This document shows, one piece after another, positions 1 through 34,066 of a stretch of 34,066 nucleotides of DNA. The position numbers and the translations under genes are program-made. The DNA is from a virus (taxonomy: Duplodnaviria > Heunggongvirae > Uroviricota > Caudoviricetes): the IMG/VR virus record IMGVR_UViG_2541047909_000004, positions 1 through 34,066 of that record. One strand, 5' to 3'. Numbering within the stretch: position 1 is the stretch's first letter; every line of letters begins with the position of its first letter. The notes under the pieces are model-generated. The model was not told the DNA's origin. It saw only the letters and a list, made by a program, of their open reading frames with translations, and ran no database searches.

Positions 1-193
1 CATCCAACCGCAGCACGTTCTTGCTTAAGACGTGCTGCGGCATAATCCCAATGATTACTCCCTGACAGGGTTCGTAGGCCACTCAATATCAGGTGCAGTT
101 GATGTATCAACACGGTTCAGCAACACCCGATACTTTTTCCAGGCTTCCAGCAACGGGGTTTCTTCCTCCGTTGCATATACAGCTCACCTTTTT

Positions 194-487
194 TCACCCA
201 CGATTAACCAACAGCCAGACCAGCAGACACGCCACCACCGGCACAGCAAAATCTATCAGGCTTGCCACATCCCAAACACGCGGATCAAAACCGCCCCACC
301 ACGGCATGTTAATCCGCTTGCCATGCCCGAACATTTCAATCCAGCGATATTCTGCCTGGGTGTGTTCACGCGCAATGAAGAACGTACAACCGGCTATCGC
401 CCCGTAAACCCAGTTTCCGGCAAAAAGACCAATCATTACCTGCGCAGCCACAGCACAAAGCGCATGAAGAAAAGGTGTTATATCCAT
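194..487 (-). CDS. Small hydrophobic protein (97 aa), predicted membrane protein, function unknown
   Basis: ORF with strong SD (AAGGAGGA) upstream of the ATG at 487; two hydrophobic segments; immediately downstream of the tail-fibre genes. Confidence 0.6.
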   Translation of the reverse strand: MDITPFLHALCAVAAQVMIGLFAGNWVYGAIAGCTFFIAREHTQAEYRWIEMFGHGKRINMPWWGGFDPRVWDVASLIDFAVPVVACLLVWLLVNRG

Positions 488-497
488 TACTCCTCCT

Positions 498-1202
498 TTA
501 TCCGATATCGCTTTGGGAAGTTGATAACAACTTCAATTCTGACTCAAGTTCATCAACTCTTTCAGTCAGTTTCTGGATATGGTGAATCAGTGGAACAACC
601 AGACGTTCGTACATTACACCTTCGGCAACAAGGCCATTGCTGGAAATGGTTTCCGGTGCATCATCTTCGTTGGCTGGTCGCCAGTGAACAAACTGAGGGG
701 CAATTTCTCCTACTTCCTCGGCAATCAATCCATAGAATCCCCAGTCACGCCTGTCATTTTCGCATTGCGACCTGTACCACACAGGGCGCATCCTGAAAAT
801 GAGATCGGCGTGCTCTGAATCTATCGTCTCTACTGAATGTTTATAGCGGATAGACGATGTTGACCGCAGCACAGACGAAATTGCAGGGTCAGGATTAAGA
901 TAAAGATTTGCCGCCGCTGTAGTTGTGCCCAATCCCCATAAATAAAACGCTTCACGGCCAGTCAGCGGGTAAAAATCTCCGCCATAACGACCACTTTCCA
1001 GATCGTTCACTTCCACTTTGTTTTTCAGCTTATTATCCACTTCTGTTTTTGTGTATCTGGTACTGATATCCTGCTTTGCACTGTCCATATCAGTCTGAAG
1101 CGTTGATACTTTTACGTTAATTGAGGAAATATCTTCCTTTGCCTTACTGACATCTCCCTTTAGCGTTTTGATGTCATCAGGAATTACTGTCGATGTAGCC
1201 AT
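498..1202 (-). CDS. Tail fibre C-terminal protein with intramolecular chaperone (peptidase S74-like) domain
   Basis: 234 aa; C-terminal region (DWGFYGLIAEEV...LVVPLIHHIQKLTERVDELESEL) resembles the auto-cleaving chaperone domain of phage tail fibres and endosialidases; SD GAGGAAG before the ATG. Confidence 0.65.
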   Translation of the reverse strand: MATSTVIPDDIKTLKGDVSKAKEDISSINVKVSTLQTDMDSAKQDISTRYTKTEVDNKLKNKVEVNDLESGRYGGDFYPLTGREAFYLWGLGTTTAAANLYLNPDPAISSVLRSTSSIRYKHSVETIDSEHADLIFRMRPVWYRSQCENDRRDWGFYGLIAEEVGEIAPQFVHWRPANEDDAPETISSNGLVAEGVMYERLVVPLIHHIQKLTERVDELESELKLLSTSQSDIG

Positions 1203-1211
1203 TTTTCTTCC

Positions 1212-1493
1212 TCACATCCAGCTACGGAGTTGATGCTCAACAGCAACCGCGTGTTCATCGAATAATGACGATATTTGCGAATCATTAATGATGCGCACAT
1301 TTACAAAATATCCGTCCTCCTTAACACATACCGGCTCGCCATCTTCAGTAAGTTCTCCGGTTTCTTTGTACACATTACCTATCACGTCAATAAGAATATC
1401 ATCCTGCATCGACTCGTCATCATAATAGCCAATGCTCTCCATAAAGGCCGAAAAGTCGGCCCTGTCTGCAAATTTGAGTGTTAAATCTTTCAT
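1212..1493 (-). CDS. Small acidic protein downstream of stf (93 aa), possible tail-fibre accessory protein
   Basis: ORF whose start overlaps the stf stop (ATGA); no recognisable motif; function is inferred from position only. Confidence 0.5.
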   Translation of the reverse strand: MKDLTLKFADRADFSAFMESIGYYDDESMQDDILIDVIGNVYKETGELTEDGEPVCVKEDGYFVNVRIINDSQISSLFDEHAVAVEHQLRSWM

Positions 1494-3844
1494 TTAATAC
1501 TCTCCCCCATTTGCGCATCAGTTAATTCTTTATGCCAGAGACGAAGATTTCTCAAATGGCCGAATAGATGACGAGTTCCCGATGTGGCTTGACCTCCAAT
1601 TCGAATAAAGGTCCGTGTTTTTACGCCCGTCCACTCCGTTTTCATAGTTTTAGTAGCCTCACCGTTAGAAACTACTCGTTTAGTACCATCAGAATAAATA
1701 TTAAAACCACCAATGAATTTTCGAACATCAGTTCGACCAGCAAACACACTAGAAACGTAAGTACTTGTCGACGCTTTATAAGTTTGCATATAAAGCTGAC
1801 CGTAATATTTCTCAGTTGTGTTAAAAGCGTATGTAATTGACTCAATAGGTGGCACACCAGAAAAATCAAAAATACGCGGTGCTACATTAGGAGGAATATC
1901 GCCCCAATTTCTATTAACCTCGACAAGACACGTAAGCGGTCTATTATAGATATTATTTTCAGTTGGGATCGTCACCATATCACTGGAGCGGGTTGCGGGT
2001 GCAGTTGTCGTAATAACAAAAGATGAAGCACATCCGCCGTTTTCAAATTGTGGTGTTGCAAGGTAAATATAATCTCCCGCTTCAGTTATACCACCTTTTT
2101 TCGGCGCATACTGAATCATTGCGCCAATTAAGGTTTCACCTTCAACAGCTTCTATAGTTGCCTCATAGAAAATCCACCCTGTAACCGGATCTTTAGTTGC
2201 AGTAGCTGCTATTCTATTGGCTGCCCCGCCAGTTTTTTCTATTATCAGAGTTCCGAAAGTTAAATAAGCATCTCCTAAAAATGTATAAACCGACCCATCG
2301 TATTTTTCAAAACGCAAACGACAACGAAGACCATCAGGAGCTTTAACCCTGCATGAAACAGTGCAATACTTATTATCGCCACTAACATCAATCCCCCGGG
2401 ATGCACTGCATGTATGCAGACTAAGTGCAGATGATTGTCCTGTCATATTATCTTTTGTTCGCATTTTGGCATATGAAAAACCAAATTCATCAACACCATT
2501 ATTAGTTTTATCGATATTGCTGGTACTCGTCCATTCAGCGGGAGTATTGGATTTAACAAAATAGTTAGTGCGCTGTCCTTCAATCAATAAACCTTCTTTT
2601 TCAAATCGTGGCTCATCAATTTTAGCAACACTAAATACGCCTGATTTATTGATATATGTGGCAGTTGATGCGCGTTTAAACTTAACAACCTTGTCGCCAG
2701 GCATCGTTATTTCATCATCACCAATAACAATTTTTTTATATGACGGCGAAAAGCCCGTAATCATATCCAGTGAATCGTTAAACGGTATCCACACATCAGG
2801 CAGTGGCTGTAAGACATATTTATACGGCTCTGCTGCCTGACTTGCATACTCTCTGGCTGCGTCTTCACTTGCTTTAGCTGCTGTCTGGCTTGCTGCCGAT
2901 GCTTTCGCCGAGTTCGCCGCTGCAGTCTCGCTTGTCTTTGCATTGGTTTCACTGGTTTTTGCTGCTTTTTGACTGTTGGCTGATGCAGTGGCAGAAGCAG
3001 CCGCCGCGCTTGCAGAACCAGCTGCAGCACTCTCGCTTTGGGCTGCTGCATCCTGACTGTTTTTCGCCGCAGTTTCGCTGGCTTTGGCATTCGTTTCGCT
3101 GGTCTTCGCTGCCGTCTGGCTGTTAGCCGCAGCAGTTGCTGATCCAGCTGCTGAAGTCGCAGAACCGGCTGCCGCGCTCTCGCTTTGGGCTGCTGCAACC
3201 TGGCTGTTTTTTGCCGCAGTTTCACTGGCTTTGGCGTTCGTTTCGCTGGTTTTCGCTGCCGTCTGGCTGGACTTTGCGTTGGTTTCGCTCGTCTTTGCGG
3301 CTGTCTCGCTATTTTTCGCGTTGGTTTCTGATTTTTTGGCTGCTGTCGCGGAGTTTGCCGATGCAGTCTTTGAGGTCGCTGCCGCCTGTGCACTATTAGC
3401 TGCATTCGTTTCTGAGGTTTTCGCCGCGTTCTTCGATGATGCCGCTGCAGTTTCGGATTTCTTTGCCGCCGCTGCGCTCTGAGAGGCGGCTTCAGCGTTG
3501 CGTGCCGCTTCTTCCACCATTTCCTCAAAACGACGCAATGCCTCCGGCATGACATCATCTTCCGTCATGGCACCGAGAAAATCATTCAGCGTCCCCGGCT
3601 TAGAATCTTCATACACGGTGATGGTCCCGGCATGTGAAGGCGGAAAACCTTCAACCAGCAGGATAACGCTGTACTGGCCATACTCAACATCCATACTGTA
3701 ACGCCCGGCTTCATCCGGATTTTCTGAGGCCACCGTGTTTACCACAACCGTGGTGCTGTTACGTTTTGCTTTCAGCTGGATTGAGCAGTTCTGTACCGGT
3801 TTTCCTGTGCCGTCTTTCAGTACACCTGAAATCTTTACTGCCAT
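1490..3844 (-). CDS. stf: Side tail fibre protein (lambda Stf-like) with long Ala/Ser/Thr-rich repeat region
   Basis: 784 aa; N-terminus MAVKISGVLKDGTGKPVQNC... matches the lambda-type Stf N-terminal domain; central K-x-S-E-T-x-A heptad-like repeats. Confidence 0.85.
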   Translation of the reverse strand: MAVKISGVLKDGTGKPVQNCSIQLKAKRNSTTVVVNTVASENPDEAGRYSMDVEYGQYSVILLVEGFPPSHAGTITVYEDSKPGTLNDFLGAMTEDDVMPEALRRFEEMVEEAARNAEAASQSAAAAKKSETAAASSKNAAKTSETNAANSAQAAATSKTASANSATAAKKSETNAKNSETAAKTSETNAKSSQTAAKTSETNAKASETAAKNSQVAAAQSESAAAGSATSAAGSATAAANSQTAAKTSETNAKASETAAKNSQDAAAQSESAAAGSASAAAASATASANSQKAAKTSETNAKTSETAAANSAKASAASQTAAKASEDAAREYASQAAEPYKYVLQPLPDVWIPFNDSLDMITGFSPSYKKIVIGDDEITMPGDKVVKFKRASTATYINKSGVFSVAKIDEPRFEKEGLLIEGQRTNYFVKSNTPAEWTSTSNIDKTNNGVDEFGFSYAKMRTKDNMTGQSSALSLHTCSASRGIDVSGDNKYCTVSCRVKAPDGLRCRLRFEKYDGSVYTFLGDAYLTFGTLIIEKTGGAANRIAATATKDPVTGWIFYEATIEAVEGETLIGAMIQYAPKKGGITEAGDYIYLATPQFENGGCASSFVITTTAPATRSSDMVTIPTENNIYNRPLTCLVEVNRNWGDIPPNVAPRIFDFSGVPPIESITYAFNTTEKYYGQLYMQTYKASTSTYVSSVFAGRTDVRKFIGGFNIYSDGTKRVVSNGEATKTMKTEWTGVKTRTFIRIGGQATSGTRHLFGHLRNLRLWHKELTDAQMGESIK
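2880..3480. repeat. Tandem repeats inside stf: ~21-bp periodic units plus a ~150-bp near-perfect duplication
   Basis: DNA block around 3025-3120 is repeated at about 3175-3270; produces spurious ORFs in several frames on both strands. Confidence 0.8.
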
Positions 3845-3854
3845 ATTCCCCCCA

Positions 3855-3882
3855 CAAAAAAGCCCACCTGAACCGGCGGGCT
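3855..3882 (-). terminator. Hairpin followed by T-run between lom and stf (minus strand)
   Basis: Minus-strand AGCCCGCCGG..GGTGGGCT stem followed by TTTTTTG. Confidence 0.5.
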
Positions 3883-3908
3883 GTCATAACACTGTGTTAC
3901 CTGGCTAA

Positions 3909-4508
3909 TCAGAATTTATAACCGACACCCACGATGAAACCGTCAGTGCGCCAGTCACCACTGCCGGAGCCTTCATAAGCAATATCAATGGCCACGGATT
4001 CGGTCGGGTTAAACTGCACGCCAGCCCCCCACGCCAGAGACGTGTTGCTGTGGCGACCGTCATCACTTCCGGTCAGCACATCGTGCGTTTTCCCCTTGTT
4101 GTCAGTTACGCGAAGGTAATCCCCGGAAAAAGTCGAAACACGGCTGTAAGCCATACCCGCCATCGCATACGCGCTGAACCATTCATTCACGCGCACAGAC
4201 GGCCCCGCCATCACGCTGAACCAGCGGTTACGCACGGAATCTTCATGCCAGCGGGTATCGCTGTAACGGGTCAGCTGGCGATTCTTGTCTCCTGCATAGC
4301 TGAATGACGTCACCAGCCCCAGCGTATCCGTAAACTCATAACGGTATTTCACGTTAATCCCGTTCAGATCATCACTGCCGGGAACGTTGGTCCGGGCATG
4401 AAGATACCCCGCGCTCAGCGTGAACTGATGTTCAGATGCCCATGCAGGCGCACCGGATACGGCCAGACAAATGGCTGCGGACAAAATGGCGGCATAAAGT
4501 TTACGCAT
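3909..4508 (-). CDS. lom: Outer membrane protein Lom (Ail/Lom family)
   Basis: 199 aa; near-identical to lambda Lom from recall (MRKLYAAILSAAICLAVSGAPAWA signal peptide, C-terminal ...FIVGVGYKF); SD GAGAGG. Confidence 0.9.
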   Translation of the reverse strand: MRKLYAAILSAAICLAVSGAPAWASEHQFTLSAGYLHARTNVPGSDDLNGINVKYRYEFTDTLGLVTSFSYAGDKNRQLTRYSDTRWHEDSVRNRWFSVMAGPSVRVNEWFSAYAMAGMAYSRVSTFSGDYLRVTDNKGKTHDVLTGSDDGRHSNTSLAWGAGVQFNPTESVAIDIAYEGSGSGDWRTDGFIVGVGYKF

Positions 4509-4530
4509 AATTACCTCTCGCTTTTCTGCA

Positions 4531-4559
4531 ATAAAAAAGGCACCATTTCTGGTGCCCTT
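4531..4559 (-). terminator. Rho-independent terminator downstream of J
   Basis: Minus-strand GGCACC/GGTGCC stem followed by TTTTTTAT. Confidence 0.6.
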
Positions 4560-4577
4560 ATATGGGTTATAACAATT

Positions 4578-7500
4578 TCAACGAATACTGATGCCGGAAG
4601 CGGCTTTTTTGGTCACAATCACCGTACAGTCGGTGATATTACCTGCCCACTGATTGCCTTTATGGAAAACCTTAAACTCCAGAGTGACGCTTCCCCTGCC
4701 ACTCGGCATATCAATAACCGCACTGTAGCTACCGGGAATGGCCCCTTTAGTTTCTCTGGATGCGATTAATACACCGTTTTTGCGAACTTCAAAACCATAA
4801 CCCGTGTATCTTGTACCTCCCGGGTTATTACCACTTCCCGGATCGCTATACGCTATTCCGTTAAAGATAATGGGCGGAATAATGATTTGACGGTCAAAGT
4901 TATGATCATCGCTGATGGTGACTGTAACCGTCCCGTTTGGTGTTTCCGTGTTACCCCACGTACCAGCCTGTTTCGGGAATGATTTGGATACAGCTTTAAC
5001 GAAGTCACCTCTGACCTGAGTCGCCTCCAGCATGCCCTTAATCGTACAGTTTTCATTTACCGTGACATTGTTGAGCGTCCCGGCGTTCGCATTCACTCTG
5101 CCACTGATATCCGCATTTTTAGCGGTCAGCTTTCCGTCTGATGTCAGGGAAAATGCCGGTGGATTTCCACCACTGGTAATGGTCGGGGCCGTCAGGCGCT
5201 TCAGGAACACGTCGTTCATAAATATCTGATTGCCCTGCGCCACAAACATCGGCGTTTCATTCCCGTTTGCCGGGTCAATAAACGCGATACGGTTAGCGGC
5301 AACCAGAAACTGGCTCAGCTTGCCTTCTTCCGTGTCCTCCATGCTGAGGCCAATACCCGCGACATAATGTTTGCCGTCTTTGGTCTGCTCAATTTTGACG
5401 CCCCACATGGCATTCCATTTATCGTTGGCGTCCTTCCACTCTTTCGAAAACTCCTCCAGTTTGCTGGCGTTATCCTCCGTCAGCTCGACTTTTTCCAGCA
5501 GCTCCTTGCCGAGATGGGATTCAGTTATCTGGCCTTTGAAAAAATCCAGGTAACCTTCCGCATCATCGCTCGCCCGACCGACAGCCTCCACGAATATCGA
5601 TTTGCCGACGGTGTTCACACTGCGAACGTAAAAATAATAATCATGGCCCGGTTTGATATTGATACTGGCGGCTATCCAGTACAGCGCCGTGCCAAGATAG
5701 CGGGCTGTGGTTTCAACCTGCCTGATATCCGCAATCCGCTTTTCCGAGAACCAGAACTCAAACTGTACAGTCGGATCATAAACCGCAAGATGCGGCGTGG
5801 CGGTTATCTGAAAATAGCCCGGCGTCAGCTCAATCCTCGACGGTGCTGCCGGTGCGGCAATCCGGAACGATACCGACGCCGGATCGCCCTGCTGCCCCCA
5901 CGCATTTACCGCCCGGACTGTCAGTCTGTAGTTCCCCAGCGCCAGTTGCGTGAAGCGGTATGTGGTTTCCGTCGTCCGGGCCGTGCTGACCAGCCGCTCA
6001 CTGCCGTCATCCGCTGTTACGGTCAGACGGAGCAGGAAGCTCACGCCCTTCACCACCTTCGGCGTGTCCCAGCGCGCCAGCACCTGATATTCCCCGCTGT
6101 CTGCGGTGACTTCGGCGGTCAGGTGCTGCACCGCTGGCGGCGTGACACCATTCACCGTGCCGCTCTGGTCGCCGTCAAAGTGCGCCCCGTTATCCACGAT
6201 GGCTTCTTTTTCCGGTACATGCTGCACGGCAGTGATGGCATACGTGCCGTCATCGTTCTCACGGATACTCACACAGCGGAACAGGCGCTGACGCAACGTC
6301 GGCAGCTTCAGCCCCCACACACTGTATTCTGCAACGCCGTCAGGAACCCGGTTCACTTTCACCTTAAGTCCGTCGGTGACGGACTGAACCTCCACGCTGA
6401 CCGGATTACCACTTCCGTCAACCAGGCTTATCAGCGTGGTACCGGAGGATGGCAGCGTGATTTCACGGTCGAGCGTCAGCGTCCGGGTCTGGCTGTTCAC
6501 CGCCAGCACGCGACCACCGGTGCTGATACCGGCATAGTCATCATCGCAGATTTCAATGACATCGCCCGGTACATGGCGAAGCCCTTCAGCACCCACGCTG
6601 AAATCCACGGTCTGCGTCTCCAGCAGTTCAGTTTTAATCAGCCACAGCCCGGCGCGGTGTGCCTGCCCCCGGCTGGTACAGCCAAAAGCATCCATCTTCG
6701 TGACGCTACGACCGTAACGGGCAATGGCCTGCGTGTCCTCCACAAGCTCTGTCGCCGTCTCCCAGCCGTTATTCGGGTCAATCCAGTTCACCTCAACGGC
6801 ATTATGGCGGTCCTTCAGGGCGCTGAAGCTGTAGCGGAACGGCGCACCATCATCCGGCATCACCACATTACTGCGGTTATAGGTCCACACCTTATCCGAC
6901 GGTCGGTCCTGCACGAACGTCAGCGTCTGCCCGTTCCATACCGGCATACAGCGCATCGCCGAGCAGAAATCACTGAGCACATCCCACGCCTTGCGCTGTG
7001 TGGTCAGGTACGCATTACAGGTGATGCGCGGCTCCGTGCCGCCAAAACCGTCCGGCACCGACTGGTCGCAGTAGTGGCCGATGACATACAGCGCCCATTT
7101 GTCCACATCCGCCGCACCAAGACGTTTCCCCATGCCGTAGCGCGGATGGGTCAGCATATCCCACAGACACCAGGCCATGTTGTTGCTGTATGCTGGCTTA
7201 AACGTTCCGTCCCAGATACCGCTGTATTGCCGCGTCTGCGGGTTATAGTTCGACGGCACCTGCAGAATACGCCCGCGCAGATGATAATTACGGCTCACCT
7301 GCTGGCTGCCGAACTGCTCCGAGTCCACCTGCACGCCGACCAGTGCCGTGTTCGGGTAGCACTGTTTCACATCGATGATTTCGGTGTATGACGACCAGAG
7401 CGTTTTGTTCTGCAGCTGGTCTGTGGTGCTGTCCGGCGTCATCCTGCGCATCCGTATATTGAACGGGCGCGGCGGCAGGTTACCCACCACCACCGAGGCC

Positions 7501-8183
7501 AGATACTGCGAGGTGGTTTTGCCCTTAATGGTGATGTCTTTTTCCGTCACCCAGCCACCATTACGCTGTATCTGAACCAGCAGGCGGACTTCCGACGGAT
7601 TCCTGTCCCCCTTTGAGGTGGTTTCCACCAGTGCCTGCACGCCGAAGGTAAAACGCAGTCGGTCAATGTTTGCCGACGTGATGGTCCGGGTGATCGGCGT
7701 GTCGTATTTCACTTCCGTACCCAGCACCGTCTCGGAGCCGGAGGATTCAAATCCCTCCGGCGGTGTCTGCTCCTGCTCACCGGCCCGGAACACCACCGTG
7801 ACGCCGGAGATGTTGGTATTCCCCTCTTCGTCACGCATGTTCTGCATGATGATGCGACGGCGGCGGTAAGCCGGGTCCGCCAGATTCTGCGGATCTTCAT
7901 CCGGCAGGCGACGCAGGGTCATCTGCGGATTCACCTCATGCTTGGGTTTGACATATCCCGGCGTAAATTCAGAGGTGGAGCCGCCACGGGAGCGGATAAC
8001 CTCACCGGAAACAATCGGCGAAACGTACAGCGCCATGTTTACCAGTCCCGGAATTTGTGAGAGATAGACTTTCTCCGTGGTGAAGGGATAGCTCTCACGG
8101 AAAAAGAGACGCAGAAACAGCGGATCAAACTTAAATTTCTGCTCATTTGCCGCCAGCAGCTGGGCGGTTGTGTACATCGACAT
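4578..8183 (-). CDS. In-frame fusion of major capsid protein E N-terminus (aa 1-120) to tail tip/host specificity protein J (lacking ~45 N-terminal aa)
   Basis: Translation starts [30 protein letters not shown]... (lambda E N-terminus) and switches at ...[10 protein letters not shown]|[19 protein letters not shown]... to lambda J sequence; junction near 7823; the displayed ORF start at 8210 is a non-ATG artefact. Confidence 0.8.
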
Positions 8184-8238
8184 AAAAAAATCCCGTAAAA
8201 AAAGCCGCACAGGCGGCCTTTAGTGATGAAGGGTAAAG

Positions 8239-8571
8239 TTAAACGATGCTGATTGCCGTTCCGGCAAACGCGGTCCGTTTTTTCGTCTCGTCGCTGGCAG
8301 CCTCCGGCCAGAGCACATCCTCATAACGGAACGTGCCGGACTTGTAGAACGTCAGCGTGGTGCTGGTCTGGTCAGCTGCAACAGCCAGAATGCCAACGGC
8401 AGCACCGTCGGTGGTGCCATCCCACGCAACCAGCTTACGGGTGGCGGTGTCAAGCATCAGCGGAGTCATTGCAGGCGCTTTCGCACTCAATCCGCCGGGC
8501 GCGGTTGCGGTATGAGCCGGGTCACTGTTGCCCAGCGGCTGGTAATGGGTAAAGGTTTCTTTGCTCGTCAT
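8239..8571 (-). CDS. D: Head decoration protein D
   Basis: 110 aa from the second ATG ([12 protein letters not shown]...AISIV); SD AAGGG; matches lambda gpD by recall. Confidence 0.9.
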
Positions 8572-8580
8572 AAACATCCC

Positions 8581-8976
8581 TTACACTGGTGTGTTCAGCA
8601 AATCGTTAACGGCATCAGATGCCGGGTTACCTGCAGCCAGTGGTGCCGGTGCACCCTGCATCAGACGATCCAGCGCAGTGTCACTGCGCGCCTGTGCACT
8701 CTGTGGTGCTGCGGCCAGAATGCGGCGGGCCGTTTCCACGGTCATTCCGGGGGTTTCTGCCAGCACGCGCGCCTGTTCTTCGCGTCCGTGAGCCTCCTCA
8801 CAGTTGAGGATCCCCATAATGCGGCTGTTTTCTGCCGCAACCGCTGCGGTGATCTGCGCGTTCACGTCCGGCTGCGCCGCGCTGGCGTTTTCGCCCTCCG
8901 TCGCTGGCACCACGTCAGTAACGTCAGCCTGCGAAGCAGTGGCTGAAACAGTTGTTGATTGAGTCTCTTTGGTCAT
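8581..8976 (-). CDS. Nu3: Scaffolding protein Nu3 (in-frame internal start within C)
   Basis: ATG at 8976 with SD CAGGAGG; MTKETQSTTVSATASQ... 131 aa, same frame and stop as C. Confidence 0.75.
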   Translation of the reverse strand: MTKETQSTTVSATASQADVTDVVPATEGENASAAQPDVNAQITAAVAAENSRIMGILNCEEAHGREEQARVLAETPGMTVETARRILAAAPQSAQARSDTALDRLMQGAPAPLAAGNPASDAVNDLLNTPV

Positions 8977-9900
8977 TCGCCCTCCTGAGAGACGGGATTT
9001 ACGTGCATCCAGTGCATCACGCATGACGGTGATCGCATCGGTGCTGTTAACAAGTTCATCAGCCAGTCCGGCATCAATGGCCTCCTGACCGCTGTACACT
9101 GCAGCCTCGGTATCCAGCACAGCCTGCACGGACAGGCCGGTATATGCCGACACCTTCTGCGCAAACATCTGGCGGGTTGCATCCATCCGGGACTGCAGTG
9201 TCTCCCGGACGTCATCCGGAAGATGGCTGTAGGGGTTGCCATCCACCTTATGGCTGCCGCTGTAAATCAGCGTGATTTCCACGCCCTGTTTCTCCAGCGC
9301 AGCACCGTAATTACTGTGAGCCATCATGACGCCGATGGAGCCTGTCCGGGCGGTCTGCGTGACCAGACGCCGGGAGGCGGCGCTGGCAAGCAGCTGACCT
9401 GCACTGCAGTTCATGTCGTTGGCCAGCGCCCATACCGGTTTTATGTCACGCACACGGGCGATGATGTCAGCGCAGTCAAATGTCCCTGCCACCATTCCGC
9501 CGGGCGTGTCCATATCGAGCAGAATGCCGTCCACCATCGGGTCACTGGCAGCCTGTTGCAGACGGGCGATAATGCCGTTGTAACCGGTCATCCCCGAATA
9601 AGGCTGCAGCGCCCGCGTCCGGCTGACCAGCGTACCGGACACCGGCAGCACGGCGATGCCGTTCATGACCTGATAACTGCGGGCCTGTCGTGGTCCGTCA
9701 CCATCACCGACTAACGCCAGCGTCGCGGGTGCCTCTCCGGCAGTCAGGCTGTCGCCGGACACCGCATCCGTCAGGCGGCTGATCCCAAGCTGGCCTGCAA
9801 GCGCACAAAAGAAAACCCGCGCATAAGCGGGTTCAAGCATCAGCGGCTCATTAAAGGCCATGCTGGCAATATGCGGGAGATTACGCAGCTCTGCTGTCAC
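8581..9900 (-). CDS. C: Head protease / minor capsid protein C (S49 peptidase family), GTG start
   Basis: VTAELRNLPHIASMAFNEPLMLEPAYARVFF... matches lambda gpC; GTG at 9900 preceded by AGGAGGAGA. Confidence 0.85.
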   Translation of the reverse strand: MTAELRNLPHIASMAFNEPLMLEPAYARVFFCALAGQLGISRLTDAVSGDSLTAGEAPATLALVGDGDGPRQARSYQVMNGIAVLPVSGTLVSRTRALQPYSGMTGYNGIIARLQQAASDPMVDGILLDMDTPGGMVAGTFDCADIIARVRDIKPVWALANDMNCSAGQLLASAASRRLVTQTARTGSIGVMMAHSNYGAALEKQGVEITLIYSGSHKVDGNPYSHLPDDVRETLQSRMDATRQMFAQKVSAYTGLSVQAVLDTEAAVYSGQEAIDAGLADELVNSTDAITVMRDALDARKSRLSGGRMTKETQSTTVSATASQADVTDVVPATEGENASAAQPDVNAQITAAVAAENSRIMGILNCEEAHGREEQARVLAETPGMTVETARRILAAAPQSAQARSDTALDRLMQGAPAPLAAGNPASDAVNDLLNTPV

Positions 9901-10663
9901 TCTTCTCCTCCTCTGTTGATTGTCGCAGCCCGGATTCAAATGCCGCAGCCGCCCAGGCGGGCGGTTTAAGACCAGCCGCACGGCGCTCCATCGTTTCACG
10001 GACCTGCTGGGCAAAAATTTCCTGATAGTCGTCACCGCGTTTCGCGCACTCTTTCTCGTAGGTGCTCAGTCCGGCTTCTATCAGCATCACCGCTTCCTGA
10101 ACTTCTTTCAGACCATCGATGGCCATACGACCGGAGCCTATCCAGTCGCAGTTCCCCCAGGCACTGCGGGCTTCCTGAAAGCTGAAGCGCGCTTTTGAAG
10201 GTAACGTCACCACGCGGCGAACGATGGCCTCTTCCAGCCAGCACAGAAACATCTGGCTCGCCTGACGGGATGCGACGAATTTTCGCCGTCCCATAAAGTG
10301 CGCCCACGACTCGTTCGCGCTGGCCCGTGCCGTGGAGTAGCTCATCTGGGCGTAATTCCGGGAAAGCTGCTCATACGAGACACCCAGCCCGGCAGCGATA
10401 TACCGCAGCAGTGACTGCTCAAACACGGAGTAGCCGTTATCCGTGTCCTGAGCCGTCTGCAGGTTCAGTGAGTCACCCGGCATCAGGTGCGGCACTTTTG
10501 CGCCTCCCAGCCGGACCGGTGCGGCGGAGTAATACGCGGCAATTTCACCAATCCAGCCGGTCAGCCTTTCCCGCTGCTCCTGACTGTTCGCGCCCAGAAT
10601 AAAATCCATCGCTGACTGCGTATCCAGCTCACTTTCAATGGTGGCGGCATACATCGCCTTTAT
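9881..10663 (-). pseudogene. B: Portal protein B, C-terminal fragment (about residues 273-533)
   Basis: ...KAMYAATIESELDTQSAMDFILGANSQEQRERLTGW...EEEKSDSRAA matches the lambda portal C-terminus; homology stops at about 10663 where unrelated AT-rich DNA begins. Confidence 0.85.
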
Positions 10664-11098
10664 GAAAAGACAGGAAAAAATAAAATTTAAAAACAGTACA
10701 TTACGAATGCTCAGACCTATCGTTTAAAGGAGTCGCAATACACACTGCAATACACGATTATTTATAAGATGAGCGGCATCCGTCATAAAGCTGGTGGATG
10801 CTTTTTCTATGCATATATGCACAGTTTTAGTGGGCGTTAATGTCGATATAGGGATCCCCATATCGAGATTGGATACCTGGCTTTTTTCCGGTTAACCTTT
10901 AATCAGGCTGGTGGGCTTTACCTGTTTTGTATGAGTGGTCATCATGACCATGTCATAACAAAAACCCCATATTCGTGGTTTTTCTGTGTCGGGCTATTCT
11001 GTCGTTGCTGTGCTGATTTGACTGGTGGGCTGAATCATCATTACGGCGATGCAGCTATGTAGACGTTCCGGCCTCCTCAAATTGAGGATTGTGGAAGA

Positions 11099-11225
11099 AT
11101 CAATGGGTTAGTCTTACTTTCCCGACATCCCCCAATGGGGGTTTTCGAAACAATCAATAGCTTAGGCTTACTTCCCCGATTTCCTGCATTGCAGGTTTTC
11201 GAAATAATCAATGGGTTAGGCCATC
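11099..11225. repeat. Two and a third tandem 54-bp units, each containing a 5-bp-stem hairpin followed by GTTTTCGAAA
   Basis: Unit 1 (11099-11152) and unit 2 (11153-11206) align over their length, with stems CCCCCAATGGGGG versus CCTGCATTGCAGG; partial third unit at 11207. Confidence 0.7.
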
Positions 11226-11469
11226 GTGCAATTTTGCACTTTGCCAGCCAGCGCAATGTCGCGTTATCAGTCCTCAGATGTGAGGGATGTAGCCAGCTTT
11301 TCCCCCAGTGGGGGATATCCAGCACCGACGGCTTAACTGTGCGTGCCAGCACAAGGTAGCCTTGAACTACTTACTGCATCCCATCTTACAGGCCGTGCCT
11401 TCCTGCTTAACTTTTTGCAATGCAACAAGTCAGCCAGCGCAATTTTGCGTTATCGGGAATATCAGCAAG

Positions 11470-11751
11470 TTACCGCCGCAATCGTTCCGGCTTCTTCCAC
11501 TGGTAAGTATTTTTCGCGCTCTCCCTCCGTTGTTGAGAACGGCGACGATATGCCAGCAACTCAAGGACTCTTGTTCGTATGTTGCGCATATCCACGCCGT
11601 TAAGCTCAATACCGTCACGGCGCATCACCTCAGCCACTACACGCACATAATTATCTGCGGTCACGCTGTCCGGCTGCGTGGCCTGTTCGTCATGCTGCTT
11701 GCTGATTCCACAAGCACGGCGGATTAATCGCAGTATTTCGGATTCAGTCAT
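11470..11751 (-). CDS. Small basic protein (93 aa) downstream of terS-like gene, function unknown
   Basis: ORF starting 11 nt after the terS-like stop; no clear SD; Arg-rich C-terminus. Confidence 0.45.
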   Translation of the reverse strand: MTESEILRLIRRACGISKQHDEQATQPDSVTADNYVRVVAEVMRRDGIELNGVDMRNIRTRVLELLAYRRRSQQRRESAKNTYQWKKPERLRR

Positions 11752-11762
11752 AGCGTACTACG

Positions 11763-12305
11763 TTACTTATCTTTATTCGGCTGCAACTTATCCGGTACGT
11801 TTCCGGCAGTTTCCATCAGATAATCGGACAGCATCAGCGGTATGTTTTCGTCAAGTTTTGCGCATGCGTTACAGGCTCTGATAACTTCTTTTTTCAGTCC
11901 ATCCAGCATAGACGGCTTCATGTCGGGAAACTTCCTTGTCATGGCAAGCGGCAGGCTGTCCATGATTGAAGAAATCTGACTCGCCAATTTTGAAAGCACG
12001 TATATACAAAACGCTGTATCAATAACGTCGCCGCGTTCGCGCTCGTTTTTAAGCTCCTGCGCCTCTGCCTGTGCTGTCAGCAATCTGATCCTGACTCGTA
12101 GGAGTTCATCATCATCAATCTCGCCTTTGTCGTCTGTAATCTGGTTAATTGCATTGCTAACCCGATTGTCTATTACGCTGGCAACATCATAAAACGCCTC
12201 GCGGCCTTTACGTTCAACGGGAGTCACTCCCCACTTGTCGAACGCTGTCGCACTTACACGGCAGCTTTGCGCCATGTTTTTTTTGTTCATCAGGTGCGAT
12301 TTCAT
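11763..12305 (-). CDS. Terminase small subunit homologue (Nu1-like), second copy in the window
   Basis: ...LLTAQAEAQELKNERERGDVIDTAFCIYVLSKLASQISSIMDSLPLAMTRKFPDM... parallels Nu1 ...LTRAQADAQELKNARDSAEVVETAFCTFVLSRIAGEIASILDGIPLSVQRRFPEL...; start uncertain (ATG at 12305, 12290 or 12275). Confidence 0.75.
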   Translation of the reverse strand: MKSHLMNKKNMAQSCRVSATAFDKWGVTPVERKGREAFYDVASVIDNRVSNAINQITDDKGEIDDDELLRVRIRLLTAQAEAQELKNERERGDVIDTAFCIYVLSKLASQISSIMDSLPLAMTRKFPDMKPSMLDGLKKEVIRACNACAKLDENIPLMLSDYLMETAGNVPDKLQPNKDK

Positions 12306-12438
12306 CAATATCCCCACTTAAGTAATGTTTCAGGTTGGTGTATTGGCTTTATCTTTTCCTTTTTATTCATAGAGATAGAGCGAGCAACAAAACCACCACC
12401 AGCACCCGAAAAAGGCTCATAAATAGCGAAAACCCGCG

Positions 12439-12450
12439 AGGTCGCCGCCC
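12439..12450. other. Second cosN-like site (AGGTCGCCGCCC) within a ~65-bp block near-identical to the prophage cos
   Basis: 12418-12482 matches 18063-18127 except GTAGCCTACCGG versus GTAACCTGTCGG; sequence between cosN and the adjacent terS gene is unrelated between the two copies. Confidence 0.8.
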
Positions 12451-12506
12451 CGTAGCCTACCGGATCGCCGGAAAGGACCCGCCAGCCAGAACGGGCCCTA
12501 ATTTCA

Positions 12507-12890
12507 TCAACCAATCAACTTATAGCGACCATCCCGTGCATTGCGACGTACACGCTCAATCTTGAGGCATAGCGCCGCATCTGGCTTTTTTGGGACAGGT
12601 ACGCGGCAATATTCAGAAGATCGAGGAATATTGTTTATCCAGTCGATCACTTCACTTAAATACCAGGCCTTACGCCCTTCCGTAACCTGTACGCGTTCGG
12701 GGAACTCTCCGCGAGCCTCAAGGTTTAGCAATGTGCGACGGCTAAGGGTAGTAAGTTCCATCACCTGATTCATATCAACAAGGCGTTCACTTAAACGCAT
12801 TTTGTCAGCAATAGCCTTTAATTCCTCTACTGCTGGATCCGGATACATCATTTCGGCAATTGGCTTAAGGTCATTGTAATGATTCTGCAT
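12507..12890 (-). CDS. AlpA-like helix-turn-helix regulator (127 aa)
   Basis: Central motif ...LTTLSRRTLLNLEARGEFPERVQVTEGRKAWYLSEVIDWI... resembles the AlpA/excisionase-type HTH; SD AAGGGGGAT before the ATG at 12890. Confidence 0.6.
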   Translation of the reverse strand: MQNHYNDLKPIAEMMYPDPAVEELKAIADKMRLSERLVDMNQVMELTTLSRRTLLNLEARGEFPERVQVTEGRKAWYLSEVIDWINNIPRSSEYCRVPVPKKPDAALCLKIERVRRNARDGRYKLIG

Positions 12891-12901
12891 TGTATCCCCC
12901 T

Positions 12902-13243
12902 TTACACACGAGCCAGCGGCTGAACAGAAATACCTGAGCCAACAAACGCGGCAACCTTTGCCGACAGTTCTTTTACAGACTCAGGCCAGTTCAGAGCATC
13001 AACATTTAAAACACCTGTCTTATAAACCTGTGCCTGTGTTTTTTTCGCTGTGTCGATTTGTACAGCGGAAACATAAACCGCTTTACCTACGCTCGAACCA
13101 TCCCATACCACCAGTGCACCTGTTGCATCTTCCTGCATCAGTGGCGTAAATGCAGGAATTACCCCTTTATTAGCTGAAAATATCCCCAGCGTAGTCACCA
13201 GTGCTTCAGTGCCAGCCATGAGTTCAGTGTAATGAGTAGCCAT
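12902..13243 (-). CDS. Head decoration protein homologue (gpD-like, diverged)
   Basis: ...ALVVWDGSSVGKAVYVSAVQIDTAKKTQAQVYKTGVLNVDALNWPESV... parallels lambda D ...[47 protein letters not shown]...; SD AAGGGGGAG. Confidence 0.7.
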   Translation of the reverse strand: MATHYTELMAGTEALVTTLGIFSANKGVIPAFTPLMQEDATGALVVWDGSSVGKAVYVSAVQIDTAKKTQAQVYKTGVLNVDALNWPESVKELSAKVAAFVGSGISVQPLARV

Positions 13244-13252
13244 TGCTCCCCC

Positions 13253-14299
13253 TTAGCCAATGCGAACGGTAACAAAACGATTGATGCGGGCCGGTATTGG
13301 CTGTGGTGCTGAATGTGTCTGCACATATTCAATAGCCGGATCACCAGGCACAATATAGTTTTTCGGTGCAAGTTCGGCTTTAGTCAGCCCCATTCGGATT
13401 AGCTCCGGATCCTGAATACCGCCATAGGCGACAATCCCCTGAAGAGCCGTATTGCCAAGCACCATCAAATCAGGATCAAGGAAATGTTTTTCTGTTCCGT
13501 CCTCGTCGGTATAACGCCCGCTGTAAACAACAATCGCAACATCGCCCATATACCCTTTAAAACTCACCGAATCACCAAGGTCTTTAAGGGCCGTTTCCAG
13601 TTCGGAATTAGAACCACGACGGGTATCCAAAGCCTCTTTTATCGCTCTGAATGAACGGTATTTCTTCCATACATTACCACCCATAATGATGATATTAGTG
13701 ACGCCCTCACTAAATTCTGCGTAGCTCTCAATATCATCATTTGGATCAAAAGTTTCTTTATCCTTACCTGACCACTCAGTACCGCCAGACTGAGTGATGA
13801 TATTTTGTGGTTTTATATTCCAGTCCAGCTCATAACGTTCAATACCATCGCCCTCAATGATATTTTTCCCCGTTGTGATTGCCTGAACAGCAAGCCATTC
13901 AATACGTGCACGAATAGCTTTAGCCTGATTTACAATCGCCTGTTTAACTTTAATATTACGCGCCCCAAAAGCATTGTATTGCTCAGGTGACACACCAGCA
14001 GGGCGCACAGCTAACTTATTTGGATCAATGCTGCTTTTCGGCTTCATATAACCTGGACGAATTGTTTTTGATTCGTATCCCTCATCTCGTGAAACTTTAC
14101 TGCCCACCATAGGAGAGCAAAACGCCGCGATCGGGATATTTGGATCGTCGATCGTATCAAGAATAATGTCTCTCGATTCAAACATTACCGAGCGAGTGAA
14201 AAACAAACTGGTAAACAACGCATTTAATTTTTTTTGCACATCTTCAGCATTAGCCACCTGCACAAGCTGTGTAGGCGAATATAAATCAACCATACTCAT
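13253..14299 (-). CDS. Major capsid protein homologue (gpE-like, diverged)
   Basis: MSMVDLYSPTQL... start aligns with lambda [11 protein letters not shown]; shared motifs NIITQSGGTEWS, LDTRRGSNSELETA, GDVAIVVYSG; the upstream extension of the ORF to 14380 is probably not translated. Confidence 0.75.
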   Translation of the reverse strand: MSMVDLYSPTQLVQVANAEDVQKKLNALFTSLFFTRSVMFESRDIILDTIDDPNIPIAAFCSPMVGSKVSRDEGYESKTIRPGYMKPKSSIDPNKLAVRPAGVSPEQYNAFGARNIKVKQAIVNQAKAIRARIEWLAVQAITTGKNIIEGDGIERYELDWNIKPQNIITQSGGTEWSGKDKETFDPNDDIESYAEFSEGVTNIIIMGGNVWKKYRSFRAIKEALDTRRGSNSELETALKDLGDSVSFKGYMGDVAIVVYSGRYTDEDGTEKHFLDPDLMVLGNTALQGIVAYGGIQDPELIRMGLTKAELAPKNYIVPGDPAIEYVQTHSAPQPIPARINRFVTVRIG

Positions 14300-14510
14300 C
14301 CTCTTTACATTCATTACAAATAATTGTGAATATATTCTATTACCGATGTCTGCTATGCGAATACATGCAATCAAGTGCAATGTTGTATAAAATATGCCGT
14401 AACAACTTCAGTGCTGATAATTCGTGTTAATGTATTTACTTCCTTTGGTCGGGATTTATGTAGCATGCCGGAAAATCTATTTTTTTCCGGCATCTTTTTG
14501 TTTGCAGAAT

Positions 14511-14787
14511 TTAAAACGGTATATTATCGCCGTACGGATCATCATTCCCCGACTGTTGTTTTGCCCTGTTCAGTGCGTCAGTGGCCTGCCCCTGCTGGCC
14601 TTTTTTGCCGCCCGGTCGCGCCGTTCGCGCACTGATTACGCTGTCTGCGATAACCTGCCAGCCCCGCCGCGTTTCGCCGTTCTGGCCTGTCCACTGGCTT
14701 ACCTGCATGTTACCCGCCACGCTCACCAGTTCGCCTTTGTGGTGTTTTGCCAGTGCGTCGGCCTGTCTGCCAAACGCCAGGACGGAT
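14511..14787 (-). pseudogene. ssb: Single-stranded DNA-binding protein (SSB) C-terminal fragment
   Basis: ...GELVSVAGNMQVSQWTGQNGETRRGWQVIADSV...DDPYGDNIPF with the SSB-type acidic tail; N-terminal OB-fold half missing, cut at the junction with B. Confidence 0.65.
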
Positions 14788-17360
<2,573 letters not shown>

Positions 17361-17386
<26 letters not shown>

Positions 17387-17906
17387 TCAGCAACCCCGGT
17401 ATCAGTTCATCCAGCGCGGCTGCTTTGTTCATGGCTTTGATGATATCCCGTTTCAGGAAATCAACATGTCGGTTTTCCAGTTCCGGAAAACGCCGCTGCA
17501 CCGACAGGGGGATCCCGTCGAGAATACTGGCAATTTCACCTGCGATCCGCGACAGCACGAAAGTACAGAATGCGGTTTCCACCACTTCAGCGGAGTCTCT
17601 GGCATTCTTCAGTTCCTGTGCGTCGGCCTGCGCACGCGTAAGTCGATGGCGTTCGTACTCAATAGTTCCTGGCTGGAGATCTGCCTCGCTGGCCTGCCGC
17701 AGTTCTTCAACCTCCCGGCGCAGCTTTTCGTTCTCAATTTCAGCATCCCTTTCGGCATACCATTTTATGACGGCGGCAGAGTCATAAAGCACCTCATTAC
17801 CCTTGCCACCGCCTCGCAGAACGGGCATTCCCTGTTCCTGCCAGTTCTGAATGGTACGGATACTCGCACCGAAAATGTCAGCCAGCTGCTTTTTGTTGAC
17901 TTCCAT
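17361..17906 (-). CDS. Nu1: Terminase small subunit Nu1
   Basis: 181 aa, MEVNKKQLADIFGASIRTIQNWQEQGMPVLRGGGKGNEVLYD... as in lambda. Confidence 0.9.
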
Positions 17907-18083
17907 TGTTCATTCCACGGACAAAAACAGAGAAAGGAAACGACAGAGGCCAAAAAGCTCGCTTTCAGCACCTGTCGTTTCCTTTCTTTTCAGAGGGTAT
18001 TTTAAATAAAAACATTAAGTTATGACGAAGAAGAACGGATACGCCTTAAACCGGAAATTTTTCATAAATAGCGAAAACCCGCG

Positions 18084-18095
18084 AGGTCGCCGCCC
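18084..18095. other. cosN cohesive-end site of the prophage (within lambda-like cos)
   Basis: AGGTCGCCGCCC (reverse complement of GGGCGGCGACCT) flanked by lambda left-end and right-end sequence, about 180 bp upstream of Nu1. Confidence 0.85.
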
Positions 18096-18294
18096 CGTAA
18101 CCTGTCGGATCGCCGGAAAGGACCCGCAAAATGATAATAATTATCATCTACATGTCACAACGTGCATCTACGCCATCAAACCACGTCAAATAATCAATTA
18201 TGACGCAGGTATCGTATTAATTGATCTGCATCAACTTAACGTAAAAACAACTTCAGACAATACAAATCAGCGACACTGAATACGGGGCAACCTC

Positions 18295-18489
18295 ATGTCA
18301 ACGAAGAACAGAACCCGCAGAACAACAACCCGCAACATCCGCTTTCCTAACCAAATGATTGAACAAATTAACATCGCTCTTGAGCAAAAAGGGTCTGGGA
18401 ATTTCTCAGCCTGGGTCATTGAAGCCTGCCGTCGGAGACTAACGTCAGAAAAGAGAGCATATACATCAATCCAAAGTGATGATGGATGA
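18295..18489 (+). CDS. Small phage protein (64 aa), YlcI/DUF3950-like
   Basis: ORF between cos and bor; family assignment by recall only. Confidence 0.5.
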   Translation: MSTKNRTRRTTTRNIRFPNQMIEQINIALEQKGSGNFSAWVIEACRRRLTSEKRAYTSIQSDDG

Positions 18490-18850
18490 ACATCCCGGTT
18501 TCTTCCACCATCGCACCGGAAAAGCGACTATGAGGGTAACCCTGCGTCTGTCAGCACAGTAAAACCCGGTGTGCATCGTTTTTGATTATTCCCGCACACT
18601 CACGCAGAAGGAATTCCCCGTCGGGCTACGGTCATGGTTAATGCGGGAATACGGCGACGATACAGCGCAGCTAAAAGGGTAATGGACAGATAGAGCGGTT
18701 TATTTCATTCCACAGGATTCTGAGTGCCCCCCCCTCCTCCAATAGGCTGAGCATCCACCTATATAGTTTTAATTTTCATCAATCCATTTAACTATCGTTT
18801 AATTGTTGTCACATAGGATTCTGCCGTTTTTAACAATGCAGGATAATAAG

Positions 18851-19144
18851 ATGAAAAAAATGTTGTTTTCTGCCGCTCTGGCAATGCTTATTACAGGATG
18901 TGCTCAACAGACGTTTACTGTTGGAAACAAACCGACAGCAGTAACACCAAAGGAAACCATCACCCATCATTTCTTCGTTTCGGGAATTGGACAGGAGAAA
19001 ACTGTTGATGCAGCCAAAATTTGTGGCGGCGCAGAAAATGTTGTTAAAACAGAAACCCAGCAAACATTCGTAAATGGATTTCTCGGTTTTATTACTTTAG
19101 GCATTTATACTCCGCTGGAAGCGCGTGTGTATTGCTCACAATAA
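18851..19144 (+). CDS. bor: Bor lipoprotein (serum resistance)
   Basis: MKKMLFSAALAMLITGCAQQ... lipobox LITGC; 97 aa; opposite strand to late genes as in lambda. Confidence 0.9.
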   Translation: MKKMLFSAALAMLITGCAQQTFTVGNKPTAVTPKETITHHFFVSGIGQEKTVDAAKICGGAENVVKTETQQTFVNGFLGFITLGIYTPLEARVYCSQ

Positions 19145-19175
19145 TTGCATGAGTTGCCCATCGATATGGGCAGCT

Positions 19176-19637
19176 CTATCTGCACTGCTCATTAATATAC
19201 TTCTGGGTTCCTTCCAGTTGTTTTTGCATAGTGATCAGCCTCTCTCTGAGGGTGAAATAATCCCGTTCAGCGGTGTCTGCCAGTCGGGGGGAGGCTGCAT
19301 TATCCACGCCGGAGGCGGTGGTGGCTTCACGCACTGACTGACAGACTGCTTTGATGTGCAACCGACGACGACCAGCGGCAACATCATCACGCAGAGCATC
19401 ATTTTCAGCTTTCGCATCAGCTAACTCCTTCGTGTATTTTGCATCGAGCGCAGCAACATCACGCTGACGCATCTGCATGTCAGTAATTGCCGCGTTCGCC
19501 AGCTTCAGTTCTCTGGCATTTTTGTCGCGCTGGGCTTTGTAGGTAATGGCGTTATCACGGTAATGATTAACAGCCCATGACAGGCAGACGATGATGCAGA
19601 TAACCAGAGCGGAGATAATCGCGGTTACTCTGTTCAT
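19176..19637 (-). CDS. Rz: Spanin inner-membrane subunit Rz
   Basis: [44 protein letters not shown]... 153 aa; ATG overlaps the R stop. Confidence 0.9.
19235..19417 (-). CDS. Rz1: Spanin outer-membrane lipoprotein Rz1 (embedded in Rz, +1 frame)
   Basis: 60 aa, ...[19 protein letters not shown]...[29 protein letters not shown]. Confidence 0.85.
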
Positions 19638-20131
19638 TGCTGACCCCACAAACAGATTTCACGCTCAATCTCACGACGAGTCATGAGACCTTTCCATTGC
19701 TTACCGCCAGCATATGTCCAGCGACGTAGCTGATCACATGCGCCTTTGATATCGCCCTGGTTTATTTTGCGAAGAAGCGTCGATGTTCTGAAATTGCCAG
19801 CACCCACGTTGTAAACGAATGAGTAAAGAGCGCCGCGCATTGTTTCCGGTATATCGACTTTGATGTACGGGTTAATTTGTCTGGCGACCGTGGCAAGGTC
19901 TTTATTCAGGAGGGCTTTGCATTCTGCTTTGGTATACGTTTTACCGAGCATGATGTCTTTTCCTGTATGCCCGTGACATACAGTCCATACACCAACAATA
20001 TCTTTGTATGGTATGTAGCTGACACCTTCCAGACCATCGTTACCACTTGGGCCAGTGATTAACACTGATGCTATAGCAATTGCTCCGCCACCAATAGCAG
20101 CAGCAACGGCTTTTCGTAATGATGGAGGCAT
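19634..20131 (-). CDS. R: SAR endolysin (phage-21-type lysozyme)
   Basis: 165 aa, [44 protein letters not shown]... N-terminal signal-anchor-release domain. Confidence 0.85.
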
Positions 20132-20346
20132 TATTCACCTCTCGCAGCCTTGCGCTTATCTTCTTTAATCTTGAAATAAAGGTTTGTCAGGTACGTCAGC
20201 AGGCCAAATACCAGGCTACCCAGCACACCTATTGCTGCCCACTGTGAGGGCGTGACTTTATCGAGCAGCTGTAAAAACCAGTAACCGGCACTACCTGCTG
20301 AGGTGCCATAGGCGACACCCGTTGTTAACTTATCCATGGATTTCAT
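20131..20346 (-). CDS. S: Pinholin (S21-type), dual-start motif MKSMDK
   Basis: 71 aa with two transmembrane segments; directly upstream of the SAR endolysin. Confidence 0.85.
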
Positions 20347-20471
20347 AACCCCACCTCGCAGACAAAGCGGGTGTAAATTAAGGGGATATTACGTATCGCA
20401 ATAAAGGCAGAAACGTAACAGATTCGGAGTCAGTGAATAACTCAGGTATTGGGTTATCAGCTAATATCGAG

Positions 20472-20508
20472 ACTCAAAAAATGGAAAAACCCGCTCGACG
20501 GCGGGTTT
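20472..20508 (-). terminator. Rho-independent terminator upstream of S (candidate late tR')
   Basis: Minus-strand AAACCCGC/GCGGGTTT stem followed by TTTTCCATTTTTTGAG, about 140 bp upstream of the S start. Confidence 0.6.
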
Positions 20509-20934
20509 AAGCTGTGTGACGAAGTAACCACTCTTAACAGCATAACCAATTTTTTACGTACGTAAACTACTAAATGATATTTGTGAGAATGCCACCGAGT
20601 GTTCAAAACACCACCACAAATACATAAGAAAACTTCAACAAATAATCAGTTAATAATTTCCGATGTTATTTTTAGTTTGTTTAAATTAAGCTAAAGAATT
20701 ATAGAGCACTTATAAATAAGTGCCATTAATATAAATTAGCTAATAGATTTATTTTTGTTCAGACAAGAGCCATGAATAGGATTAGATAGAAAAGGTTCAG
20801 ATAAAAATAGAGATCTACTTCACAAATTAAATGAGAAACTAAAACTTACATCTTGAAATAATCACATTGATTAGATGAATATTTATCGCGCAGTGACATC
20901 ATTTTTTAATAATAGTTCAAAAAAAGGGCGTACA

Positions 20935-22017
20935 ATGAAAAAATTAACAGTGGCAATTTCTGCTGTAGCTGCATCAGTACTGATGGCGATGTCTGCTCAG
21001 GCAGCTGAAATTTATAATAAAGACAGTAACAAGCTGGATCTATACGGGAAAGTTAATGCCAAGCACTACTTCTCCTCTAATGATGCAGATGATGGTGATA
21101 CTACTTATGCCCGTCTTGGCTTCAAAGGTGAAACCCAAATCAACGATCAACTGACTGGTTTCGGTCAGTGGGAATATGAATTCAAAGGCAACCGTGCTGA
21201 ATCTCAAGGTTCTTCCAAAGACAAAACCCGTCTTGCATTTGCAGGCCTGAAATTTGGTGATTACGGCTCCATCGATTACGGCCGTAACTACGGTGTAGCA
21301 TACGACATCGGTGCGTGGACTGACGTTCTGCCAGAATTCGGTGGTGATACCTGGACCCAAACAGATGTGTTCATGACTGGTCGCACTACTGGTGTTGCAA
21401 CTTATCGTAACAACGACTTCTTTGGTCTGGTCGATGGCCTGAACTTTGCTGCTCAGTATCAGGGTAAAAATGACCGCACTGACGTAACTGAAGCCAATGG
21501 TGATGGTTTCGGTTTCTCCACTACTTATGAGTATGAAGGATTCGGCGTGGGTGCAACCTATGCTAAATCAGATCGCACTGACGGTCAGGTCGCCTATGGT
21601 AAGAGCAAATTCAATGCCTCCGGCAAAAATGCGGAAGTATGGGCTGCAGGCCTGAAATATGATGCGAACAATATCTATCTGGCTACCACATATTCTGAAA
21701 CTCAGAATATGACCGTTTTTGGTAATAACCATATTGCAAACAAAGCACAAAACTTTGAAGCAGTAGCACAATATCAGTTTGACTTCGGTCTGCGCCCATC
21801 TGTTGCTTACCTTCAGTCAAAAGGTAAAGACCTTGGTGTTCATGGTGACCGAGACTTAGTCAAGTATGTCGATGTCGGTGCTACTTACTACTTTAATAAA
21901 AACATGTCTACTTTTGTTGATTACAAAATCAACTTAATTGACGATAGTAAGTTTACCAAAACAGCTGGTATTGATACCGACGACATCGTCGCTGTAGGTC
22001 TGGTTTATCAGTTCTAA
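20935..22017 (+). CDS. nmpC: Outer membrane porin (OmpC/OmpF family; NmpC/Lc-like phage porin)
   Basis: 360 aa with signal peptide [38 protein letters not shown] start of mature porin and C-terminal ...VGLVYQF. Confidence 0.85.
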
Positions 22018-22027
22018 TCTGACTTAC

Positions 22028-22068
22028 GAAAAAGATATGTTGCGGGAGGCTTTGCCTCCGCAACATAT
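22028..22068 (-). terminator. Hairpin with T-run on the minus strand (terminator after Q operon)
   Basis: ATATGTTGCGGGAGGC/CCTCCGCAACATAT stem; A-run on plus equals U-run for the minus-strand transcript. Confidence 0.5.
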
Positions 22069-22154
22069 AAGTGGAGCCCTCAAGCCACTTCCTTTAGAAG
22101 CACTACCTTGCTTCTTACTATATAAACCTTCTGTTATATATTACCCTTTATTTT

Positions 22155-22180
22155 GGGGGCGTTTCCACGCCCCATTTTTA
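22155..22180 (+). terminator. Rho-independent terminator downstream of porin gene
   Basis: GGGGCGT-TTCC-ACGCCCC followed by ATTTTTA. Confidence 0.6.
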
Positions 22181-22205
22181 ATAACTTTTAGTAAACAATT
22201 GCATA

Positions 22206-22589
22206 TCAATTAGAATTATTAGCAACGATATCCATATCTAACCGGATATCTAATGCCATTAACATCCCTTCAATTATGCCCTCAGCCTTCTGTAACCTTT
22301 TCCCGATATAACCATCCGAGCAGCAATGCTTACTTGCCAGTGACATGAATGTCATACCACATACATAATAATCTACTAATAAATCGTGTAAATCGCTGTT
22401 GTTCTTTTTCAGACGGGCCATGCACCCGCAAATGATCATCGCGTCATCGTCACAACAATGCGGGCGAGATTTTACTTTTGAAGGAATTAATCCCTTAAAA
22501 CCGGCGGCAATGGACGACCAGGCCACATCTTCATGATTATTAGCCGCCCACGCTCCCCAACGTTCAAGAACCATCTGAATATCACGCAT
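22206..22589 (-). CDS. Q: Late-gene antiterminator Q (phage 82/QuuD type)
   Basis: [22 protein letters not shown]...[16 protein letters not shown]... Cys-rich Q82-like; position upstream of the lysis genes. Confidence 0.8.
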
Positions 22590-22606
22590 TAACTTTCTCC
22601 ACAAAA

Positions 22607-23602
22607 TCAGGCCAGCACACCAATCGCCAGTGCGCGATCGATAAAACGAAATATCAGCTCCAGCTGGGAGCCATACTTCTCTTCAAATGCCACGGTATCC
22701 GCATGCAGTTCGTCGTGGTGTTTTCTGCACAAAGGCAGCACAAAAAGGTCATGCGCTTTTGTACCCATTCCACCCTGACCATGGCCTATCAGATGATGCG
22801 GATCATCAGCTGGCTTTCCACAACATGCACACGGCTGCGTCTTAACCCAGCGCGTGTACTGTTCATTAACCCAGCGACGACGTTTGGGGCGTAACATAAA
22901 AGACTCCGGCGACTCCGGATCCACTTTCAGCGCCAGCACCTTTTTCGCTTTATCCTGGATAATGCTGGTGGCAGGAACCGAAGGCACAAGGTCACTTTCC
23001 CGGGTGACAGACGGCAAAACAGACTTCGGTAATCTCAGTGCCTTACGGGCTGCGCTTTCCGGTAAGGCATCCGCCAGGTCATTACGAACCAGCCACCAGC
23101 ACAGTTCCGGCATTGTCACGGCATGGTTATCATTAAAATCGAGATCCCGACGGACTACAGACAACACCCAACGGGCACAGTTATCCGTTGCCATTGATTC
23201 CAGCCGCTCCGTGAACTGATCACGTAACTGATTATCGCAGTGCCAGCACAGACGGATTGCGCCCGGCGCGTGTCGCATTGTGGTCATGTTCTCGCTGTGC
23301 CAGTCGGAATGAGGCCACTGGCAGCCTTTTTCACGAAGTAACCAGCTTTCAAGACATTCCACCCCACCAGCACGACGAATCACTGCCTCATTACGGAACA
23401 CGGCCCGAACGGCAGGATCATCCGCCAGCGGTTGTGATGCCGCGGGAACGGCACCACTGGCGAAAGATGAATAATGCTCCGGCTCAGGCTCCAGCAGTAC
23501 ACGCCCCTGCATAAACAGGGGCATCAGCTCTGAACCGGGCCTGAACAATACGATCCCCATACGCGGGGCAATTTCAGGGGTCAATAGTGCTCTCACGGTC
23601 AC
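22607..23602 (-). CDS. DUF968-like protein with Cys/His-rich C-terminal motif (putative HNH-like nuclease)
   Basis: ...[43 protein letters not shown]...; start uncertain (GTG at 23602 or ATG at 23560). Confidence 0.6.
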
Positions 23603-23603
23603 C

Positions 23604-24401
23604 TCAATGAACGGTATCGAGCAGCTTTAACAGCTCAGGGAATCGGGATTCGAAGAAATGCGGCTGCGTCTCGCGCGGATTTGCGGGACTGGTGATGTTC
23701 TTGCCGAACATGCAGCCTTTCGCTGTCAGCGACCAGAATTTTTTGATGTTGTTAATCGCGGTACGGCTGTATCGTTCGCGCTGCTCGACGATCCCCAGCT
23801 TCACCATCTGGTGATATGCCTGATTAGCTGTCAGGCGGATACCATACTGCTTCAGCAGTGCACTCAGTGACAGCGTGGGACGGCTTGAGCCATCAGGCGC
23901 GTCAGCAGGAGCATCAATGGCATAGCGCGGTGCCAGATTCGGTAAGCCAACAGCCTCCTGGAGTTTCTGACAGGCACCAAGCACTGAAGAGTTAGACAGG
24001 TTTAACTCCCGGCGCATAAAGTCCAGCAGAATCACGCCAGCCTGCATCTTGTCAGCAGCCTGCCCGGATAATTTTTCCGATGCGCTGGTTACCATATCGA
24101 AAGTACGGATCACCTTCAGATGGAATGACGGGCTGATCCACATTGCATAGGCATACACCAGTTCTTTGCAGACATACGTCCCCTGGTTATTTCCGCCACG
24201 AATAACGTTAACTGGCTCTATATTGACCGAGTTGCAAATCTGCAACTCGCTTATTAAACGTTCAGTTTGCTCATTGCGGAGCCAGAATGCAGGCTTATGC
24301 TTATCCAGAGAACCGGCAGCCCTGTGCAGATCGTTCAGGCTGTAACGCCCATAAGCATCACGACGAACTTCAATACCATCAATGACCATCAGATTATTCA
24401 T
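23604..24401 (-). CDS. KilA-N domain protein
   Basis: N-terminal VIDGIEVRRDAYGRYSLNDLHRAAG...KPAFWLRNEQTERLISEL typical of KilA-N; ATG at 24401 with SD GAGGAG. Confidence 0.7.
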   Translation of the reverse strand: MNNLMVIDGIEVRRDAYGRYSLNDLHRAAGSLDKHKPAFWLRNEQTERLISELQICNSVNIEPVNVIRGGNNQGTYVCKELVYAYAMWISPSFHLKVIRTFDMVTSASEKLSGQAADKMQAGVILLDFMRRELNLSNSSVLGACQKLQEAVGLPNLAPRYAIDAPADAPDGSSRPTLSLSALLKQYGIRLTANQAYHQMVKLGIVEQRERYSRTAINNIKKFWSLTAKGCMFGKNITSPANPRETQPHFFESRFPELLKLLDTVH

Positions 24402-24420
24402 ACTTCGTTTCTCCTCTTGA

Positions 24421-24810
24421 TCAGGCGGCTGCACCCGCCGTTTTCTCGTACTTACTGATAGTGATCTCGACCTTCCCTTCCGGGATAACCGGTCCCCACT
24501 CCACCAGCATTCTTTTCACCTGGCTGTCGTCTTCCCACACACCCGCGTGGGTCAGGGCGTCAAACAGCGCCTTGTTATAGTTGTCCAGATCGCGGATCCG
24601 GTTATCCGGAGGAAACAACACGATCTCCACTGAAGCAGGTGCCGACGTTGGTTTCGGCAGACGACGTAACTGCTCAACTATTGCTGTGCACGCCGCACTC
24701 TGGAATTTTCGCCCCGCCGCGCTTATCAGGCTCTTACCAGCAAATGCCACTTTGTTGGGGTGTCGCCAGTAGGTGTTCACGCTGGGTGGAAAAGGCAGAA
24801 TCAGCTTCAT
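24421..24810 (-). CDS. rusA: Holliday junction resolvase RusA
   Basis: MKLILPFPPSVNTYWRH...NRIRDLDNYNKALFDALTHAGVWEDDSQV... RusA family motifs. Confidence 0.85.
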   Translation of the reverse strand: MKLILPFPPSVNTYWRHPNKVAFAGKSLISAAGRKFQSAACTAIVEQLRRLPKPTSAPASVEIVLFPPDNRIRDLDNYNKALFDALTHAGVWEDDSQVKRMLVEWGPVIPEGKVEITISKYEKTAGAAA

Positions 24811-25133
24811 ACTTTCAGCCCCCTCTCATGTAACCAGTGGGCTGCACGCAGCCTGGCGTTTTCCTCACCAGCAAGCAGTGCGCGGATAATCCCGGCCACC
24901 TCGCTGTCGTCGTCCTTCACCGCGGTATGAAGCGTGATGCCCCGGGCCACGCCACGCTTTATCGTGATGACGCCTTTTTTCTCCAGTGCGCGAAGATGCT
25001 CCACCGCTGCATTCACTGAACGGTATCCCAGCATGGTAGCCACCTCCTGATTGGTTGGCGGGAAGCCACGTTCTTTCTGGTAAGAAATCAGCATATCCAG
25101 CACCTGCTGCTGGCATTGAGTTAACGTCGTCAT
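24807..25133 (-). CDS. LexA-N-terminal-like winged-helix DNA-binding protein
   Basis: LTQCQQQVLDMLISYQKERGFPPTNQEVATMLGYRSVNAAVEHLRALEKKGVI parallels the LexA DNA-binding domain; ATG overlaps upstream stop (TAATG). Confidence 0.65.
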   Translation of the reverse strand: MTTLTQCQQQVLDMLISYQKERGFPPTNQEVATMLGYRSVNAAVEHLRALEKKGVITIKRGVARGITLHTAVKDDDSEVAGIIRALLAGEENARLRAAHWLHERGLKV

Positions 25134-25627
25134 TAAGCCCCCACGTAATTCCCTGACAGATACCACTCTTCACCCGATACAGCGCGCTTGCTGCTTTTCC
25201 GTAAACACCGCTCACGACGCGCAAGAAAATTGTTTCGCTCTTGCTGGGAGTGGCTTTCACGGAATGCCGCCATCCACACCGTTGCAGCACGACGGTATAA
25301 GCCCCTGGACTCCAGTTCTTCCGCCTGGCGGGTCAGGCACAAAATCACCCGGGGATCGTTAGTGCCGACATAGAAATTGCGCACAGGTCTGGATTCACGA
25401 ACTGGTTGCGGTTCCGGCTCCTGCGGTATCTCAGTCAGCCGCGGGAAATGTCTGCGTGTATCCCCTTCACAACGGTGAGCCACACGCCCACTCTGACGTA
25501 ACTTGCTTGCTGACTGCAGAACGCGCTGTCGTGAGTAACCTGCAAAAGCATCCGCAATGTCTCCGGAAGTACACCCCGGATGGGCTTCAATGAATTTCTG
25601 AACGTCATTCAAAAGACTCATGATCAC
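25133..25627 (-). CDS. PerC-like regulator (164 aa; CPS-53 YfdN-like)
   Basis: C-terminal ...LESRGLYRRAATVWMAAF... PerC-type motif; assignment by recall. Confidence 0.55.
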   Translation of the reverse strand: MIMSLLNDVQKFIEAHPGCTSGDIADAFAGYSRQRVLQSASKLRQSGRVAHRCEGDTRRHFPRLTEIPQEPEPQPVRESRPVRNFYVGTNDPRVILCLTRQAEELESRGLYRRAATVWMAAFRESHSQQERNNFLARRERCLRKSSKRAVSGEEWYLSGNYVGA

Positions 25628-25992
25628 CCCCTGAATCCTGCCGGGATCTGGCTGTAGTCCACGTTGTCGTAACTGGCTTTGAAGTACGGGTCTTCGCGTT
25701 TTTCGGTGTACGTGCTGACGGACGGCGATAAGCGCAGGGAAAGCTCATCCCATTTTTCCCGCAGCTTCGACGGGCTGAGCACGTTACGGCACCAGAACGG
25801 ATCGCGACTGACGCGGCTGTACATCTCGCAGATTTGTTTATGAGTACGACCATCCTGCACACACATCAGGCGAATTTCGTTTGCCCAGGCTATCCAGTTC
25901 GGTTCTTTGGGACGAACCACCTCGCCGTCACATTCGGCGGCATGCTCGTACAGGGCGATGATTTTTTTCCAGAGCCACTGTGCGCAGGTCAA
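25624..25992 (-). CDS. Probable replication-initiator (O-like) C-terminal remnant (122 aa; CPS-53 YfdO-like)
   Basis: Lies just downstream of an iteron-like array; non-ATG (TTG) start; identification by recall and context. Confidence 0.45.
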   Translation of the reverse strand: MTCAQWLWKKIIALYEHAAECDGEVVRPKEPNWIAWANEIRLMCVQDGRTHKQICEMYSRVSRDPFWCRNVLSPSKLREKWDELSLRLSPSVSTYTEKREDPYFKASYDNVDYSQIPAGFRG

Positions 25993-26109
25993 ATCATCCT
26001 GCGTCCCCCACTGGCGCTTTTTAGGGCTGAATACAACCGCATCAGGATGGCGAGTTAAAAAATCCTGTTCAGCCGTCTGCGTGTCCGGTTGCGAAGCGTC
26101 CGGACGAGA

Positions 26110-26275
26110 AGTTTTTTTATCTGACGGATCATGTTTTGATTTTACTGACGGATCCCCACCAGATTCTGACGGGTGAAAACCCGCTTTTTTGCCAGATTTC
26201 GACGCATCAAATTTTGACGGGTCAGATTTTGATGCGTCAGATTTTGACGGGTCAGAATCTGACAGTTGAGAAAAT
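26110..26275. repeat. Iteron-like array: several direct repeats of TGACGGGTCAGA / TGATGCGTCAGATTT-type units next to an AT-rich stretch (candidate replication origin)
   Basis: About 18-bp periodic units CAGATTTTGACGGGT / CAGATTTTGATGCG between 26200 and 26265 plus CTGACGGATC repeated at 26121 and 26145. Confidence 0.6.
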
Positions 26276-26555
26276 GCCGCTGCCTGAAGCTTCGCAACGT
26301 TAAGCTGATAAACATTCGACGCATTGCGGTTAATCCATCATTTGGATTGGGGTAAATATCAGGACGCAGTTCATGAGGGGTCACGGACCAGTTTCCCAAC
26401 TCACAAAGTTGTAAAACCCGTTCTGACGGGACTTGATTGTTAATTACCCAATTAGCGACGGATTGAGTGGACTTAAAACCAAAGTGACGGGCTACTTCAG
26501 ATAAAGATTTTCCCGCAGCTTTTACTGCTTTCTCTGTGTAGTTTTGAGATGACAT
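26142..26555 (-). CDS. Cro/YdaS-like HTH protein whose ORF extends through the iteron array
   Basis: N-terminal ...LSEVARHFGFKSTQSVANWVINNQVPSERVLQLCELGNWSVTPHELRPDIYP... Cro/YdaS-type HTH; C-terminal tail (LTRQNLTHQNLTRQNL) is encoded by the repeats; SD GAGGAGAAAGG. Confidence 0.65.
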   Translation of the reverse strand: MSSQNYTEKAVKAAGKSLSEVARHFGFKSTQSVANWVINNQVPSERVLQLCELGNWSVTPHELRPDIYPNPNDGLTAMRRMFISLTLRSFRQRHFLNCQILTRQNLTHQNLTRQNLMRRNLAKKRVFTRQNLVGIRQ

Positions 26556-26640
26556 ACCTTTCTCCTCTGAAATTCAGAGGGATGATGCTACTTAAAATAG
26601 CAGAATGCAACTACTTAAAATAGAAATGACTAGCGTATGT
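26556..26640. promoter_or_regulatory. Immunity-region operator/promoter segment between divergent cro-like and cI-like genes
   Basis: Perfect-arm palindrome CCTCTGAA-A-TTCAGAGG at 26564-26580 and two direct copies of CTACTTAAAATAG at 26588-26600 and 26611-26623. Confidence 0.5.
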
Positions 26641-27366
26641 GATGCGAGTAACCTTCTACCTATGGTAGAAGAACAGAAGTATCCAGATTTCGCCAAGAGA
26701 CTAAACGAGCTAATGACAAACAAGGGAATTTCTGTCACCCAACTCAAAAGTCTTGTGGGCGTTACATATGAAATGGCGCGGCGATACACAATCGGCGCTG
26801 CGAAGCCTCGTGCCTCTGTCATGAATAAACTTGCATTGGCTCTGGGGGTATCAGCTTCATATTTAGAATATGGTGTTGGCGAGAGAGAAGGATGTAAGGA
26901 AATGGCAAGCATCCCCAATCCAACAAAACCCGATGTATACAGGATAGAAGTTTTGGATCTTAGCGTTAGCGCAGGACCTGGAACCTATATGCTTTCAGAC
27001 TATGTTGATGTGCTCTACGCCATTGAGTTCACAACAGAGCATGCCCGTTCTCTTTTCGGTAATCGTTCTCAAGATGATATTAAAGTTATGACTGTAAATG
27101 GCGACAGCATGTCCCCTACTCTAGTTTCCGGAGATCGACTGTTTGTCGACATTTCTGTTCGCAACTTCCAAACTGATGGTGTTTACTCTTTCGTTTATGG
27201 TAAGACGTTCCACGTTAAACGTCTACAAATGCAAGGCAACAAACTCGCCGTTCTTTCGGATAATCCAGCCTATGAGAAATGGTACATTGATGAGAAGTCC
27301 CAAGATCAACTTTATGTTATGGGCAAAGCATTGATACACGAATCAATTAAATACAACCGGCTTTAG
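26605..27366 (+). CDS. cI: CI-like prophage repressor (HTH plus S24 LexA-like peptidase domain)
   Basis: C-terminal ...VNGDSMSPTLVSGDRLFVD...FHVKRLQ... Ser/Lys autocleavage module; N-terminal HTH; start uncertain (26605, 26629 or 26662), possibly leaderless. Confidence 0.8.
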   Translation: MQLLKIEMTSVCDASNLLPMVEEQKYPDFAKRLNELMTNKGISVTQLKSLVGVTYEMARRYTIGAAKPRASVMNKLALALGVSASYLEYGVGEREGCKEMASIPNPTKPDVYRIEVLDLSVSAGPGTYMLSDYVDVLYAIEFTTEHARSLFGNRSQDDIKVMTVNGDSMSPTLVSGDRLFVDISVRNFQTDGVYSFVYGKTFHVKRLQMQGNKLAVLSDNPAYEKWYIDEKSQDQLYVMGKALIHESIKYNRL

Positions 27367-27536
27367 TTCTTCGTTTAGACTATAGAACTAAAGGTGAAAA
27401 AATAATATTTATCAAGCAAGTGCTATTACTAATAGTTGTTTTACTCTCTTATTTTTATTAAACATTATCATTAACAATATAAAATAATCACCCAGCGTAA
27501 ATTACAATATGCTGGGGGTCGAAAGGATAGAGAAAT

Positions 27537-28613
27537 ATGACAAAATCAATTTGTTTTTTTAATCATAAAGGTGGGGTAAGTAAAACCACAACAACCTTCA
27601 ATCTTGGATGGGCACTTGCGGATGAAGGCAAGAAAGTATTGATGGTTGACCTTGATTCGCAATGTAATCTAACAGGAATGGTTCTTGGCTATGAAAAGAT
27701 TGATGAGGGTTTAGATTCTTTTTATTCTAGCAGAGATAACTTAACTCTTGGACCTATTGTAGAATATTTGATTAATGGCGGACAACCTGAAGCATACCTT
27801 GAAAAAGAAACGGGAAAATTACACCCTACACTGCATGAAAACCTTCTGCTTCTTCCCGGACATTTAGATGTTTCGGACTTAGATTCACAGATAAGTGTTT
27901 CTCTAAAAATTGCTGCTGGTATTCCTGCTACAAGAAATATACCAGGGAACCTGCCAAAAATATTACAGCTAATCGCCATGAAGAATAATATTGATTACAT
28001 TCTTTATGATCTCAGCCCTAATGTTGGAGGTTTAAATGAAGTAGTTCTCATGTCAAGTGACTATTTTATCGTACCTGTAGCTCCAGACTTTTTTTGCTGG
28101 CAAGCAATTCGCTCTCTCTCAAAAAATATACCTCGCTGGCACAAAGAATTAGCATTATTTAAAGAAAATAATGATGGTAACTCTTCACAATCAATTAAAA
28201 ATGCACCGCAGTTTCTAGGTATGATTCAGCAGAGATACAGGCCGCGTAAAGGAGCACCTGTAAAATCTTTCGAAAAATGGATGGCAGCTATCCGTGATGC
28301 TGTTGATTCGATCTTAGTGCCAAATCTAGAAAAAATTACCTGCATAATTCCACGAGATAAAGTGCAACATGCAATTAACAAAACAACAGTCAGTGGAGAT
28401 TTATCAGCCTATGATCTTGCGCATATTTCCGATTTCAACTCATTAATCGCAATAAGCCAACAACTAGCGACACCTGTTTTCTCCATCAGTGATCAGCAAA
28501 TTCGCGATTCAGGGCAATTTGGGCATGCCTTAAATACAATGAAATCAAGCAGAGACGCCTTTAACGAACAATTTAAAGGGCTGGCTCAACGAGTTCTAGA
28601 ACTTACAAAGTAA
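27537..28613 (+). CDS. ParA/MinD-family ATPase (358 aa, deviant Walker A), low-GC moron in the rexAB-equivalent position
   Basis: FFNHKGGVSKTTTTFNLGWALADEGKKVLMVDLDSQCNLT Walker A; SD AAGGATAG; AT-rich gene and flanks; immediately downstream of cI on the same strand. Confidence 0.8.
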   Translation: MTKSICFFNHKGGVSKTTTTFNLGWALADEGKKVLMVDLDSQCNLTGMVLGYEKIDEGLDSFYSSRDNLTLGPIVEYLINGGQPEAYLEKETGKLHPTLHENLLLLPGHLDVSDLDSQISVSLKIAAGIPATRNIPGNLPKILQLIAMKNNIDYILYDLSPNVGGLNEVVLMSSDYFIVPVAPDFFCWQAIRSLSKNIPRWHKELALFKENNDGNSSQSIKNAPQFLGMIQQRYRPRKGAPVKSFEKWMAAIRDAVDSILVPNLEKITCIIPRDKVQHAINKTTVSGDLSAYDLAHISDFNSLIAISQQLATPVFSISDQQIRDSGQFGHALNTMKSSRDAFNEQFKGLAQRVLELTK

Positions 28614-28620
28614 TGCATGT

Positions 28621-28648
28621 GCCCGGCCGCATAACCGGGCTTTACTCT
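28621..28648 (+). terminator. Rho-independent terminator after ParA-like gene
   Basis: GCCCGG-CCGCATAA-CCGGGC followed by TTTACTCTTCTTTC. Confidence 0.6.
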
Positions 28649-28800
28649 TCTTTCTCCCTGATTAATCTCATAAAAAACTCCCTCCTCATAATTCACTATG
28701 CTCAATACCTACTCCAACTTCGTGCGATATTTTCAGTTTACAGCATAGTAAATCAGCAAAAACATTTAACTTTCAATTAATTATAGAAAAATCATAGACA

Positions 28801-28848
28801 ACAACAAATATCTACTTTTTGTTGTTGATTTTTGCTACTTTAAGTAGC
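28801..28848. promoter_or_regulatory. Candidate left operator/promoter region (inverted repeats sharing the CTACTT half-site)
   Basis: ACAACAAA...TTTGTTGT inverted repeat at 28801-28825 and GCTACTT-TA-AGTAGC at 28834-28848, followed by CATAAT. Confidence 0.4.
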
Positions 28849-29003
28849 AACATAATGTAAGCTATCACGGACAGGCAGGACGCCCACGAAGTAGCCGCCG
28901 GTGGCGTATGAATGACCGGATGATTCGTTAGCAACAAAAAAGCGCCCTACAGGACGCTTAGCTCTTTAACAATCTTAGTATCCCCGTAACAAAAGAGGGT
29001 TCT

Positions 29004-29297
29004 ATGGTCATATTCTGTGCTTACGTTCATCCTAATGGATTTTTTATCAGCACCAACCAACAAGACGAATTCTGGATTCTACTTAGTAAGCAGGTCGGAT
29101 GGGGACGATTCTGTCTAATCCGACCAGAATCAGAATTTACAGAGAATGGAGGGCTTTTTGAATTACGTGAAATACGTCCGGCAGATGGTCAAGCCCCTGA
29201 CCAAGTAATCGAATCGTCAGCTGTTTTATGGCGTCGGCAGGAAGCGTTCGAAGCTGAGAGAGTAATTTCTTCTTATCTTCAGTCGTGGCAGAAGTAG
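29004..29297 (+). CDS. Hypothetical protein (97 aa), first ORF downstream of candidate pL
   Basis: ATG preceded by AAGAGGG; overlaps the convergent 167-aa ORF by 161 bp, so only one may be fully real. Confidence 0.4.
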   Translation: MVIFCAYVHPNGFFISTNQQDEFWILLSKQVGWGRFCLIRPESEFTENGGLFELREIRPADGQAPDQVIESSAVLWRRQEAFEAERVISSYLQSWQK

Positions 29298-29640
29298 AAC
29301 TATTGATGATACGTTCAAGTTCACAGAGAGTCTCATCATGCAATCTTATTGTCATAATCCCAAGAATAGCTTTAAGACCTCCATCATCACGAATGAAATC
29401 AATTCCATCTTTAGTAATTCTTAATTCAGGAATATTTATATTTATGCCATCCAAGTAATAATCAAGAGCATTCTTAATCAAGCCATGTTCTTCGAGATAA
29501 ATTAAGTTCGAAATTAGGACATTATCATCTCCAAATGCGTCACGAACAGACTGCAACGCATCATCAGAAATTTCATAAGGATGAGCATCATACAGTATTT
29601 GTAACAACTGCCTTTGTGCACTTCTATCAAATTTGTCCAT
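29137..29640 (-). CDS. Hypothetical protein (167 aa), AT-rich, opposite strand to the early operon
   Basis: Long ORF with protein-like composition (MDKFDRSAQRQLLQILYDAHPYEISDD...); weak SD; no recognisable motif. Confidence 0.5.
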   Translation of the reverse strand: MDKFDRSAQRQLLQILYDAHPYEISDDALQSVRDAFGDDNVLISNLIYLEEHGLIKNALDYYLDGININIPELRITKDGIDFIRDDGGLKAILGIMTIRLHDETLCELERIINSSTSATTEDKKKLLSQLRTLPADAIKQLTIRLLGQGLDHLPDVFHVIQKALHSL

Positions 29641-29699
29641 CTTAAATAATCACCATGTTATTGGGGGTATCAAGATTAACCGAATCCTTGTTGTTGGGG

Positions 29700-30070
29700 A
29701 ATAACCAGGTCCACCTCGCCTGATGTGGCTAAAAGCAGGCACATAACAGCTAAGTATTTTCAACCAGAGAGAATCCTTAGCGTTGTGGTGAATGCGGCTC
29801 AGCGCACGCGGGTTAAGGTTGAGGCTGACAGTCGACCTTCTGTGGATACCCACCCGCCTGGTGTGCAACCTTCGCCAGGCACCGGGAGGCACCCGGCACC
29901 ACAACAGCCACTGCTTTGGCGGTACCAGTTTGTACACTTGCTTCCGGCTGGCACCGCTCTTTTTACAAAACAGAGAAGAGCATCACCGGACGACGGGCTC
30001 ATAACCCAATCCATCCGGGCGGCTGCCACCGCAGGTGTTCTTCTCTGTTTTGTGGAGAAACCAACCGACC
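29700..30070. other. GC-rich, ORF-poor island with extensive dyad symmetry (candidate structured ncRNA or cis element)
   Basis: 15-bp perfect long-range inverted repeat ACAAAACAGAGAAGA (29965-29979) / TCTTCTCTGTTTTGT (30039-30053); several local GC hairpins; short ORFs in all six frames. Confidence 0.4.
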
Positions 30071-30101
30071 TTGCAGGGTCGATATGATGAGGAGCAGCAA
30101 A

Positions 30102-30464
30102 ATGGCTAGCGAACGCAGTACTGATGTGCAGGCATTTATCGGGGAGCTGGACGGCGGCGTATTTGAAACCAAAATCGGCGCAGTTCTCAGTGAGGTCGCT
30201 TCCGGTGTGATGAACACGAAAACCAAAGGGAAGGTCTCACTCAATCTGGAAATCGAACCGTTTGATGAGAACCGTGTGAAAATCAAACACAAACTCTCAT
30301 ATGTTCGCCCAACTAACCGCGGGAAAATTTCCGAAGAAGACACCACCGAAACGCCGATGTATGTCAATCGCGGTGGTCGCCTGACTATTCTGCAGGAAGA
30401 CCAGGGACAATTACTGACTCTTGCCGGTGAACCTGACGGAAAACTCCGCGCAGCAGGTCGTTAA
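30102..30464 (+). CDS. Hypothetical early protein (120 aa; CPS-53 YfdP-like)
   Basis: ATG at 30102 with SD GAGGAG; MASERSTDVQAFIGELDGGVFETKIG... Confidence 0.6.
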   Translation: MASERSTDVQAFIGELDGGVFETKIGAVLSEVASGVMNTKTKGKVSLNLEIEPFDENRVKIKHKLSYVRPTNRGKISEEDTTETPMYVNRGGRLTILQEDQGQLLTLAGEPDGKLRAAGR

Positions 30465-30529
30465 TATCGTTCGTAATAAACTGATTATTTATCTCATCAC
30501 TGAATATCTTTATATAGTGAGGACTTATT

Positions 30530-31354
30530 ATGTCTCAGAACTTAGACGCAACCGCAATTAATCAAATCCATGCCCTTATTTCTGCTCAGGGTGTTAATGA
30601 AATTATCAGTAAGATTGGTGCCGATGCTGTGGCATTGCCTGAGAATTTCCGCATTCATGATCTGGAAAAATTTAATTTAAATCGCTTCCGTTTCCGTGGT
30701 GCACTTTCCACTGCCAGCATCGATGATTTTACCCGTTATTCTAAAGATCTTGCAGATGAAGGCACCCGCTGCTTTATCGATGCCGATAATATGCGTGCCG
30801 TCAGTGTGCTTAACCTGGGTACTATTGATGAGCCAGGTCACGCAGATAACACTGCCACTCTCAAACTGAAAAAGACAGCACCGTTCTCTGCTCTGTTGTC
30901 TGTTAACGGCGAGCGTAACTCCCAGAGGTCACTGGCAGAATGGATCGAAGACTGGGCCGACTACCTTGTGGGCTTTGATGCTAATGGTGACGCCATTCAA
31001 GCAACAAAAGCGGCTGCGGCAGTCCGTAAAATCACGATTGAAGCAAACCAGACCGCTGATTTTGAAGATAATGACTTCAGCGGCAAACGCTCCCTGATGG
31101 AGTCTGTCGAAGCGAAGACCAAAGACATTATGCCAGTGGCATTTGAATTTAAATGCGTTCCGTTTGAAGGTCTGAAAGAACGTCCGTTTAAATTACGCCT
31201 CAGCATTATCACTGGCGATCGTCCTGTACTGGTTCTGCGCATTATTCAGCTGGAAGCGGTGCAGGAAGAAATGGCTAACGAATTTCGTGATCTGCTTGTT
31301 GAGAAATTCAAAGACAGCAAAGTAGAAACCTTTATTGGTACTTTCACCGCCTGA
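30530..31354 (+). CDS. Hypothetical early protein (274 aa; CPS-53 YfdQ-like)
   Basis: ATG with SD GAGGA; length and sequence recall YfdQ. Confidence 0.65.
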
Positions 31355-31366
31355 TTTCATTACTGC

Positions 31367-31390
31367 AAATGCCCCTGCGGGGGCATTTAT
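31367..31390 (+). terminator. Hairpin downstream of the 274-aa gene (terminator-like)
   Basis: AAATGCCCC-TGCG-GGGGCATTT perfect dyad. Confidence 0.4.
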
Positions 31391-31481
31391 GGAAACGTAA
31401 TTAACTCAATAATCACCGGATGGTGAGGGCTTCCTTTTACCAGAATTCAGCGCGGTGCAGTGCATATACGTGGAGAACAAA

Positions 31482-32018
31482 ATGTCATTTATTAAAACTT
31501 TTTCCGGGAAGCATTTTTATTATGACAAGATAAATAAAGACGACATCGATATTAACGATATCGCGGTTTCCCTTTCAAATATCTGTCGCTTTGCCGGTCA
31601 TCTTTCGCACTTCTACAGCGTCGCCCAACATGCGGTTCTTTGCAGCCAGCTGGTGCCGCAGGAATTTGCTTTTGAAGCGTTAATGCATGATGCAACAGAA
31701 GCGTATTGCCAGGACATTCCCGCACCACTGAAACGCCTTCTTCCTGACTATAAACGGATGGAAGAAAAAATAGACGCCGTAATCCGTGAGGAATACGGGT
31801 TACCCCCAGTTATGAGTACACCCGTGAAATATGCCGATCTCATCATGCTGGCAACCGAACGCCGCGATCTCGGGCTTGATGATGGCTCTTTCTGGCCTGT
31901 ACTGGAAGGCATCCCGGCAACAGAGATGTTCAACGTGATTCCACTGGCACCGGGTCATGCCTACGGGATGTTTATGGAACGTTTTAACGATTTATCGGAG
32001 TTACGCAAATGCGCATGA
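31482..32018 (+). CDS. yfdR: HD-domain protein (5'-deoxynucleotidase-like; YfdR-like)
   Basis: MSFIKTFSGKHFYYDKINKDDIDINDIAVSLSNICRFAGH...ALMHDATEAY H..HD motif; SD TGGAGA. Confidence 0.75.
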   Translation: MSFIKTFSGKHFYYDKINKDDIDINDIAVSLSNICRFAGHLSHFYSVAQHAVLCSQLVPQEFAFEALMHDATEAYCQDIPAPLKRLLPDYKRMEEKIDAVIREEYGLPPVMSTPVKYADLIMLATERRDLGLDDGSFWPVLEGIPATEMFNVIPLAPGHAYGMFMERFNDLSELRKCA

Positions 32019-32371
32019 ATGTTTTCGAAATGGAAGGGTTTCTTCGCGGGAAATGTGTACCGCGAGATCTGAAAGTGAATGAAACAAATGCTGAGTACCT
32101 GTTACGTAAATTCGACGCGCTTGAAGCTAAATGTGCGGCACTGGAAAACAAAATAATACCAGTGTCAGCTGAACTGCCACCAGCAAATGAAAGTGTTCTG
32201 TTATTTGATGCTAATGGAGAAGGCTGGCTGATTGGCTGGCGTTCTCTCTGGTACACCTGGGGACAAAAAGAAACCGGAGAATGGCAGTGGACATTTCAGG
32301 TCGGGGACCTTGAAAACGTCAATATCACTCACTGGGCAGTAATGCCAAAAGCACCGGAGGCTGGAGCATAA
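32009..32371 (+). CDS. Hypothetical early protein (120 aa; YfdS-like)
   Basis: ORF overlapping the upstream stop; SD GGAG. Confidence 0.6.
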   Translation: MRMNVFEMEGFLRGKCVPRDLKVNETNAEYLLRKFDALEAKCAALENKIIPVSAELPPANESVLLFDANGEGWLIGWRSLWYTWGQKETGEWQWTFQVGDLENVNITHWAVMPKAPEAGA

Positions 32372-32676
32372 TGACCACATTTACCAATAAAGAACTGATT
32401 AAAGAAATCAAAGAACGAATCAGCAGCCTAGAGGTTCGAGACGATATTGAGCGCCGTGCTTATGAAATCGCACTCGTATCTCTGGAAGTAGAGCCAGATG
32501 AACGCGAAGCCTATGAATTATTCATGGAAAAGCGTTTCGGTGACTTAGTAGATCGTCGGAGAGTAAAAAACGGCGATAACGAATACATGGCATGGGATAT
32601 GACTCTCGGTTGGATCGTCTGGCAGCAACGAGCTGGTATCCATTTTTCAACAATGACACAGCAAGAGGTGAAATAA
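32371..32676 (+). CDS. Hypothetical early protein (101 aa; YfdT-like)
   Basis: ATG overlaps upstream stop (TAATG); acidic protein. Confidence 0.6.
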   Translation: MTTFTNKELIKEIKERISSLEVRDDIERRAYEIALVSLEVEPDEREAYELFMEKRFGDLVDRRRVKNGDNEYMAWDMTLGWIVWQQRAGIHFSTMTQQEVK

Positions 32677-33047
32677 TGGAGCCATACAGCCTCACACTCG
32701 ATGAGGCCTGTCAGTTTCTTAAGATATCCAGACCAACCGCCACCAACTGGATACGAACAGGCCGCCTACAGGCAACACGTAAAGATCCAACCAAGCCAAA
32801 ATCTCCTTACCTCACAACACGGCAAGCTTGCATTGCGGCGCTTCAGTCTCCGCTGCATACTGTCCAAGTGAGCGCGGGTGATGGCATAACAGAGGAAAGA
32901 AAATGTCACTCTTCCGCAGAAATGAAATATGGTATGCCTCGTATTCGCTCCCGGGCGGGAAACGAATTAAGGAATCTCTTGGCACAAAGGACAAGCGGCA
33001 AGCTCAGGAGTTGCACGACAAGCGAAAAGCAGAACTCTGGCGAGTAG
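32676..33047 (+). CDS. xis: Excisionase-like HTH protein (Xis)
   Basis: [35 protein letters not shown]... excisionase-type HTH; ATG overlaps upstream stop; 3' end overlaps int start, so the true stop is uncertain. Confidence 0.6.
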
Positions 33048-34066
33048 AAAAGCTAGGGGATTTACCTGATGTCACTTTTGAAGAGGCCTGCCTAAGATGG
33101 CTTGAGGAAAAAGCTGATAAAAAATCTCTCGATTCAGATAAAAGCCGGATTGAGTTCTGGCTTGAACATTTTGAGGGTATAAGGCTTAAAGATATCTCGG
33201 AGGCAAAGATTTACTCTGCTGTAAGCAGAATGCATAACAGAAAGACGAAAGAAATATGGAAACAGAAAGTTCAGGCCGCCATCAGGAAAGGTAAAGAACC
33301 GCCTGTTTATGAACCAAAGCCAGTATCAACTCAGACAAAGGCAAAGCATCTTGCCATGATAAAGGCCATTCTCCGTGCTGCAGAACGCGACTGGAAGTGG
33401 CTGGAAAAAGCGCCTGTCATCAAGATACCAGCGGTCAGAAACAAGCGAGTCAGATGGCTGGAAAAGGAGGAAGCAAAACGCCTTATTGATGAGTGCCCCG
33501 AACCACTGAAATCTGTCGTCAAGTTTGCGCTGGCAACTGGTCTGAGAAAGTCGAACATCATAAATCTGGAATGGCAACAAATCGACATGCAGCGACGAGT
33601 TGCCTGGGTGAATCCAGAAGAGAGCAAATCAAACCGCGCCATTGGTGTGGCGCTGAACGATACCGCCTGTAAAGTGTTGCGTGATCAAATAGGCAAGCAT
33701 CACAAATGGGTGTTTGTACATACCAAGGCGGCTAAGCGAGCAGATGGAACATCAACGCCTGCGGTCAGGAAGATGCGCATCGACAGCAAGACATCATGGC
33801 TATCAGCTTGTCGTCGTGCAGGAATTGAAGATTTCCGTTTCCATGACCTCAGACACACCTGGGCAAGCTGGCTGATCCAGTCAGGCGTCCCATTATCTGT
33901 GCTTCAGGAAATGGGCGGATGGGAGTCCATAGAAATGGTTCGTAGGTATGCTCACCTTGCGCCTAATCATTTGACAGAGCATGCAAGGAAAATAGACGAC
34001 ATTTTTGGTGATAATGTCCCAAATATGTCCCACTGTGGAATTATGGAGGATATAAAGAAGGCGTAA
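32903..34066 (+). CDS. int: Tyrosine recombinase, phage integrase
   Basis: 387 aa; C-terminal catalytic region ...[42 protein letters not shown]... with R/H-x-x-R/Y residues; SD AGGAAAG; stop codon is the last triplet of the window. Confidence 0.9.

Follow-up and report, generated by a model that had tools for sequence, protein, structure and literature searches.

In this study, we analysed the origin of an open reading frame in which the beginning of a capsid gene runs directly into a tail tip gene, within a window of 34,066 nucleotides (the whole stretch of DNA under study) that corresponds to NZ_OZ547038.1 positions 2518925-2552990, reversed, of the Escherichia coli blood culture isolate AF58 from the UK. 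In AF58, the window is the lambdoid prophage integrated at argU, the attachment site of DLP12. Our findings support a model where the fusion, E'::'J, is very probably the scar of a deletion in a decaying lambdoid prophage, a product of ordinary prophage decay. Deletional decay of lambdoid prophages is a textbook phenomenon, with DLP12 as the classic case. The capsid-tail-tip fusion ORF itself is a genuine genomic feature, and the observation lies far beyond chance.

The chimeric ORF (minus strand, 4578..8183; 3606 nt, 1201 aa plus stop; gpJ in RefSeq, WP_021562712.1) runs from an ATG at window position 8183 to a stop at 4578; a GTG at 8210 would extend the mechanical ORF to 1210 aa, position 8183 being both the native E start and the start chosen by RefSeq. 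Its first segment (7824..8183, minus strand) comprises codons 1-120 of a lambda-type major capsid gene, together with the native start and upstream region. Fusion residues 1-120 are identical to lambda gpE 1-120 at 120 of 120 positions (tblastn, E=7.8e-79), and the same N-terminus matches residues 1-120 of the PDB chain 7vi9_A (phmmer, E=5.8e-74). The second segment (4578..7823, minus strand) comprises codons 57-1137, plus the stop, of a 1137-aa tip attachment protein J and carries all six J Pfam domains. Fusion residues 116-1200 align with residues 52-1131 of lambda gpJ (8iyk_J; E=0, phmmer against PDB), the identity to lambda J 54-1131 being 88% (tblastn), and the DNA of this segment is 99.8% identical to J of strain NCTC86 (NZ_CP019778.1), the best J match in a set of 5,426 complete genomes. 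In the Pfam profiles, positions 1-111 of the 329 of Phage_cap_E (PF03864) fall on fusion residues 5-119, and are followed by FNIII-A_GpJ, Phage-tail_3, Ig_J, Ig_J_second, Phage_Tail_Tip and Ig_GpJ_C, each above cut-off. When compared with the two lambda proteins, the chimera thus retains gpE homology in its N-terminal 120 residues and the complete J domain series in the same order; yet it has neither a full-length HK97-fold capsid (about 329 profile positions; lambda gpE has 341 aa), gpE residues 121-341 being missing, nor the native J N-terminus (residues 1-56), and it equals neither parent. The C-terminal receptor-binding part of 'J also departs from lambda J, DNA similarity ending at about lambda position 18471. 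The tail partners that are encoded together with a working J (M, L, K, I, H, V, U, Z, G/T) are missing from the window, in which lambda FI, FII, Z, U, V, G, T, H, M, L, K and I find no match at E<1e-3 (tblastn).

A preliminary description of this DNA had read the ORF starting at 8183 as the first 120 residues of a lambda-type E followed by J, an in-frame capsid-tail-tip chimera of about 1200 aa with the rest of E and FI to I gone. The gpE identity, the J alignment, the Pfam profiles, the length of the ORF and the tblastn searches with lambda proteins all bear this out. It had proposed to align 4578-8183 to lambda E and J, which does map the exact breakpoints, and had named as fatal to its own reading an N-terminus not derived from E, a possibility dispelled by full identity to gpE over those 120 residues. 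Its estimate of about 45 lost J codons has to be raised to 56, J restarting at Gly57.

We mapped the junction by aligning the window with lambda, phage 2G7b and the NCTC86 prophage; in each case the aligned segments abut with a 3-nt overlap. E sequence stops at window position 7824 and J sequence begins by 7826 at the latest, the break being ambiguous within the three bases GAG common to both parents (7824..7826, minus strand). The E side of the junction is GACGAAGAG and the J side GACAGTGAG (GACACTGAG in lambda). Around the break, the E side reads ATGCGTGACGAAGAG and then CTGGCC, the J side reads GTGCTGGACAGTGAG in NCTC86 and ACACTGAG in lambda, each followed by GGGAAT, and the window reads ATGCGTGACGAAGAG followed by GGGAATACC. 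The exact shared bases at the junction are GAG only; slightly further upstream the two sides agree again at GAC and TGC, for nine of 15 positions overall. The 7-nt microhomology CGAAG(A/G)G that had been proposed earlier thus shrinks, in the parental alignments, to the 3-nt GAG, and about 5% of random junctions would show a microhomology of at least 3 nt. On the lambda map, E is retained to 6494 and J restarts at 15673; the 9,178 bp lost in between comprise E codons 121-341, the genes from FI to I and J codons 1-56. Measured on NCTC86, the gap grows to 11,886 bp, since V of that prophage carries ISCro1. No foreign DNA lies at the E'|'J junction in the parental alignments. Collinear flanks, no insert and a 3-nt overlap, found alike against NCTC86, lambda and 2G7b, are the marks of an illegitimate deletion, as had been suspected from the start, and would fit with short-homology illegitimate recombination, even though a single junction proves little. 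Given that the junction homology is only 3 nt, we infer a RecA-independent mechanism, of the replication slippage or end-joining type.

The chromosomal setting identifies both the family of the prophage and its undeleted state. The left end of the AF58 prophage lies at tRNA-Arg (argU)/intD, beside fimZ, and the right end precedes an alpha/beta-hydrolase gene, ompT, envY, ybcH and nfrA. Comparison of the RefSeq annotations of AF58 and K-12 MG1655 therefore places it in the DLP12 family, with argU and intD on one side and ompT-envY-ybcH-nfrA on the other; the late gene order is likewise that of DLP12, gene names being alike (quuD, a nmpC/ompC-like porin, essD, rrrD, rzpD, bor/iss, ylcI and nohD). 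At the same chromosomal site, NCTC86 carries a prophage with nu1, A, W, an intact B, C, D and a full E, then FI, FII, Z, U, V::ISCro1, G, T, H, M, L, K and I, and then the 1137-aa J, lom and stf. This orthologous prophage is 99.2-100% identical to that of AF58 over the common late-region parts; on either side of the junction the AF58 flanks are collinear with it at 99.65% and 99.60% identity, and the adjoining 15.5 kb of chromosome are 99.95% identical between the two strains. NCTC86 thus represents the undeleted state of the E...J interval, and also of the portal gene B, which holds no satellite there. With an undeleted orthologue and flanks at about 99.6%, the fusion is therefore a simple internal deletion of a vertically shared prophage. 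The ISCro1 in V and the annotated frameshifts in A and H set the NCTC86 prophage apart from that of AF58. The NCTC86 prophage is itself defective, with ISCro1 (IS66 family) in V and with A and H frameshifts that are either real or sequencing errors (positions 10574-14021, 2329-4255 and 14868-17430 of locus L012).

K-12 DLP12 occupies the same argU/intD site, has the same ompT-envY-ybcH-nfrA right flank and shares the late-region order with AF58, and its late region is also cut by an internal deletion with gene fragments abutting (the aaaD'-tfaD scar). The K-12 scar is far larger, however, reaching from a terminase A fragment (aaaD') to tfaD with all head and tail genes gone, whereas AF58 retains nu1, A, W, B', 'B, C, D, E', 'J, lom and stf. 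Unlike the K-12 scar, the E'::'J scar is in frame, by chance. The early region of the AF58 prophage also differs from that of DLP12, with yfdP-T, ParA and an XRE repressor. At about 19100-22100 of the window (minus strand; positions 6234-9400 of locus L001), AF58 retains an intact lysis cassette of essD, rrrD and rzpD, together with an intact iss/bor lipoprotein gene and an intact ompC/nmpC-like porin gene, the porin gene of K-12 DLP12 being split by IS5 instead; judging from the genes present, a derepressed defective AF58 prophage could lyse its cell.

On both sides of the fusion the late genes remain recognizable, all on the minus strand. Directly upstream of E' lies an intact D, the head decoration gene (8239..8571), preceded by an intact C, encoding an S49 head protease/scaffold (8581..9900), and by 'B, the C-terminal part of the portal gene corresponding to lambda B residues 273-533 (9881..10663), all three from annotation and tblastn. 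Downstream of 'J, annotation gives an intact lom, encoding an Ail/Lom outer-membrane protein (3909..4508), and stf, a side tail fibre gene with an intact ORF of 784 aa (1490..3844). Within the Ala/Ser/Thr-rich repeat region of stf (about 2700-3400), AF58 (784 aa) and NCTC86 (798 aa) are 42 nt apart, and BLAST identity between the two stf genes breaks only at window 3063-3313. A promoter and terminator scan of 4300-12000 yielded no more sites than shuffled sequence would; a terminator-like hairpin just past the J stop (4536..4559, minus strand), seen by the consensus scan only, is the one site that stands out, and the scan has no bearing on expression.

The portal gene itself is split. Its N-terminal and C-terminal parts are separated by a 4.1-kb block (10661..14786, minus strand; from annotation and comparison with full copies) that contains ssb' and genes for an E-like capsid protein (346 aa), a D-like decoration protein (113 aa), AlpA (127 aa) and a Nu1-like TerS (180 aa), besides a 93-aa ORF, non-coding DNA of about 800 bp and attR, with the core AAGGCGAT. 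Strain A0 34/86 and about 60 complete E. coli genomes carry a full satellite of about 10.8 kb within the B gene of a lambdoid prophage (a full copy spans positions 8298-19125 of locus L014). Co-oriented with B and bounded by a AAGGCGAT identity block, it encodes int, HTH, Bro-N, Icd-like, primase and SSB proteins followed by the E-like capsid, the D-like decoration protein, AlpA, the Nu1-like TerS and the 93-aa ORF; attL and attR of the A0 34/86 copy share AAGGCGAT, and the window keeps the attR side. Helper-embedded satellites (HE-PICIs) use B as one of four main late-gene targets (Mageeney et al. 2023, PMC10111431), and both the position of the full copies in B and their gene content match this class. 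The A0 34/86 copy carries the set of integrase, alpA and primase, which is incomplete in AF58, where the int-to-ssb 5' part is deleted and only the right 4.1 kb survive. The block thus matches, by its gene content, a truncated helper-embedded satellite, an element of a known kind.

The deletion that truncated the satellite also truncated the portal gene. B' (14779..15261, minus strand; RefSeq annotation and tblastn) consists of the N-terminal 158 codons of the gene (window 15261-14788), joined to the middle of ssb and out of frame with ssb', at a junction around 14779-14790. Relative to strain A0 34/86, this second deletion removed 7,064 bp (351 nt of B and the int-to-ssb 5' part of the satellite), has a microhomology of 2 nt (TA), and occurs only in AF58 among complete RefSeq genomes. 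A third scar, at about window 26331, joins a cro-like fragment without its C-terminus to an O fragment without its N-terminus, again out of frame (ORFs at 26142-26555 and 25624-25992, minus strand, from annotated coordinates). P is absent, and the AF58 prophage is therefore also replication-defective. The AF58 prophage thus has at least three scars; by annotated coordinates, one of these three is in frame, which is the chance expectation, and nothing suggests that the in-frame state is meaningful.

The dismantling continues in sister isolates with the identical fusion. Four of them (L006, L008, L009 and L011) have a deletion joining window 15785 to 11725, and another (L005) has one joining 18534 to 11929, both hitting the nu1-A-W-B'-satellite region. 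In L006, moreover, window 3808-8975, the segment C-D-E'::'J-lom, is inverted and the stf start is clipped, and in L009 the right end of the prophage now adjoins yciE/F/G-trpA. These changes show ongoing decay and rearrangement within one clone. Such piecemeal dismantling is the general picture for grounded and defective prophages (PMC6379469).

The distribution of the fusion is narrow. The unbiased query for the junction, the 32-mer AACATGCGTGACGAAGAGGGGAATACCAACAT, gave one match among JGI metagenomes, none among IMG/VR contigs and none in a set with one genome per species, a yield too small for population analysis; the junction is present in one of 5,426 complete RefSeq E. coli genomes (AF58 itself) and absent from all 50,697 phage records, and in the full-text literature we found no E'::'J fusion described. 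The exact 1201-aa protein, on the other hand, is found on 77 contigs across 81 collection blocks, among them draft assemblies from NCBI, two metagenome assemblies from ENA, and CP165171.1, a second complete genome that has indel errors in other parts of the locus. Carriers retrieved in this way, by exact protein identity, form a sample biased toward retention, relatives with a broken ORF being hidden from it. Over its 3,606 nt the fusion gene is 100% identical at the DNA level in all eight loci fetched (flanks at least 99.96%), and the carriers are therefore one recent clone. From such identity among all carriers examined no signal of selection can be extracted, neutrality and selection being indistinguishable because the carriers are near-identical.

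Against a virtual fusion derived from NCTC86, the gene differs at 8 nt, six of them synonymous in two tight clusters and two non-synonymous; Y1129 is the common J state, and T863I is the only lineage-specific amino-acid change. A metagenome contig (L013; OBWP01000044.1), equivalent to window 6639-8011, has the same junction and differs at 10 of 1,373 nt, its ORF being open over the 1.4 kb that the contig covers. Seven of those ten differences fall within 85 nt (gene nt 1413-1497), mostly toward alleles present in other J genes. By their clustering, the differences in L013 and against NCTC86 look like gene conversion between resident lambdoid prophages, which in L013 would have followed the deletion; if they are indeed conversion tracts, dN/dS is meaningless here.

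Why exactly an in-frame chimera should be found in this prophage invites other explanations. One would be a retained and expressed protein with a new role, either as a dominant-negative capsid/tail-tip poison of superinfecting lambdoid phages or through transcription-translation coupling into lom-stf-tfa. The 3.6-kb ORF is intact with the E translation start untouched, six of six J domains persist, the ORF has been kept in isolates with further prophage deletions elsewhere, and the slightly diverged metagenome copy with the same junction is still open over 1,373 nt. Yet the apparent retention is built into a retrieval by exact protein match, purifying selection is not demonstrable with zero DNA variation among carriers, a single in-frame scar out of three is what chance would give, and only one complete genome in 5,426 has the junction; furthermore, the gpE N-terminus implies that the protein has no signal peptide, and its tail partners are gone from the window. 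Overall, we regard a new role as quite improbable. Narrower still is the proposal that the chimera, made from the strong E start when the late operon fires, would act as an interference protein against lambdoid phages and satellites. Such a poison could present a gpE N-terminal arm/E-loop fragment on a trimerising J body, blocking procapsid or tail-tip assembly, and if this reading were true the clone would possess a prophage-encoded defence against superinfecting or co-resident lambdoid phages; we hold it to be very unlikely.

The remaining alternatives concern the event itself rather than its product. A site-specific recombinase, such as a gene-E-targeting HE-PICI integrase acting at a secondary site in J, might have made the deletion: gene E is the commonest integration target of HE-PICIs, whose integrases also act off target (PMC10111431), and the AF58 prophage did host an HE-PICI, albeit in gene B. 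The published E site, however, is at Phage_cap_E profile codon 80 (PMC10111431), about 30 codons from a break at residue 120 (about profile position 112). The junction contains no satellite DNA and no att-like block, GAG alone being shared, and the att core of the resident satellite in B (AAGGCGAT) is unrelated to it. An integrase origin is thus unsupported, and we give it little credence. No better placed is recombination between two resident lambdoid prophages, one supplying E' and the other 'J. AF58 does hold other lambdoid copies, with two places matching the E region and four matching J; the clustered substitutions speak for gene conversion among prophages, and the position of the right end beside trpA in L009 speaks for prophage-mediated rearrangement. 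Both flanks of the fusion nonetheless match the same NCTC86 prophage at 99.6%, the argU...ompT synteny is intact in AF58, and the junction offers no homology able to drive a homologous exchange, so that such an origin is highly improbable. Finally, an assembly artefact, the locus having collapsed and the tail genes being really present, would suit a junction seen in one complete RefSeq genome only, but is effectively refuted, since the mere 3 nt common to E and J at the break form no repeat on which an assembler could collapse, and since the exact protein and the identical junction recur in many independent assemblies across centres and methods, CP165171.1 and metagenome assemblies among them; the earlier concern about misassembly is thereby answered.

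We therefore return to simple deletional decay as the origin of E'::'J. While resident at argU, the AF58 prophage lost one contiguous block, from E codon 121 to J codon 56, probably through a homology-independent (illegitimate, microhomology-type) deletion whose ends share GAG only. The reading frames matched by chance, as they do in one case in three, with the outcome that gene callers report one 1201-aa ORF. The product lacks about two thirds of the capsid fold and the first 56 J residues, has no tail-assembly partners encoded nearby, and would thus be unable to build heads or tails; we infer that it lacks a function. It is probably best seen as a young pseudogene-like scar, one step in an ongoing deletional decay. 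Upstream of the fusion and in its orientation lie QuuD, the lysis cassette, nu1, A, W, the remnant of the satellite, 'B, C and D, and because of this arrangement of upstream late genes and QuuD the chimera could, in principle, be made on induction. With the late operon transcribed, it would probably be translated from the native E start, no role being indicated for the product.

To a specialist, the E'::'J scar is nothing surprising, the kind of event being already known, and its practical value is that of an annotation caveat and of an intermediate in a decay series. RefSeq/PGAP lists WP_021562712.1 as "phage attachment tail tip protein J", not as a pseudogene or a fusion, and in a large protein collection it falls into one cluster with intact J proteins of 1137 aa; with a gpJ label on the chimera, counts of intact J genes or of intact prophages will be slightly wrong. 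The 'J-lom-stf block might still pass host-range alleles by recombination to lambdoid phages that infect the cell, such donation being a known role of defective prophages that is discussed for DLP12 (PMC3945230). As for the family, the undeleted NCTC86, the intermediate AF58 and the K-12 DLP12 with its larger scar form a clean and datable decay series of the DLP12-site prophage, each step of which is a short-homology deletion.

Follow-up and report, generated by a model that had tools for sequence, protein, structure and literature searches.

The stretch of DNA analyzed here (the window, 34,066 nucleotides) holds a lambda-like prophage in which portal gene B is interrupted by about 4.1 kb, at window positions 10661-14787 (Table 1). 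It comes from E. coli AF58, where the prophage occupies the DLP12 site, the tRNA-Arg gene beside intD. Every open reading frame of the block lies on the minus strand, as do the flanking portal, W, A and Nu1 genes. Both portal fragments are matched by Pfam and annotated in RefSeq as a portal pseudogene, and the earlier note on this sequence was right that the prophage has no intact portal. Because the fragments cover only positions 2-120 and 235-354 of the Phage_portal_2 profile, 114 profile positions are absent, which agrees with the roughly 114 codons given as missing in that note. At the DNA level the loss is 359 bp (about 120 codons), as seen in the alignment of the window with the homologous locus of E. 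coli A0 34/86. The features that the note had listed for a portal gene split by such a block are all present, with small corrections to the coordinates.

Table 1. Features of the interrupted portal gene and of the block within it (window coordinates).
Feature	Position	Strand	Evidence or remark
Portal gene B, C-terminal fragment	9881-10660 (ORF 9881-10663)	-	Phage_portal_2 positions 235-354 (Pfam)
att identity block AAGGCGAT (+ strand: ATCGCCTT), attR of B:Phage_portal_2:241	10653-10660	-	
Noncoding arm	10661-11469	-	Fold z-score -5.4; tandem repeats; hairpin count
Doubled TGTATTGC motif (cgTGTATTGCagtgTGTATTGCga), HE-PICI-specific attP arm motif	10735-10754	-	
Basic protein, 93 aa	11470-11751	-	pI 10.55; PHROG 1561 E=1e-55
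Satellite terS, Nu1 homologue, 180 aa	11763-12305	-	Phage_Nu1 E=3e-24, profile positions 80-162 only (Pfam)
Satellite cos, cosQ-proximal and cosN block common to helper	12417-12482	-	cosN GGGCGGCGACCT at 12439-12450
Late-zone AlpA-like helix-turn-helix protein, 127 aa	12507-12890	-	Phage_AlpA E=1.3e-8 (Pfam)
Satellite head decoration protein homologue, gpD/SHP family, 113 aa	12902-13243	-	HDPD E=4e-15 (Pfam)
Satellite major capsid protein homologue, lambda gpE family, 346 aa	13253-14293	-	Phage_cap_E E=2.9e-41 (Pfam)
ssb 3' half, end of replication zone	14511-14787	-	Pfam SSB positions 50-101 of 104
Secondary deletion junction, mid-ssb/mid-portal	14787/14788		TA microhomology at joint
Portal gene B, N-terminal fragment	14788-15261	-	Phage_portal_2 positions 2-120, E=7e-32 (Pfam); 158 codons

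The genes of the block, which we attribute below to a satellite with the prophage as its helper, include relatives of two helper head proteins. The capsid homologue matches known structures (PDB code: 3bqw, E=1e-121; lambda gpE, PDB code: 7vi9, E=9e-78) and shares 42% identity with helper E. The decoration homologue matches the phage-21 SHP and gpD structures (PDB codes: 1td0, 1c5e) at E=4e-16 to 8e-12 and is 39% identical to helper D. The earlier description of these two frames as capsid and decoration relatives is borne out by structure matches. The late-zone AlpA-like protein belongs to PHROG 2790 (excisionase/transcriptional regulator, E=2e-48). The small terminase is assigned to PHROG 57 terS (E=5e-51) and shares 37% identity with the prophage Nu1 along its full length; its C-terminal half is conserved and its N-terminal (DNA-binding) third is diverged. 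The 93-aa basic protein is a conserved component of the end of the late zone in E. coli PICIs. At the other end of the block, what remains of the replication zone is its final 277 bp, the complete ssb being 423 bp in A0 34/86.

The second cos site reported in the note is confirmed, since the exact cosN GGGCGGCGACCT occurs twice, in the satellite at 12439-12450(-) and in the prophage cos at 18084-18095(-). The surrounding stretch of about 66 bp shares 95% identity between satellite and helper and is followed, toward terS, by a divergent cosB. The noncoding arm is as rich in hairpins as had been claimed, with 11 perfect hairpins of stem length 5 bp or more, where shuffled sequences give 3.2 +/- 1.7; this exceeds chance expectation, and the fold score of Table 1 agrees. 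In relatives, about 260 bp on its att-proximal side are conserved. The middle part is variable and hairpin-rich, holds three 54-nt tandem units (11068-11229) and is absent from the element of strain 48. The arm has no match in Rfam.

Among 50,697 phage records, the block has no match except for 65-80 bp at cos, and it is therefore foreign to ordinary lambdoid head regions, as the note had held. The reading in which the block is a normal variant of the lambdoid head region, with a naturally split portal, is contradicted by these records, not one of which matches the block beyond the cos segment. In addition, about 3,100 E. coli genomes have a portal that is uninterrupted at this point and diverge from the window exactly at 10660/10661, where portal homology ends. 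We found no evidence in support of a natural split, and this reading can be practically dismissed.

An intact element and an uninterrupted portal gene, both proposed as checks, are found in E. coli genomes: the portals just mentioned, and an intact satellite of 10,843 bp in A0 34/86. This satellite splits an otherwise uninterrupted portal gene into fragments of 783 and 834 bp and is identical (100%) to the block across all 4,124 bases. Its order is integrase, AlpA, Bro, primase, ssb and late module, with the integrase at 21391-22632 and the adjacent AlpA at 21132-21389 of the locus (L001). A0 34/86 and EC93 each have the full ordered series of four zones (Integration, Bro, Replication, Late), which is incomplete in the window. 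Alignment of the window with L001 gives a single clean gap of 7,062 bp, and the N-terminal portal fragment aligns from L001 position 23188 onward. The gap accounts for the 5' half of ssb, the primase, the Bro zone, AlpA, the integrase, attL and the portal segment; as the attL-side portal fragment is 834 bp in intact composites, 359 bp are gone in the window. Because of this deletion the terminal integrase and the AlpA gene adjacent to it are missing, and the window copy keeps 4,127 of 10,843 bp, namely the late zone and half of ssb. The missing portal codons had been taken as a sign of replacement rather than clean insertion. Instead, the alignment indicates a clean integration that was followed by one 7,062-bp deletion.

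The joint between ssb and portal is whole in only one of 5,426 complete E. coli genomes, that of AF58 itself. A junction this rare could be an assembly error, the true locus holding a complete satellite. However, the AF58 record is a closed chromosome, and the joint is that of a simple deletion, shows 2-bp microhomology and is not spanned by any repeat that could have collapsed in assembly. The same prophage has also decayed independently elsewhere, with an in-frame E-J fusion, in which the C-terminal part of E, the N-terminal part of J and all that lies between them are lost, and a truncated O gene. We consider an assembly error extremely unlikely.

The other end of the block is an attachment site. 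Read as its reverse complement, window 10640-10780 is the same sequence as the attR published for Eco10269.11 and Eco1037.11, and the left junction of the window together with the right junction of the A0 34/86 element reproduces the published attR and attL letter for letter. The core ATCGCCTT is present at both ends of the intact element (attL at L001 22833-22840), and AAGGCGAT occurs once in the uninterrupted CFT073 portal, at codon 272. The attL with the duplicated core, which in A0 34/86 is identical to the published one, is gone from the window through the deletion, as is the other copy of the doubled motif on the attL side (L001 22683-22702). The doubled tgTGTATTGCantgTGTATTGCa arm motif lies 78-88 bp from the core centre on the attR side and 134-144 bp on the attL side (A0 34/86 only), ranges that reflect the choice of reference point and that match the spacing published for this motif in helper-embedded PICIs (HE-PICIs), 81 +/- 2 and 132 +/- 2 (PMC10111431), only approximately.

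Could the block instead be a piece of a chromosomal cos-type satellite, carried into gene B through recombination, illegitimate or homologous, in a single event that replaced about 114 codons, and never whole there? The window has neither integrase nor replication genes and lacks portal codons, and related late modules do exist in satellites at chromosomal sites, in strain A36 next to nfeF and in EcCICFT073 next to phoQ. Nevertheless, at the left junction the arm motif accompanies a precise crossover site of the integrase, the whole element occupies this site in 62 genomes, and removing one contiguous 7,062-bp segment from the intact configuration yields the window. A pasted piece is thus very unlikely. 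The note's view of a recombinational fragment holds in that the copy is a fragment without integrase and replication genes, but the fragment is not a random one, its left junction being the exact published attR. Nor does its place in a helper structural gene point to illegitimate recombination: this is the very position in lambda-like prophages where such HE-PICIs normally insert, and the attR junction is still precise.

We therefore favor, with high confidence, a reading of the block as the late zone, left stranded, of a helper-embedded phage-inducible chromosomal island (HE-PICI) of site group B:Phage_portal_2:241. The HE-PICI concept, the list of sites and the induction data are those of Tommasini, Mageeney & Williams 2023 (PMC10111431). 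The published members (Eco1037.11.B_Phage_portal_2_241, Eco10269.11; PMC10111431) have the same target gene, codon, AAGGCGAT, attR and doubled TGTATTGC as the window, and the break in the portal falls at Pfam position ~235-241. The A0 34/86 element has the length of Eco1037.11.B_Phage_portal_2_241, 10,843 bp. Identity of the att sequences and this length against published members point to membership of the group. Compared with those members, the window copy lacks attL, int, AlpA, the Bro zone, the primase and 359 bp of portal. Of 5,426 complete E. coli genomes, 62 contain the entire int-portal junction and 59 the entire attR junction. The helpers that bear the satellite lie at three chromosomal sites, tRNA-Arg/intD (DLP12), icd and beside torI near dsdA, and the satellite in the helper beside torI differs in its replication module. 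Such a distribution favors site-specific targeting over one inherited accident. The supplement of the same paper likewise places helpers of this group at tRNA-Arg and icd. This kind of element has already been described; the observation is real and not new, and the window copy is defunct.

We suggest the following history and mode of action. A 10.8-kb satellite would integrate by its own tyrosine integrase at the 8-bp AAGGCGAT, near portal codon 272 of a lambdoid prophage, and come to lie co-oriented with the helper late operon. The ancestral satellite probably contained int, AlpA, Bro-N, Icd-like, DUF4222, primase, ssb, capsid, decoration, AlpA-like, cos, terS, the 93-aa ORF and the arm. In the AF58 lineage, 7,062 bp would then have been lost in a single later illegitimate deletion, extending from the middle of ssb across the integrase and attL to a point inside the N-terminal portal fragment. 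The prototype HE-PICI is Eco567.11capE, which lies in the capsid gene E of an icd prophage and shares the lifestyle and the four-zone organization. On its induction, the composite of helper and satellite excises and replicates, and satellite excision then restores the late gene (PMC10111431). By extrapolation from 11capE, the timing of excision and the restoration of the portal may be similar in the B:241 group. Yet the prototype differs in its target (E:Phage_cap_E:80), is reported to be without terS and is the sole member with induction data (PMC10111431). In the B:241 group, domain conservation suggests that the diverged N-terminal domain of the satellite TerS binds the satellite-specific cosB and that its Nu1-like C-terminal half recruits the helper large terminase. 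This enzyme would then cut at the shared cosN, and satellite DNA would be packaged into helper-built particles. The window copy has no part in such a cycle. It keeps attR but has neither attL, integrase, int-proximal AlpA nor primase, and therefore can neither excise nor replicate. Since attL and int are absent and 359 bp of the portal are gone, the portal gene cannot be restored and precise excision is structurally impossible. The block is a dead satellite remnant within a cryptic prophage.

The traits of Gram-negative PICIs (about 10-15 kb, unidirectional int-alpA-pri/rep, a helper-type cos, no tail or lysis genes) are found in the A0 34/86 sibling, while the window copy is a fragment. Their attC sites, however, are chromosomal and never used by prophages, whereas a site inside a prophage gene is the defining feature of HE-PICIs. 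EcCICFT073 (Fillol-Salom 2018, PMC6092414; 2019, PMC6739421) has a late zone syntenic with that of the window element, with 55% identity for the capsid homologue, 54% for the decoration homologue and 76% for the 93-aa last ORF. Both have a lambda-type cosN with a foreign cosB and a packaging-specificity gene in the late zone, and EcCICFT073 relies on lambda/phi80-type helpers (PMC6092414, PMC6739421). The two differ in location, by phoQ in the chromosome for EcCICFT073 and inside a prophage for the window element. At the same position, EcCICFT073 encodes the 144-aa RppA, which binds the helper TerS, and the window element a full-length, 180-aa Nu1-like TerS. In PICIs of the EcCICFT073 type, an Rpp protein redirects the helper TerS to the cosB of the PICI. 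The satellite TerS has no BLAST match to the 144-aa protein, and its PDB search gave no hit to RppC. The ORFs between decoration gene and cos are unrelated in the two elements.

Since it carries a major capsid, a decoration and a small terminase gene of its own, the element could also be seen as a capsid-forming PICI (cf-PICI) or a derivative of one, building its own small capsids and stealing only tails. Like it, cf-PICIs have their own capsid and terS genes (bioRxiv 10.1101/2022.09.08.507074). However, they encode a full set for capsid production and packaging, and their hallmarks, portal, protease, head-tail connector and large terminase, are not among the annotated genes of the A0 34/86 sibling. 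Moreover, in the syntenic EcCICFT073, loss of the capsid or of the decoration homologue gave no relief from interference, and the island was packaged in phage-sized capsids (PMC6092414, PMC6739421). A cf-PICI is thus exceedingly unlikely. The note's proposal of a capsid-forming satellite or PICI-like element stands as far as PICI-type DNA with its own cos and terS, set against a lambda-type helper, is concerned, and is not supported in its capsid-forming part. The cos-type SaPIs such as SaPIbov5 are also cos-packaged and encode Ccm, which is homologous to the major capsid protein of the helper (PMC8569155). SaPIbov5 is of Gram-positive lineage and integrated in the chromosome, and a role of Ccm in redirecting capsid size and shape is demonstrated, unlike for the capsid homologues of E. 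coli PICIs. A gene-E relative in strain GN06489 carries the same late module of capsid, decoration, HTH, terS and 93-aa genes.

The window is nearly an entire lambda-like prophage, on the minus strand, and it matches the genome of the blood-culture isolate E. coli AF58 (NZ_OZ547038.1; UK). The prophage is located at the DLP12 site, with ompT/envY on one side and the intD integrase adjoining tRNA-Arg on the other. Its late operon has the order Nu1, A, W, portal N-terminal fragment, block, portal C-terminal fragment, C, D and an E-J fusion, where the block is the DNA that interrupts portal gene B. The earlier note described a split portal, and indeed 114 positions of the Pfam Phage_portal_2 profile are absent between the two pieces; all of the elements that it listed are present in the window. 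Structural matches were found for both the E-like and the D-like ORF, as listed in the table. The top structural match of the capsid homologue is 3bqw, a 351-aa 'putative capsid protein of prophage', whose length equals that of the CFT073 capsid protein. Matches of the block to 50,697 phage records are confined to 65-80 bp at cos. Thus, the block is foreign to normal lambdoid head regions, as had been claimed, and its interpretation as an ordinary phage head module was dropped.

Features of the prophage, its portal gene and the block, with positions in the window
Feature	Position	Strand	Remarks
Nu1 (helper terS)	17361-17906	-	Late operon start
Portal N-terminal fragment	14788-15261	-	Pfam Phage_portal_2 profile positions 2-120
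Portal C-terminal fragment	9881-10660	-	Pfam Phage_portal_2 profile positions 235-354
ssb, 3' half	in block	-	
Capsid homologue, full-length	in block	-	Phage_cap_E E=2.9e-41; lambda gpE structure 7vi9 9e-78; 42% identity to helper E
Decoration homologue, full-length	in block	-	HDPD 4e-15; matches phage-21 SHP and gpD structures; 39% identity to helper D
Phage_AlpA-family protein	in block	-	
TerS, full-length Nu1 homologue	in block	-	37% identity to prophage Nu1
93-aa protein	in block	-	pI 10.6
cosN, satellite copy	12439-12450		
cosN, helper copy	18084-18095		
Hairpin-rich arm	10661-11469		809 bp, without annotated gene
Three tandem 54-nt units	11068-11229		Mutual identity 65-72%
Doubled motif tgTGTATTGCantgTGTATTGCa	10735-10754		
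E-J fusion	4578-8183	-	In frame; RefSeq label plain gpJ
O/regulator lesion	25624-26555	-	
iss serum-survival lipoprotein	18851-19144	+	Cargo gene
OmpC-family porin	20935-22017	+	Cargo gene

The comparison with related genomes that the earlier note proposed was run on 5,426 complete E. coli genomes, and it gave both an intact element and, in about 3,100 genomes, an uninterrupted portal. A portal that is naturally split is excluded by these genomes and by the restriction of the phage matches to cos. Strain A0 34/86 has all 4,124 bases of the block at 100% identity, as the downstream third of a complete 10.8-kb element with the order tyrosine integrase (WP_000963723.1), small HTH protein (at the AlpA position), BRO-N, Icd-like, DUF4222, primase, ssb and late module. 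This late module has exactly the capsid, decoration, AlpA-like, cos, terS and 93-aa ORFs and the arm of the window. The element interrupts the portal gene of a prophage with an otherwise complete set of head and tail genes, and the portal fragments (783 and 834 bp) jointly make one portal gene. An 8-bp core, ATCGCCTT, is found at both element ends, and the core-to-core length is 10,843 bp. In the uninterrupted portal of the CFT073 prophage AAGGCGAT occurs once, at codon 272, and in the genomes with an uninterrupted portal the divergence from the window falls precisely after the core.

This configuration has already been described, and the kind of element is known. Helper-embedded PICIs (HE-PICIs), for which the host prophage is the helper, were defined by Tommasini, Mageeney and Williams (NAR Genom Bioinform 2023, PMC10111431). 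Nine lambda-type late genes contain the 14 sites that their integrase clade targets, and HE-PICIs are co-oriented with the late operon and bring no replacement sequence, so that the late gene is broken until the satellite excises (PMC10111431). The odd locus is resolved into this published mechanism, in which prophage late genes serve as the attachment sites for satellites of a single integrase clade, and the helper portal therefore remains broken until the satellite excises. The published portal-gene site group B:Phage_portal_2:241 has the identity block 'aaggcgat', and Eco1037.11 has a length of 10,843 bp (PMC10111431), equal to that of the A0 34/86 element. The published attR of Eco10269.11/Eco1037.11 is letter-for-letter the left junction of the window, and their published attL is letter-for-letter the right junction in A0 34/86. 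The HE-PICI-specific doubled motif is present in the window, with the lost-arm copy in the A0 34/86 locus (L001 22683-22702), and its spacing in the two approximates the published HE-PICI values. Thus, the earlier note was right that this is satellite DNA, now a fragment, but it missed that the portal is a proper attachment site and that the class was already published. Gene content excludes a capsid-forming PICI (cf-PICI). In annotation, a split portal accompanied by additional capsid, decoration and terS genes should be taken for an HE-PICI or its remnant, not for a chimeric head module or a cf-PICI.

Alignment of the window with the A0 34/86 composite shows one contiguous 7,062-bp segment to be absent, which begins in mid-ssb, spans the integrase and attL, and ends 359 bp into the portal N-terminal fragment. 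There is only TA microhomology at the joint, which is found in one of the 5,426 genomes, AF58, the source. The missing portal codons had been taken to mean a replacement rather than a clean insertion. However, the precise attR and the fact that a single gap separates the window from the intact form both contradict a one-step illegitimate replacement of a portal segment. That the right-hand junction is a misassembly is extremely improbable, as nothing points to one. In the window attR is present, while attL, int, the int-proximal AlpA and the primase are absent and the portal is short by about 120 codons. In the helper, everything from the C-terminal part of E to the N-terminal part of J is missing, as is part of O. 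Because of these absences and lesions, the satellite cycle is impossible in the window, and this copy is a defunct remnant that is unique to one genome. The identical sequence of the surviving genes suggests a recent deletion rather than their maintenance by selection. In this natural history one internal deletion leads to joint decay, with the satellite stranded and the helper permanently without a portal, in keeping with a published comment on the truncated look of many HE-PICI helpers (PMC10111431).

In the E-J fusion, the first approximately 111 residues of E are joined to J from the FNIII-A domain onward, and this deletion took, together with the remainder of E, the head-completion genes and every tail-shaft gene. 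A third inactivating deletion lies in the immunity/replication region, where the RefSeq O gene without its N-terminus abuts a transcriptional regulator gene without its C-terminus.

The int-portal junction is whole in 62 of the 5,426 genomes and the attR junction is found in 59. The helper is at tRNA-Arg/intD in AF58 and EC93, whose early regions differ, at icd in A0 34/86, and beside torI, near dsdA, in strain 48. The satellite of strain 48 has a RepA-type helicase in place of the primase, and its late alleles are CFT073-like. Since helpers are found at three places in the chromosome and the replication module differs in one satellite, a single inherited insertion was rejected as the source of the recurrence. 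The satellite segment (window 10664-14787) is 100.0% identical between AF58 and A0 34/86, whereas the flanking helper late genes are only 98-99% identical. Together with the different helper sites, this suggests, at the level of sequence, that the satellite has spread horizontally and recently between different helper prophages. The late module recurs in an HE-PICI inserted in capsid gene E, as well as in satellites located at chromosomal sites. In strain A36 (L002 9908-22045), two integrase-bearing satellite-like elements lie in tandem, adjoining nfeF; one of the two bears a related capsid, decoration, HTH and terS module, along with a DUF927 primase-type protein and an ssb with a frameshift.

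The lambda cosN dodecamer GGGCGGCGACCT occurs in two exact copies in the window, each upstream of its own terS gene. About 66 bp around cosN are 95% identical between the satellite and helper sites, and divergence through cosB follows. The two sites are co-oriented and 5.6 kb apart on the chromosome, each with a downstream terS, and their cosB regions are unlike. In the satellite TerS the Pfam Nu1 profile is recognised in the C-terminal half only, the N-terminal part being off the profile, and a comparison with PDB sequences gave no meaningful match, neither to the Nu1 N-terminal domain nor to RppC. For 11capE (Eco567.11capE) only, the prototype HE-PICI in capsid gene E, induction is reported to make the composite excise and replicate, and satellite excision at about 2 h regenerates the late gene (PMC10111431). 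We suggest that in the B:Phage_portal_2:241 group helper late transcription would run into the co-oriented satellite, which Int and AlpA would excise at AAGGCGAT to restore the portal gene, the restored attB reading ...ATTGTGAAGGCGATGTATGCC... The satellite would be replicated by its own primase, and its TerS would bind its own cosB and recruit helper gpA, with cutting at the shared cosN.

One end of EcCICFT073, the model Gram-negative PICI, is syntenic with the block (capsid homologue 55%, decoration homologue 54% and 93-aa ORF 76% identical), with the order capsid, decoration, unrelated ORF, cosN, 144-aa protein (rppA position), second cosN and 93-aa ORF. At the position of Rpp in EcCICFT073, the window element encodes a full-length TerS; Rpp redirects helper TerS to the PICI cosB (PMC6092414; PMC6739421). 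BLASTP of the satellite TerS against the EcCICFT073 protein at the rppA position gave zero matches, so its assignment as an Rpp was rejected. EcCICFT073 is packaged in phage-sized capsids, and deletion of its capsid or decoration homologue left phage interference unrelieved (PMC6092414; PMC6739421). In the family, TerS and Rpp may be alternative packaging-redirection devices.

It is unlikely that the stranded late module, even with the satellite dead as a mobile element, is still active in trans. The module has intact capsid, decoration, AlpA-like and TerS genes, the 93-aa ORF and a putatively functional cos; these are all 100% identical to their counterparts in a live satellite and are still downstream of the prophage late operon. 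Conceivably, the remnant TerS could pair with the large terminase of an infecting or induced lambdoid phage and divert packaging from the phage cos. If true, the remnant would be a domesticated interference or defence module. Alternatively, on such infection or induction, the remnant TerS could conceivably initiate packaging from the satellite cos in the chromosome, in the direction of terS, the portal remnant, the tail genes and ompT, and this would resemble lambda docL-type one-cos packaging.

The arm folds far above shuffles (z=-5.4), and its perfect hairpins with a stem of 5 bp or more number 11, where 3.2 +/- 1.7 are expected, those of the three 54-nt units included. Each unit has a 5-6-bp hairpin in which the stem sequence varies and the pairing is kept (TCCTC/GAGGA, CCCCC/GGGGG, CCTGC/GCAGG), with conserved flanks (..TCAATGGGTTAG..). 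The units folded alone are not significantly stabler than shuffles (z=-1.5); the excess is seen only for the arm taken in full. Scanning the whole window (gathering threshold), 10500-12600 (E-value) and the intact sibling element against Rfam gave zero matches; the arm matches no described RNA family in Rfam, and these scans did not find in this satellite the C4/isrK immunity RNAs that some HE-PICIs are reported to have. About 1,600 E. coli genomes contain pieces of the arm around the units, typically where a PICI-like island ends. The middle of the arm is a variable cassette (window 10922-11435 versus L005 48634-48941, in strain 48). The HE-PICI of strain 48 has the att-proximal 261 bp (95%) and the 93-aa gene (83%) in common with the window, and about 300 bp of unrelated sequence replaces the hairpin-rich approximately 515 bp. 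It is conceivable, though unlikely, that the hairpin array (3 x 54-nt units) is an undescribed RNA or protein-binding element of PICI ends.

The two cargo genes of the prophage, on the strand opposite to the phage genes, are iss and an OmpC-family porin gene between Q and the lysis cassette; both also occur in the related helpers of EC93, A0 34/86 and CFT073.

Follow-up and report, generated by a model that had tools for sequence, protein, structure and literature searches.

What are the tandem 54-bp units in this DNA, whose flanks agree and whose dyads differ, and to which element do they belong? They lie in a stretch of 34,066 nucleotides (the window, meaning the whole of the DNA analysed). 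The original prediction, made from the letters of the window, offered three functions for the units: an origin, a protein-binding array, or tandem terminators. Of these, the protein-binding array gives the best fit, and the units are most likely docking sites rather than RNA hairpins or terminators. We set out the host element before turning to the units.

The window DNA is E. coli chromosome. In a closely related genome, window positions 10600-11800 fall inside a 10.8-kb element inserted, in the same orientation, in the portal gene (lambda-B-like) of a lambdoid prophage. The genes of this element encode an integrase, AlpA, a Bro-N protein, a D5-type primase and SSB, and further a lambda-E-like capsid protein, a D-like decoration protein, a second AlpA-like protein, a Nu1-like protein and a 93-aa protein. 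The integration, Bro, replication and late zones are all present in an intact relative (L001). From the window copy a 7062-bp deletion has removed int through part of SSB, plus the start of the portal fragment. The host element is a helper-embedded PICI, and the window copy is a deleted remnant of one. Helper-embedded PICIs were described by Tommasini, Mageeney & Williams 2023 (PMC10111431), who placed a doubled TGTATTGC motif 81 bp upstream and 132 bp downstream of the attP centre. The present element agrees with theirs in its position in a lambda-B-like portal gene, its co-orientation and the doubled motif; it differs in that the 54-bp array, Roi and IHF sites in the arm are not mentioned in PMC10111431. 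The landmarks of this end of the element are as follows.

10653..10660, strandless: att core ATCGCCTT at the satellite/portal-gene junction, with the satellite on the right, placed by comparison with lambda B

10735..10755, minus strand: doubled GCAATACAC motif, the same as the published attP motif of helper-embedded PICIs, about 75-100 bp from the core

11470..11751, minus strand: last satellite gene (93 aa, phrog_1561), which adjoins the arm in the lambda-type satellites examined

11763..12317, minus strand: Nu1-like small-terminase/Rpp-like gene, whose C-terminal half alone matches Phage_Nu1

12439..12450, minus strand: the satellite's own cosN GGGCGGCGACCT, an exact match, upstream of the Nu1-like gene

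The array sits in a non-coding arm of about 800 bp between the last gene and the att junction; the 93-aa gene takes the same position in a capsid-forming satellite. Several candidate functions could be rejected on position. Since the satellite has its own cosN, 1.2 kb from the array, the array is not cos. Integrase arm sites were rejected because the attP motif is found at 10735-10755, the array is 415-570 bp from the att core, and it persists with integrases that are only 51-54% identical. Origin iterons, and with them the origin of the original prediction, found no favour either: the primase gene is about 4 kb away in the intact relative, and PICI origins have been mapped next to the primase in the literature.

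The array itself is longer than was first thought. An ungapped repeat search finds three complete, in-register copies (11068-11121, 11122-11175 and 11176-11229), with a dyad-to-dyad spacing of exactly 54 bp, and TRF reports a 54-bp tandem of 2.3 copies at 11098-11221 (80% match). The original prediction was right that a 54-bp tandem repeat exists, but it counted two full units and a partial third, whereas there are three full units starting about 30 bp further upstream; its stems are our stems 2 and 3, and the first stem (CCTCA/TGAGG) was missed. The parts of the array are these.

11068..11229, plus strand: array of three tandem 54-bp units, each made of a 13-bp dyad, a 10-nt spacer and an IHF-consensus box, and each an 18-codon piece of roi

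11075..11087, strandless: dyad 1, CCTCAAATTGAGG, perfect (6+1+6) and identical to the class D roi dyad (helix KRTIETL)

11098..11110, plus strand: IHF core consensus box 1, AATCAATGGGTTA, an exact match to the consensus WATCAANNNNTTR

11129..11141, strandless: dyad 2, CCCCCAATGGGGG, a perfected form of the class B roi dyad CCCCCAATGGTGG (helix KQSIERL)

11152..11164, plus strand: IHF core consensus box 2, AATCAATAGCTTA, an exact match

11183..11195, strandless: dyad 3, CCTGCATTGCAGG, identical to the class C roi dyad (helix KISIERL)

11206..11218, plus strand: IHF core consensus box 3, AATCAATGGGTTA, an exact match that opens the block best conserved across satellite arms

11302..11314, strandless: stand-alone dyad CCCCCAGTGGGGG, a degenerate fourth unit that has lost its spacer and aligns with a full unit of locus L125

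The last of these is the similar hairpin that had been seen at about 11300. One sequence had been said to follow each stem; GTTTTCGAAA does stand behind stems 2 and 3, but stem 1 is followed by ATTGTGGAAG.

By consensus match the three boxes are candidate IHF sites. They make up three of the four WATCAANNNNTTR matches in the whole 34-kb window, both strands counted, and they are co-oriented on one strand in a 54-bp phase, about five helical turns. A check for an A/T-rich tract found TTTTCGAAA upstream of boxes 2 and 3 and ATTGTGGAAG upstream of box 1. An alignment of 17 distinct satellite units is invariant at the positions that IHF specifies (ATCA, T43 and A45) and variable at the four N positions and in the dyad sequence. 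An architectural element for IHF alone could be imagined, in which three phased bends compact the arm for excision and integration, packaging or replication, without any helper protein. Three perfect, phased boxes would suit such an element, and IHF sites are well known from lambda attP and cosB. However, at 415-570 bp from the att core the array lies beyond the published arm motifs (-81, +132), it is kept alongside unrelated integrases, its distance from cosN is 1.2 kb, and conserved dyads that match particular alleles would be left unexplained. We therefore consider an IHF-only element quite improbable.

The source of the units is found in phage genes. Phage genes annotated as Roi or antirepressor contain internal stretches to which the units are 90-96% identical. 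In a search of 5426 complete E. coli genomes, some of the unit matches lie within lambdoid-prophage genes of the nin region that are annotated as KilAC-domain antirepressors; these nin-region antirepressor genes are roi, and are so annotated in HK97, 933W and HK629. The Roi protein matches Pfam ANT and, weakly, Phage_pRha. A repeat period of 54 bp corresponds to 18 codons, and over 11063-11359 the roi frame is still open; there the array reads RPPQIEDCGRINGLVLLS / RHPPMGVFETINSLGLLP / RFPALQVFEIINGLGHRA against ...RNPPMVVFEKINNLGLLR in roi. This open plus-strand frame is explained by descent from roi codons. A translated small protein was rejected, there being no Shine-Dalgarno-like sequence ahead of the sole ATG (11135). 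Since the array is outside any roi coding sequence and no roi gene was found in the window or the resident prophage, the units are derived copies and not the gene's own site.

Roi of phage HK022 reportedly binds within its own gene, at a site closely linked to an IHF site, and IHF is said to stabilise the binding. In HK022 roi we find CCTGCATTGCAGC, 10 nt, and then AATCAATGATTTA, which is the arrangement of the satellite unit: dyad, 10-nt spacer and IHF consensus. The satellite module is different in that it is non-coding and triplicated, with the dyad of a different allele in each copy, and no Roi is encoded with it; binding to it is predicted. The roi gene of HK022 is a subject of Clerget & Boccard 1996 (J Bacteriol 178:4077).

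Dyads in roi come in classes, each with its own recognition helix in the N-terminal domain. Those that matter here are listed below.

Class B: helix KQSIERL, dyad CCCCCAATGGTGG, peptide PPMVV

Class C: helix KISIERL, dyad CCTGCATTGCAGG, peptide PALQV

Class D: helix KRTIETL, dyad CCTCAAATTGAGG, peptide PQIEV

A further cassette: helix KVSIERL, dyad CCTGCAATGCAGG, peptide PAMQD

The three array dyads are thus of classes D, B (perfected) and C. Recognition helix and dyad are about 12 codons apart in roi. In the roi cassettes the two change together, and the KRTIETL/CCTCAAATTGAGG pairing was seen in four different flanking contexts; at that distance, the association of dyad type with helix type could be plain linkage. 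The dyad scores at least 5 of 6 in 89 of 90 distinct roi 5′ alleles from viral contigs (47 of them perfect), and about 0.1% of other roi positions score as high once three recurrent sites are set aside. Amino acids of Roi are swapped non-conservatively (A/Q, Q/E, P/V) with the symmetry kept. At dyad position 6, a wobble position, nearly all roi alleles have A (CCA, GCA, CAA), which argues for a constraint at the DNA level on a pair that no hairpin could form. The IHF box is intact in every roi class sampled. For part of the sample the box belonged to the retrieval pattern; the HK022-type alleles were gathered by peptide instead, and in this respect they are free of bias. A locus search seeded with the Roi protein returned close relatives only (at least 73% identity), no solved structure was found among Roi relatives, and a 15-base pattern scan of genome contigs gave only chance matches in unrelated taxa.

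The compensatory stem differences of the original prediction hold across relatives. In an alignment of 17 distinct non-coding units from related elements, to which units with a dyad score of at least 5 of 6 were admitted, 99% of the cells pair, against 30-51% in slid controls, and double-sided changes are present at five of the six pairs. On four of five measures none of 500 shuffles matched the observed value, and on the fifth, the count of further pair types, 9 of 500 did. A scan of 120 viral loci plus L001, L003 and L004, for which the dyad was not part of the retrieval pattern, accepted units on their TTCGAAA spacer whatever the dyad score; all satellite units found in it scored 5 or more.

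Selection on structure had been proposed from the stems. The symmetry is indeed kept through double changes, but the conserved structure is more likely a dyad in double-stranded DNA than a hairpin. Even the innermost pair, A6/T8, on either side of a single central base, is symmetric. Because a hairpin cannot use this pair, the folds are weak and the orientation of the unit relative to satellite genes is inconstant, a dimeric protein reading double-stranded DNA is favoured. The array hairpins are weak, at -6.2 to -8.5 kcal/mol for stems of 5-6 bp and 4 U. For the roi alleles of HK022 and of class B, the commonest, the values are only -2 to -3 kcal/mol. The fold z-score of the 186-nt region is -2.3 on the plus strand and -2.0 on the minus strand. 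An Rfam RNA family was rejected, since covariance models gave no match at gathering score in the whole window and none at E <= 1 in 10600-12600.

These figures bear directly on tandem terminators. Weak intrinsic terminators or insulators on the plus strand might stop transcription into the satellite end, or end perC in EcCIMP1-like islands. They would make sense of UUUUCGAAA behind stems 2 and 3; all three hairpins are present in the plus-strand minimum-free-energy fold; and in L004 and L249 the single unit stands about 70 bp past the perC stop codon, sense, with a G-U pair tolerated on that strand only. However, with stems so short and only 4 U, none was called by a terminator scan that asks for a stable G+C-rich stem followed by a U run of at least 5 of 8. 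Stem 1 lacks a U run altogether, and a z-score of just -2.3 is similar on the other strand. The same module is also found sense within roi coding sequence, where the HK022 and class B alleles fold weakly, the innermost symmetric pair cannot form in a hairpin, and no plus-strand promoter or gene is upstream in the helper-embedded configuration. Terminators are accordingly very unlikely here, and this part of the original prediction gains no support.

Non-coding satellite dyads are more symmetric than the commonest phage roi allele. The class B dyad has been perfected in two opposite ways, GGTGG to GGGGG here and CCCCC to CCACC in the PICI EcCICFT073 (CCACCAATGGTGG), which argues that symmetry itself is either selected in the non-coding copies or corrected in them by templating.

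Further small dyads had been noted near the array, and these too are real. They belong to a second type, resembling a dyad in phage rha genes.

11226..11239, strandless: Rha-type dyad GTGCAATTTTGCAC, 7 nt past box 3, to be compared with GCGCAATTTTGCGC inside phi80 rha

11245..11268, plus strand: degenerate motif copy CAGCCAGCGCAAT.T.GCGTTATC, a Rha-type module with the dyad broken

11431..11472, plus strand: Rha-type unit with dyad CGCAATTTTGCG (11438-11449), 10 nt, and TATCAGCAAGTTA (11460-11472), an IHF core with one mismatch

A 16-nt sequence, CCAGCGCAATTTTGCG, is common to window positions 11434-11449 and phi80 rha, a gene whose annotation reads "DNA synthesis inhibition in IHF- hosts". 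The IHF-dependent rha genes of phi80 and P22 are a subject of Henthorn & Friedman 1995. In phi80 rha, GCGCAATTTTGCGC follows the recognition helix at the position that corresponds to the roi dyad. P22 rha, with a 4-bp dyad (CGCA-TTTT-TGCG), adds the Roi-type spacer (TTTCCGAAAA) and a perfect IHF box (AATCAATAACTTA). The satellite copies differ from both in being non-coding and in having slightly different dyads (as GTGCAATTTTGCAC). Phi80 Rha was rejected as the source of the Roi-type unit because phi80 rha is without that unit, though it shares the Rha-type dyad. ST64B sb41 and an Stx2 phage keep CGC AAT TTT GCG (RNFA); in the rha of phage P13368 it is CTC AAT TTT GAG (LNFE, CCTCAATTTTGAGG), a compensatory and non-conservative change. 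This diversity is drawn from the rha homologues of five hand-picked phage records, all of which follow the phi80 pattern; a search seeded with phi80 Rha had given only relatives of about 100% identity. The comparison suggests that intragenic operators with compensatory, amino-acid-changing substitutions are general to this antirepressor family. The arm as a whole resembles an assemblage of dyad-plus-IHF modules drawn from two branches of that family.

How widely is the unit distributed? Of 5426 complete E. coli genomes, 705 have it, each at 1-5 places and together at 842. The original prediction had considered that the units might be copies of a REP or MITE element spread through the host genome. 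Dispersed repeats of the REP, BIME or MITE kind were rejected, since the contexts inspected were without exception phage roi genes or satellite arms. RIP/RIB elements (BIME-type, an IHF site flanked by REP palindromes) do share the combination of a repeated palindrome with an IHF site; the array differs from them in having no REP similarity and in occurring, at the places examined, in phage or satellite DNA throughout.

Among satellites the array is kept with different integrases, late-gene sets and insertion sites. It follows the last gene in all examined relatives of the window satellite, including those with integrases 51-54% identical and other insertion sites. Related arrays are present in a capsid-forming PICI, in a lambda-type PICI near yejO (with CAGCCGTTGGCTG) and in an O157:H7 satellite beside clpS, which has a further stem TTCGCC-GCT-GGCGAA. 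EcCICFT073 has three units with perfect IHF boxes plus a stand-alone dyad, CCACCAATGGTGG. EcCIMP1-like islands beside dinD carry a single unit about 70 bp after perC and co-oriented with it.

Orientation also weighs on the idea of an antisense decoy, by which read-through RNA of the minus-strand operon, complementary to about 50 nt of roi mRNA in three allele classes, would silence the helper's roi. In those lambda-type, capsid-forming and O157 satellites that were examined, the array does lie antisense to the operon, identical runs with living roi alleles reach about 37 nt, and coverage of several alleles would suit the purpose. But the unit is co-oriented with island genes in EcCIMP1-like elements, a perfected dyad is less complementary to the class B allele that is commonest, and nothing in this idea explains why the IHF consensus positions are the most conserved. 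We regard it as highly improbable.

A plainer alternative gives the array no function. As recombination scars, the units would be roi and rha fragments left by exchange with helpers and then duplicated in tandem, with palindromes that were inherited or kept by quasi-palindrome templating. Units that are near-identical to living phage alleles make recent recombination a possible origin. An 18-codon period in an open roi frame (11063-11359) and the 90-96% identity of each unit to an existing phage allele are both expected of scars; the L004 copy retains about 22 nt more of upstream roi sequence; and capture of helper DNA by satellites has been reported in the literature. Against scars stand the constant position of the array despite different integrases and late zones, and the state of its sequence: in a non-coding setting, IHF-consensus positions and dyad symmetry are intact and other positions drift, and the asymmetric class B dyad has been perfected in two independent ways. 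Three different alleles in precise 54-bp phase are also hard to obtain by neutral duplication. Scars without function are, in our judgement, unlikely.

The anatomy, roi homology, IHF consensus, conserved symmetry and distribution across satellites are direct observations, and on them we build, with moderate confidence, the reading that the array, in the non-coding arm at the end of the satellite, acts in cis as a docking site for proteins, namely IHF together with Roi (or Rha) of the helper. Host IHF would bind at the three co-oriented boxes, 54 bp apart, and bend the DNA sharply there. Dimeric proteins of the Roi family, made by the helper early in lytic growth, would bind the adjacent dyads. 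The AlpA-like and Nu1-like proteins that had been put forward as binders gain no support here. Since the three dyads are the putative operators of three Roi classes and the small dyads are Rha-type, the satellite may engage the regulators of several kinds of helper. The output might be a sensing of the helper's lytic programme, or, as a decoy, a titration of Roi and Rha away from the helper; a purely architectural role is also conceivable.

Some observations count against a docking site. No promoter-like site was found adjoining the array, and hence no regulated output. The resident prophage is without roi. Lambda mobilises EcCICFT073, about 1000-fold less well than does phi80, which carries rha. 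To our knowledge, lambda carries neither roi nor rha. Roi or Rha is therefore not an obligatory inducer.

A broader form of the docking reading is possible but doubtful. It holds that arms of Gram-negative PICIs carry a multi-specificity operator array copied from the Roi/Rha genes of helpers, each operator with its IHF site, by which the satellite would read or sabotage the early lytic regulator of its helper whatever the class of that regulator. If true, the Roi/Rha operator, being intragenic and about 12 codons past the recognition helix, would let specificity and DNA target diversify as one cassette of about 100 bp.

The same logic has a parallel in the P2-P4 system, where Cox boxes at the P4 late promoter PLL reportedly bind Cox, a regulator of the helper P2. 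In both cases, if the analogy is sound, a satellite would hold an array of sites for a regulator that acts on the helper's genome as well. Neither the proteins nor the sequences are related, and the P4 sites are at a defined promoter, whereas none was identified here.

The host element, the IHF sites and the intragenic site of Roi were each already known separately. New, within the literature searched, is the tandem multi-allele copy of the Roi site on PICIs with matching Rha-type dyads. In the PICI literature searched the helper induces alpA, by an inducer that is not named there. The switching on of Gram-negative PICIs by their helpers is unsettled, and the array offers a candidate interface, defined in sequence, between Roi/Rha, IHF and the satellite. 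Interest also returns to the "IHF-dependent growth" phenomenon of Roi and Rha, which is poorly understood; in IHF- hosts these proteins are inhibitory. The idea is directly testable, because genetic tools exist for EcCICFT073 and this element carries the array, at the following position.

NC_004431.1, about 1388660-1388900: EcCICFT073 array

Across six distinct arms, the best-conserved block consists of the last IHF box, the GTGCAAWTTTGCAC dyad and CCAGCCARCGCAAT.

A second perfect 13-bp dyad, ATGGCAATGCCAT, is present in 66 of the 90 alleles of roi, the HK022 Roi-family antirepressor gene, where it spans codons 6-10 (nt 17-29); the main dyad follows 113 bp downstream. Examples are as follows.

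L002 2395-2407: second roi dyad in one locus
L246 2672-2684: second roi dyad in another locus

This dyad could be a second, candidate operator; since it is invariant, covariation is uninformative there. Genes of the related Rha family carry an intragenic dyad shortly after the recognition helix, as seen when phage P13368 (L420) is compared with phi80 rha (L336), L418 and L421. Here the compensatory changes alter amino acids, with CGC AAT TTT GCG (encoding RNFA) in one version and CTC AAT TTT GAG (LNFE) in the other. The putative operator-inside-gene layout may be general to the Phage_pRha family.

An array of the same kind as that in the window is found in EcCICFT073, with three units bearing perfect IHF boxes, two of them spaced 54 bp apart (L422 3660-3900, corresponding to about 1388660-1388900 of NC_004431.1). 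Because EcCICFT073 is an experimentally studied satellite, it offers a natural system for functional tests of the array.

The non-coding arm of the window's satellite also has the following features.

10839-10870: 32-bp near-palindrome, AATGTCGATATAGGGA/TCCCCATATCGAGATT, then CCTGGCTTTTTTCCGGTTAA...CAGGCTGGTGGGCTTTAC
10775-10802, plus strand: hairpin (stem of 11 bp) resembling a terminator
10786 to 10757, minus strand: promoter-like site, the only one in the arm, directed at the att core

The near-palindrome is kept in the satellite arms of L003 (two copies), L125 and EcCICFT073. In the circular form of the satellite, the promoter-like site would read towards int.

Satellite and prophage each have an exact lambda-type cosN, and the surroundings of the two are 95% identical across ~66 bp.

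12439-12450, minus strand: cosN of the satellite
18084-18095, minus strand: cosN of the prophage

The Phage_Nu1 match in the satellite's Nu1-like protein is restricted to the C-terminal half, as would be expected of an Rpp-type packaging redirector.

Comparison with the intact satellite of the closely related E. coli genome L001 (24190-31251) shows that the window's copy is missing 7062 bp at 14787/14788. The deletion removed int, alpA, Bro-N, the primase gene and part of SSB, and reaches into the portal N-terminal fragment. Excision is no longer possible for this satellite, and the portal gene of the prophage is therefore broken for good.

The resident prophage has two tandem repeats, the second called by TRF, and two cargo genes identified from the annotation of L001.

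26193-26256: 15-bp tandem repeat CAGATTTTGACGGGT, 4.3 copies, early region
3225-3328: 42/21-bp tandem repeat, tail region
18803-19144: Iss/Bor-type serum-resistance lipoprotein gene
20875-22017: OmpC-like porin gene

The CAGATTTTGACGGGT repeat looks like replication-origin iterons.

Follow-up and report, generated by a model that had tools for sequence, protein, structure and literature searches.

A second lambda-type cos site with its own small-terminase gene in a PICI-type satellite remnant of a lambdoid prophage

In the viral sequence analysed in our work (referred to as the window, being the entire 34,066 nt of IMG/VR record IMGVR_UViG_2541047909_000004), two cos sites and two small-terminase genes are present in a defective lambda-like prophage, an annotation that can be explained by a satellite. 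Taken as a whole, the model we consider likely is that the second cos site (cos2) represents the packaging site of a PICI-type satellite that is integrated in the portal gene of its lambdoid helper. According to this model, a helper-type nicking site is combined with a different cosB and a cognate, diverged small terminase (TerS) in order to redirect packaging towards the satellite. This mechanism, already suggested by a reading made from the letters of the window (hereafter the sequence-only reading), is supported by comparison with related elements and by published genetics of lambda/N15 chimeras. The concept of redirection has already been established for the sister system, Rpp, and for the pac SaPIs.

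The satellite remnant and its helper prophage

Judged from its gene content and relatives, the foreign element is a PICI-type satellite, of which the window retains the right 4.1 kb (10661..14786, minus strand) of a helper-embedded PICI of ~10.9 kb, delimited on the left by a truncated ssb (about 14511-14786) and on the right by attR. The region containing the remnant (7824-14791) can be aligned collinearly, at 99.1% identity, to the intact element carried by E. coli NZ_CP062871 (L001). The sequence of L001 that is missing from the window (19292-26407) encompasses the N-terminus of ssb, the primase, Icd, Bro-N, AlpA, int, attL and 347 bp of the portal gene. The tyrosine integrase and the left-end AlpA are therefore absent from the window and present in intact relatives, and the same applies to the primase of the element's own replication module, from which only the 3' ssb fragment is found in the window. 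The attR core was identified by a two-piece alignment, in which the uninterrupted portal gene of a canonical lambda-type prophage (L022), when compared with L001, generated two pieces overlapping by 13 bp (query 880-892), the right piece ending at 10660. This corresponds to a 13-bp duplication inside portal gene B (10648..10660, without strand), the gene being split into an N-terminal fragment (14787-15261) and a C-terminal fragment (9881-10660).

The satellite genes are all located on the strand of the late operon. A gpE-like major capsid gene (13253-14293, minus) and a gpD-like decoration gene (12902-13243, minus), jointly assigned to Pfam PF02924 and PF03864, are arranged in the same order in every relative examined. 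They are followed by an AlpA-family gene directly upstream of cos2 (12507..12890, minus; Pfam PF05930), the product of which matches an AlpA family phage regulatory protein (PDB 8c3t, E 8e-11). This upstream protein of 127 aa was also considered as a candidate Rpp, and was rejected as being AlpA-like. Downstream of terS, a conserved ORF of 93 aa (11470..11751, minus; phrog_1561, no assigned function) is present, and it follows the reader gene in PICIs of the TerS type as well as of the Rpp type.

The helper prophage encodes its own small terminase Nu1 (17361-17906, minus; PF07471 with E 9e-101, and PDB lambda TerS entries 6hn7_B and 1j9i) and the large terminase gpA (15461-17386, minus), a 641-aa gene called as GpA_ATPase plus GpA_nuclease in metagenome contigs of the same layout. 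It has lost its tail genes and contains, in addition to the split portal gene, a capsid-tail fibre fusion. The deletion junction of the window was absent from 5,426 complete E. coli genomes, and the exact fusion protein, together with the same gene layout, was retrieved on contigs of many public samples, the protein being indexed in 59 collection blocks. Considering that the junction recurs in many public samples, it is regarded as natural and not as an artefact. Because attL and int are missing, excision of the window copy is impossible, and the element can no longer replicate; this copy, although intact in sequence, is almost certainly an immobile relic, and probably an inert one. As a truncated, non-excisable remnant carried by a tail-less prophage, it cannot bring about redirection unaided.

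In 58 complete E. coli genomes, the portal gene of a prophage of this type is split by an intact version of the 10.9-kb element, which is arranged as int, AlpA, Bro-N, Icd, primase, ssb, capsid, decoration, AlpA, cos, terS and 93-aa ORF. Strains with an intact element include Res13-Lact-PEA14-20 (NZ_CP062871) and A0 34/86 (NZ_CP120567); the cos2-terS stretch of the window (11763-12510) is 100% identical to that of one intact element (H51). Integration in a late gene of a lambdoid helper prophage, gene B included, has been described for helper-embedded PICIs (HE-PICIs) by Tommasini, Mageeney & Williams 2023 (PMC10111431), gene B sites being among the five sites that hold 97% of such elements, and the four-zone gene organisation is the same. 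The HE-PICI Eco567.11capE is reported to have no terS and to possess a cos that agrees with that of its helper at 90% identity over 258 bp, a stretch which includes cosB (PMC10111431). In the element described here, cosB is different from that of the helper and a satellite terS is present; the window copy is also a deletion remnant.

Anatomy of the second cos site

Two copies, and no more, of the 12-nt cosN text AGGTCGCCGCCC were located in the window, one at 12439-12450 (cos2) and the other at 18084-18095 (cos1); they have the same orientation and are 5,645 bp apart. The near-identity of 12418-12482 to 18063-18127 asserted by the sequence-only reading was confirmed, with 62 of 65 positions being identical, a match that cannot be due to chance. 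On the minus strand and in lambda orientation, the shared block consists of the cosQ core GGGTCCT, the cosQ-cosN spacer (to which all three mismatches are confined), cosN and bp 13-34 (CGCGGGTTTTCGCTATTTATGA). Outside this block, identity analysed in 10-nt bins drops abruptly to background level on both sides.

The cosQ core of cos2 (12474..12480, minus), presumably lambda cosQ, has the same sequence and the same distance to cosN as the cos1 copy (18119-18125), and is kept in 10 of 10 satellite cos sites compared. Such a site of 7 bp has been described as highly conserved (PMC4669245). The cosN of cos2 (bp 1-12; 12439..12450, minus) specifies the 12-nt 5' cohesive end GGGCGGCGACCT, is the same as that of cos1 and of the cos of L022, and retains the CG contexts that are conserved around the nicks, with ACG and CGCG on its flanks. 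The following segment, located between cosN and R3 (bp 13-34; 12417..12438, minus), is identical in cos1 and cos2 and contains a core, CGCTATTTATGA, which is invariant in all ten satellites, present with one change in N15 and also present in a Thalassotalea phage. The helper cos1 (17907..18127, minus) comprises cosQ, cosN and a lambda-type cosB (R3, I1, R2, R1) and is near-identical to the canonical lambda-type cos of L022, a scan having recovered the R3/R2/R1 repeats and an I1 that matches the IHF consensus.

The segment separating cosN from the adjacent terS had been described as unrelated in the two copies. This is correct for the R (TerS-binding) sequences, which are different in cosB1 and cosB2 with lambda R repeats only in cos1, and alignment of both regions does reveal the abrupt divergence beyond the shared block. 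It is not strictly correct for the segment as a whole, since bp 36-150 of cos1 and cos2 agree in ungapped register at 46 of 115 positions, compared to 30.3 +/- 4.7 in shuffled sequences (at least 46 agreements being reached by 21 of 20,000 shuffles), with register 0 scoring higher than any shift tried within +/-12. This weak in-register similarity, in conjunction with the same R3-spacer-R2 geometry, indicates that cosB1 and cosB2 are distant homologues with the same layout.

On comparative grounds, cosB2 appears to be a packaging site of the N15/"Monarch" type, with an R3 register shared with lambda and N15. Its blocks were found only through cross-satellite comparison combined with the N15 motif; a 12-mer pair scan that recovers R3, R2 and R1 in cos1 detected no lambda-type R repeats in cosB2. 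The first block, R3' (bp 48-68, GCTGGTGGTGGTTTTGTTGCT; 12383..12403, minus), is proposed from its conservation and register as the primary site for the satellite TerS. Between E. coli-type and Enterobacter-type satellites it is conserved at 88%, like cosN (87%) and as opposed to 43-44% for its flanks, even though the TerS proteins of the two groups are only ~60% identical. R3' falls exactly in the register of the mapped N15 R3 (bp 48-59, GAGGTTGTTGTT) and of lambda R3 (bp 50-65), the satellite sequence at bp 48-59 (GCTGGTGGTGGT) having 7 of 12 in-register identities to N15 R3 and the same G-N-T periodicity. Genuine phages of E. coli, Pseudomonas, Glaciecola and Thalassotalea also have this GT-rich motif upstream of terS genes of the N15 class. 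Feiss et al. (Virology, 2015) reportedly gave the first definition of the N15 R3 and of the Monarch group. Mapping of N15 R3 by mutation revealed that scrambling of bp 54-59 reduces the yield about 100-fold (PMC4669245).

R3' is followed by an A+T-rich spacer at the position of lambda I1 (bp 69-103; 12348..12382, minus), the length of which is invariant in 10 of 10 satellites while its sequence is only 43% conserved. No IHF consensus (WATCAANNNNTTR, at most one mismatch) was found in bp 1-160 of E. coli-type satellites, whereas the I1 of cos1 matches; the N15 cos is likewise without I1. Next, at the position of lambda R2, an inverted R-like block designated R2' (bp 104-122, GCCAATACACCAACCTGAA; 12329..12347, minus) was recognised by comparison. 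Its reverse complement, CAGGTTGGTGTAT, matches N15 R3 at 10 of 13 positions and is thereby closer to it than R3', and the block is similar to the R2 found in a Monarch-type prophage (AATACAACAACCT). Between the satellite groups its conservation amounts to 67%, versus 27-43% for its flanks, its likeness to the R motif being marginal when taken alone, as ~5% of shuffled cosB sequences match equally well. No indels affect the distance from cosN to either R3' or R2' in the ten satellites.

A degenerate R1'-like block (bp 131-143, TAAGTGGGGATAT; 12308..12320, minus) overlaps the ribosome-binding site of terS. In three other satellites (L003, L004 and L006) these positions read TAAGTTG(G/T)GGTAT, which constitutes a direct R copy and an inverted repeat with R2'. 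The window copy of this block is decayed and Enterobacter-type satellites lack it, so that any role it may have is uncertain. A promoter/terminator scan around cos2 returned nothing informative, and the whole window gave zero RNA family matches to Rfam at gathering thresholds.

The satellite small terminase and its proposed mode of action

The putative reader of cosB2 is the product of the satellite terS gene (11763..12305, minus; Pfam PF07471, phrog_57), a protein of 180 aa with an N15-like winged-helix domain and a Nu1-family C-terminal half. The designation of this neighbouring ORF as Nu1-like was borne out by a PF07471 match with E 3.6e-24 (85.7 bits against a cut-off of 30, profile positions 80-162) and by full-length homology to the resident Nu1 at 37% identity (BLASTP 3e-36). 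Its closest phage relative is gp1 of N15 (47.6% identity), and its DNA-binding domain is 58% identical to that of N15 gp1 and 36% to that of lambda/resident Nu1. In the recognition-helix region, the satellite sequence is SATAFDKWGV, that of N15 SVQAFDKWGV and that of lambda IRTIQNWQEQ; compared to the N15 helix SVQAFDKW, both the E. coli-type (SATAFDKW) and the Enterobacter-type (GVTAFDKW) satellites are identical at 6 of 8 positions, and a Monarch-type prophage (L023) at 8 of 8. The terS gene is under purifying selection, with a dN/dS of ~0.2 overall and 0.05-0.09 in the DNA-binding domain, where selection is strongest.

An AF2 model of the protein, of moderate confidence (pLDDT 67.5, pTM 0.27), has the order beta-alpha1-alpha2-wing (beta-hairpin)-alpha3. 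Its best PDB match is the DNA-binding domain of a lambda-family TerS (7lwr_A; target TM 0.71, rmsd 2.0 A over 51 columns), with a weak Foldseek E-value of 0.03 and with MerR-like domains ranking behind. That the satellite TerS might be an Rpp was considered and rejected, as no PDB match to Rpp and no BLASTP alignment to RppA were obtained, the CFT073 RppA itself matching RppC (6hlk) at 5e-31. Modularity of TerS is suggested by the protein of a Superficieibacter satellite (L016), in which a satellite DNA-binding domain (86-90% identical to the Enterobacter type) is joined to a C-terminal half being 73% identical to lambda Nu1.

In the mechanism we propose, helper gpA would nick and terminate at cos2 by virtue of cosQ, cosN and the next 22 bp, all of helper (lambda) type, while from approximately bp 43 onwards the satellite would provide its own cosB, consisting of R3', a fixed-length A+T-rich spacer and inverted R2' of the N15/Monarch class. 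The R3'/R2' sites would be bound by the N15-like winged-helix domain of the satellite TerS, the Nu1-family C-terminal half of which would multimerise and recruit helper gpA. Helper Nu1 is not expected to recognise cosB2, because lambda cannot package DNA with an N15-type cosB, and satellite concatemers would consequently be packaged only by gpA bound to satellite TerS, which would compete with Nu1 for gpA. The C-terminal 30-40 residues of the window TerS are alignable with those of Nu1, through which the lambda protein binds gpA, at ~47% identity, so that productive binding to the resident gpA is an assumption. Published chimera genetics demonstrates that an arrangement of this kind is functional: a chimeric TerS with the N15 DNA-binding domain functions with the lambda TerL and packages DNA carrying an N15-type cosB, N15 DNA is not packaged by lambda or 21 terminases, and the lambda TerL cuts variant right halves of cosN (PMC4669245).

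The same strategy is used by pac SaPIs of Staphylococcus aureus that encode their own TerS (+ Ppi), where the satellite TerS reads only satellite DNA and borrows the helper TerL (PMC6739421). Their TerS belongs to an unrelated family that directs headful (pac) packaging, whereas the system described here is of the cos type, for which reason the satellite must also keep the helper cosN and cosQ; no Ppi-like inhibitor was identified in the satellite studied here. In cos SaPIs such as SaPIbov5, a helper-type cos likewise allows the helper terminase to package the satellite (PMC6092414), yet these elements carry the helper cos sequence and rely on the helper machinery, with no separate recognition pair.

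Cassette exchange, prevalence and alternative readings

The closest experimentally characterised counterpart is the cos1/RppA system of EcCICFT073 (Fillol-Salom et al. 2018, 2019; Murialdo & Feiss 2022), an island of the same enterobacterial PICI family as the window satellite. Both possess the late-gene order capsid, decoration, small ORF, cos, reader gene and 93-aa ORF, a lambda-type cosQ/cosN, a cosB that departs from that of the helper from ~bp 43, and a reader gene that adjoins cosB, with a proposed reader site at the R3 position (bp 48-65). They differ in the reader, which is here a 180-aa Nu1-family TerS with a full C-terminal half as opposed to an Rpp of 139-154 aa without the TerL-binding end, and in cosB, which here contains an N15-type R3', a spacer and R2' while Rpp islands are described with a single R3 equivalent. 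A direct comparison is offered by an O157 PICI of the TerS type (L003), which occupies the same phoQ site as the Rpp-type EcCICFT073: the two elements share 96.6% identity over capsid, decoration, cosQ and cosN, which extends as far as cos bp 42, and beyond this point they differ until the 93-aa gene is reached. The rppA cassette of EcCICFT073 starts at cos bp 43 and is located in the same slot as terS. From these boundaries it follows that cosB is passed on together with its reader as a single unit, and that terS fills the slot of the experimentally proven rppA.

The cos2-terS module is present, at >=80% query coverage, in 762 of 5,426 complete E. coli genomes, compared to 97 genomes for the rppA/B type (~8-fold fewer; RppC-type islands were left out of this comparison). 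In satellites from five genera, conservation of the R3' and R2' blocks, which are free of indels, goes hand in hand with that of the TerS DNA-binding domain, and the cos-terS unit is also found at three or more chromosomal PICI sites without a surrounding prophage. The cosB and terS can therefore not be called private, as the sequence-only reading had it: they appear to belong to the N15/'Monarch' class, which genuine phages and prophages also possess, and hundreds of E. coli PICIs have them in common.

The relationship with this phage class was analysed using the E. coli prophage L023, which has an N15-identical recognition helix and serves as a stand-in for published Monarch sequences. Prophages of the L023 type combine lambda cosQ/cosN and the N15-identical helix with a tripartite cosB built from a closely related R, the likeness to the satellites extending to the arrangement of R3, spacer and inverted R2. 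The satellites differ from N15/Monarch in being without a TerL of their own, in two positions of the helix, in an R that contains GGTGG or GGTTGG and not GGTTGTT, in a degenerate or absent R1 and in a spacer without IHF consensus. These differences in R consensus (GGTTGGTGTAT / GGTGGTGG versus GGTTGTTGTAT) and helix (SATAFDKW versus SVQAFDKW) are consistent among satellites.

Three other readings of cos2 were weighed against an independent, Nu1-replacing TerS. The satellite TerS might act as an adaptor in the manner of Rpp, forming mixed oligomers with Nu1 instead of replacing it, through the dimer interface of the DNA-binding domain or the central oligomerisation region and with gpA tethered through Nu1, the resulting complex reading cosB2 and being blind to the helper cosB. 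Rpp does act by heterodimerising with the helper TerS (PMC6739421), terS occupies the exact rppA slot of EcCICFT073, the satellite TerS shares 48% identity with Nu1 in its central region, including extended conserved stretches (e.g. AQA-AQELKN, TAFC), and its C-terminal tail is the least conserved part among satellites. We nevertheless hold this mode to be unlikely, considering that Rpp is devoid of the TerL-binding last 30-40 residues, which is the stated reason for its need of the helper TerS (PMC9026076), whereas the satellite TerS retains a full-length Nu1-type C-terminal half under purifying selection and has no detectable sequence similarity to RppA or RppC. Adaptor and Nu1-replacement modes can also coexist.

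A further reading is that cos2 merely mimics the cos of its natural helpers, these being Monarch/N15-class lambdoid phages that would read cosB2 themselves, with terS being a late gene that was captured but matters little, and without any redirection. Monarch-type E. coli prophages do exist (L023, and the 'Monarch' group in PMC4669245), capture of helper late genes by such PICIs has been documented, and some HE-PICIs without terS share ~258 bp of helper cos (PMC10111431). This explanation appears distinctly improbable to us, because the intact helper-embedded copies examined are located in prophages of lambda specificity (Nu1 and lambda cosB), strong purifying selection acts on terS, which accompanies cosB in five genera, and the consistent differences of R consensus and recognition helix suggest a diverged pair and not a copy. 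Finally, cos2 could have arisen from the prophage's own cos by segmental duplication or as a recombination scar, with no separate biology, as might be expected of two sites that are nearly identical, equally oriented and 5.6 kb apart in one prophage. Given that their identity ends abruptly on both sides, where the flanks are satellite genes, and that chromosomal PICI copies of the cos-terS unit refute it for practical purposes, this last reading is hardly credible. The preferred reading of cos2 as the site of a redirecting satellite TerS is also touched by one helper-embedded pair, in which the satellite (L006) has the cosN GGGCGTCAGGCG and its resident helper (L022) GGGCGGCGACCT, with five differences, one of which is in the sensitive left half. 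The proposition that cosN always matches that of the resident helper was rejected on the basis of this disagreement, and the resident prophage is accordingly not always an obviously matched helper.

No functional study of a TerS-type cos module was found in the available literature, and cos-packaging piracy in Gram-negative hosts is currently explained by a single model, Rpp. The TerS module occupies the same slot in the same island family and appears to follow another logic, that of a full small terminase with its own N15-type cosB, and among complete E. coli genomes it outnumbers the rppA/B type several-fold. It bears on three questions raised in the Rpp papers, namely the origin of Rpp, why islands have two cos sites, and whether TerL is recruited solely via the TerS C-terminus. 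As a broader proposition, to which we lend tentative credence falling slightly short of an even judgement, most cos-type PICIs of E. coli and its relatives may do without the Rpp adaptor altogether and instead carry a complete orthogonal pair, composed of an N15/Monarch-derived TerS domain and an R3'-spacer-R2' cosB. Such a pair would have drifted from every phage specificity, would plug into various helper TerLs via an exchangeable C-terminal half, and would be swapped as one cassette from cos bp 43. If this were true, packaging would be one-way, as the helper could not package the satellite while the satellite terminase could use helper gpA, and the cassette would represent a natural set of orthogonal cos/TerS pairs, of potential use in engineered transducing particles. 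With regard to the retrieval of further members, a scan of genome contigs for satellite TerS with a single protein found nothing, and an alignment-based scan of such contigs recovered six loci.

Two cos sites and the anatomy of the satellite cosB

The window contains two copies of the cosN sequence AGGTCGCCGCCC, one at 12439-12450 (satellite cos, here cos2) and one at 18084-18095 (helper prophage cos, here cos1), in the same orientation and 5,645 bp apart. Cos bases are numbered in lambda orientation (minus strand), the first G of GGGCGGCGACCT being bp 1. Pairwise alignment of the two regions bore out the near-identity, cosN included, that the sequence-only reading had reported between 12418-12482 and the prophage cos (18063-18127), with 62 of 65 positions being identical. 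The common block begins at the cosQ core GGGTCCT, spans cosN and ends at bp 34, and identity outside this block is at background level on both flanks. The same reading had called the segments between cosN and terS unrelated, which holds for the R sequences but is slightly too strong overall, as a weak in-register likeness exists: when compared ungapped, 46 of 115 positions of bp 36-150 are identical, versus 30.3 +/- 4.7 in shuffles (a value reached by only 21 of 20,000 shuffles), and register 0 beats all other offsets tried within +/-12. The two cosB segments therefore seem distantly homologous, though their R sequences differ.

The cosB of cos2 (cosB2) was compared across ten satellite cos sites from E. 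coli, the Enterobacter/Citrobacter group, Kosakonia and Superficieibacter, whose TerS proteins range down to 57-60% identity. Not a single indel is present from cosN to bp 122, and conservation between E. coli-type and Enterobacter-type satellites is blocky, with identities of 87% in cosN, 76% in bp 13-34, 44% in bp 35-47, 88% in bp 48-68 (R3'), 43% in bp 69-103 (the spacer), 67% in bp 104-122 (R2') and 27% in bp 123-140. R3' (12383-12403, minus strand; GCTGGTGGTGGTTTTGTTGCT) occupies the exact position of lambda R3 (bp 50-65) and N15 R3 (bp 48-59), and has in common with N15 R3 (GAGGTTGTTGTT) a GT-rich motif with three-base periodicity; scrambling of N15 bp 54-59 reduces yield about 100-fold (PMC4669245). 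R2' (12329-12347, minus strand) is an inverted R-like sequence at the lambda R2 position, the reverse complement of which (CAGGTTGGTGTAT) matches N15 R3 at 10 of 13 positions. A third, direct R copy is present at bp 131-143 in some E. coli islands and is degenerate in the window copy. The spacer is kept in length but not in sequence among satellites, and the suggested search for an IHF site found no consensus match in it.

The satellite small terminase and its specificity class

The satellite terS (12305-11763, minus strand) encodes a 180-aa protein homologous to Nu1 over its full length (37% identity, E 3e-36), with N15 gp1 as its closest phage relative (47.6% identity). Within the first 50 residues, identity amounts to 58% with N15 and 36% with the resident Nu1; over the C-terminal half, the two are about equally distant (43-48%). 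The recognition-helix region reads SATAFDKWGV, as compared to SVQAFDKWGV in N15 and IRTIQNWQEQ in lambda. An AlphaFold model of moderate confidence (pLDDT 67.5) shows the winged helix order of strand, helix 1, helix 2, beta-hairpin and helix 3, and among PDB structures it is most like 7lwr_A, a lambda-family TerS DNA-binding domain (target TM 0.71), with MerR-like domains ranking next. Purifying selection on the gene is indicated by dN/dS ratios of 0.18-0.21 for the whole and 0.05-0.09 for the DNA-binding domain. Identity as an Rpp protein was ruled out: RppA of CFT073 matches RppC (6hlk) at 5e-31, and the satellite TerS matches neither. The 127-aa protein encoded upstream of cos2 is AlpA-like and matches PDB 8c3t.

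The protein is also modular. In a Superficieibacter sp. satellite (L016, 4001-4513), a satellite-type DNA-binding domain precedes a C-terminal half with 73% identity to lambda Nu1 (38-47% in other satellites), making this gene a natural chimera analogous to the laboratory lambda-N15 hybrid.

The R motif of cosB2 accompanies N15-class TerS proteins in real phages too. A Monarch-type E. coli prophage (L023) combines an N15-identical recognition helix with lambda cosQ/cosN, a tripartite cosB and the same R motif, which is also present in Pseudomonas, Glaciecola and Thalassotalea phages or prophages with a gpA-like TerL 3' of terS. Considering in addition the 'Monarch' group of Feiss and colleagues, in which N15 specificity is associated with a lambda-like tripartite cosB (PMC4669245), cosB2 is not the private invention that had been proposed. 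These likenesses would place it, in diverged form, in the N15/Monarch specificity class, within an element living with lambda-specificity helpers.

The best-supported reading is a three-part scheme in which the retained helper-type cosQ, cosN and bp 13-34 would serve the helper large terminase, the satellite TerS would read cosB2 via its N15-like domain, and its Nu1-type C-terminal half would recruit gpA. Each step is plausible in the light of published lambda/N15 genetics: lambda TerL is functional with a chimeric TerS in which the N15 DNA-binding domain is fused to the lambda C-terminus, and N15-type DNA is not packaged by lambda or 21 terminases (PMC4669245). Alternatively, the satellite TerS could act as an adaptor in mixed oligomers with Nu1. 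Rpp is devoid of a TerL-binding end and for that reason, as Murialdo and Feiss argued (PMC9026076), needs the helper TerS, whereas the satellite TerS retains the corresponding region, and it is mainly for this reason that adaptor action is considered improbable and replacement of Nu1 the preferred reading. The proposed scheme has weak points. The scan for an IHF site in the spacer came back negative, the C-terminal tail of the window TerS shares no more than about 47% identity with Nu1, and an E. coli satellite with the same cosB/terS, embedded in a capsid gene (L006, NZ_CM128546; 9518-9768), has a cosN (GGGCGTCAGGCG) with five differences from the canonical GGGCGGCGACCT of its resident helper (L022, 6730-7030). 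With the Kosakonia (GGGCGGCAGACT) and Superficieibacter (GGCGTCGACCT) types, four cosN variants in all are found with one cosB type.

A packaging cassette in the slot of rppA

EcCICFT073, located in the CFT073 chromosome (L024), has the gene order capsid, decoration, 137-aa ORF, cos1, rppA, inverted cos2 and 93-aa ORF, and occupies the same phoQ site as an O157:H7 TerS-type island (L003). Between the capsid gene and cos bp 42, a stretch that includes cosQ and cosN, the two islands share 96.6% identity; beyond this point they have nothing in common until just before the 93-aa gene. The exchanged unit is thus precisely cosB plus its reader gene, and the satellite terS takes the place that rppA, which has been characterised experimentally, occupies in EcCICFT073. 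At a query coverage of at least 80%, the TerS-type unit is found in 762 complete E. coli genomes and the rppA/B-type unit in 97, the latter from a DNA search by which RppC-type islands are undetectable.

Helper-embedded PICIs (HE-PICIs), the N15/Monarch class, cos PICIs pairing helper-type cosN/cosQ with a foreign cosB, and pac SaPIs with satellite-encoded small terminases are already known. Gram-negative cos PICIs have been portrayed as users of a one-protein Rpp strategy (PMC6739421), 'some' Gram-negative PICIs are stated to have a terS homologue (PMC6092414), and the HE-PICI type element is reported to lack terS (PMC10111431). The literature searched yielded no description of a cos-type PICI with its own full-length Nu1/N15-class TerS and matching cosB, of the relationship of the TerS cassette to rppA, or of TerS-type predominance in E. 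coli. The TerS-type packaging module is of moderate interest as a class and of low functional consequence in the window, where the copy is a relic.

In L003 (11780-11900) and EcCICFT073 (cos2, L024 8265-8345), a second, inverted cos separates the reader gene from the 93-aa gene; the window element has none there. The cosB of the L003 second site looks lambda-like (TCCGATCTTCTTC versus lambda R3 TCCGTTCTTCTTC), suggesting that the Nu1 of the helper could read it as a back-up. The (GGT)n core of the TerS-type R3' (GGTGGTGGTGGT, bp 48-59) recurs, reverse-complemented, as the proposed Rpp-binding core of EcCICFT073 cos1 (bp 53-65, L024 7611-7623; ACACCACCACCAC), at a nearly equal distance from cosN; chance, a local inversion, or related sites that are read in opposite directions could account for this.

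The satellite remnant and its helper prophage

The portal gene of the window is split into an N-terminal (14787-15261) and a C-terminal fragment (9881-10660), between which the late-operon strand carries an ssb 3' fragment, genes for a gpE-like capsid and a gpD-like decoration protein, an AlpA-family gene, cos2, the Nu1-family terS and a 93-aa ORF. The same DNA forms the right end of a 10.9-kb element present in 58 complete E. coli genomes (99.7-99.9% identity among the records listed), which encodes integrase, AlpA, Bro-N, Icd-like, primase and ssb products and splits the portal gene at a 13-bp core. By this architecture the element carrying cos2 is assignable to the HE-PICIs of Tommasini, Mageeney and Williams, for which gene B sites are among the commonest integration sites (PMC10111431). 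No difference separates its cos2-terS stretch from the one in H51, an intact element (100% identity).

Compared with the intact composite, the window carries two deletions, both flanked by microhomology. The first (junction 14787-14791, portal'-'ssb) removed mid-ssb through int, attL and 347 bp of the portal gene, and the second (junction 7824-7826) removed the intervening tail genes and fused helper capsid E to tail J, generating an E'-'J tail-fibre fusion ORF (4578-8210). The window deletion junction is absent from all 5,426 complete E. coli genomes; it is nevertheless natural, because the exact fusion protein (indexed in 59 collection blocks) and the same doubly deleted layout recur on contigs of many public samples. 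Given these losses, the satellite copy is unable to excise or replicate, and its helper to build virions.

The 93-aa ORF (11470-11751; phrog_1561, a family with no assigned function) lies 3' of the reader gene in TerS-type and Rpp-type islands alike, and its product may act as an accessory factor in packaging or interference. The satellite right arm also contains three tandem 54-bp units (11074-11219), about 420-560 bp from the att core, each having an IHF-consensus match (plus strand AATCAATGGGTTA in two units, AATCAATAGCTTA in the third) beside a short hairpin with a differing stem (TCCTCAAATTGAGGA, CCCCCAATGGGGG and CCTGCATTGCAGG). These units match no Rfam family, and could represent recombination-arm architecture or an array of small structured RNAs.

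The helper cos1 (18.1 kb) is an ordinary lambda cos, its cosB having the repeats R3, R2 and R1 plus an IHF-consensus match at I1, and is situated upstream of both Nu1 (PF07471, E 9e-101; matching PDB 6hn7_B and 1j9i) and gpA. At window position 18040 (bp 56) its R3 reads CGTATCC, versus CGTTTCC in the canonical lambda-type cos of L022; bp 56 is reported as a critical Nu1 contact, and the cosB of this defective prophage may therefore itself be impaired. Annotated relatives suggest that an OmpC-family porin gene (20875-22017) separates the Q antiterminator from the lysis genes, and that a bor/iss-type lipoprotein gene (about 19000-19300) lies close to cos1; both would be lysogenic-conversion cargo.

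Follow-up and report, generated by a model that had tools for sequence, protein, structure and literature searches.

Porin genes of the nmpC/lc type have been studied since the 1980s, and the porin moron is textbook material. The order in the DLP12 (qsr') prophage of Escherichia coli K-12 is quuD, opposite-strand porin gene nmpC, essD-rrrD-rzpD, and bor, and the lc porin gene of the lambdoid phage PA-2 is presumably the same kind of porin moron as the one described here. Other lambdoid opposite-strand morons (bor, lom, and rexAB) are likewise self-contained, prophage-expressed genes with their own promoter and terminator. The nmpC promoter (PnmpC) is active in K-12, and promoter activity was lost when positions -199 to -1 relative to the nmpC start codon were deleted (PMC11677980), while NmpC expression in a lysogen of prophage Perceval was 10-fold above background (PMC9928086).

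Two groups of phages serve as references for late control. The Stx phages 933W and VT2-Sakai have a pR'-tR' block that overlaps the 3' end of Q, with the cargo (tRNAs, stx) downstream of tR'. The phage 21 cassette contains Q21, the QBE (ATTGAGCA+AATGAGCA), the SDPE, and a terminator, with the Q elements located between -35 and -10 (PMC6606751). Its Q belongs to the same Pfam family as that of the DNA analysed here, and the two also have in common S21/R21-type lysis genes. In phage 21, and by prediction here, the pR' transcript is short and stops at a terminator close by.

The window (the whole stretch of DNA that was analysed, 34,066 nucleotides of IMG/VR record IMGVR_UViG_2541047909_000004) showed the same locus and order as DLP12. 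On the minus strand, Q was followed by the opposite-strand porin gene, a P21/S21-type holin gene, and then lysozyme, Rz/Rz1, and bor, as listed in Table 1. Judged by sequence, the window is the prophage found at the DLP12 site in E. coli NCTC86, to which a 2.55-kb module was 100% identical; the chromosomal site, argU/intD, is common to the NCTC86 prophage and DLP12. Of 5426 complete E. coli genomes, 2393 contained the module at a coverage of at least 80%, as did 36 phage records. The porin is annotated in NCTC86 and in phages 2G7b, ev017, and Perceval, the last of which has the module at 98.9% identity. The DLP12 intergenic regions aligned with those of the window at 96%, with a 17-bp indel between tR' and S. 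Since the DNA is identical to that of a sequenced E. coli strain and is common across the species, the porin moron is already known and brings nothing new to the field at that level. The site of the porin cassette, between an antiterminator gene and its target promoter, is unusual and differs from the sites of bor, lom, and rexAB.

Table 1. Features of the late-control region, with positions in the window and the basis of each assignment
Feature	Positions	Strand	Basis or reading
bor	18848-19144		Profile search
Holin gene S (P21 type)	20131-20346	-	PF04971, E 2e-35; essD in the NCTC86 annotation; first late gene 3' of tR'
tR' intrinsic terminator	20477-20508	-	Scan call, fold, homology to the VT2-Sakai terminator
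Conserved initially transcribed region TAAGAGTGGTTACTTCGTCACACAGCTT, presumed pause/qut part	20509-20536	-	Conservation across Q classes
Putative pR' late promoter: -35 TTTACG (20566-20561), 16-nt spacer, -10 TATGCT (20544-20539)	20539-20566	-	Homology to VT2-Sakai
Perfect palindrome TTTACGTACGTAAA, proposed Q-binding element	20553-20566	.	Position, phage comparison
Porin promoter region (PnmpC)	20736-20934	+	Homology to the K-12 stretch needed for promoter activity
Porin gene (NmpC/Lc type), intact, 360-aa precursor	20935-22017	+	Pfam, NCBIfam, NmpC identity
Hairpin 1 (22035-22068) with minus-strand T run (22034-22027)	22027-22068	-	Possible terminator of transcription leaving Q, or 3' stabiliser of porin mRNA
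Hairpin 2 with T run, probable intrinsic terminator of the porin transcript	22156-22183	+	Scan call, fold
Q antiterminator gene (QuuD type, Q21 family), 127 aa	22206-22589	-	PF06530; quuD in the NCTC86 annotation

A complete OmpC-family porin gene lying between Q and S against the late operon, as in DLP12, had been proposed, and the open reading frame, the profile matches, and the flanking genes all agreed with it. The product matched the whole of Pfam Porin_1 (PF00267, 1-337 of 337, E 1.9e-151) and scored 521 bits against the cut-off of 484 for the NCBIfam “porin OmpC” subfamily, and its translation showed a signal peptide at the N-terminus and ended in ...VGLVYQF, with an aromatic last residue as expected of general bacterial porins (OmpC/OmpF/PhoE) for assembly into the outer membrane. 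It was 91% identical to K-12 NmpC over the N-terminal 346 codons, with differences in the surface-loop stretches; the K-12 gene has an IS5 after codon 346, whereas the window porin is intact. Upstream of the gene, positions 20841-20941, homologous to part of the K-12 PnmpC stretch, formed a conserved block of the intergenic region. No plus-strand hexamer pair above the threshold of the consensus scan was found for the porin promoter, and the exact promoter was not located.

The late promoter was placed by comparison with the Stx phages. The 85-bp stretch 20569-20485 (minus strand) showed about 78% identity to the sequence just after Q in Stx phages, and 20566-20477 (minus strand) was homologous to the annotated putative pR'-qut-tR' of VT2-Sakai/933W. 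The putative late promoter of VT2-Sakai reads TTTACG-16-TATCAT, and 933W, VT2-Sakai, and H-19B have a homologous promoter, transcribed region, and terminator, the same -35 TTTACG, and a palindrome at the same place. The homology to the VT2-Sakai block and the 79% identity of Q to VT2-Sakai/933W Q point to pR' being on the S side of the porin, so that the porin cassette would split Q from its promoter. This placement appears to be new here. The region upstream of S had been named as the candidate pR'/tR' region, and the alignment of 20569-20485 with the annotated VT2-Sakai promoter, qut, and terminator upheld that choice. A start near 20532 is predicted from the spacing.

The promoter scored 8 of 12 consensus matches, under the scan threshold of 9. 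Comparison was made with 50 unique upstream sequences, 6 of which look like chance matches; among the remaining 44 phage-type variants, 43 had TAnnnT at the -10 position. The A tract and the palindrome were each rejected as the -10, with a T tract occurring there in some classes and only TAnnnT keeping A2 and T6. A start site for the DLP12 lysis operon taken from a construct described as “-121 to +650” (PMC7918800) was likewise rejected. The primers of that fragment mapped from the nmpC signal-peptide codons to about essD codon 40, or about -650 to +120 from the essD ATG, and since these ends disagree with the published numbers, the latter define no start site.

The distance from the Q stop (22206) to the palindrome edge (20566) was 1639 bp, and the promoter is therefore not immediately after the Q gene. 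A similar split was seen in many related phages, and since Q acts in trans, the separation is no argument against function. Lambda, phage 21, and 933W have the promoter directly behind Q, and a lambda-like arrangement could be imagined in the window as well, with late transcription running antisense across the porin and the hairpin at 20508-20487 an ordinary terminator that plays no part in Q control. This is highly improbable: the consensus scan found no minus-strand promoter-like site in 22018-22205, the 933W-type block of promoter, transcribed region, and terminator is intact at 20566-20477, dozens of related phages have the same block with other cargo placed between it and Q, at distances of 0.6-2.5 kb, and hairpin 1 would oppose such transcription.

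Downstream of the S-side pR', the region 20509-20536 was near-invariant across phages with different palindromes, also in loci fetched by a terminator anchor, and VT2-Sakai carries the annotation “putative Q-utilization” at the homologous ACATTGCC. A convincing -10-like pause element was not found in this conserved transcribed region; the best candidate, TACTTC (TACATT in 933W), has no T at position 6. The pause element of phage 21, at +2, has no clear counterpart in the window, and TAAGAG was rejected as the equivalent of the phage 21 element TAAGCTG, as it begins 2 nt past the -10 hexamer. The strong minus-strand terminator predicted at 20472-20508 was called by the scan at 20508-20477, within that span. 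It consists of a stem at 20508-20487 (AAACCCGC/GCGGGTTT) followed by TTCCATTTTTT to 20477 (8 pairs and then TTCCATTTTT in the scan), and stands about 25-55 nt downstream of the predicted pR' start. The alignment to the VT2-Sakai annotation and the 79% identical Q proteins identify it as tR'. The stretch 20566-20461, which includes tR', was an island of conservation within a variable intergenic region.

The palindrome TTTACGTACGTAAA spans the -35 hexamer of pR' and the first 8 bp of the spacer. The original prediction of a perfect 14-bp palindrome was right as to its existence and perfection, but its position is 20553-20566 and not 20556-20569, a shift of 3 nt. The window contained 2 perfect 14-bp palindromes against 2.3 ± 1.5 in dinucleotide shuffles; since the count matches the shuffle expectation, the palindrome alone is not significant and takes its meaning from its position and the phage comparison. 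TTTACGTACGTAAA aligned with TTTACGATCGTAAA of VT2-Sakai, which is also a perfect palindrome and covers the annotated -35. Of 43 promoter variants, 35 had a palindrome with its centre at this position, in at least 7 sequence classes, and arms of at least 4 were observed in 93% of cases compared with 50% in shuffled controls. Palindrome class and Q recognition-helix class corresponded 1:1 (about 52 unique Q proteins), and the match held both for Q genes next to the promoter and for those 0.6-2.5 kb away with various cargo in between. The window and 933W have in common the half-site TTTACG and the helix IGKRL; their central dinucleotides differ (TA in the window, AT in 933W), and symmetry is kept in both. 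Since each palindrome class matches one Q recognition-helix class, the palindrome is probably a Q-binding element, and the suggestion that it might be a regulatory site is thereby given a location over the -35 and spacer of pR' and a likely Q specificity. The association could partly reflect shared descent, because the cargo always enters at the same spot. A full-text literature search for the palindrome sequences returned nothing relevant.

Two other explanations of the palindrome were weighed. In the first, it is simply the -35 plus spacer with incidental symmetry, and Q reads another site, such as the 6-7 variable bp that separate the A tract from the -10. The chance-level frequency of 14-bp palindromes would agree with this, as would two further points: the A-tract-to--10 segment differs between classes, and in phage 21 the Q element is a direct repeat lying against the -10. 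We regard it as unlikely, since at least 7 unrelated sequences at one position are all palindromic about a fixed centre, long arms exceed the shuffled controls, the change from TA to AT at the centre keeps the symmetry, and within a Q class the palindrome is invariant while the A-tract-to--10 segment varies. In the second, the palindrome is bound by some other dimeric protein that represses or activates late transcription and is encoded by the phage or the host. Symmetric dimers are the typical binders of palindromes, and effects of RpoE and Hha on the DLP12 lysis operon have been published, as cited in PMC7918800. That a regulator other than Q is responsible is quite improbable, since Q, the only linked protein compared, covaries with the palindrome across differing cargo and flanks, and a host factor would not explain class-specific sequences.

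Recognition of the palindrome by Q would have to differ from that in phage 21. The Q of the window matched the full PF06530 profile (E 2e-53) and weakly matched the solved Q21 chains 6P18/6JNX (E 7.7e-8, residues 8-88). In the alignment its inter-helix segment had 8 residues (SKHCCSDG) compared with 26 in Q21, so that the long minor-groove loop of the Q21 type is absent, which points to an ordinary HTH. The palindrome is centred at about -27 and is followed by an A tract, whereas the phage 21 element is a direct repeat that extends from -27 to -12 and has its centre 7-8 bp further downstream. With this shift of centre and the difference in symmetry, the Q21 model is not directly transferable. 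It is proposed, tentatively and at somewhat less than even confidence, that Q proteins of the Q933/QuuD branch (Q21 family) use as their binding element a short palindrome plus A tract, centred near -27 over the pR' -35 and read by a short-loop HTH, perhaps as a symmetric pair, unlike the direct repeat of Q21 or the single site of AlpA. Under this proposal, opposite-strand cargo would have entered repeatedly at the upstream edge of the element (in the window the porin; in other phages Kiwa, a KAP NTPase, an NYN protein, and further cargo), and control would survive a distance of kilobases between Q and its promoter.

The gap between the porin and Q contained two hairpins. The stem-loop of hairpin 2 (22156-22173) has 7 pairs, GGGGCGT/ACGCCCC, 6 of which are G-C, with a folding energy of -13.8 kcal/mol, and the tail ATTTTT follows on the plus strand only (ATTTTTAATA after the stem in the terminator scan). 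Among 19 sequence variants the stem was invariant and 3 of the 4 loop positions varied. Hairpin 1 has a 15-bp stem with one bulge and four A-U pairs at its base, and folding energies of -23.5 kcal/mol on the plus strand and -22.6 kcal/mol on the minus strand (z about -4). Its T run, CTTTTTCG at 22034-22027, is on the minus strand only; the minus-strand tail reads CUUUUUCG and the plus-strand tail has no U run. Hairpin 1 was kept in all 19 variants, in which a G/C change shifts the bulge.

It had been predicted that one hairpin terminates the porin transcript and the other the minus-strand transcription leaving Q. The placement of the T runs fitted this crossed arrangement, but canonical terminator anatomy was found in hairpin 2 only and hairpin 1 was weaker: a G+C-rich stem with a direct U run was present in hairpin 2 (+) and tR' (-), and hairpin 1 was only partly canonical. 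Promoter and terminator prediction, which had been put forward as a check, gave calls for hairpin 2 and tR' but not for hairpin 1, a miss of the consensus terminator scan that is attributed to the bulge. Five terminator-like sites were found in 20100-22700, compared with 2.1 ± 1.6 expected. A Rfam scan of 18000-24000 at permissive E-values gave two chance-level matches only, so the hairpins and the short pR' transcript lie outside known RNA families.

Termination of Q-leaving transcription at hairpin 1 is plausible but weaker, since the A-U-rich base of the stem and the missing scan call suggest that it may be a poor terminator. These two features would equally suit a stem-loop that stabilises the porin mRNA, or a relic of the cassette, with transcription leaving Q being rare in lysogens; addition of a strong rrnB terminator in the K-12 nmpC/quuD gap, which caused no measurable change (PMC11677980), agrees with such a role. 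We consider this quite conceivable though not probable, against the facts that the U run lies on the Q strand only and that the hairpin persists in every one of the variants.

Taken as a whole, the locus is likely to be the late-control region of a DLP12/qsr'-type lambdoid prophage with a classic NmpC/Lc porin moron, pR' on the S side, and Q acting through the palindrome. The ancestral order, kept in 933W/VT2-Sakai, would have been Q with pR'-qut-tR' directly behind it, ahead of the late genes. In the window, the space from the Q core to the upstream edge of pR' would be filled exactly by a cassette of about 1.64 kb (from about 22205 to 20567) that contains the porin gene, its own promoter, and the two hairpins; compared with 933W/VT2-Sakai, the window has this opposite-strand cargo on the upstream side of the promoter and a replaced C-terminal tail of Q. 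The cassette points against late transcription, so in the lysogen the porin's own promoter would drive its synthesis. The porin mRNA would end at hairpin 2, and hairpin 1 may stop or damp transcription leaving Q before it enters the porin antisense. Late transcription would start at pR' and, without Q, end about 50 nt further on at tR'. Supplied in trans, Q would recognise the palindrome over the -35 and spacer and load onto RNA polymerase near the promoter, and the Q-loaded polymerase would pass tR' and go on into S, R, and Rz.

Next to the known porin moron, the reading of the palindrome adds a modest point that can be tested. In DLP12-type prophages, a precise location can be given for pR' and tR', on the S side of the porin, a point of use to studies of the DLP12 lysis cassette, with its biofilm and vesicle phenotypes, and of IS5 activity driven by nmpC. 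In 933W-type phages, stx is driven by a promoter of this same architecture. If palindromes can be matched to Q helices by reading the sequence, the compatibility of Q with pR', and with it the expression of toxin once prophages have recombined, would become predictable. The code (IGKRL with TTTACG, IRKEL with GCG-TA-CGC, IRIEI with GCGG-N-CCGC, and further pairs), if true, would tell in advance which late operons, stx included, a given Q allele can drive.

The late region of the window reads on the minus strand, and its features are listed in the table below. The original prediction of a porin moron transcribed against the late operon, between the late antiterminator gene Q and the holin gene S, was borne out. 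The 20100-22650 module was 100% identical to E. coli NCTC86. At a coverage of at least 80%, 2393 of the 5426 complete E. coli genomes contained it, as did 36 phage records, with NmpC, OmpD or OmpC as the porin annotation. The NCTC86 element is found at the DLP12 site, adjoining intD and tRNA-Arg. The porin showed 91% identity over the first 346 codons to K-12 nmpC, which is interrupted by IS5. The regions upstream of S agreed at 96% in alignment between the window and K-12 DLP12, with a 17-bp indel at 20400-20416, between tR' and the S start; only one other part of the porin-S intergenic region varies more than the 40 nt flanking this indel. From the gene content and these matches, the porin moron is real, intact and already known. 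In the NCTC86 prophage (L125, the whole window), one tail gene is occupied by an IS66-family element and the tape-measure and terminase genes have frameshifts; the prophage is therefore probably defective, though bigger than K-12 DLP12. The bor/iss homologue immediately past Rz/Rz1 is a second opposite-strand moron.

Features of the late region and of the porin cassette
Feature	Position	Strand	Remarks
DUF968 gene	22607-23602	-	
Q	22206-22589	-	PF06530, E 2e-53
Hairpin 2	22156-22173	+	7-pair G+C-rich stem, then ATTTTT on plus strand only
Hairpin 1	22035-22068		15 pairs, one bulge; T run CTTTTTCG on minus strand only
Porin gene	20935-22017	+	Porin_1, full profile, E 1.9e-151
Predicted pR'	20566-20539	-	-35 TTTACG, 16-nt spacer, -10 TATGCT
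Palindrome	20553-20566		TTTACGTACGTAAA, perfect, 14 bp
Putative tR'	20508-20477	-	stem 20508-20487, then TTCCATTTTTT; called by scan
P21-type holin gene (S)	20131-20346	-	
Lysozyme gene	19634-20131	-	followed by Rz/Rz1
bor/iss homologue	18848-19144	+	Lambda_Bor, E 3.8e-30

In K-12, PnmpC lies within 199 bp 5' of the start codon and is active; adding a terminator between nmpC and quuD made no measurable difference (PMC11677980). NmpC is among the expressed prophage genes of an LF82 lysogen, from phage Perceval (PMC9928086). Phage Perceval carries the porin module at 98.9% identity. The PA-2 porin Lc changes the host porin set and shields lysogens from OmpC-using phages. The porin alleles (window, L004, L005, L031 and L089) vary almost solely in three short precursor stretches (residues ~181-190, 215-232 and 262-268), the remainder being nearly identical, and we would expect these stretches to be surface loops. 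Lambda qsr' hybrids show the DLP12 Q-S-R block to be functional, and phage 434B in the phage collection is a hybrid of this type.

Two hairpins 3' of the porin gene had been predicted to stop opposing transcripts. Their T runs do lie on opposite strands, and hairpin 2 (fold -13.8 kcal/mol) was called by the consensus terminator scan, but hairpin 1 (about -23 kcal/mol, z near -4) was not. Across 19 sequence variants from related loci, the stem of hairpin 2 was invariant while three of its four loop positions varied, and we read it as the probable porin terminator. The stem base of hairpin 1 has four A-U pairs and, with no scan call, its efficiency as a predicted terminator is uncertain. In this crossed layout, a transcript would run through the hairpin meant for the opposing one before ending at the hairpin meant for it. 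Within the porin coding sequence the scan returned another terminator-like site (21689-21711, plus strand), a hairpin of 10 pairs, only 3 of them G-C, and a T run; it is probably due to chance.

A sensitive DNA search with 20347-20934 matched 360 phage records, most of them only at query positions 366-450 (window 20569-20485). The VT2-Sakai homologue of this stretch starts inside the last codons of Q and is annotated with a putative late promoter (TTTACG-16-TATCAT), a putative Q-utilization site and a rho-independent terminator; the alignment is colinear from palindrome through terminator. The two Q proteins share 79% identity, and the window Q is only distantly related to Q21 (E 7.7e-8 to 6P18). 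In the gap between Q and the porin gene, a consensus scan of the minus strand found nothing promoter-like. The proposed late promoter region and minus-strand terminator upstream of S both gained support from this homology, and we conclude that they represent the predicted pR' and tR'. Judged from spacing alone, the pR' start should lie near 20532, and transcripts ending at tR' would be short, about 50 nt. In 29 aligned intergenic sequences (the window and 28 unique variants, the search pattern fixing only 17 nt of the island), 20566-20461 formed a conserved island with variable DNA on both sides. Where the porin-S intergenic region varies most, there is a promoter-like site directed to S (ATGGCA-17-TATAAT, 20698-20726, minus strand), with an inverted repeat between its hexamers (20705-20724, 8-bp arms, -8.6 kcal/mol, z -3.9).

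A 1639-bp cassette of porin, porin promoter and two hairpins has been inserted from the Q core to the upstream edge of the predicted pR', and it also replaces the C-terminal end of Q. Past ...RLDMD, the Q tail is IVANNSN in the window (22206-22230) and 24 residues, overlapping the promoter, in 933W. Since the tail varies past the conserved L(D/E)MD in all classes of the 52-protein alignment, the cargo junction lies directly after the Q core. Cargo recurs in the Q-pR' gap, spanning 0.6-2.5 kb and lying for the most part on the opposite strand, in related IMG/VR loci (including L007, L010, L014, L024, L046, L048, L051, L057, L061, L070, L104 and L116): Kiwa (KwaB, E 2e-150), a KAP P-loop NTPase, an NYN-domain protein, an alpha/beta hydrolase, an HNH protein (PDC-M68A), PDC-S42 and lipoproteins; several gap proteins had no family match. 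The gap is a general cargo site, and the porin is one of the genes that fill it.

The predicted 14-bp palindrome is real and perfect, three bases from where it had been placed. The window contains two such palindromes against 2.3 in shuffles, so it is unremarkable by itself and its position is what matters. The second, CATCAGTACTGATG at 20972-20985 within the porin signal-peptide codons, is consistent with chance. The first runs from the -35 hexamer of the predicted pR' through the eighth base of the spacer, and its 933W/VT2-Sakai counterpart, TTTACGATCGTAAA, is also a perfect palindrome, differing solely in the central TA/AT. A scan of IMG/VR for the motif conserved in the transcribed region gave 120 loci, whose promoters share a -10 TAnnnT followed by G and usually T, the nearly invariant transcribed region TAAGAGTGGTTACTTCGCCACACAGCTT and the terminator. 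At one fixed upstream place, usually next to an A tract, they carry differing palindromes (GCGTACGC, GCGGTCCGC, TTCGTTACGAA, TGGAATTCCA, TGTTATAACA and TTTACAATCGTAAA). Of the 43 unique promoter variants, 35 had their symmetry centre at one common position. Arms of at least 4 were present in 93% of the variants; shuffled controls reached this in 50% of cases. A second, terminator-anchored scan gave further palindrome variants and showed the transcribed region to be conserved independently of the first anchor. This region (20509-20536, minus strand) was almost invariant across phages of different Q/palindrome classes (L002-L186), and no convincing -10-like pause element was found in it or its homologues. 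TAAGAG is similar to TAAGCTG, the pause element of phage 21, but is too near the -10 to act likewise.

The Q gene 5' of each promoter was extracted, 52 unique proteins were aligned with Q21, and the second helix of the helix-turn-helix (HTH) was tabulated against the palindrome. The match was one to one, as shown below.

Q recognition helix and promoter palindrome
Helix	Palindrome
xIGKRL(Q/H)	TTTACG-(TA/AT)-CGTAAA
WVGRLLQ	TTTACAATCGTAAA
xIR(K/S)E(L/M)Q	GCG(T/C)ACGC
x(I/V)RI(E/V)(I/M)Q	GCGG-N-CCGC
K(I/V)RLKLM	TTCGTTACGAA
QVVIRLQ	TGTTATAACA
xVLKRLQ	TGGAATTCCA

It held both where Q ends 5-46 nt short of the transcribed block and where unrelated cargo separates the two by 0.6-2.5 kb. Such a pattern would be expected if a specificity module (Q with its DNA site) were combined with a common one (-10, pause region and terminator), and we therefore propose the palindrome as a candidate Q-binding element. 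Common descent could account for part of the association. The Q element of phage 21, unlike the palindrome, is a direct repeat (ATTGAGCA and AATGAGCA) at -27 to -12 (PMC6606751; annotated record), and Q21, the only solved relative, has a 26-residue loop between the HTH helices against eight residues in these Q proteins. The single 6-bp site of AlpA (PMC9371919) also differs from the palindrome. The observation behind the original prediction is confirmed, and its interpretation as a whole is supported and sharpened. The palindrome as a candidate Q element is the one new, testable idea.

Follow-up and report, generated by a model that had tools for sequence, protein, structure and literature searches.

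The early-right region of this E. coli-type lambdoid prophage raises the question of whether its replication module is unconventional or simply broken. In the window analyzed here (the whole stretch of 34,066 nucleotides), the first-pass annotation had noted an array of direct repeats inside a 137-aa Cro-like open reading frame (ORF), adjacent to a 122-aa ORF with a non-ATG start, and had considered the replication module degraded or unconventional. Comparison with related prophages and phages indicates that the region is, with high probability, the scar of a 1,202-bp illegitimate deletion at a TA microhomology in the early-right operon, in a replication module of the SfIV/e14/CPS-53 type.

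A deletion joins cro to the initiator gene

Alignment with intact relatives, which the first-pass annotation had proposed, uncovered the 1,202-bp deletion relative to the prophage of E. coli IHE3034 (L003). By blastn, positions 24316–26332 of the window correspond to L003 2767–4798 (99.0% identity) and positions 26331–28975 to L003 6001–8645 (100%), the two matches overlapping by 2 nt; the segment missing from the window is L003 4799–6000. A TA dinucleotide common to both parental sequences marks the junction, and homology to phages (SfIV, SfII, PhiR29_1, and others; 97–99.6%) ends exactly at 26332.

26331 to 26332: deletion junction (blastn and junction sequences)

The ancestral order, as seen in IHE3034, is a cI gene divergent from cro (87 aa), followed by ymfL (CII-like), a DUF4222 gene, an O-type initiator gene (313–318 aa), yfdN, a lexA-like gene, and rusA. 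In the window, cro codon 75 is joined to O codon 79 in the −1 frame, and the Cro tail, ymfL, the DUF4222 gene, and the winged-helix DNA-binding domain of O are lost. The deletion has exchanged the last 12 residues of Cro for a 62-residue nonsense tail read through the iterons, eliminated ymfL and the DUF4222 gene, and deprived O of its start codon along with its DNA-binding domain. The first-pass annotation had also raised the possibility that the 137-aa and 122-aa proteins are the intact ancestral state; this was not borne out, the intact relatives encoding an 87-aa Cro and a 313–318-aa O.

One might suspect an intact gene whose frame was broken only by an error of sequencing or assembly, given the abutting of the two ORFs and the similar lengths of the N-terminal pieces (75 codons of cro versus 78 codons of the O N-domain), but these pieces are non-homologous (YdaS_toxin versus HTH_36), 1,202 bp with three genes are absent, and the identical junction occurs in many independent assemblies; we give this explanation practically no chance. 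The 1.2-kb gap in collinearity likewise rules out that a single gene was broken by a frameshift or a sequencing error. Independent assemblies (NCBI GCA_039751875.1, ENA metagenomes, and a JGI contig) contain the chimeric protein and the junction in exactly this form, and the exact 137-aa protein is present in 138 blocks of public assemblies; the recurrence of the junction identifies it as a real allele rather than an assembly error. Since the junction was found in none of 5,426 complete E. coli genomes and had no exact match among GTDB representative genomes, the allele is restricted to a narrow lineage.

Elsewhere, too, the prophage is decayed, with portal fragments and an ORF fusing capsid-E to J. 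None of the prophage ORFs scanned matched a tail shaft or tape-measure family.

The 137-aa ORF is a chimera

26142 to 26555, minus strand: chimeric 137-aa ORF (translation, PF15943, and comparison with native Cro)
26588 to 26623: two exact 13-bp direct repeats, CTACTTAAAATAG, 23 bp apart in the cI–cro intergenic region (repeat search)
26662 to 27366, plus strand: cI-like repressor with an XRE helix-turn-helix (HTH) and an S24 peptidase (Pfam Peptidase_S24, 1.6e-16; HTH_3)
26184 to 26190, minus strand: A_AAA_AAG heptamer (sequence and translations)

The 137-aa protein consists of cro codons 1–75 and 62 out-of-frame O codons and is not a Cro with a natural tail. Residues 1–75 are native YdaS-type Cro, with a YdaS/Cro HTH at residues 9–70 (PF15943, 4.8e-11) that is complete, the match covering profile positions 3–63 of 65 at 42.8 bits versus a cutoff of 30. 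Native Cro (87 aa) is identical through L75 and divergent beyond it, and neither its size nor its C-terminus is kept. Residues 76–137 are the O gene read in the wrong frame, in which the 15-bp repeats translate as (QNLTR)n. The first-pass annotation had correctly located the array in the 3′ half of this ORF; it lies there because the deletion threw the cro frame into the O gene, and the ORF is a deletion chimera. A natural domain swap, with the Cro HTH replacing the winged helix of O, is ruled out by the differing frames and by the separate genes of the intact relatives.

The divergent cI-like gene has a mechanical ORF start at 26605, and its IHE3034 homologue (234 aa) corresponds to a start at 26662; its DNA is 100% identical to L003 6332–7036, annotated as 'XRE family transcriptional regulator'. 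A promoter-like match at 26592–26621 overlaps the intergenic repeats, which are likely to be the operators and are unrelated in sequence to the iterons. That the intergenic region has repeats of its own rules out the iterons as cI/Cro operators.

The A_AAA_AAG heptamer is in phase with the chimeric cro frame, such that a −1 slip leads into the O frame, and is directly followed by a 5-bp hairpin (CGGGT-TTTC-ACCCG, listed as a stem-loop on the opposite strand). Such features would suit a functional, unconventional initiator in which a Cro-like HTH, in place of the winged helix, is joined to the O linker and C-terminal domain by programmed −1 frameshifting at 26190–26184. We nevertheless consider this very improbable: the cro frame reaches the heptamer only through the deletion, the heptamer being out of phase in the O genes of every intact relative and the frame relation not conserved; between junction and slip site, 47 residues of junk would be translated out of frame; about 1 nt separates the heptamer from the hairpin, far from the usual 5–9 nt; and the YdaS HTH has its own putative operators, CTACTTAAAATAG, unrelated to the iterons. 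In phase only in the deletion chimera, the heptamer is an accidental by-product of the deletion.

An iteron array in the linker-coding part of O

26188 to 26267: five tandem 15-bp iterons (TRF, repeat search, and sequence listing)
26120 to 26180: three irregularly spaced iteron-like sites, TGACGGATCA, TGACGGATCC, and TGACGGGTGA (repeat and motif search, sequence listing)
26107 to 26146: most AT-rich 40 nt of the O remnant, 72.5% AT (composition profile)

Along the coding (minus) strand, five 15-nt units run from 26267 to 26188 and read TCAGATTCTGACCCG, TCAAAATCTGACGCA, TCAAAATCTGACCCG, TCAAAATTTGATGCG, and TCGAAATCTGGCAAA; three spaced, looser copies follow down to about 26120. All of these repeats lie within the O reading frame (25624–26337), in which the five iterons encode SDSDPSKSDASKSDPSKFDASKSGK. 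The array reported by the first-pass annotation is thus real, with a period of 15 bp rather than about 18 bp (TRF: 26193–26256, 4.3 copies, 81% matches), and the partial dyad symmetry described there is evident in the palindromic cores TGACGGGTCA and TCAAAATTTGA and in many inverted-repeat pairs. Allowing up to two mismatches, the 10-mer TGACGGGTCA occurs at six plus-strand positions within 26122–26254, a local cluster with a Poisson estimate of about 3e-8; in the whole 34-kb window, it has 52 matches on both strands versus 25 ± 6 in shuffles, with none of 100 shuffles reaching 52. The array is base-identical to those of the plaque-forming phages SfIV and PhiR29_1, and IHE3034 has one extra unit. 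The AT-rich stretch claimed beside the repeats is only moderately AT-rich and weaker than the lambda flank (72.5% versus 80% in the oriLambda equivalent); it overlaps the last iteron-like sites and lies downstream of the tandem iterons along O transcription, the position of the oriLambda unwinding region.

Sequence comparison supports the proposed resemblance to a lambda-type origin in that the repeats occupy the position of lambda-type iterons, within the stretch of an O-type initiator gene that encodes the linker. In a second O allele (L133 and 16 other loci), another N-domain is combined with another set of repeats (CATCGGGTCAAAGTGACC type) in the corresponding part of the linker, both being fused in frame to the same C-domain; this co-variation of iterons and N-domain is as would be expected of a lambdoid origin. 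We infer that the array is a replication origin bound by the deleted O N-domain. A literature search found no experimental origin mapping for SfIV/SfV-type modules, and the SfIV paper goes no further than to name orf41–45 'the replication module'.

A LysR-type host regulator, SrsR/YgfI, which activates yfdONMLK, leaves DNase-I footprints on the same four repeats (TCAaATTTTGa and variants) in K-12 CPS-53 (PMC9181523), so the repeats have at least one other binding partner. That footprint favors reading the repeats as transcription-factor sites (Cro/cI operators or SrsR boxes) and not as origin iterons. We find this improbable, however: the O coding sequence of intact phages contains the repeats, at the place where lambda has its iterons; the repeats vary together with the allele of the O N-domain; they differ from the cI–cro intergenic repeats; and SrsR binding, which was studied in the truncated K-12 context alone, may be opportunistic. 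The words 'iteron' and 'replication origin' do not appear in the SrsR paper (PMC9181523), and a simple reading of its result is that the 'SrsR boxes' published for the region ahead of K-12 yfdO are iterons left by a dead phage origin.

The iterons and their AT-rich flank are intact and the same as in functional phages. Since the initiator predicted to recognize the iterons is no longer encoded, the origin would be dead in cis and could presumably fire only with an initiator supplied in trans by a phage of matching O specificity, either resident in the same cell or infecting it. The replication module is indeed broken, as had been suspected, in that O lacks codons 1–78, and the prophage is probably replication-defective.

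The initiator remnant and its neighbors

25624 to 26332, minus strand: lambda-O-type initiator remnant (open frame 26337–25624; phrog_391; DNA identity to phage O genes)
25624 to 25992, minus strand: 122-aa TTG-start ORF, O C-terminal domain (YfdO identity, lambda O BLASTP, phrog_2357)
25133 to 25627, minus strand: YfdN-like protein, 164 aa, with a C-terminal PerC/ANR domain (PF06069, 9.2e-10; phrog_1324, 5e-78)
24807 to 25133, minus strand: LexA DNA-binding-domain protein, 108 aa in relatives (PF01726, 3.7e-19; annotation of relatives)
24421 to 24810, minus strand: RusA Holliday-junction resolvase, the first nin-type gene (PF05866, 8.5e-15)

The O remnant spans codons 79–313 (SfIV gp41 numbering), comprising the iteron-bearing linker and the C-terminal domain, and has no start codon or ribosome-binding site of its own before the TTG at 25992. 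It matches phrog_391 at 1.5e-94, over profile positions 79–298 only, as well as phrog_277 and phrog_9773 (all 'replication initiation O-like'), and shares 97–99.6% DNA identity with the O genes of SfIV, PhiR29_1, and others. In intact O proteins, an HTH_36 domain covers residues 23–70 (4.3e-11), within the codons (1–78) deleted in the window; a PDB sequence search with intact O returned only weak MarR-type winged-helix matches, to the N-domain.

The 122-aa ORF is an initiator C-terminal remnant, as the first-pass annotation had surmised: it starts at a TTG, shares 37% identity with lambda O residues 195–270 (E 1e-20), matches phrog_2357 (3.8e-55), and is the same ORF as E. coli K-12 YfdO (b2358), with 120 of 122 residues identical (98%). 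It is the part of the O C-domain that gene callers recover. Intact O-type initiators are annotated as 'primosomal protein', 'DNA replication protein O', or 'HTH domain-containing protein'. Some records annotate the intact homologue as DnaT (primosomal protein I), an assignment not supported by any match beyond the last nine residues (SQIPAGFRG versus SQIPPGFRG, 8/9, E 0.009), which form the DnaT-like tail of the O C-terminal 20-mer, ...DNVDYSQIPAGFRG. No assigned partner of the DnaT C-terminal tail was found in the literature.

Downstream, the yfdN start overlaps the O stop, the position of P in lambda. Pfam, NCBIfam, and PHROGs searches found no P/DnaC/DnaB-like protein between cro and rusA, with 24421–25627 yielding only PerC, LexA_DNA_bind, and RusA. 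The lack of a helicase loader between cro and the nin-type genes had been noted correctly, but not its reading as degradation: in plaque-forming or inducible relatives (SfIV, SfII, SfV, PhiR29_1, and others), O is likewise followed directly by YfdN/PerC-like and LexA-like genes, without P or DnaC. The missing loader is therefore the normal state of the SfIV/CPS-53-type module family. YfdN as a P analogue is not supported: it does not resemble lambda P in sequence, and a PDB sequence search found no relatives.

A recurrent breakpoint in O

The O gene is broken between codons 78 and 79 (window position 26332), after ...GCATTGCGGTTA and before CC. This base-exact breakpoint is common to at least five different deletion junctions, including that of K-12 CPS-53, whereas three control positions had none. 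All of these (at least five) independent deletions keep the iteron/C-domain side of O and none keeps the other; a search for junctions of opposite polarity found none. By subtraction, about 65 of the 5,426 complete genomes carry neither the K-12 junction nor the intact one. This break, the same to the base as that in K-12 yfdO and in several other independent deletions, is the only unusual point of a locus that is otherwise an ordinary cryptic-prophage scar.

A single-stranded DNA hairpin is a weak candidate for the cause of the fixed breakpoint (−10.4 kcal/mol, z −2.0), and no IS end or terminal inverted repeats were found at any junction examined. A GGTNACC palindrome, GGTTACC, overlaps the breakpoint, and CC lies 3′ of both O-side breaks. 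RusA prefers to cleave 5′ of CC. Neither the palindrome nor RusA cleavage is supported as the cause, the partner sites being without these features.

We think it rather unlikely that the codon 78/79 position is a sequence-specific, one-sided deletion hot spot repeatedly yielding remnants of iterons, O C-domain, and yfdN (K-12 yfdO being one) that are kept for some function, such as serving as an SrsR-controlled operon leader or interfering with incoming same-origin phages by titrating their initiator or a host partner via the DnaT-like tail. It is a minor possibility, compatible with a deletion scar, that the remnant, with its putative 122-aa product, is retained as a host-useful element, either a regulatory node or a decoy titrating the initiator or host partner of same-type phages. 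The common polarity of the deletions, the presence of the K-12-type remnant in 361 of 5,426 complete genomes, and the phenotypes reported for loss of yfdO, together with its reported control by SrsR (PMC9181523, citing Wang et al. 2010), point in this direction, but selection cannot explain the base-exact coincidence of endpoints, and selection against ymfL/ymfM-type genes, which lie on the deleted side, could account for the polarity equally well.

Implications and relation to known systems

For annotation, the 137-aa 'YdaS/Cro-like' and 122-aa 'YfdO' ORFs are two halves of one deletion scar, pseudogene fragments, and the prophage should be scored as replication-defective. Two leads follow: what makes at least five independent deletions end at exactly the same base of this initiator gene, and whether a DnaT-like C-terminal tail is the means by which lambda-O-type initiators without P recruit the host helicase.

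As in lambda, the part of the initiator gene that encodes the linker between N- and C-domains contains the iterons, here with a moderately AT-richer stretch following them; the C-terminal domain shows homology to lambda O residues ~187–270 (BLASTP 30% over 216 aa, E 2e-26), and the next gene overlaps the O stop. Unlike lambda O, intact relatives have an N-domain of the HTH_36 type and not Pfam Phage_rep_O, outside the BLASTP alignment (in this window, it is deleted), and the C-terminus ends in the DnaT-like SQIPAGFRG, unaligned to lambda O. There are 5 + 3 repeats with a 15-bp period here, versus four 18-bp iterons spaced 20–24 bp in oriLambda, and a YfdN/PerC-like gene takes the position of P.

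Among YdaS/Cro-type HTH proteins (Rac YdaS family, PF15943), the chimeric protein resembles the family over residues 9–70, and its gene is divergent from a cI-like repressor gene with repeated putative operators between them; it differs in that the last 12 residues of the 87-aa native form are swapped for 62 out-of-frame residues. Intact O-type initiators (SfIV gp41, SfII, PhiR29_1, and IHE3034) share 97–99.6% DNA identity over window positions 25130–26332 and an identical iteron array, but keep codons 1–78 (winged helix), with a complete cro and the ymfL-like and ymfM/DUF4222 genes ahead of them.

In K-12 CPS-53 (KpLE1), yfdO, a 'defective phage replication protein O', carries its truncation at exactly the same nucleotide (after ...GCATTGCGGTTA), with the same iterons upstream and yfdN downstream. 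CPS-53, however, occupies another chromosomal site and has another integrase, whereas here a 387-aa integrase adjoins a 210-aa response-regulator gene. The partner of the K-12 break is the region upstream of yfdP (corresponding to window position 30083), so that cro, cI, and parA are gone as well, whereas in the window the same break is joined to cro codon 75.

Gene layout of the replication module

The replication module lies on the minus strand and is opposed, at its 137-aa ORF, by a gene for a cI-like repressor. The intergenic region between the two holds a pair of exact repeats that are likely to be the operators.

26605/26662-27366, plus strand: cI-like repressor (HTH and S24 peptidase)
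26588-26600 and 26611-26623: two exact copies of CTACTTAAAATAG, between the repressor gene and the 137-aa ORF
26142-26555, minus strand: 137-aa ORF, matching the YdaS/Cro HTH family at residues 9-70
25624-25992, minus strand: 122-aa ORF with a TTG start, downstream of the 137-aa ORF
25133-25627, minus strand: PerC-domain protein, 164 aa

Further downstream are genes for a LexA-DNA-binding-domain protein, RusA, a KilA-N protein, a DUF968/HNH protein, and a Q-type antiterminator. On the opposite strand, between the Q antiterminator and the genes for lysis, is an OmpC/NmpC-type porin gene (Porin_1; 20875-22017, plus strand) that resembles a moron of the Lc/NmpC type. Directly 3' of the cI-like repressor gene, both here and in the prophage of E. 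coli IHE3034, is a 358-aa ParA/AAA_31 ATPase gene (27537-28613, plus strand). About 680 bp of the window (28976-29655) have no counterpart in the IHE3034 prophage, whose equivalent gap spans about 550 bp; a 167-aa ORF without a Pfam match (29137-29640, minus strand) overlaps this segment.

A deletion scar joins cro to the initiator gene

When all three minus-strand frames were translated, the one holding the 122-aa ORF ran without a stop for 237 codons (26337 to 25624), and its first available start codon was the TTG at 25992. This open frame matched PHROG 391, annotated as "replication initiation O-like" (1.5e-94), with an alignment beginning no earlier than profile position 79. When phage genomes were searched by megablast, the O or "primosomal protein" genes of SfIV, SfII, PhiR29_1, Kati, and others were 97-99.6% identical, and in every case the match ended at window position 26332. 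None of 5,426 complete E. coli genomes contained a contiguous match to 26000-26700, but each half alone matched thousands of records. In the IHE3034 prophage (locus L003) both halves are present and collinear with a gap between them: 24316-26332 corresponds to L003 2767-4798 (99.0% identity) and 26331-28975 to L003 6001-8645 (100%), so that 1,202 bp are missing from the window, and the two matches overlap by 2 nt (TA) where they meet. The missing segment takes in the final 12 codons of cro (87-aa product), the CII-like gene ymfL (Phage_CP76), a DUF4222 gene, and codons 1-78 of a 318-aa initiator with an HTH_36 winged helix at its N-terminus.

Judged by these alignments, the "137-aa Cro" is Cro(1-75) followed by 62 out-of-frame residues, and the "122-aa protein" corresponds to the O C-domain. 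The first-pass annotation was correct in part, both in what it observed and in how it interpreted it. Its reading of the 122-aa ORF as an initiator C-terminal remnant is upheld by homology to PHROG 391 and lambda O, and the repeat array lies within the Cro ORF only because the tail of that ORF is O sequence read out of frame after the 1,202-bp loss. The chimeric allele is real: 138 blocks of public assemblies contain the exact protein, window 18142-34066 is matched at 100% DNA identity by an NCBI assembly, and the junction is also present on a JGI metagenome contig.

The repeat array is a putative origin

Tandem Repeats Finder assigned the array a period of 15 bp (4.3 copies, 26193-26256), rather than the approximately 18 bp first proposed. 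Read on the coding strand, it consists of:

26267 to 26188: five contiguous 15-nt units
thereafter, down to about 26120: three looser copies, irregularly spaced

Each unit contains the palindromic cores TGACGGGTCA and TCAAAATTTGA. Allowing up to 2 mismatches, the repeat 10-mer occurs at six plus-strand positions inside 133 bp, against a window-wide background of roughly 1 match per 800 bp; none of the shuffled sequences gave as many. Just downstream along transcription, AT content peaks over the 40 nt at 26107-26146 (72.5%, versus 80% in lambda); the arrangement recalls oriLambda in weaker form, and the stretch overlaps the last iteron-like sites. Base for base, the array equals those of SfIV and PhiR29_1, both isolated phages. 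It encodes a hydrophilic linker, SDSDPSKSDASKSDPSKFDASKSGKK, in the O frame and (QNLTR)n nonsense in the frame of the 137-aa ORF. Among intact O genes the iteron number varies (one unit more in IHE3034, L003 4692-4720; fewer in IMG/VR loci L016 and L081), always by whole 15-bp units, thereby preserving the reading frame.

We consider this array probably to be a replication origin on four indirect lines, one of them the identity with the phage arrays and the whole-unit variation just described; the deletion scar stands independently of that identification. In its C-domain, O is a homologue of lambda O (E 2e-26 and 1e-20), whose four iterons occupy the same linker position. A second O allele, found at 17 IMG/VR loci (L133 1786-1943 and 16 others), has an unrelated N-domain and, in the corresponding position, unrelated repeats of the CATCGGGTCAAAGTGACC type, fused in frame at L003 ~4562 to the same C-domain; such co-variation of N-domain and repeats is the specificity-module pattern that is classic for lambdoid origins. 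The iterons also differ in sequence from the cI-cro intergenic operators.

We found no experimental origin mapping of the SfIV-type replication module in the literature; SfIV orf41-45 are named "the replication module", no more (PMC3851460). In the yfdO/yfdP spacer of K-12, the LysR-type regulator SrsR (YgfI), which activates yfdONMLK, footprints on "four sets of an 11-bp sequence TCAGATTTTGC" (PMC9181523). These four boxes (~4950-5030 of the K-12 locus, L008) are the O-type iterons of window 26193-26267; the SrsR paper mentions neither iterons nor an origin (PMC9181523).

No P, DnaC, or DnaB homologue was identified in the window's replication module. The first-pass annotation had noted this lack of a recognizable helicase loader and read the module as degraded or unconventional; the observation holds, but SfIV, SfII, SfV, mEp460, PhiR29_1, and the IHE3034 prophage likewise have none, so that absence is the normal state of the family and not decay. 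The last nine residues of O, SQIPAGFRG (25624-25650), match the C-terminal nine of E. coli DnaT, SQIPPGFRG, at 8 of 9 positions. In the BLASTP comparison this tail is unaligned with lambda O, and lambda has P. The DnaT-like tail probably explains the "primosomal protein" annotations and could possibly be a host-recruitment motif of P-less O-type initiators, a modestly interesting lead.

Deletions recur at a single position in O

The breakpoint falls between O codons 78 and 79. The yfdO gene of K-12 CPS-53 is 98% identical to the 122-aa ORF, and its O homology stops at the identical nucleotide, after ...GCATTGCGGTTA (window 26332; L008 5087), where it joins sequence from upstream of yfdP that corresponds to window 30083. 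Searching IMG/VR, JGI metagenomes, and GTDB genomes with the 22-mer ending at the breakpoint, we identified five junction types at this single position, representing at least five different deletions, all of which retain the iteron/C-domain side.

Junction types at the shared O breakpoint (right-hand sequence; partner)
Window type: ATCCATC; 3' part of YdaS-type cro
K-12 type: TGATGAGG; yfdP upstream region
L093: TCCGGTC; 3' end of SfIV-type cro
L057: GCCTCATCG; cro-downstream region of a related immunity type
L159/L164: TCGGAGT; equivalent to window 31995

The K-12-type junction occurs in 361 of the 5,426 complete genomes. A sixth junction, in L118, lies 26 nt beyond the shared breakpoint at a similar motif, GCGTTAA/CC, and wherever parental sequence is available the crossover partners end in TA or TAA. 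Control scans at three other positions in the O gene (intact 22-mer, then any non-intact base) returned no junctions, and a scan for junctions retaining the opposite side found only a SNP variant. Anchor-based sampling of 144 loci yielded just one further truncation within O, that of L139, which falls in the iterons. L065, whose O is otherwise intact, reads CC instead of CCC after GCGGTTA (~5662), a 1-nt loss at the hot-spot position that would frameshift O.

Selection alone cannot explain the base-exact recurrence, but it may be the source of the one-sided polarity; the deleted side carries ymfL/ymfM-type genes, and ymfM of e14 is an SOS-induced division inhibitor. As for causes of the fixed breakpoint, the local hairpin is weak, and no IS or recombinase signature was found at the shared junctions. 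The recurrent breakpoint is likewise a modestly interesting lead.

Consequences for the element and comparison with known prophages

The module is degraded, as first proposed, having lost initiator codons 1-78 with the 1,202 bp. Transcription from the cro-side promoter would yield a chimeric Cro with an intact HTH and uncertain function, and the element would make no initiator. An O C-domain product would arise only through the weak TTG start (AGGA 4 nt upstream) or a rare -1 slip at A_AAA_AAG. This dnaX-type slippery heptamer (26190-26184, minus strand) is in phase in the chimeric cro frame, from which a -1 slip leads into the O frame; because it is out of phase in intact O genes, its phasing here arose by chance through the deletion, and the site is not a programmed one. 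An initiator provided in trans could still act on the origin DNA; 1,575 of the 5,426 complete E. coli genomes carry an intact O gene of this type.

The remaining prophage is degraded too:

14710-15261 and 9881-10654: two portal fragments
12902-13243 and 8239-8577: duplicated decoration-protein genes
12507-12890: excisionase-like gene, mid head region
11763-12317: second small-terminase gene, mid head region
4578-8210, minus strand: 1,210-aa ORF, residues 14-128 matching the major capsid protein E family, the rest matching lambda J tail-tip domains

This arrangement suggests that the head region (8239-15261) is a patchwork of two head modules that were joined and then decayed. The 1,210-aa ORF looks like a capsid-E::J fusion that arose when a large deletion removed genes for head completion and the tail; no tail shaft or tape-measure family was matched among the ORFs scanned. 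Overall, the feature is an ordinary one, another allele of a kind already known, in which a cryptic lambdoid prophage carries a truncated O gene, comparable to yfdO of K-12.

Follow-up and report, generated by a model that had tools for sequence, protein, structure and literature searches.

Putative CI operators built on a 15-bp CTACTT dyad in the immunity region of a lambdoid Escherichia coli prophage

The window (the whole stretch of DNA that was analysed, 34 kb or 34,066 nucleotides) likely carries the immunity region of a lambdoid (CPS-53/yfd-type) prophage of Escherichia coli, with CTACTT motifs as the operators of a CI-like repressor. The cI-like repressor gene (26662..27366, + strand) encodes a protein of 234 aa that begins with an HTH domain and ends with an S24 (LexA/CI-type) self-cleaving domain, matching Pfam HTH_3 (2e-05) and Peptidase_S24 (1.6e-16) as well as PHROG 4 (6e-50) and PHROG 6201. 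Identity to HK022 CI is 42% over the whole protein and rises in the C-terminal S24 domain, where the Ala-Gly (SAGPG), the serine of GDSM and the lysine of VKRLQ align. A PDB sequence search with the protein returned no match at E up to 0.001. The start codon ATG 26662 (MVEEQK) is annotated in identical E. coli records and in L001 and is kept in all relatives; ATG 26605, which gives the longest ORF, was ruled out as the cI start because it is not conserved among relatives.

The cro-like gene (26142..26555, − strand) encodes a YdaS-type HTH protein (Pfam YdaS_toxin, 4.8e-11; PHROG 35, transcriptional repressor) and starts at 26555, diverging from the cI ATG 26662 with 106 bp between them. Only 26332-26555 (codons 1-74) is native cro, and the remainder is fused out of frame into an O-like replication gene. 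The truncation is due to a 1196-bp deletion, mapped by BLAST against L001 to the junction 26331/26332, which went unnoticed in the initial annotation; the intact cro-like protein of L001 and relatives has 87 aa, and NZ_AP022222 is one relative without the deletion. With a truncated cro and the loss of the CII-like and O genes, the switch as a whole is probably no longer functional in this prophage.

Between cI and the left control region (oL) lies a ParA-like ATPase gene (27537..28613, + strand; Pfam AAA_31 and CbiA; PHROG 164), a cargo (moron) gene that is replaced by unrelated genes in relatives, followed by a terminator-like hairpin (28621..28640, + strand) that would end the cI-ParA transcript. 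A hairpin over the cI stop codon (27361..27393, + strand), previously listed together with the operator motifs, is present with a 10-bp stem, a 13-nt loop and no T-run (−13.6 kcal/mol, z −3.5), but it is not an operator and is confined to the lineage with the ParA-like insert: it sits at the junction with this insert, and its 3' arm occurs only in lineages carrying it. This hairpin was also rejected as an intrinsic terminator, given its A/T-rich stem, its 13-nt loop, the GTGAAAAAATAA that comes next and the lack of any report in the terminator scan.

A 15-bp dyad, GCTACTTwAAGTAGC with the core CTAC-N5-GTAG, occurs twice at the right control region (oR) and twice at oL, and is proposed to be the sequence recognized by the CI-like repressor. 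At oR, OR1 (26587..26601) reads GCTACTTAAAATAGC and is the perfect dyad GCTACTTAAAGTAGC in most relatives, and OR2 (26610..26624) reads ACTACTTAAAATAGA, 14 of its 15 columns showing no variation among the protein-retrieved loci described below. At oL, OL2 (28811..28825) reads TCTACTTTTTGTTGT, or TCTACTTTTTGTAGT in most relatives, and OL1 (28834..28848) is the perfect dyad GCTACTTTAAGTAGC, whose arms extend to 9 bp at 28832-28850. The sites are spaced 23 bp apart in each pair, and the two regions mirror each other, together forming a 46-nt inverted repeat (78%). All sequence features listed in the initial annotation were found at their positions or within 2 bp of them, and some were read differently. 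The inverted pair at 28834-28848 is indeed a perfect dyad, but its centre is a single T rather than TA. The two direct copies described as overlapping the cI start, the 13-mer CTACTTAAAATAG at 26588-26600 and 26611-26623, are both present, but they overlap only ATG 26605 of the longest ORF and lie 38-74 bp upstream of the true cI start; beyond being direct repeats, they are themselves 13/15-bp imperfect dyads. A further dyad reported at 28801-28825 exists at 28799..28827 (CAACAACAAA-N9-TTTGTTGTTG, 10+9+10), but it is not conserved: its right arm is a mutated OL2 half, it occurs only where OL2 is mutated from GTAG to GTTG, and relatives have GTAGTTG and unrelated upstream sequence at this position.

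With up to two mismatches, CTACTTAAAATAG has four matches against 0.54 expected, a number reached in 0 of 100 shuffles. The core CTAC-N5-GTAG with up to one mismatch has five matches in the 34-kb window, a count that is itself ordinary (5.96 expected); what stands out is their clustering in the two control regions, three at oR, two at oL and none elsewhere. No third oL site was found at this level of mismatch. Perfect palindromes are enriched window-wide (24 versus about 6 in shuffles), so that a palindrome alone is weak evidence here. A full-text literature search for three operator 13-mers returned only chance matches in unrelated papers.

The promoters and start sites given here are predictions from sequence. 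Predicted pR (26582..26610, − strand) has a −35 TTGCAT (26605-26610), a 17-bp spacer holding OR1 and a −10 CATCAT (26582-26587; CATTAT in most relatives), with its start near 26575; its −35 shares its first base with OR2. This geometry resembles that of the annotated HK022 pR and matches that of predicted pL (28825..28853, + strand), which mirrors pR with a −35 TTGATT (28825-28830), a 17-bp spacer holding OL1 and a −10 CAACAT (28848-28853; CAATAT in relatives), and which is conserved in relatives. At the start of the predicted pL transcript lies a conserved structured leader (28867..28931, + strand), the conservation of which supports pL as a real promoter. Rfam searches gave nothing meaningful either in the whole window at gathering thresholds or in 28780-29020 at E up to 10, and the leader was rejected as a put-like or nut-like repeat, as searches with a covariance model turned up neither another copy downstream of pR nor any match in HK022 or HK639.

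On the cI side, predicted pRM (26626..26654, + strand) has a −35 ATGACT (26626-26631) that begins 1 bp downstream of OR2, a variable 17-bp spacer and a −10 TAACCT (26649-26654; TAATCT in relatives); the two hexamers are conserved as blocks. Since the cI ATG comes 7 nt after the end of the −10, the cI mRNA would be leaderless; HK022 has the same −10-to-ATG geometry, and no SD precedes ATG 26662. A leaderless cI mRNA from pRM is thus likely, a feature overlooked in the initial annotation. The hexamers of pR, pL and pRM match the sigma-70 consensus at 7-8 of 12 positions (pR, 8/12), below the threshold of the scan, and are conserved.

A fifth site, also overlooked initially, lies on the true cI start codon. 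This OR3 candidate (26655..26669; TCTACCTATGGTAGA) has the core CTAC-N5-GTAG, is centred on A26662 of the cI ATG inside a 19-bp perfect palindrome (26653-26671), and has 14 of 15 columns invariant. It is also kept in family 2 and in L078, where the cI coding sequence differs. CI binding at this site is less certain than at the others, because its inner positions are CC/GG, as opposed to TT/AA in O1 and O2, and OR2 lies 45 bp off. A cI-strand RNA hairpin found no support as an explanation for this palindrome, since the two one-sided variants give A.C mismatches on the cI strand; one of these two variants recreates the ATAG half-site of OR1 and OR2.

Across 11 relatives retrieved by protein and 75 viral contigs sharing the recognition helix, the sites are conserved, in contrast to the spacers, the flanking cargo and the cI-to-oL distance, which vary. 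The viral contigs were retrieved with the exact OR2 pattern and are therefore uninformative on OR2 itself; the motif occurs at both oR and oL in every one of them with enough flanking DNA. Absence of the motif from prophages with the same repressor, which the initial annotation had named as counting against it, was looked for among the protein-retrieved loci, and all 11 of them carried the motif at oR as well as oL. Among ten distinct protein-retrieved oR regions, whose repressor N-terminal domains are 51-73% identical to that of the window, the mean pairwise identity was 0.90 for OR1, 0.97 for OR2 and 0.99 for OR3; the OR1-OR2 linker (0.64), the pRM spacer (0.59) and the early cI codons (0.71) scored lower. 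These values are informative only relative to one another because the relatives share ancestry. OR1 and OL2 are better dyads in most relatives than in the window. In family-1 relatives, oL has the same O2-TTGATT-O1 layout and is separated from the cI start by 1.4 to 2.7 kb, behind unrelated cargo genes.

The motif set tracks one DNA-binding domain. It accompanies the helix GVTYEMxRRYTxGxAKPR even where a different C-terminal domain follows (in the 149-aa repressors), and it is found in phage Phi06_2987 as well. Repressors with the same C-terminal but another N-terminal domain (HK639, LMessi, L002 and L003) are associated with different dyads. A search of genome contigs with the CI protein yielded two loci only, both with other N-terminal domains and other dyads, which were used as negative controls only. 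The proposal that the CTACTT sites are a repressor recognition sequence shared by the right and left control regions thus gains support, the sites being conserved with the CI helix and replaced by other dyads where the N-terminal domain is another one.

In the mechanism proposed here, a CI dimer would recognize the 15-bp GCTACTTwAAGTAGC dyad. At both divergent early promoters, O1 would fill the −35/−10 spacer and touch the −10, and O2 would overlap the TTG of the −35, a placement by which cooperative binding of CI at OR1-OR2 and OL1-OL2 would silence pR (cro and the replication genes) and pL. CI at OR2, 1 bp upstream of the weak promoter ATGACT-17-TAACCT, would probably activate the leaderless cI transcript in the manner of lambda pRM, and Cro, or CI in excess, may switch cI off through the symmetric variant site TCTACC-TAT-GGTAGA on the cI start codon, which would then play the part of OR3. 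Induction of the prophage would follow from RecA-stimulated self-cleavage of the S24 domain.

Different readings of both the cI promoter and the protein bound at these sites were weighed. The only promoter that the consensus scan reports in oR is TTAAAA-18-TAAAAT (26592-26621), a sigma-70-like site (9/12) on the cI strand inside OR1 and OR2. Were this the maintenance promoter, bound CI would only repress its own gene, and the cI mRNA would have a leader and might be translated from ATG 26626 to a 246-aa form; many gene callers predict this form, and the 12 codons between ATG 26626 and ATG 26662 are open in all lineages seen. However, both hexamers are the A/T-rich centres of operators, which already explains their conservation, and by our own estimate an 11-codon open frame is expected by chance in about 60% of cases per lineage. 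In addition, neither ATG has an SD upstream, the 10 residues between them show unconstrained variation, in contrast to the fixed blocks ATGAC and GTAAYCT with their spacing of exactly 17 bp, and the −10-to-ATG geometry of HK022 fits the leaderless model, so that this arrangement appears unlikely compared with pRM. Lambdoid Cro proteins normally share the operators of the repressor, and binding of the cro-like protein to some or all of the sites is therefore expected; that they are bound mainly by this protein or by another factor instead of CI is very improbable. In L078 the Cro is a different one (LKTSWAVAKW), yet the sites are retained along with the CI helix, and the CTAC sites change when the CI N-terminal domain changes. 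The location of the ParA-like gene between oR and oL in the window also suggested centromere-like sites for its ATPase, a version that was ruled out because the sites are retained in relatives without the ParA-like gene.

The 17-bp palindrome at the cro SD (26564..26580, − strand; CCTCTGAA-A-TTCAGAGG) is present as first described, with perfect arms (8+1+8), but it is not an operator of the CTACTT kind, its sequence being unrelated to the dyad. The cro-sense 3' arm plus AG constitutes the cro SD (AGGAG, 6 nt upstream of ATG 26555). Conservation among 15 distinct family-1 sequences is limited to a 6-bp stem, CCUCUR/YAGAGG, around a 5-nt centre that varies. Three one-sided stem changes in this family all give G.U on the cro-sense strand and A.C on the other strand, and the only double change is compensatory, which points to RNA pairing. 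The palindrome is absent in family 2, Phi06_2987, L078 and L090. As judged from these comparisons, it is a separate stem, restricted to some lineages, whose covariation is RNA-like. A small + strand ORF behind its AGAGG (MLLKVANSNYLK) was rejected, as its ATG is lost in many family-2 sequences and its frame is the operators themselves.

The function of this stem can be read in two ways. Since predicted pR starts within the 5' arm, a pR transcript would be unable to form the stem, and we suggest with low confidence that the palindrome acts as an RNA stem, masking the cro SD solely in transcripts begun upstream of pR. Possibly both divergent genes carry a palindrome across their own predicted start (the cro SD at pR, the cI ATG at pRM) and the cro stem is an IS10-like fold-back safeguard against accidental flipping of the lysogenic switch, an extension that is quite speculative; if true, the stem would form only on transcripts from upstream of pR, and Cro would be made only from genuine pR transcripts. 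In IS10, an inverted repeat spans the transcription start of the transposase gene, and only transcripts started upstream hold both arms and can sequester the ribosome-binding site. The cro-SD palindrome, with the predicted pR start in its 5' arm and its RNA-like covariation, resembles this arrangement by analogy only and, unlike it, is missing from sister lineages. Such 'fold-back inhibition' of transposase translation in IS10/Tn10 was reportedly described by Davis, Simons and Kleckner in 1985, and we know of no safeguard of this kind described for lambdoid phages. Alternatively, the palindrome may be a protein-binding DNA site across the start point of pR, serving a host factor or acting as a third kind of operator. 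It lies where HK022 has a CI operator (3057-3071), in the interval from the pR −10 to the cro SD, and conserved 6-bp arms around a free 5-bp centre are the pattern expected for a dimeric HTH site. The predicted failure of a pR transcript to form the stem also speaks for this reading. Still, family 2 and Phi06_2987 lack the palindrome despite CI and Cro recognition helices conserved in or near-identical to those of the window; with L078, where the CI helix is kept beside a different Cro, three lineages lack it with the CI helix conserved (the Cro helix in two of the three), and a CI or Cro operator was therefore rejected. Nor does its presence track the type of CII-like gene: L014 has the palindrome and L090 does not, with the same CII N-terminal type, which eliminated a CII-like (YmfL/Phage_CP76) site at a pRE-like promoter. 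No second copy exists within the window, and the family-1 variants keep pairing on the cro-sense strand, making a protein-binding site possible but doubtful and RNA pairing the preferred reading.

In the lambda switch, cI and cro are divergent, operators 23-24 bp apart cover both early promoters, the cI mRNA is leaderless, and an S24 domain allows SOS induction; lambda CI activates pRM from an operator directly upstream of the −35 of the weak cI promoter. The window likewise has divergent cI and cro, paired operators over both predicted early promoters, an S24 self-cleavage domain, an operator directly upstream of the −35 of a weak predicted cI promoter, and a probably leaderless cI. Unlike those of lambda, its operators are 15 bp rather than 17 bp long and of unrelated sequence; the third right-hand site does not cover the pRM hexamers but lies at the predicted +1 of pRM, at a distance of 45 bp from OR2; a third oL site is missing (up to one mismatch); and Cro is a YdaS-family HTH protein that is, by sequence, no relative of the lambda Cro fold.

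HK022 CI binds cooperatively and mediates OL-OR looping (PMC8053113). Its CI and OR/OL operators are given in GenBank X16093 and attributed to Carlson & Little 1993, here as cited in PMC8053113. HK022 CI is homologous to that of the window, and both systems have 15-bp dyad operators with 5-bp outer half-sites and an A/T-rich centre (TGTACTTAAAGTTCA in HK022, GCTACTTAAAGTAGC in the window), one operator in the spacer of a pR (predicted in the window) that has −35 TTGnnn and −10 of the CATAAT/CATTAT type (spacer 16 bp in HK022), a −10-like hexamer that stops 7 nt short of the cI ATG and, at pL (likewise predicted in the window), two sites spaced by about 23-24 bp. The A of the cI ATG forms the centre of the annotated HK022 site TGAACCATAAGTTCA (3000-3014), just as A26662 does for TCTACCTATGGTAGA. 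In contrast, the N-terminal domains align poorly, and both the recognition helices (VTPKAISKWFNG versus VTYEMARRYTIG) and the operator half-sites (TGAAC/TGTAC in HK022, GCTAC in the window) differ, placing the window outside the HK022 immunity group. Between the pR −10 and the cro SD, HK022 has an ordinary operator and the window an unrelated CCTCT palindrome; the window has an extra operator (OR2) upstream of the −35; and oL and oR are about 0.7 kb apart in HK022 and 2.2 kb in the window, because of inserted cargo.

The closest CI-like repressors in the phage collection, with 59% identity to the window CI, are those of HK639 and LMessi, which belong to the same C-terminal domain family and likewise have cI and cro in a divergent layout, with pR and pL annotated there, but have another N-terminal domain and ATAAC-N4-GTTAT operators. 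HK639 also has a putL-like antiterminator RNA, to which the pL leader of the window shows no match under a covariance model. The collection contained no record with a CI more than 60% identical and no isolated phage with the same repressor.

The CTACTT sites are very probably where the CI-like repressor of this prophage binds, in an arrangement much like those of lambda and HK022; this makes for a new immunity type of a well-known switch, not a new mechanism, and the accepted picture of how such switches work is unchanged. The defined 15-bp recognition sequence and the five mapped sites offer a directly testable operator set, a sequence-based means of sorting prophages into immunity groups and a further natural CI/operator pair for synthetic circuits. 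Because the same DNA-binding domain and operators are found with two C-terminal domains, the self-cleaving S24 domain and the short 149-aa form, they also provide a useful case of repressor domain swapping. The immunity type is a common one, present in 205 of 5426 complete E. coli genomes, and relatives occur in Citrobacter, Klebsiella and Gibbsiella and in the E. coli phage record Phi06_2987.

The region of the window between 25 and 31 kb is 100% identical to lambdoid prophages of the CPS-53/yfd type in E. coli chromosomes. A cro-like gene of the YdaS HTH family starts at 26555 on the minus strand, and divergent from it lies a cI-like gene containing HTH and S24 peptidase domains. Downstream of cI follow a ParA-like ATPase gene (27537-28613), a terminator-like hairpin (28621-28640) and, as the last of these features, the region in which the leftward-operon promoter is expected. 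The longest reading frame would place the cI start at ATG 26605; this start was rejected, because relatives do not conserve that ATG. In RefSeq, identical DNA is annotated with cI beginning at the ATG equivalent to 26662 (MVEEQK..., 234 aa).

All features described in the initial annotation were found on re-reading the sequence. Two copies of CTACTTAAAATAG are located at 26588-26600 and 26611-26623, within the sites termed OR1 (26587-26601) and OR2 (26610-26624), and a perfect dyad, GCTACTT-T-AAGTAGC, is located at 28834-28848 (OL1). With up to two mismatches allowed, the 13-mer CTACTTAAAATAG was matched four times against 0.54 expected, a count reached by 0 of 100 shuffles. In addition, a repeat finder detected a 46-nt inverted repeat (78%; 26582-26627 versus 28808-28853), absent from the initial annotation, which aligns the second right-hand site with a degenerate left-hand site, TCTACTTTTTGTTGT (OL2, 28811-28825). 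Each control region therefore contains two sites, 23 bp apart from centre to centre. The right-hand pair had been described as direct repeats; both copies are real, but they are themselves imperfect dyads, GCTACTTAAAATAGC being symmetric in six of seven pairs. Symmetry alone is little proof, since perfect palindromes are over-represented across the window (24, versus about 6 in shuffles). A 19-bp perfect palindrome, CTTCTACC-TAT-GGTAGAAG (26653-26671), has the A of the conserved cI start codon at its centre and contains CTAC-N5-GTAG, the core and spacing of the other operator sites. With at most one mismatch, CTAC-N5-GTAG occurs exactly five times in the whole 34-kb window: at OR1, OR2, the cI-ATG site (26655-26669), OL2 and OL1. 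Five is the chance count for the whole window, but the confinement of these matches to the two control regions is not expected by chance.

The motif was then compared among relatives. In the phage collection, the closest repressors are all less than 60% identical to the window CI. Those of HK639 and LMessi (59%) have only the C-terminal domain in common with it, and their dyads differ (ATAAC-N4-GTTAT); two genomic relatives likewise share only this domain and have other dyads. A protein search returned many repressors in E. coli, Citrobacter, Klebsiella and Gibbsiella with N-terminal domains 50-73% identical to the window's, all keeping the helix GVTYEM(A/V)RRYT(I/L)G(A/T)AKPR. The DNA of six of these relatives, three divergent E. 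coli variants and phage Phi06_2987 was compared. OR1, OR2 and the cI-ATG site are present in all of these loci, as is the downstream oL layout O2-TTGATT-O1. OR1 is the perfect dyad GCTACTTAAAGTAGC in most of them, indicating that the window's OR1 carries a G-to-A change. Over ten distinct protein-retrieved oR regions, mean pairwise identity was 0.90 for OR1, 0.97 for OR2, 0.99 for the cI-ATG site and 0.95 for each of the blocks ATGACT and GTAAYCT, versus 0.64 for the OR1-OR2 linker, 0.59 for the 16-nt stretch between the two blocks and 0.71 for the first cI codons past the cI-ATG site. Phi06_2987 (KM389288.1, Escherichia phage Phi06_2987 S; unannotated record) has a related repressor with the helix GVSYEMARRYTLGTAKPR, and the window-type operator family is found in it at oR, on the cI ATG and at oL (2520-2610 and 3376-3411).

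A scan of viral contigs with the exact OR2-block pattern added 75 further loci, giving 51 distinct oR regions in total and many oL regions, and exposed two more lineages beside the relatives with the window-type HTH and S24 repressor (family 1). In family 2 (L016 at 5950-6399 on the minus strand, L053, L015 and some 40 further IMG/VR loci), the repressor is 149 aa long and has the recognition helix of the window's (QVTYEMARRYTLGTAKPR), but a short, unrelated C-terminal part takes the place of the S24 self-cleavage domain. Such a repressor, found in no phage isolate of the collection, looks like a natural domain swap and implies that induction follows another route. In the other lineage, that of L078, the repressor is 147 aa long and Cro is of a different kind. 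In both lineages OR1, OR2 and the site on the cI ATG are retained, and oL has two or three sites of the CTAC type. Thus, it is the DNA-binding domain that the motif set tracks, whatever the remainder of the repressor, the genes nearby and Cro. The initial annotation would have been refuted by absence of the motif from prophages with the same repressor; the motif was found to be present in them.

Promoters were predicted around these sites. On the minus strand, pR has TTGCAT (26605-26610) as its -35, a 17-bp spacer and CATCAT (26582-26587; CATTAT in most relatives) as its -10, and pL is its mirror image, with TTGATT (28825-28830), 17 bp and CAACAT (28848-28853; CAATAT in relatives). OR1 would sit in the pR spacer, touching the -10, and the TTG of the -35 would overlap the first base of OR2. 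The hexamers of both promoters are weak and below the threshold of the promoter scan; their form is similar to that of the annotated HK022 pR (TTGACT, 16-bp spacer, CATAAT). On the cI strand, the conserved blocks ATGACT (26626-26631) and TAACCT/TAATCT (26649-26654), 17 bp apart, constitute the predicted pRM. Between the second block and the cI ATG lie 7 nt, and in no lineage is this ATG preceded by an SD, a geometry that suggests a weak promoter making a leaderless cI mRNA. Less probably, cI is transcribed from TTAAAA-18-TAAAAT inside OR1/OR2, the match reported by the promoter scan. The conserved ATGAC at 26626 also opens a 12-codon frame to the cI ATG (26626-26661), by which many gene callers lengthen the repressor to 246 aa. 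This frame is open in all lineages and its residues are unconstrained; ATGAC is read here as a -35 element, although it may instead open an N-terminal extension.

Lambda CI activates pRM from a site immediately upstream of its -35, a position matched here by OR2, 1 bp upstream of the predicted pRM -35. The ATG-centred site, at about -7 to +8 of the predicted pRM, could act as OR3, at which Cro or excess CI would repress cI. Compared with O1/O2, its inner bases are changed symmetrically (CC/GG versus TT/AA); they are fixed in all lineages, and its valine codon is always GTA, so that GTAG is preserved. A protein site appears more likely than an RNA stem, because two one-sided variants give A.C mismatches on the cI-sense strand, one of them recreating the ATAG half-site of OR1/OR2. 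HK022 has the same design: the A of its cI ATG is the midpoint of an annotated 15-bp operator, TGAACCATAAGTTCA (3000-3014), and a TATAGT hexamer ends 7 nt before this codon, as does the predicted pRM -10 of the window. HK022 CI shows cooperative binding and OL-to-OR looping (PMC8053113). Judged from its sequence, the window's region has the features of a lambdoid immunity region and would work like the lambda and HK022 switches. It is outside the HK022 immunity group, because both the helix and the half-site differ.

The 17-bp palindrome at the cro SD, CCTCTGAA-A-TTCAGAGG (26564-26580), had also been listed among the candidate operators. It is absent from family 2 and Phi06_2987, in which the CI and Cro recognition helices are essentially the window's, and from L078, and its presence does not track which type of CII-like gene a locus has. 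An operator role for CI, Cro or the CII-like protein is therefore rejected. Family 2 contains a different inverted repeat at the same position, CTTACC-N11-GGTAAG, with a similar G.U change. Across 15 distinct family-1 sequences, conservation is limited to a 6-bp stem around a free 5-nt centre. On the cro-sense strand, 89 of the 90 cells for the six stem pairs hold standard pairs. A switch from G:C to A:U is seen at one pair (five and nine sequences, plus one G.U), and the three one-sided changes are all G.U or U.G on this strand and A.C mismatches on the opposite one. Together with the family 2 change, all four such events fall on one strand (about 1 in 16 by our own estimate; one of the four also improves the SD), which is suggestive, although not proof, of RNA pairing on the cro-sense strand.

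An obstacle to RNA pairing is that the predicted pR start (about 26575) is at the end of the palindrome's 5' arm, so that pR mRNA could not form the stem; with the 5' arm included, the stem folds at about -12 kcal/mol. In IS10 fold-back inhibition, an RNA stem occludes the translation start signal on transcripts started upstream. The palindrome may similarly form a stem that hides the cro SD only on transcripts begun upstream, the most unusual of the possibilities. Alternatively, it may be a binding site for some protein, in the place that an ordinary operator occupies in HK022.

The second dyad (28799-28827, 10-bp arms), noted initially beside the inverted pair, proved to be a product of a change in OL2, which reads GTTG in the window versus GTAG in most relatives; the change creates TTTGTTGTTG, pairing with the upstream CAACAACAAA. 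No such dyad is present in the relatives, whose upstream sequence is unrelated. The hairpin over the cI stop (27361-27393; fold z -3.5) lacks a T-run, and its 3' arm is part of the ParA-like insert. In lineages with other cargo, the sequence diverges immediately beyond the stop codon. The segment from the cI stop to oL (27394-28800 and its equivalents in L006-L014) contains different cargo in almost every relative: a ParA-like ATPase in the window and L014, a HigB-like toxin in L009 and several unknowns elsewhere. Across family-1 relatives, oL is located 1.4 to 2.7 kb from the cI start, behind these unrelated genes. Like the rex position in lambda, the segment behaves as a hot spot for moron insertion.

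A conserved 65-nt leader (28867-28931, plus strand) begins about 8 nt past the predicted pL start. Several compensatory changes were observed in its two helices (e.g. pair 34/51: six GC, two UA, two CG; pair 36/49: six UA, three GC, one AU). By covariance model, it occurs as a single copy per locus, always after pL, and was detected neither after pR nor in HK022, HK639 or family 2; it is present in Phi06_2987, and no Rfam family matches it. The leader may serve the pL operon as an antitermination RNA or another regulatory RNA. About 30 nt past it lies GCTCTTTAACAA (28961-28972), an exact rrn-type boxA sequence and the sole one in the window and in L001, the reference locus with intact cro. Directly before boxA is a G+C-rich hairpin (28940-28959), on the minus strand the terminator of a convergent 167-aa gene (29137-29640). 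Among the products encoded downstream of pL, none was recognised as N-like. Together, the leader, boxA and hairpin may form an antitermination region for the pL operon.

Of 5426 complete E. coli genomes, 205 carry this immunity type. The same repressor was found in no phage isolate of the collection, and the operator motif appears in none of the papers covered by a full-text literature search. The type is widespread yet uncharacterised, and the experimental path is clear.

Compared with otherwise identical prophages (e.g. NZ_AP022222), the window has a 1196-bp deletion (junction 26331/26332), which removed the last 13 cro codons, ymfL (CII-like), a DUF4222 gene and the 5' part of the O-like replication gene. 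Cro is thereby fused out of frame to the O-like gene, accounting for the odd 137-aa "cro" reading frame, which continues into the part of O where the iterons lie. The prophage has probably become locked in and unable to replicate. The remaining O-like gene contains 4.3 tandem copies of a 15-nt unit, CAGATTTTGACGGGT (26193-26256), probably iterons of the origin like those within lambda O. In the early right operon, 24807-25166 and 25133-25627 (both minus strand) encode a LexA-family regulator and a PerC-family (yfdN-like) regulator; the former, so annotated in relatives, is short enough for a DNA-binding domain alone.

Follow-up and report, generated by a model that had tools for sequence, protein, structure and literature searches.

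In phage lambda, the rexAB genes follow cI and precede oL/pL, are expressed in the lysogen, and encode two proteins, one of them a membrane component. It is now recognised that prophage immunity regions supply defence genes, among which ParA-like ATPases are recent additions (RemAIN in 2024 and GiPD474 in 2025). [quoted passage not shown] Deletion of the gene restored plating of Felix O1, and plasmid-borne GiPD474 in E. coli K-12 reduced plating of T4 and Alf5 by ~5 logs, with T7, SP6 and S16 not affected; membership of the GiPD474 family was defined as at least 70% identity and coverage (PMC12724215). RemAIN (STM14_3218-3220), from Gifsy-1(14028s), comprises the ParA-like ATPase RemA, the immunity protein RemI and the HEPN anticodon nuclease RemN (Sargen & Helaine 2024, as summarised in PMC13043305 and PMC9879122). 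It is presented in PMC13043305, PMC9879122 and PMC12724215 as a prophage competition element that blocks both incoming and co-resident phages. An earlier study predicted that a ParA/Soj-like ATPase and a HEPN protein of the MAE_18760 family form a toxin-antitoxin dyad with the ATPase as the antitoxin, and also recorded HEPN partners fused to Schlafen (Anantharaman et al. 2013, PMC3710099).

Here we describe a solo ParA-like ATPase gene carried by a tailed virus (Caudoviricetes; IMG/VR record IMGVR_UViG_2541047909_000004), of which a stretch of 34,066 nucleotides, hereafter the window, was analysed. We estimate a probability of roughly 60% that this ATPase has a role in defence or phage competition. 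By analogy, it is probably the third defence of the ParA type to be placed in this prophage slot, after GiPD474 and RemAIN.

The ATPase gene in the immunity region

The features of the region are as follows.

26582-26627, no strand assigned: candidate oR, operator-like repeats between the cro-like and cI-like genes (repeat search)
26605-27366, plus strand: cI-like repressor with HTH_3 and Peptidase_S24 matches (ORF call and Pfam)
27367-27536, plus strand: AT-rich spacer, 27% GC (composition and promoter scan)
27369-28781, plus strand: exchangeable cassette, 1.41 kb and 36.5% GC (homology breakpoints against sister prophages)
27537-28613, plus strand: solo ParA/MinD-fold ATPase ORF, 358 aa (ORF call; Pfam, PHROG and RefSeq identity)
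28621-28640, plus strand: terminator-like hairpin of six G-C pairs with an 8-nt loop and a T-rich tail, 8 nt past the ATPase stop
28808-28853, no strand assigned: candidate oL/pL, an inverted copy of the oR repeats at the downstream edge of the slot (repeat search)

The ATPase gene was originally predicted to lie immediately downstream of a CI-like repressor on the same strand, and it does so, with 170 bp between the repressor stop at 27366 and the ATPase start. In RefSeq, the homologous cI gene is given a start that corresponds to 26662. Two copies of CTACTTAAAATAG lie between cro and cI, at 26588-26623, and inverted copies form the candidate oL repeats, which are conserved in sister prophages. 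These copies on both sides place the ATPase gene between cI and the candidate oL, in the gene order oR, cI, ATPase, oL, early-left genes (yfdP/Q/R-like) and integrase. Judged by this order, the slot is the lambda rexAB position, upstream of the candidate oL/pL, as the original prediction had it. The window gene resembles rexAB in position and in the logic of lysogen expression, but the protein has no sequence or fold relationship to RexAB, since its fold is that of ParA and a PADLOC (2023) scan gave no Rex match. That scan returned a partial match to the candidate system PDC-M28B alone (E 6e-9); this covers just residues 3-40, where Walker A lies, of a model 438 positions long, and identity with PDC-M28 protein B was rejected.

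It had also been proposed that the gene has its own AT-rich promoter region and a clean intrinsic terminator. The terminator was recovered as the hairpin that follows the ATPase stop, and the spacer upstream of the gene is indeed AT-rich. A dedicated promoter for the ATPase gene was not supported: sigma-70-like matches in the spacer (27459-27488) are weak and promoter-like matches are no more numerous than in shuffled sequence. No T-tract terminator was found 3' of cI, making read-through from the cI transcript plausible.

The ORF starts with an ATG preceded by an AAGGA-type ribosome-binding site, and has a GC content of 37.7%, as compared with 49% for the window as a whole. Its product is identical to WP_000167381.1, named 'ParA family protein' in RefSeq. 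Its Pfam matches, AAA_31 (E 2e-29) and CbiA, exceed the gathering score, and PHROG 164, 'ParA-like partition protein', aligns to residues 1-356. Walker A (KGGVSKTT, residues 11-18, with the signature Lys11 and Lys16), Walker A' (VDLDSQ, 37-42) and Walker B (LYDLSP, 156-161) are all invariant in an alignment of 35 homologues, so that the catalytic and dimer-signature residues of the ATP switch are complete. By its motifs, and by profile and fold alike, the protein belongs to the deviant-Walker-A ParA/MinD (SIMIBI) class, in agreement with the low-GC, 358-aa ATPase first described. Two motifs of the family are also present, QQRYRPR at 231-237 and the family-specific DFNSLIAISQ at 299-308.

The unassigned C-terminal extension of about 100 aa that had been noted is not borne out by a confident AlphaFold2 model computed from the family alignment (pLDDT 83.5, pTM 0.88), and no unassigned domain is left over. 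The entire ATPase is a single ParA fold with insertions, soluble and single-domain; the insertions at about 45-100, 200-225 and 267-292 account for its extra length, and Pfam AAA_31 spans just the first two-thirds of this fold. No effector domain was found in the ATPase. The best structural matches are the DNA-segregation ParAs 8ray, V. cholerae ParA2 and pNOB8 ParA, and a structural-genomics entry, PDB 3pg5 (DIP2308 of Corynebacterium diphtheriae), is 24% identical in structural alignment. From the model and an alignment with Soj, we read the strand-helix at 293-310 (DFNSLIAISQ...PVF) as a replacement for the canonical 'IPRNVRLSEAP...P' element. R237 aligns with the arginine of the Soj TMYDxR motif, and the PRNVR arginines are replaced by SDFNS. 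Both sets of arginines are DNA-binding positions in Soj; with one of the two kept, DNA binding by the ATPase is uncertain.

The RefSeq and PHROG names would suit a true partition or maintenance factor that serves the prophage once excised or in a plasmid state. The genomic setting argues otherwise. Neither the scanned window ORFs nor the related IHE3034 prophage, as annotated in RefSeq, contain a ParB or centromere-binding gene, no centromere repeats or iterons flank the ATPase gene (the cI operator copies being the sole repeats nearby), and no neighbour conserved across genera was seen beside it; the lack of partition partners in the original prediction is thus confirmed in the ORFs and flanks scanned. 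The prophage has an integrase and adjoins a tRNA-Arg in the IHE3034 annotation. Identical ATPase DNA is found in 109 of 5,426 complete E. coli genomes (~2%), all 111 copies of the gene in E. coli are on chromosomes, and sister prophages dispense with it. Of the three hallmarks of a type I ParABS system (an adjacent ParB, centromere repeats and an extrachromosomal replicon), none was found. With no ParB, no centromere and every E. coli copy chromosomal, the partition alternative fails, and we consider it very improbable.

A related possibility is that an orphan ParA interferes with ParABS-dependent plasmids and phage-plasmids such as P1, N15 and SSU5, giving its carrier an edge in competition between mobile elements. 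The true ParA fold and its segregation-type structural matches are consistent with this, as is the portrayal of RemAIN, in the sources above, as an element of prophage competition that acts on co-resident prophages too. Against this, binding of ParB-type partners finds no support, the protein is only 24% identical to Soj, the region through which canonical ParAs contact their partners is replaced by DFNSLIAISQ, and the family is common in genomes and settings that show no evident tie to plasmids. We therefore regard such interference as unlikely.

Exchange of cargo among sister prophages

Comparison with sister prophages, those of E. coli being near-isogenic, defined the boundaries of a discrete cassette. 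Homology between E. coli EC6030 and the window ends at 27368, two bases past the cI stop, and restarts at 28782; in sister prophages with other cargo, homology to the window restarts at the oL repeats. EC6030, which has the same cI allele and flanks, carries in the slot a 361-aa 'ParA family protein' that is 93% identical to GiPD474. In LP5-1, again with the cI allele of the window, the slot holds two hypothetical genes, and in O111:H2 strain 12A, with a different repressor, it is empty. Among Salmonella Gifsy prophages whose repressors are 95% identical and whose cro and cII are identical, some have GiPD474 and others have a homologue of the window protein (73% identical), and RemA, RemI and RemN occupy the equivalent slot in Gifsy-1 of 14028s. 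Presence or absence at the slot, the comparison originally suggested, therefore gives GiPD474, RemAIN, two hypothetical genes or nothing in place of the ATPase. On these breakpoints, the ATPase gene is a mobile single-gene cassette that is dispensable in sister prophages. The proposal that it is exclusion or defence cargo gains support from the swaps with GiPD474 and RemAIN, and this support is comparative in kind.

For this comparison, the GiPD474 sequence was recovered from IMG/VR by means of the knockout primer given in PMC12724215, and the RemAIN locus was recovered too. The Salmonella homologue of the window protein (P0010, 73% identical) was considered as GiPD474 itself and rejected: the knockout and check primers of that paper do not match the P0010 loci, and the true GiPD474 differs.

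The likeness between the window gene and GiPD474 is extensive. Both are solo genes for proteins of ~360 aa with a ParA/MinD fold and insertions in the same regions, both stand alone in a lambdoid prophage with the repressor on one side and the early-left operon on the other, and both belong to highly conserved families, that of GiPD474 being also widely transferred. They nonetheless represent separate lineages that swap cassette for cassette. The two proteins are 22% identical in pairwise alignment (E 1e-13), well outside the membership threshold of at least 70%, the window protein scores 43 bits against the GiPD474 HMM, and Walker A reads GGVGKT in GiPD474 but GGVSKT in the window protein. 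A profile comparison with the GiPD474 family gave 99% probability; the Soj control attributes this to the shared ParA fold only. When scored against the window-family HMM, RemA (55.6 bits), chromosomal Soj (51.9 bits) and GiPD474 (51.3 bits) all fall below the true members, at 145-573 bits. GiPD474 and RemA are no nearer to the window protein than is Soj (22-27% identity), and we conclude from this distance that it belongs to neither family. The argument for defence is accordingly one of position and not of homology, the proven defences being no closer than a housekeeping Soj. A measured phenotype (Felix O1, T4 and Alf5) also sets GiPD474 apart from the window protein.

RemAIN is likewise comparable in that its ParA-like ATPase gene directly follows the prophage repressor and so fills this slot. 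RemA, however, is a protein of 279 aa from another lineage, with a superfamily-level score against the window-family HMM, and it requires RemI and RemN, whereas the window gene is followed by the terminator and oL with no further cassette gene. By sequence comparison, then, RemA, GiPD474 and the window lineage are three independent branches of the ParA superfamily in one prophage position.

A widespread family with effector-linked relatives

A scan of one genome per species identified relatives of the window protein in at least 559 species of many phyla, and a library clustered at 50% identity held 274 representatives at E <= 1e-30. Close homologues (60-88% identical, ~357 aa) are spread over the Proteobacteria. 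All members that are at least 59% identical are solo, and are cargo of prophages, satellites and islands. In the P22-like phages ST160 and SE1, the order is c2, orf24, ATPase homologue, gene 24; in a Pseudomonas lambdoid prophage, the homologue comes right after an S24 repressor; and in Acinetobacter and Chromobacterium prophages, homologues lie by Arc/Ant moron regions. An island in Mannheimia carries a homologue with ParE and a RepB primase, and a P4-like island in Megalodesulfovibrio gigas carries one by HicAB, DarTG and a type I R-M system. On one metagenomic contig, an ATPase homologue and a gene of the GiPD474 family flank an MNT-HEPN gene. A more distant relative (31% identity) lies in a Pf1-type filamentous prophage, among the genes at its accessory end. 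Some distant members sit amid genes that are housekeeping-like by sequence, which counts against a defence reading. A conserved 5' element upstream of family members was sought and none was found.

Several candidate associations did not survive inspection. Longer 'fusion' forms among the close homologues (P0096, P0097 and P0106) have upstream extensions or a SHOCT-like segment only. The gene 5' of the Paranoxybacillus/Anoxybacillus copies, considered as a type I R-M specificity subunit, has no Pfam match. A UvrA-like neighbour in a few loci, which hits the PADLOC 'mad3' model, matches Pfam UvrA domain families and is probably an ordinary uvrA.

Clustering of the neighbours at 80 species-representative loci yielded one recurrent family. 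A gene of ~200 aa with a Pfam HEPN_RiboL-PSP match and the motif RRNQIAH (Rx4H) lies 0-79 nt downstream of the ATPase gene at 20 of these loci, and within 11 nt at 17 of the 20. At all 20 the ATPases are 37-41% identical to the window protein, and the loci that could be identified belong to Chloroflexota, Cyanobacteria, Acidobacteriota and Spirochaetes. Fusions occur elsewhere in the family, with a C48/RickCE CE-clan protease in some members and with Schlafen AlbA_2 and HATPase_c_4 in others. Partnered and fused ATPases score 158-321 bits against the family HMM (Soj, 52 bits) and are thus true members; those of the dyads score 307-321 bits against it and align over residues 1-357 of the window protein. 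The solo and partnered groups share the motifs FNHKGGVSKTTT, Q(Q/N)YRPR and DFNSLIA-SQ. As judged from these sequences, the window family is repeatedly wired to toxin-type effectors. The pairing of ATPase and HEPN protein recalls RemAIN, but RemN has no detectable similarity to the HEPN_RiboL-PSP partners.

The window protein therefore belongs to the same sequence family as ATPases with a downstream HEPN gene, as in the predicted dyad of PMC3710099, and the HEPN_RiboL-PSP partner may correspond to the MAE_18760 family of that study; the Schlafen fusion is on the ATPase itself here and on the HEPN partner in that study. Since the ATPase of the dyad was proposed there to be an antitoxin, the solo protein might be an orphan antitoxin or counter-defence factor, its HEPN partner having been lost in the solo clade, that neutralises HEPN-type abortive-infection toxins of the host or of rivals and so protects the prophage and not the cell. 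Yet the partnered members are mostly from other phyla and distant in sequence, and no matching HEPN gene was found in the window or beside any member at least 59% identical. The gene lies moreover in the repressor operon, a location typical of defences expressed in the lysogen, and not in an operon of early lytic genes; proven defences occupy this very slot, and GiPD474 is a solo ParA-like ATPase that defends alone (PMC12724215). These observations make the antitoxin explanation improbable.

The 35-homologue alignment has a mean column identity of ~64% across the Proteobacteria. This is unusually high, and suggests that the ATPase contacts a conserved cellular or phage component. Such conservation is atypical for sensors of fast-evolving phage parts, and was counted against the defence reading. 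Very high conservation across hosts would also fit contact with a conserved cellular component in a case of lysogenic conversion, in which an ATPase of MinD, FlhG/FleN or BcsQ type acts on division, flagella, surface polymers or some other process of the host, so that phage resistance, if any, would be indirect. However, no transmembrane or hydrophobic segment and no membrane-targeting helix was detected in the ATPase (maximum Kyte-Doolittle value of 1.4 over 19 residues), no conserved neighbour points to a pathway, and the HEPN, protease and Schlafen effectors together with the defence islands point to conflict systems. Lysogenic conversion of this kind thus seems distinctly improbable.

Proposed mode of action and significance

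Position, cassette behaviour, exchange with two proven defences, neighbours typical of defence islands and relatives linked to effectors together support the reading of the window protein as a conflict-system ATPase expressed from the prophage. The absence of a recognisable effector in the solo clade weighs on the other side. The literature searched, of incomplete coverage, contained no phenotype for the window protein or its family, and two large defence-discovery papers made no mention of the family.

Under the defence reading, the ATPase would most likely be expressed in the lysogen, shielding the cell and the prophage from competing phages, whether incoming or co-resident. Transcription would probably proceed by read-through from the cI promoter and end at the hairpin at 28621-28640. 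An ATP-bound sandwich dimer may serve as a nucleotide-dependent switch that answers a phage-derived cue after adsorption. In the partnered relatives, this switch would control the HEPN RNase; in the solo clade, the ATPase may act as its own effector, probably through sequestration of DNA or of some factor essential to phage or host, or may alternatively recruit a factor encoded elsewhere in the cell.

A more specific and speculative version, possible but rather doubtful in our view, is that the solo clade represents an immune protein that has no effector domain: a bare ParA ATP switch that stops phages alone and whose ancestor sensed or regulated a HEPN RNase. It might use ATP to capture or misplace phage DNA, or a conserved factor of replication or packaging, or it might set off a host nuclease whose gene lies elsewhere, and the RemA, GiPD474 and window lineages would have been recruited to the slot independently. 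If so, the recruitment of three ParA lineages to one slot would be explained by the ParA switch being a general-purpose phage sensor.

The window gene represents a third and much larger ParA-type family in prophage immunity regions, found in at least 559 species-representative genomes and in the isolated phages ST160 and SE1. Its solo and HEPN-partnered forms provide a natural series for how a partition-type ATP switch may have become an immune module. The gene also bears on the prediction of phage susceptibility in pathogenic E. coli, for example the IHE3034 and APEC O18 lineages.

Leader of the ATPase gene and integrity of the prophage

The 5′ leader of the solo ParA-like ATPase gene that lies between the cI-like gene and the candidate oL contains a CCCAGC-N14-GCTGGG inverted repeat (27491-27516), just before the ribosome-binding site; this repeat showed no conservation among the other members of the window family, the homologues of this ATPase. 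The cro-like region differs from that of the related prophages of E. coli strains IHE3034, EC6030 and LP5-1:

26142-26555 and 26193-26332, cro-like ORF and deletion region

Relative to all three prophages, the window lacks ~1.2 kb at 26332; ymfL and a DUF4222 gene are missing, as is the N-terminal portion of the O-like replication gene. A stretch of 15-bp tandem repeats (4.3 copies, 26193-26256) is joined to the cro-like ORF. Replication and regulation are probably impaired in the window prophage, but its ATPase gene has remained intact.

Variable slots on either side of oL

In LP5-1, the slot between cI and oL is occupied by a pair of genes:

L021:5043-6034, two hypothetical genes (120 and 210 aa)

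Neither had a confident family match, and both are candidate cargo of the cI-oL hotspot. A further gene is placed in the window between oL and the early-left genes, convergent with the ATPase gene, and has its own promoter-like site and its own terminator:

29137-29640, minus strand, 167-aa gene (PHROG 3983)
28959-28940, minus strand, terminator of this gene

The 167-aa protein had no match in Pfam or PADLOC. The equivalent position holds a different gene (171 aa) in IHE3034, an ECs1072-family gene in LP5-1 and no gene in EC6030, and is a second variable moron slot of these prophages.

Capsid and lysogenic-conversion genes in the window

A ~4.1-kb block (10661-14779) that is not present in IHE3034 splits the lambda-type portal region, and includes the following genes:

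11763-12317, partial Nu1-like gene
12507-12890, AlpA-like gene
12902-13243, second head-decoration D gene
13253-14380, second E-type major capsid gene

This block may be what is left of another phage or of a satellite that encodes capsid proteins. Two other genes, the first of them adjoined by a 31%-GC patch, are classic lysogenic-conversion cargo:

20875-22017, plus strand, porin gene (Porin_1, E 2e-151)
3909-4508, minus strand, Lom/Ail outer-membrane protein gene

Neighbours of window-family ATPases in other genomes

In the P22-like Salmonella phages ST160 and SE1, a gene is found between c2 and the ParA-like orf23:

L025:4521-4862 (ST160), DUF3024 gene orf24

Its product may be a partner that only the P22-like lineage has, or the gene may simply be carried as co-cargo. 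On one metagenomic contig (L024:4622-7636), an ATPase of the window family is adjacent to an MNT-HEPN fusion protein and an ATPase of the GiPD474 family (a separate ParA-like lineage named after a Salmonella Gifsy anti-phage defence gene), the three being flanked by murB and mnmE and close to the chromosomal parAB/gidB cluster, an arrangement that looks like a small defence islet near oriC. Four mid-distance members of the window family (38-42% identity; loci L068, L069, L079 and L088, with Bryobacterales, Thiomonas and Burkholderia as the three named hosts) share a different partner, of ~310 aa, whose gene lies directly downstream of that for the ATPase, at most 25 nt away or, in L079, overlapping it. 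This common partner, which had no match in Pfam or PADLOC, may be an alternative effector.
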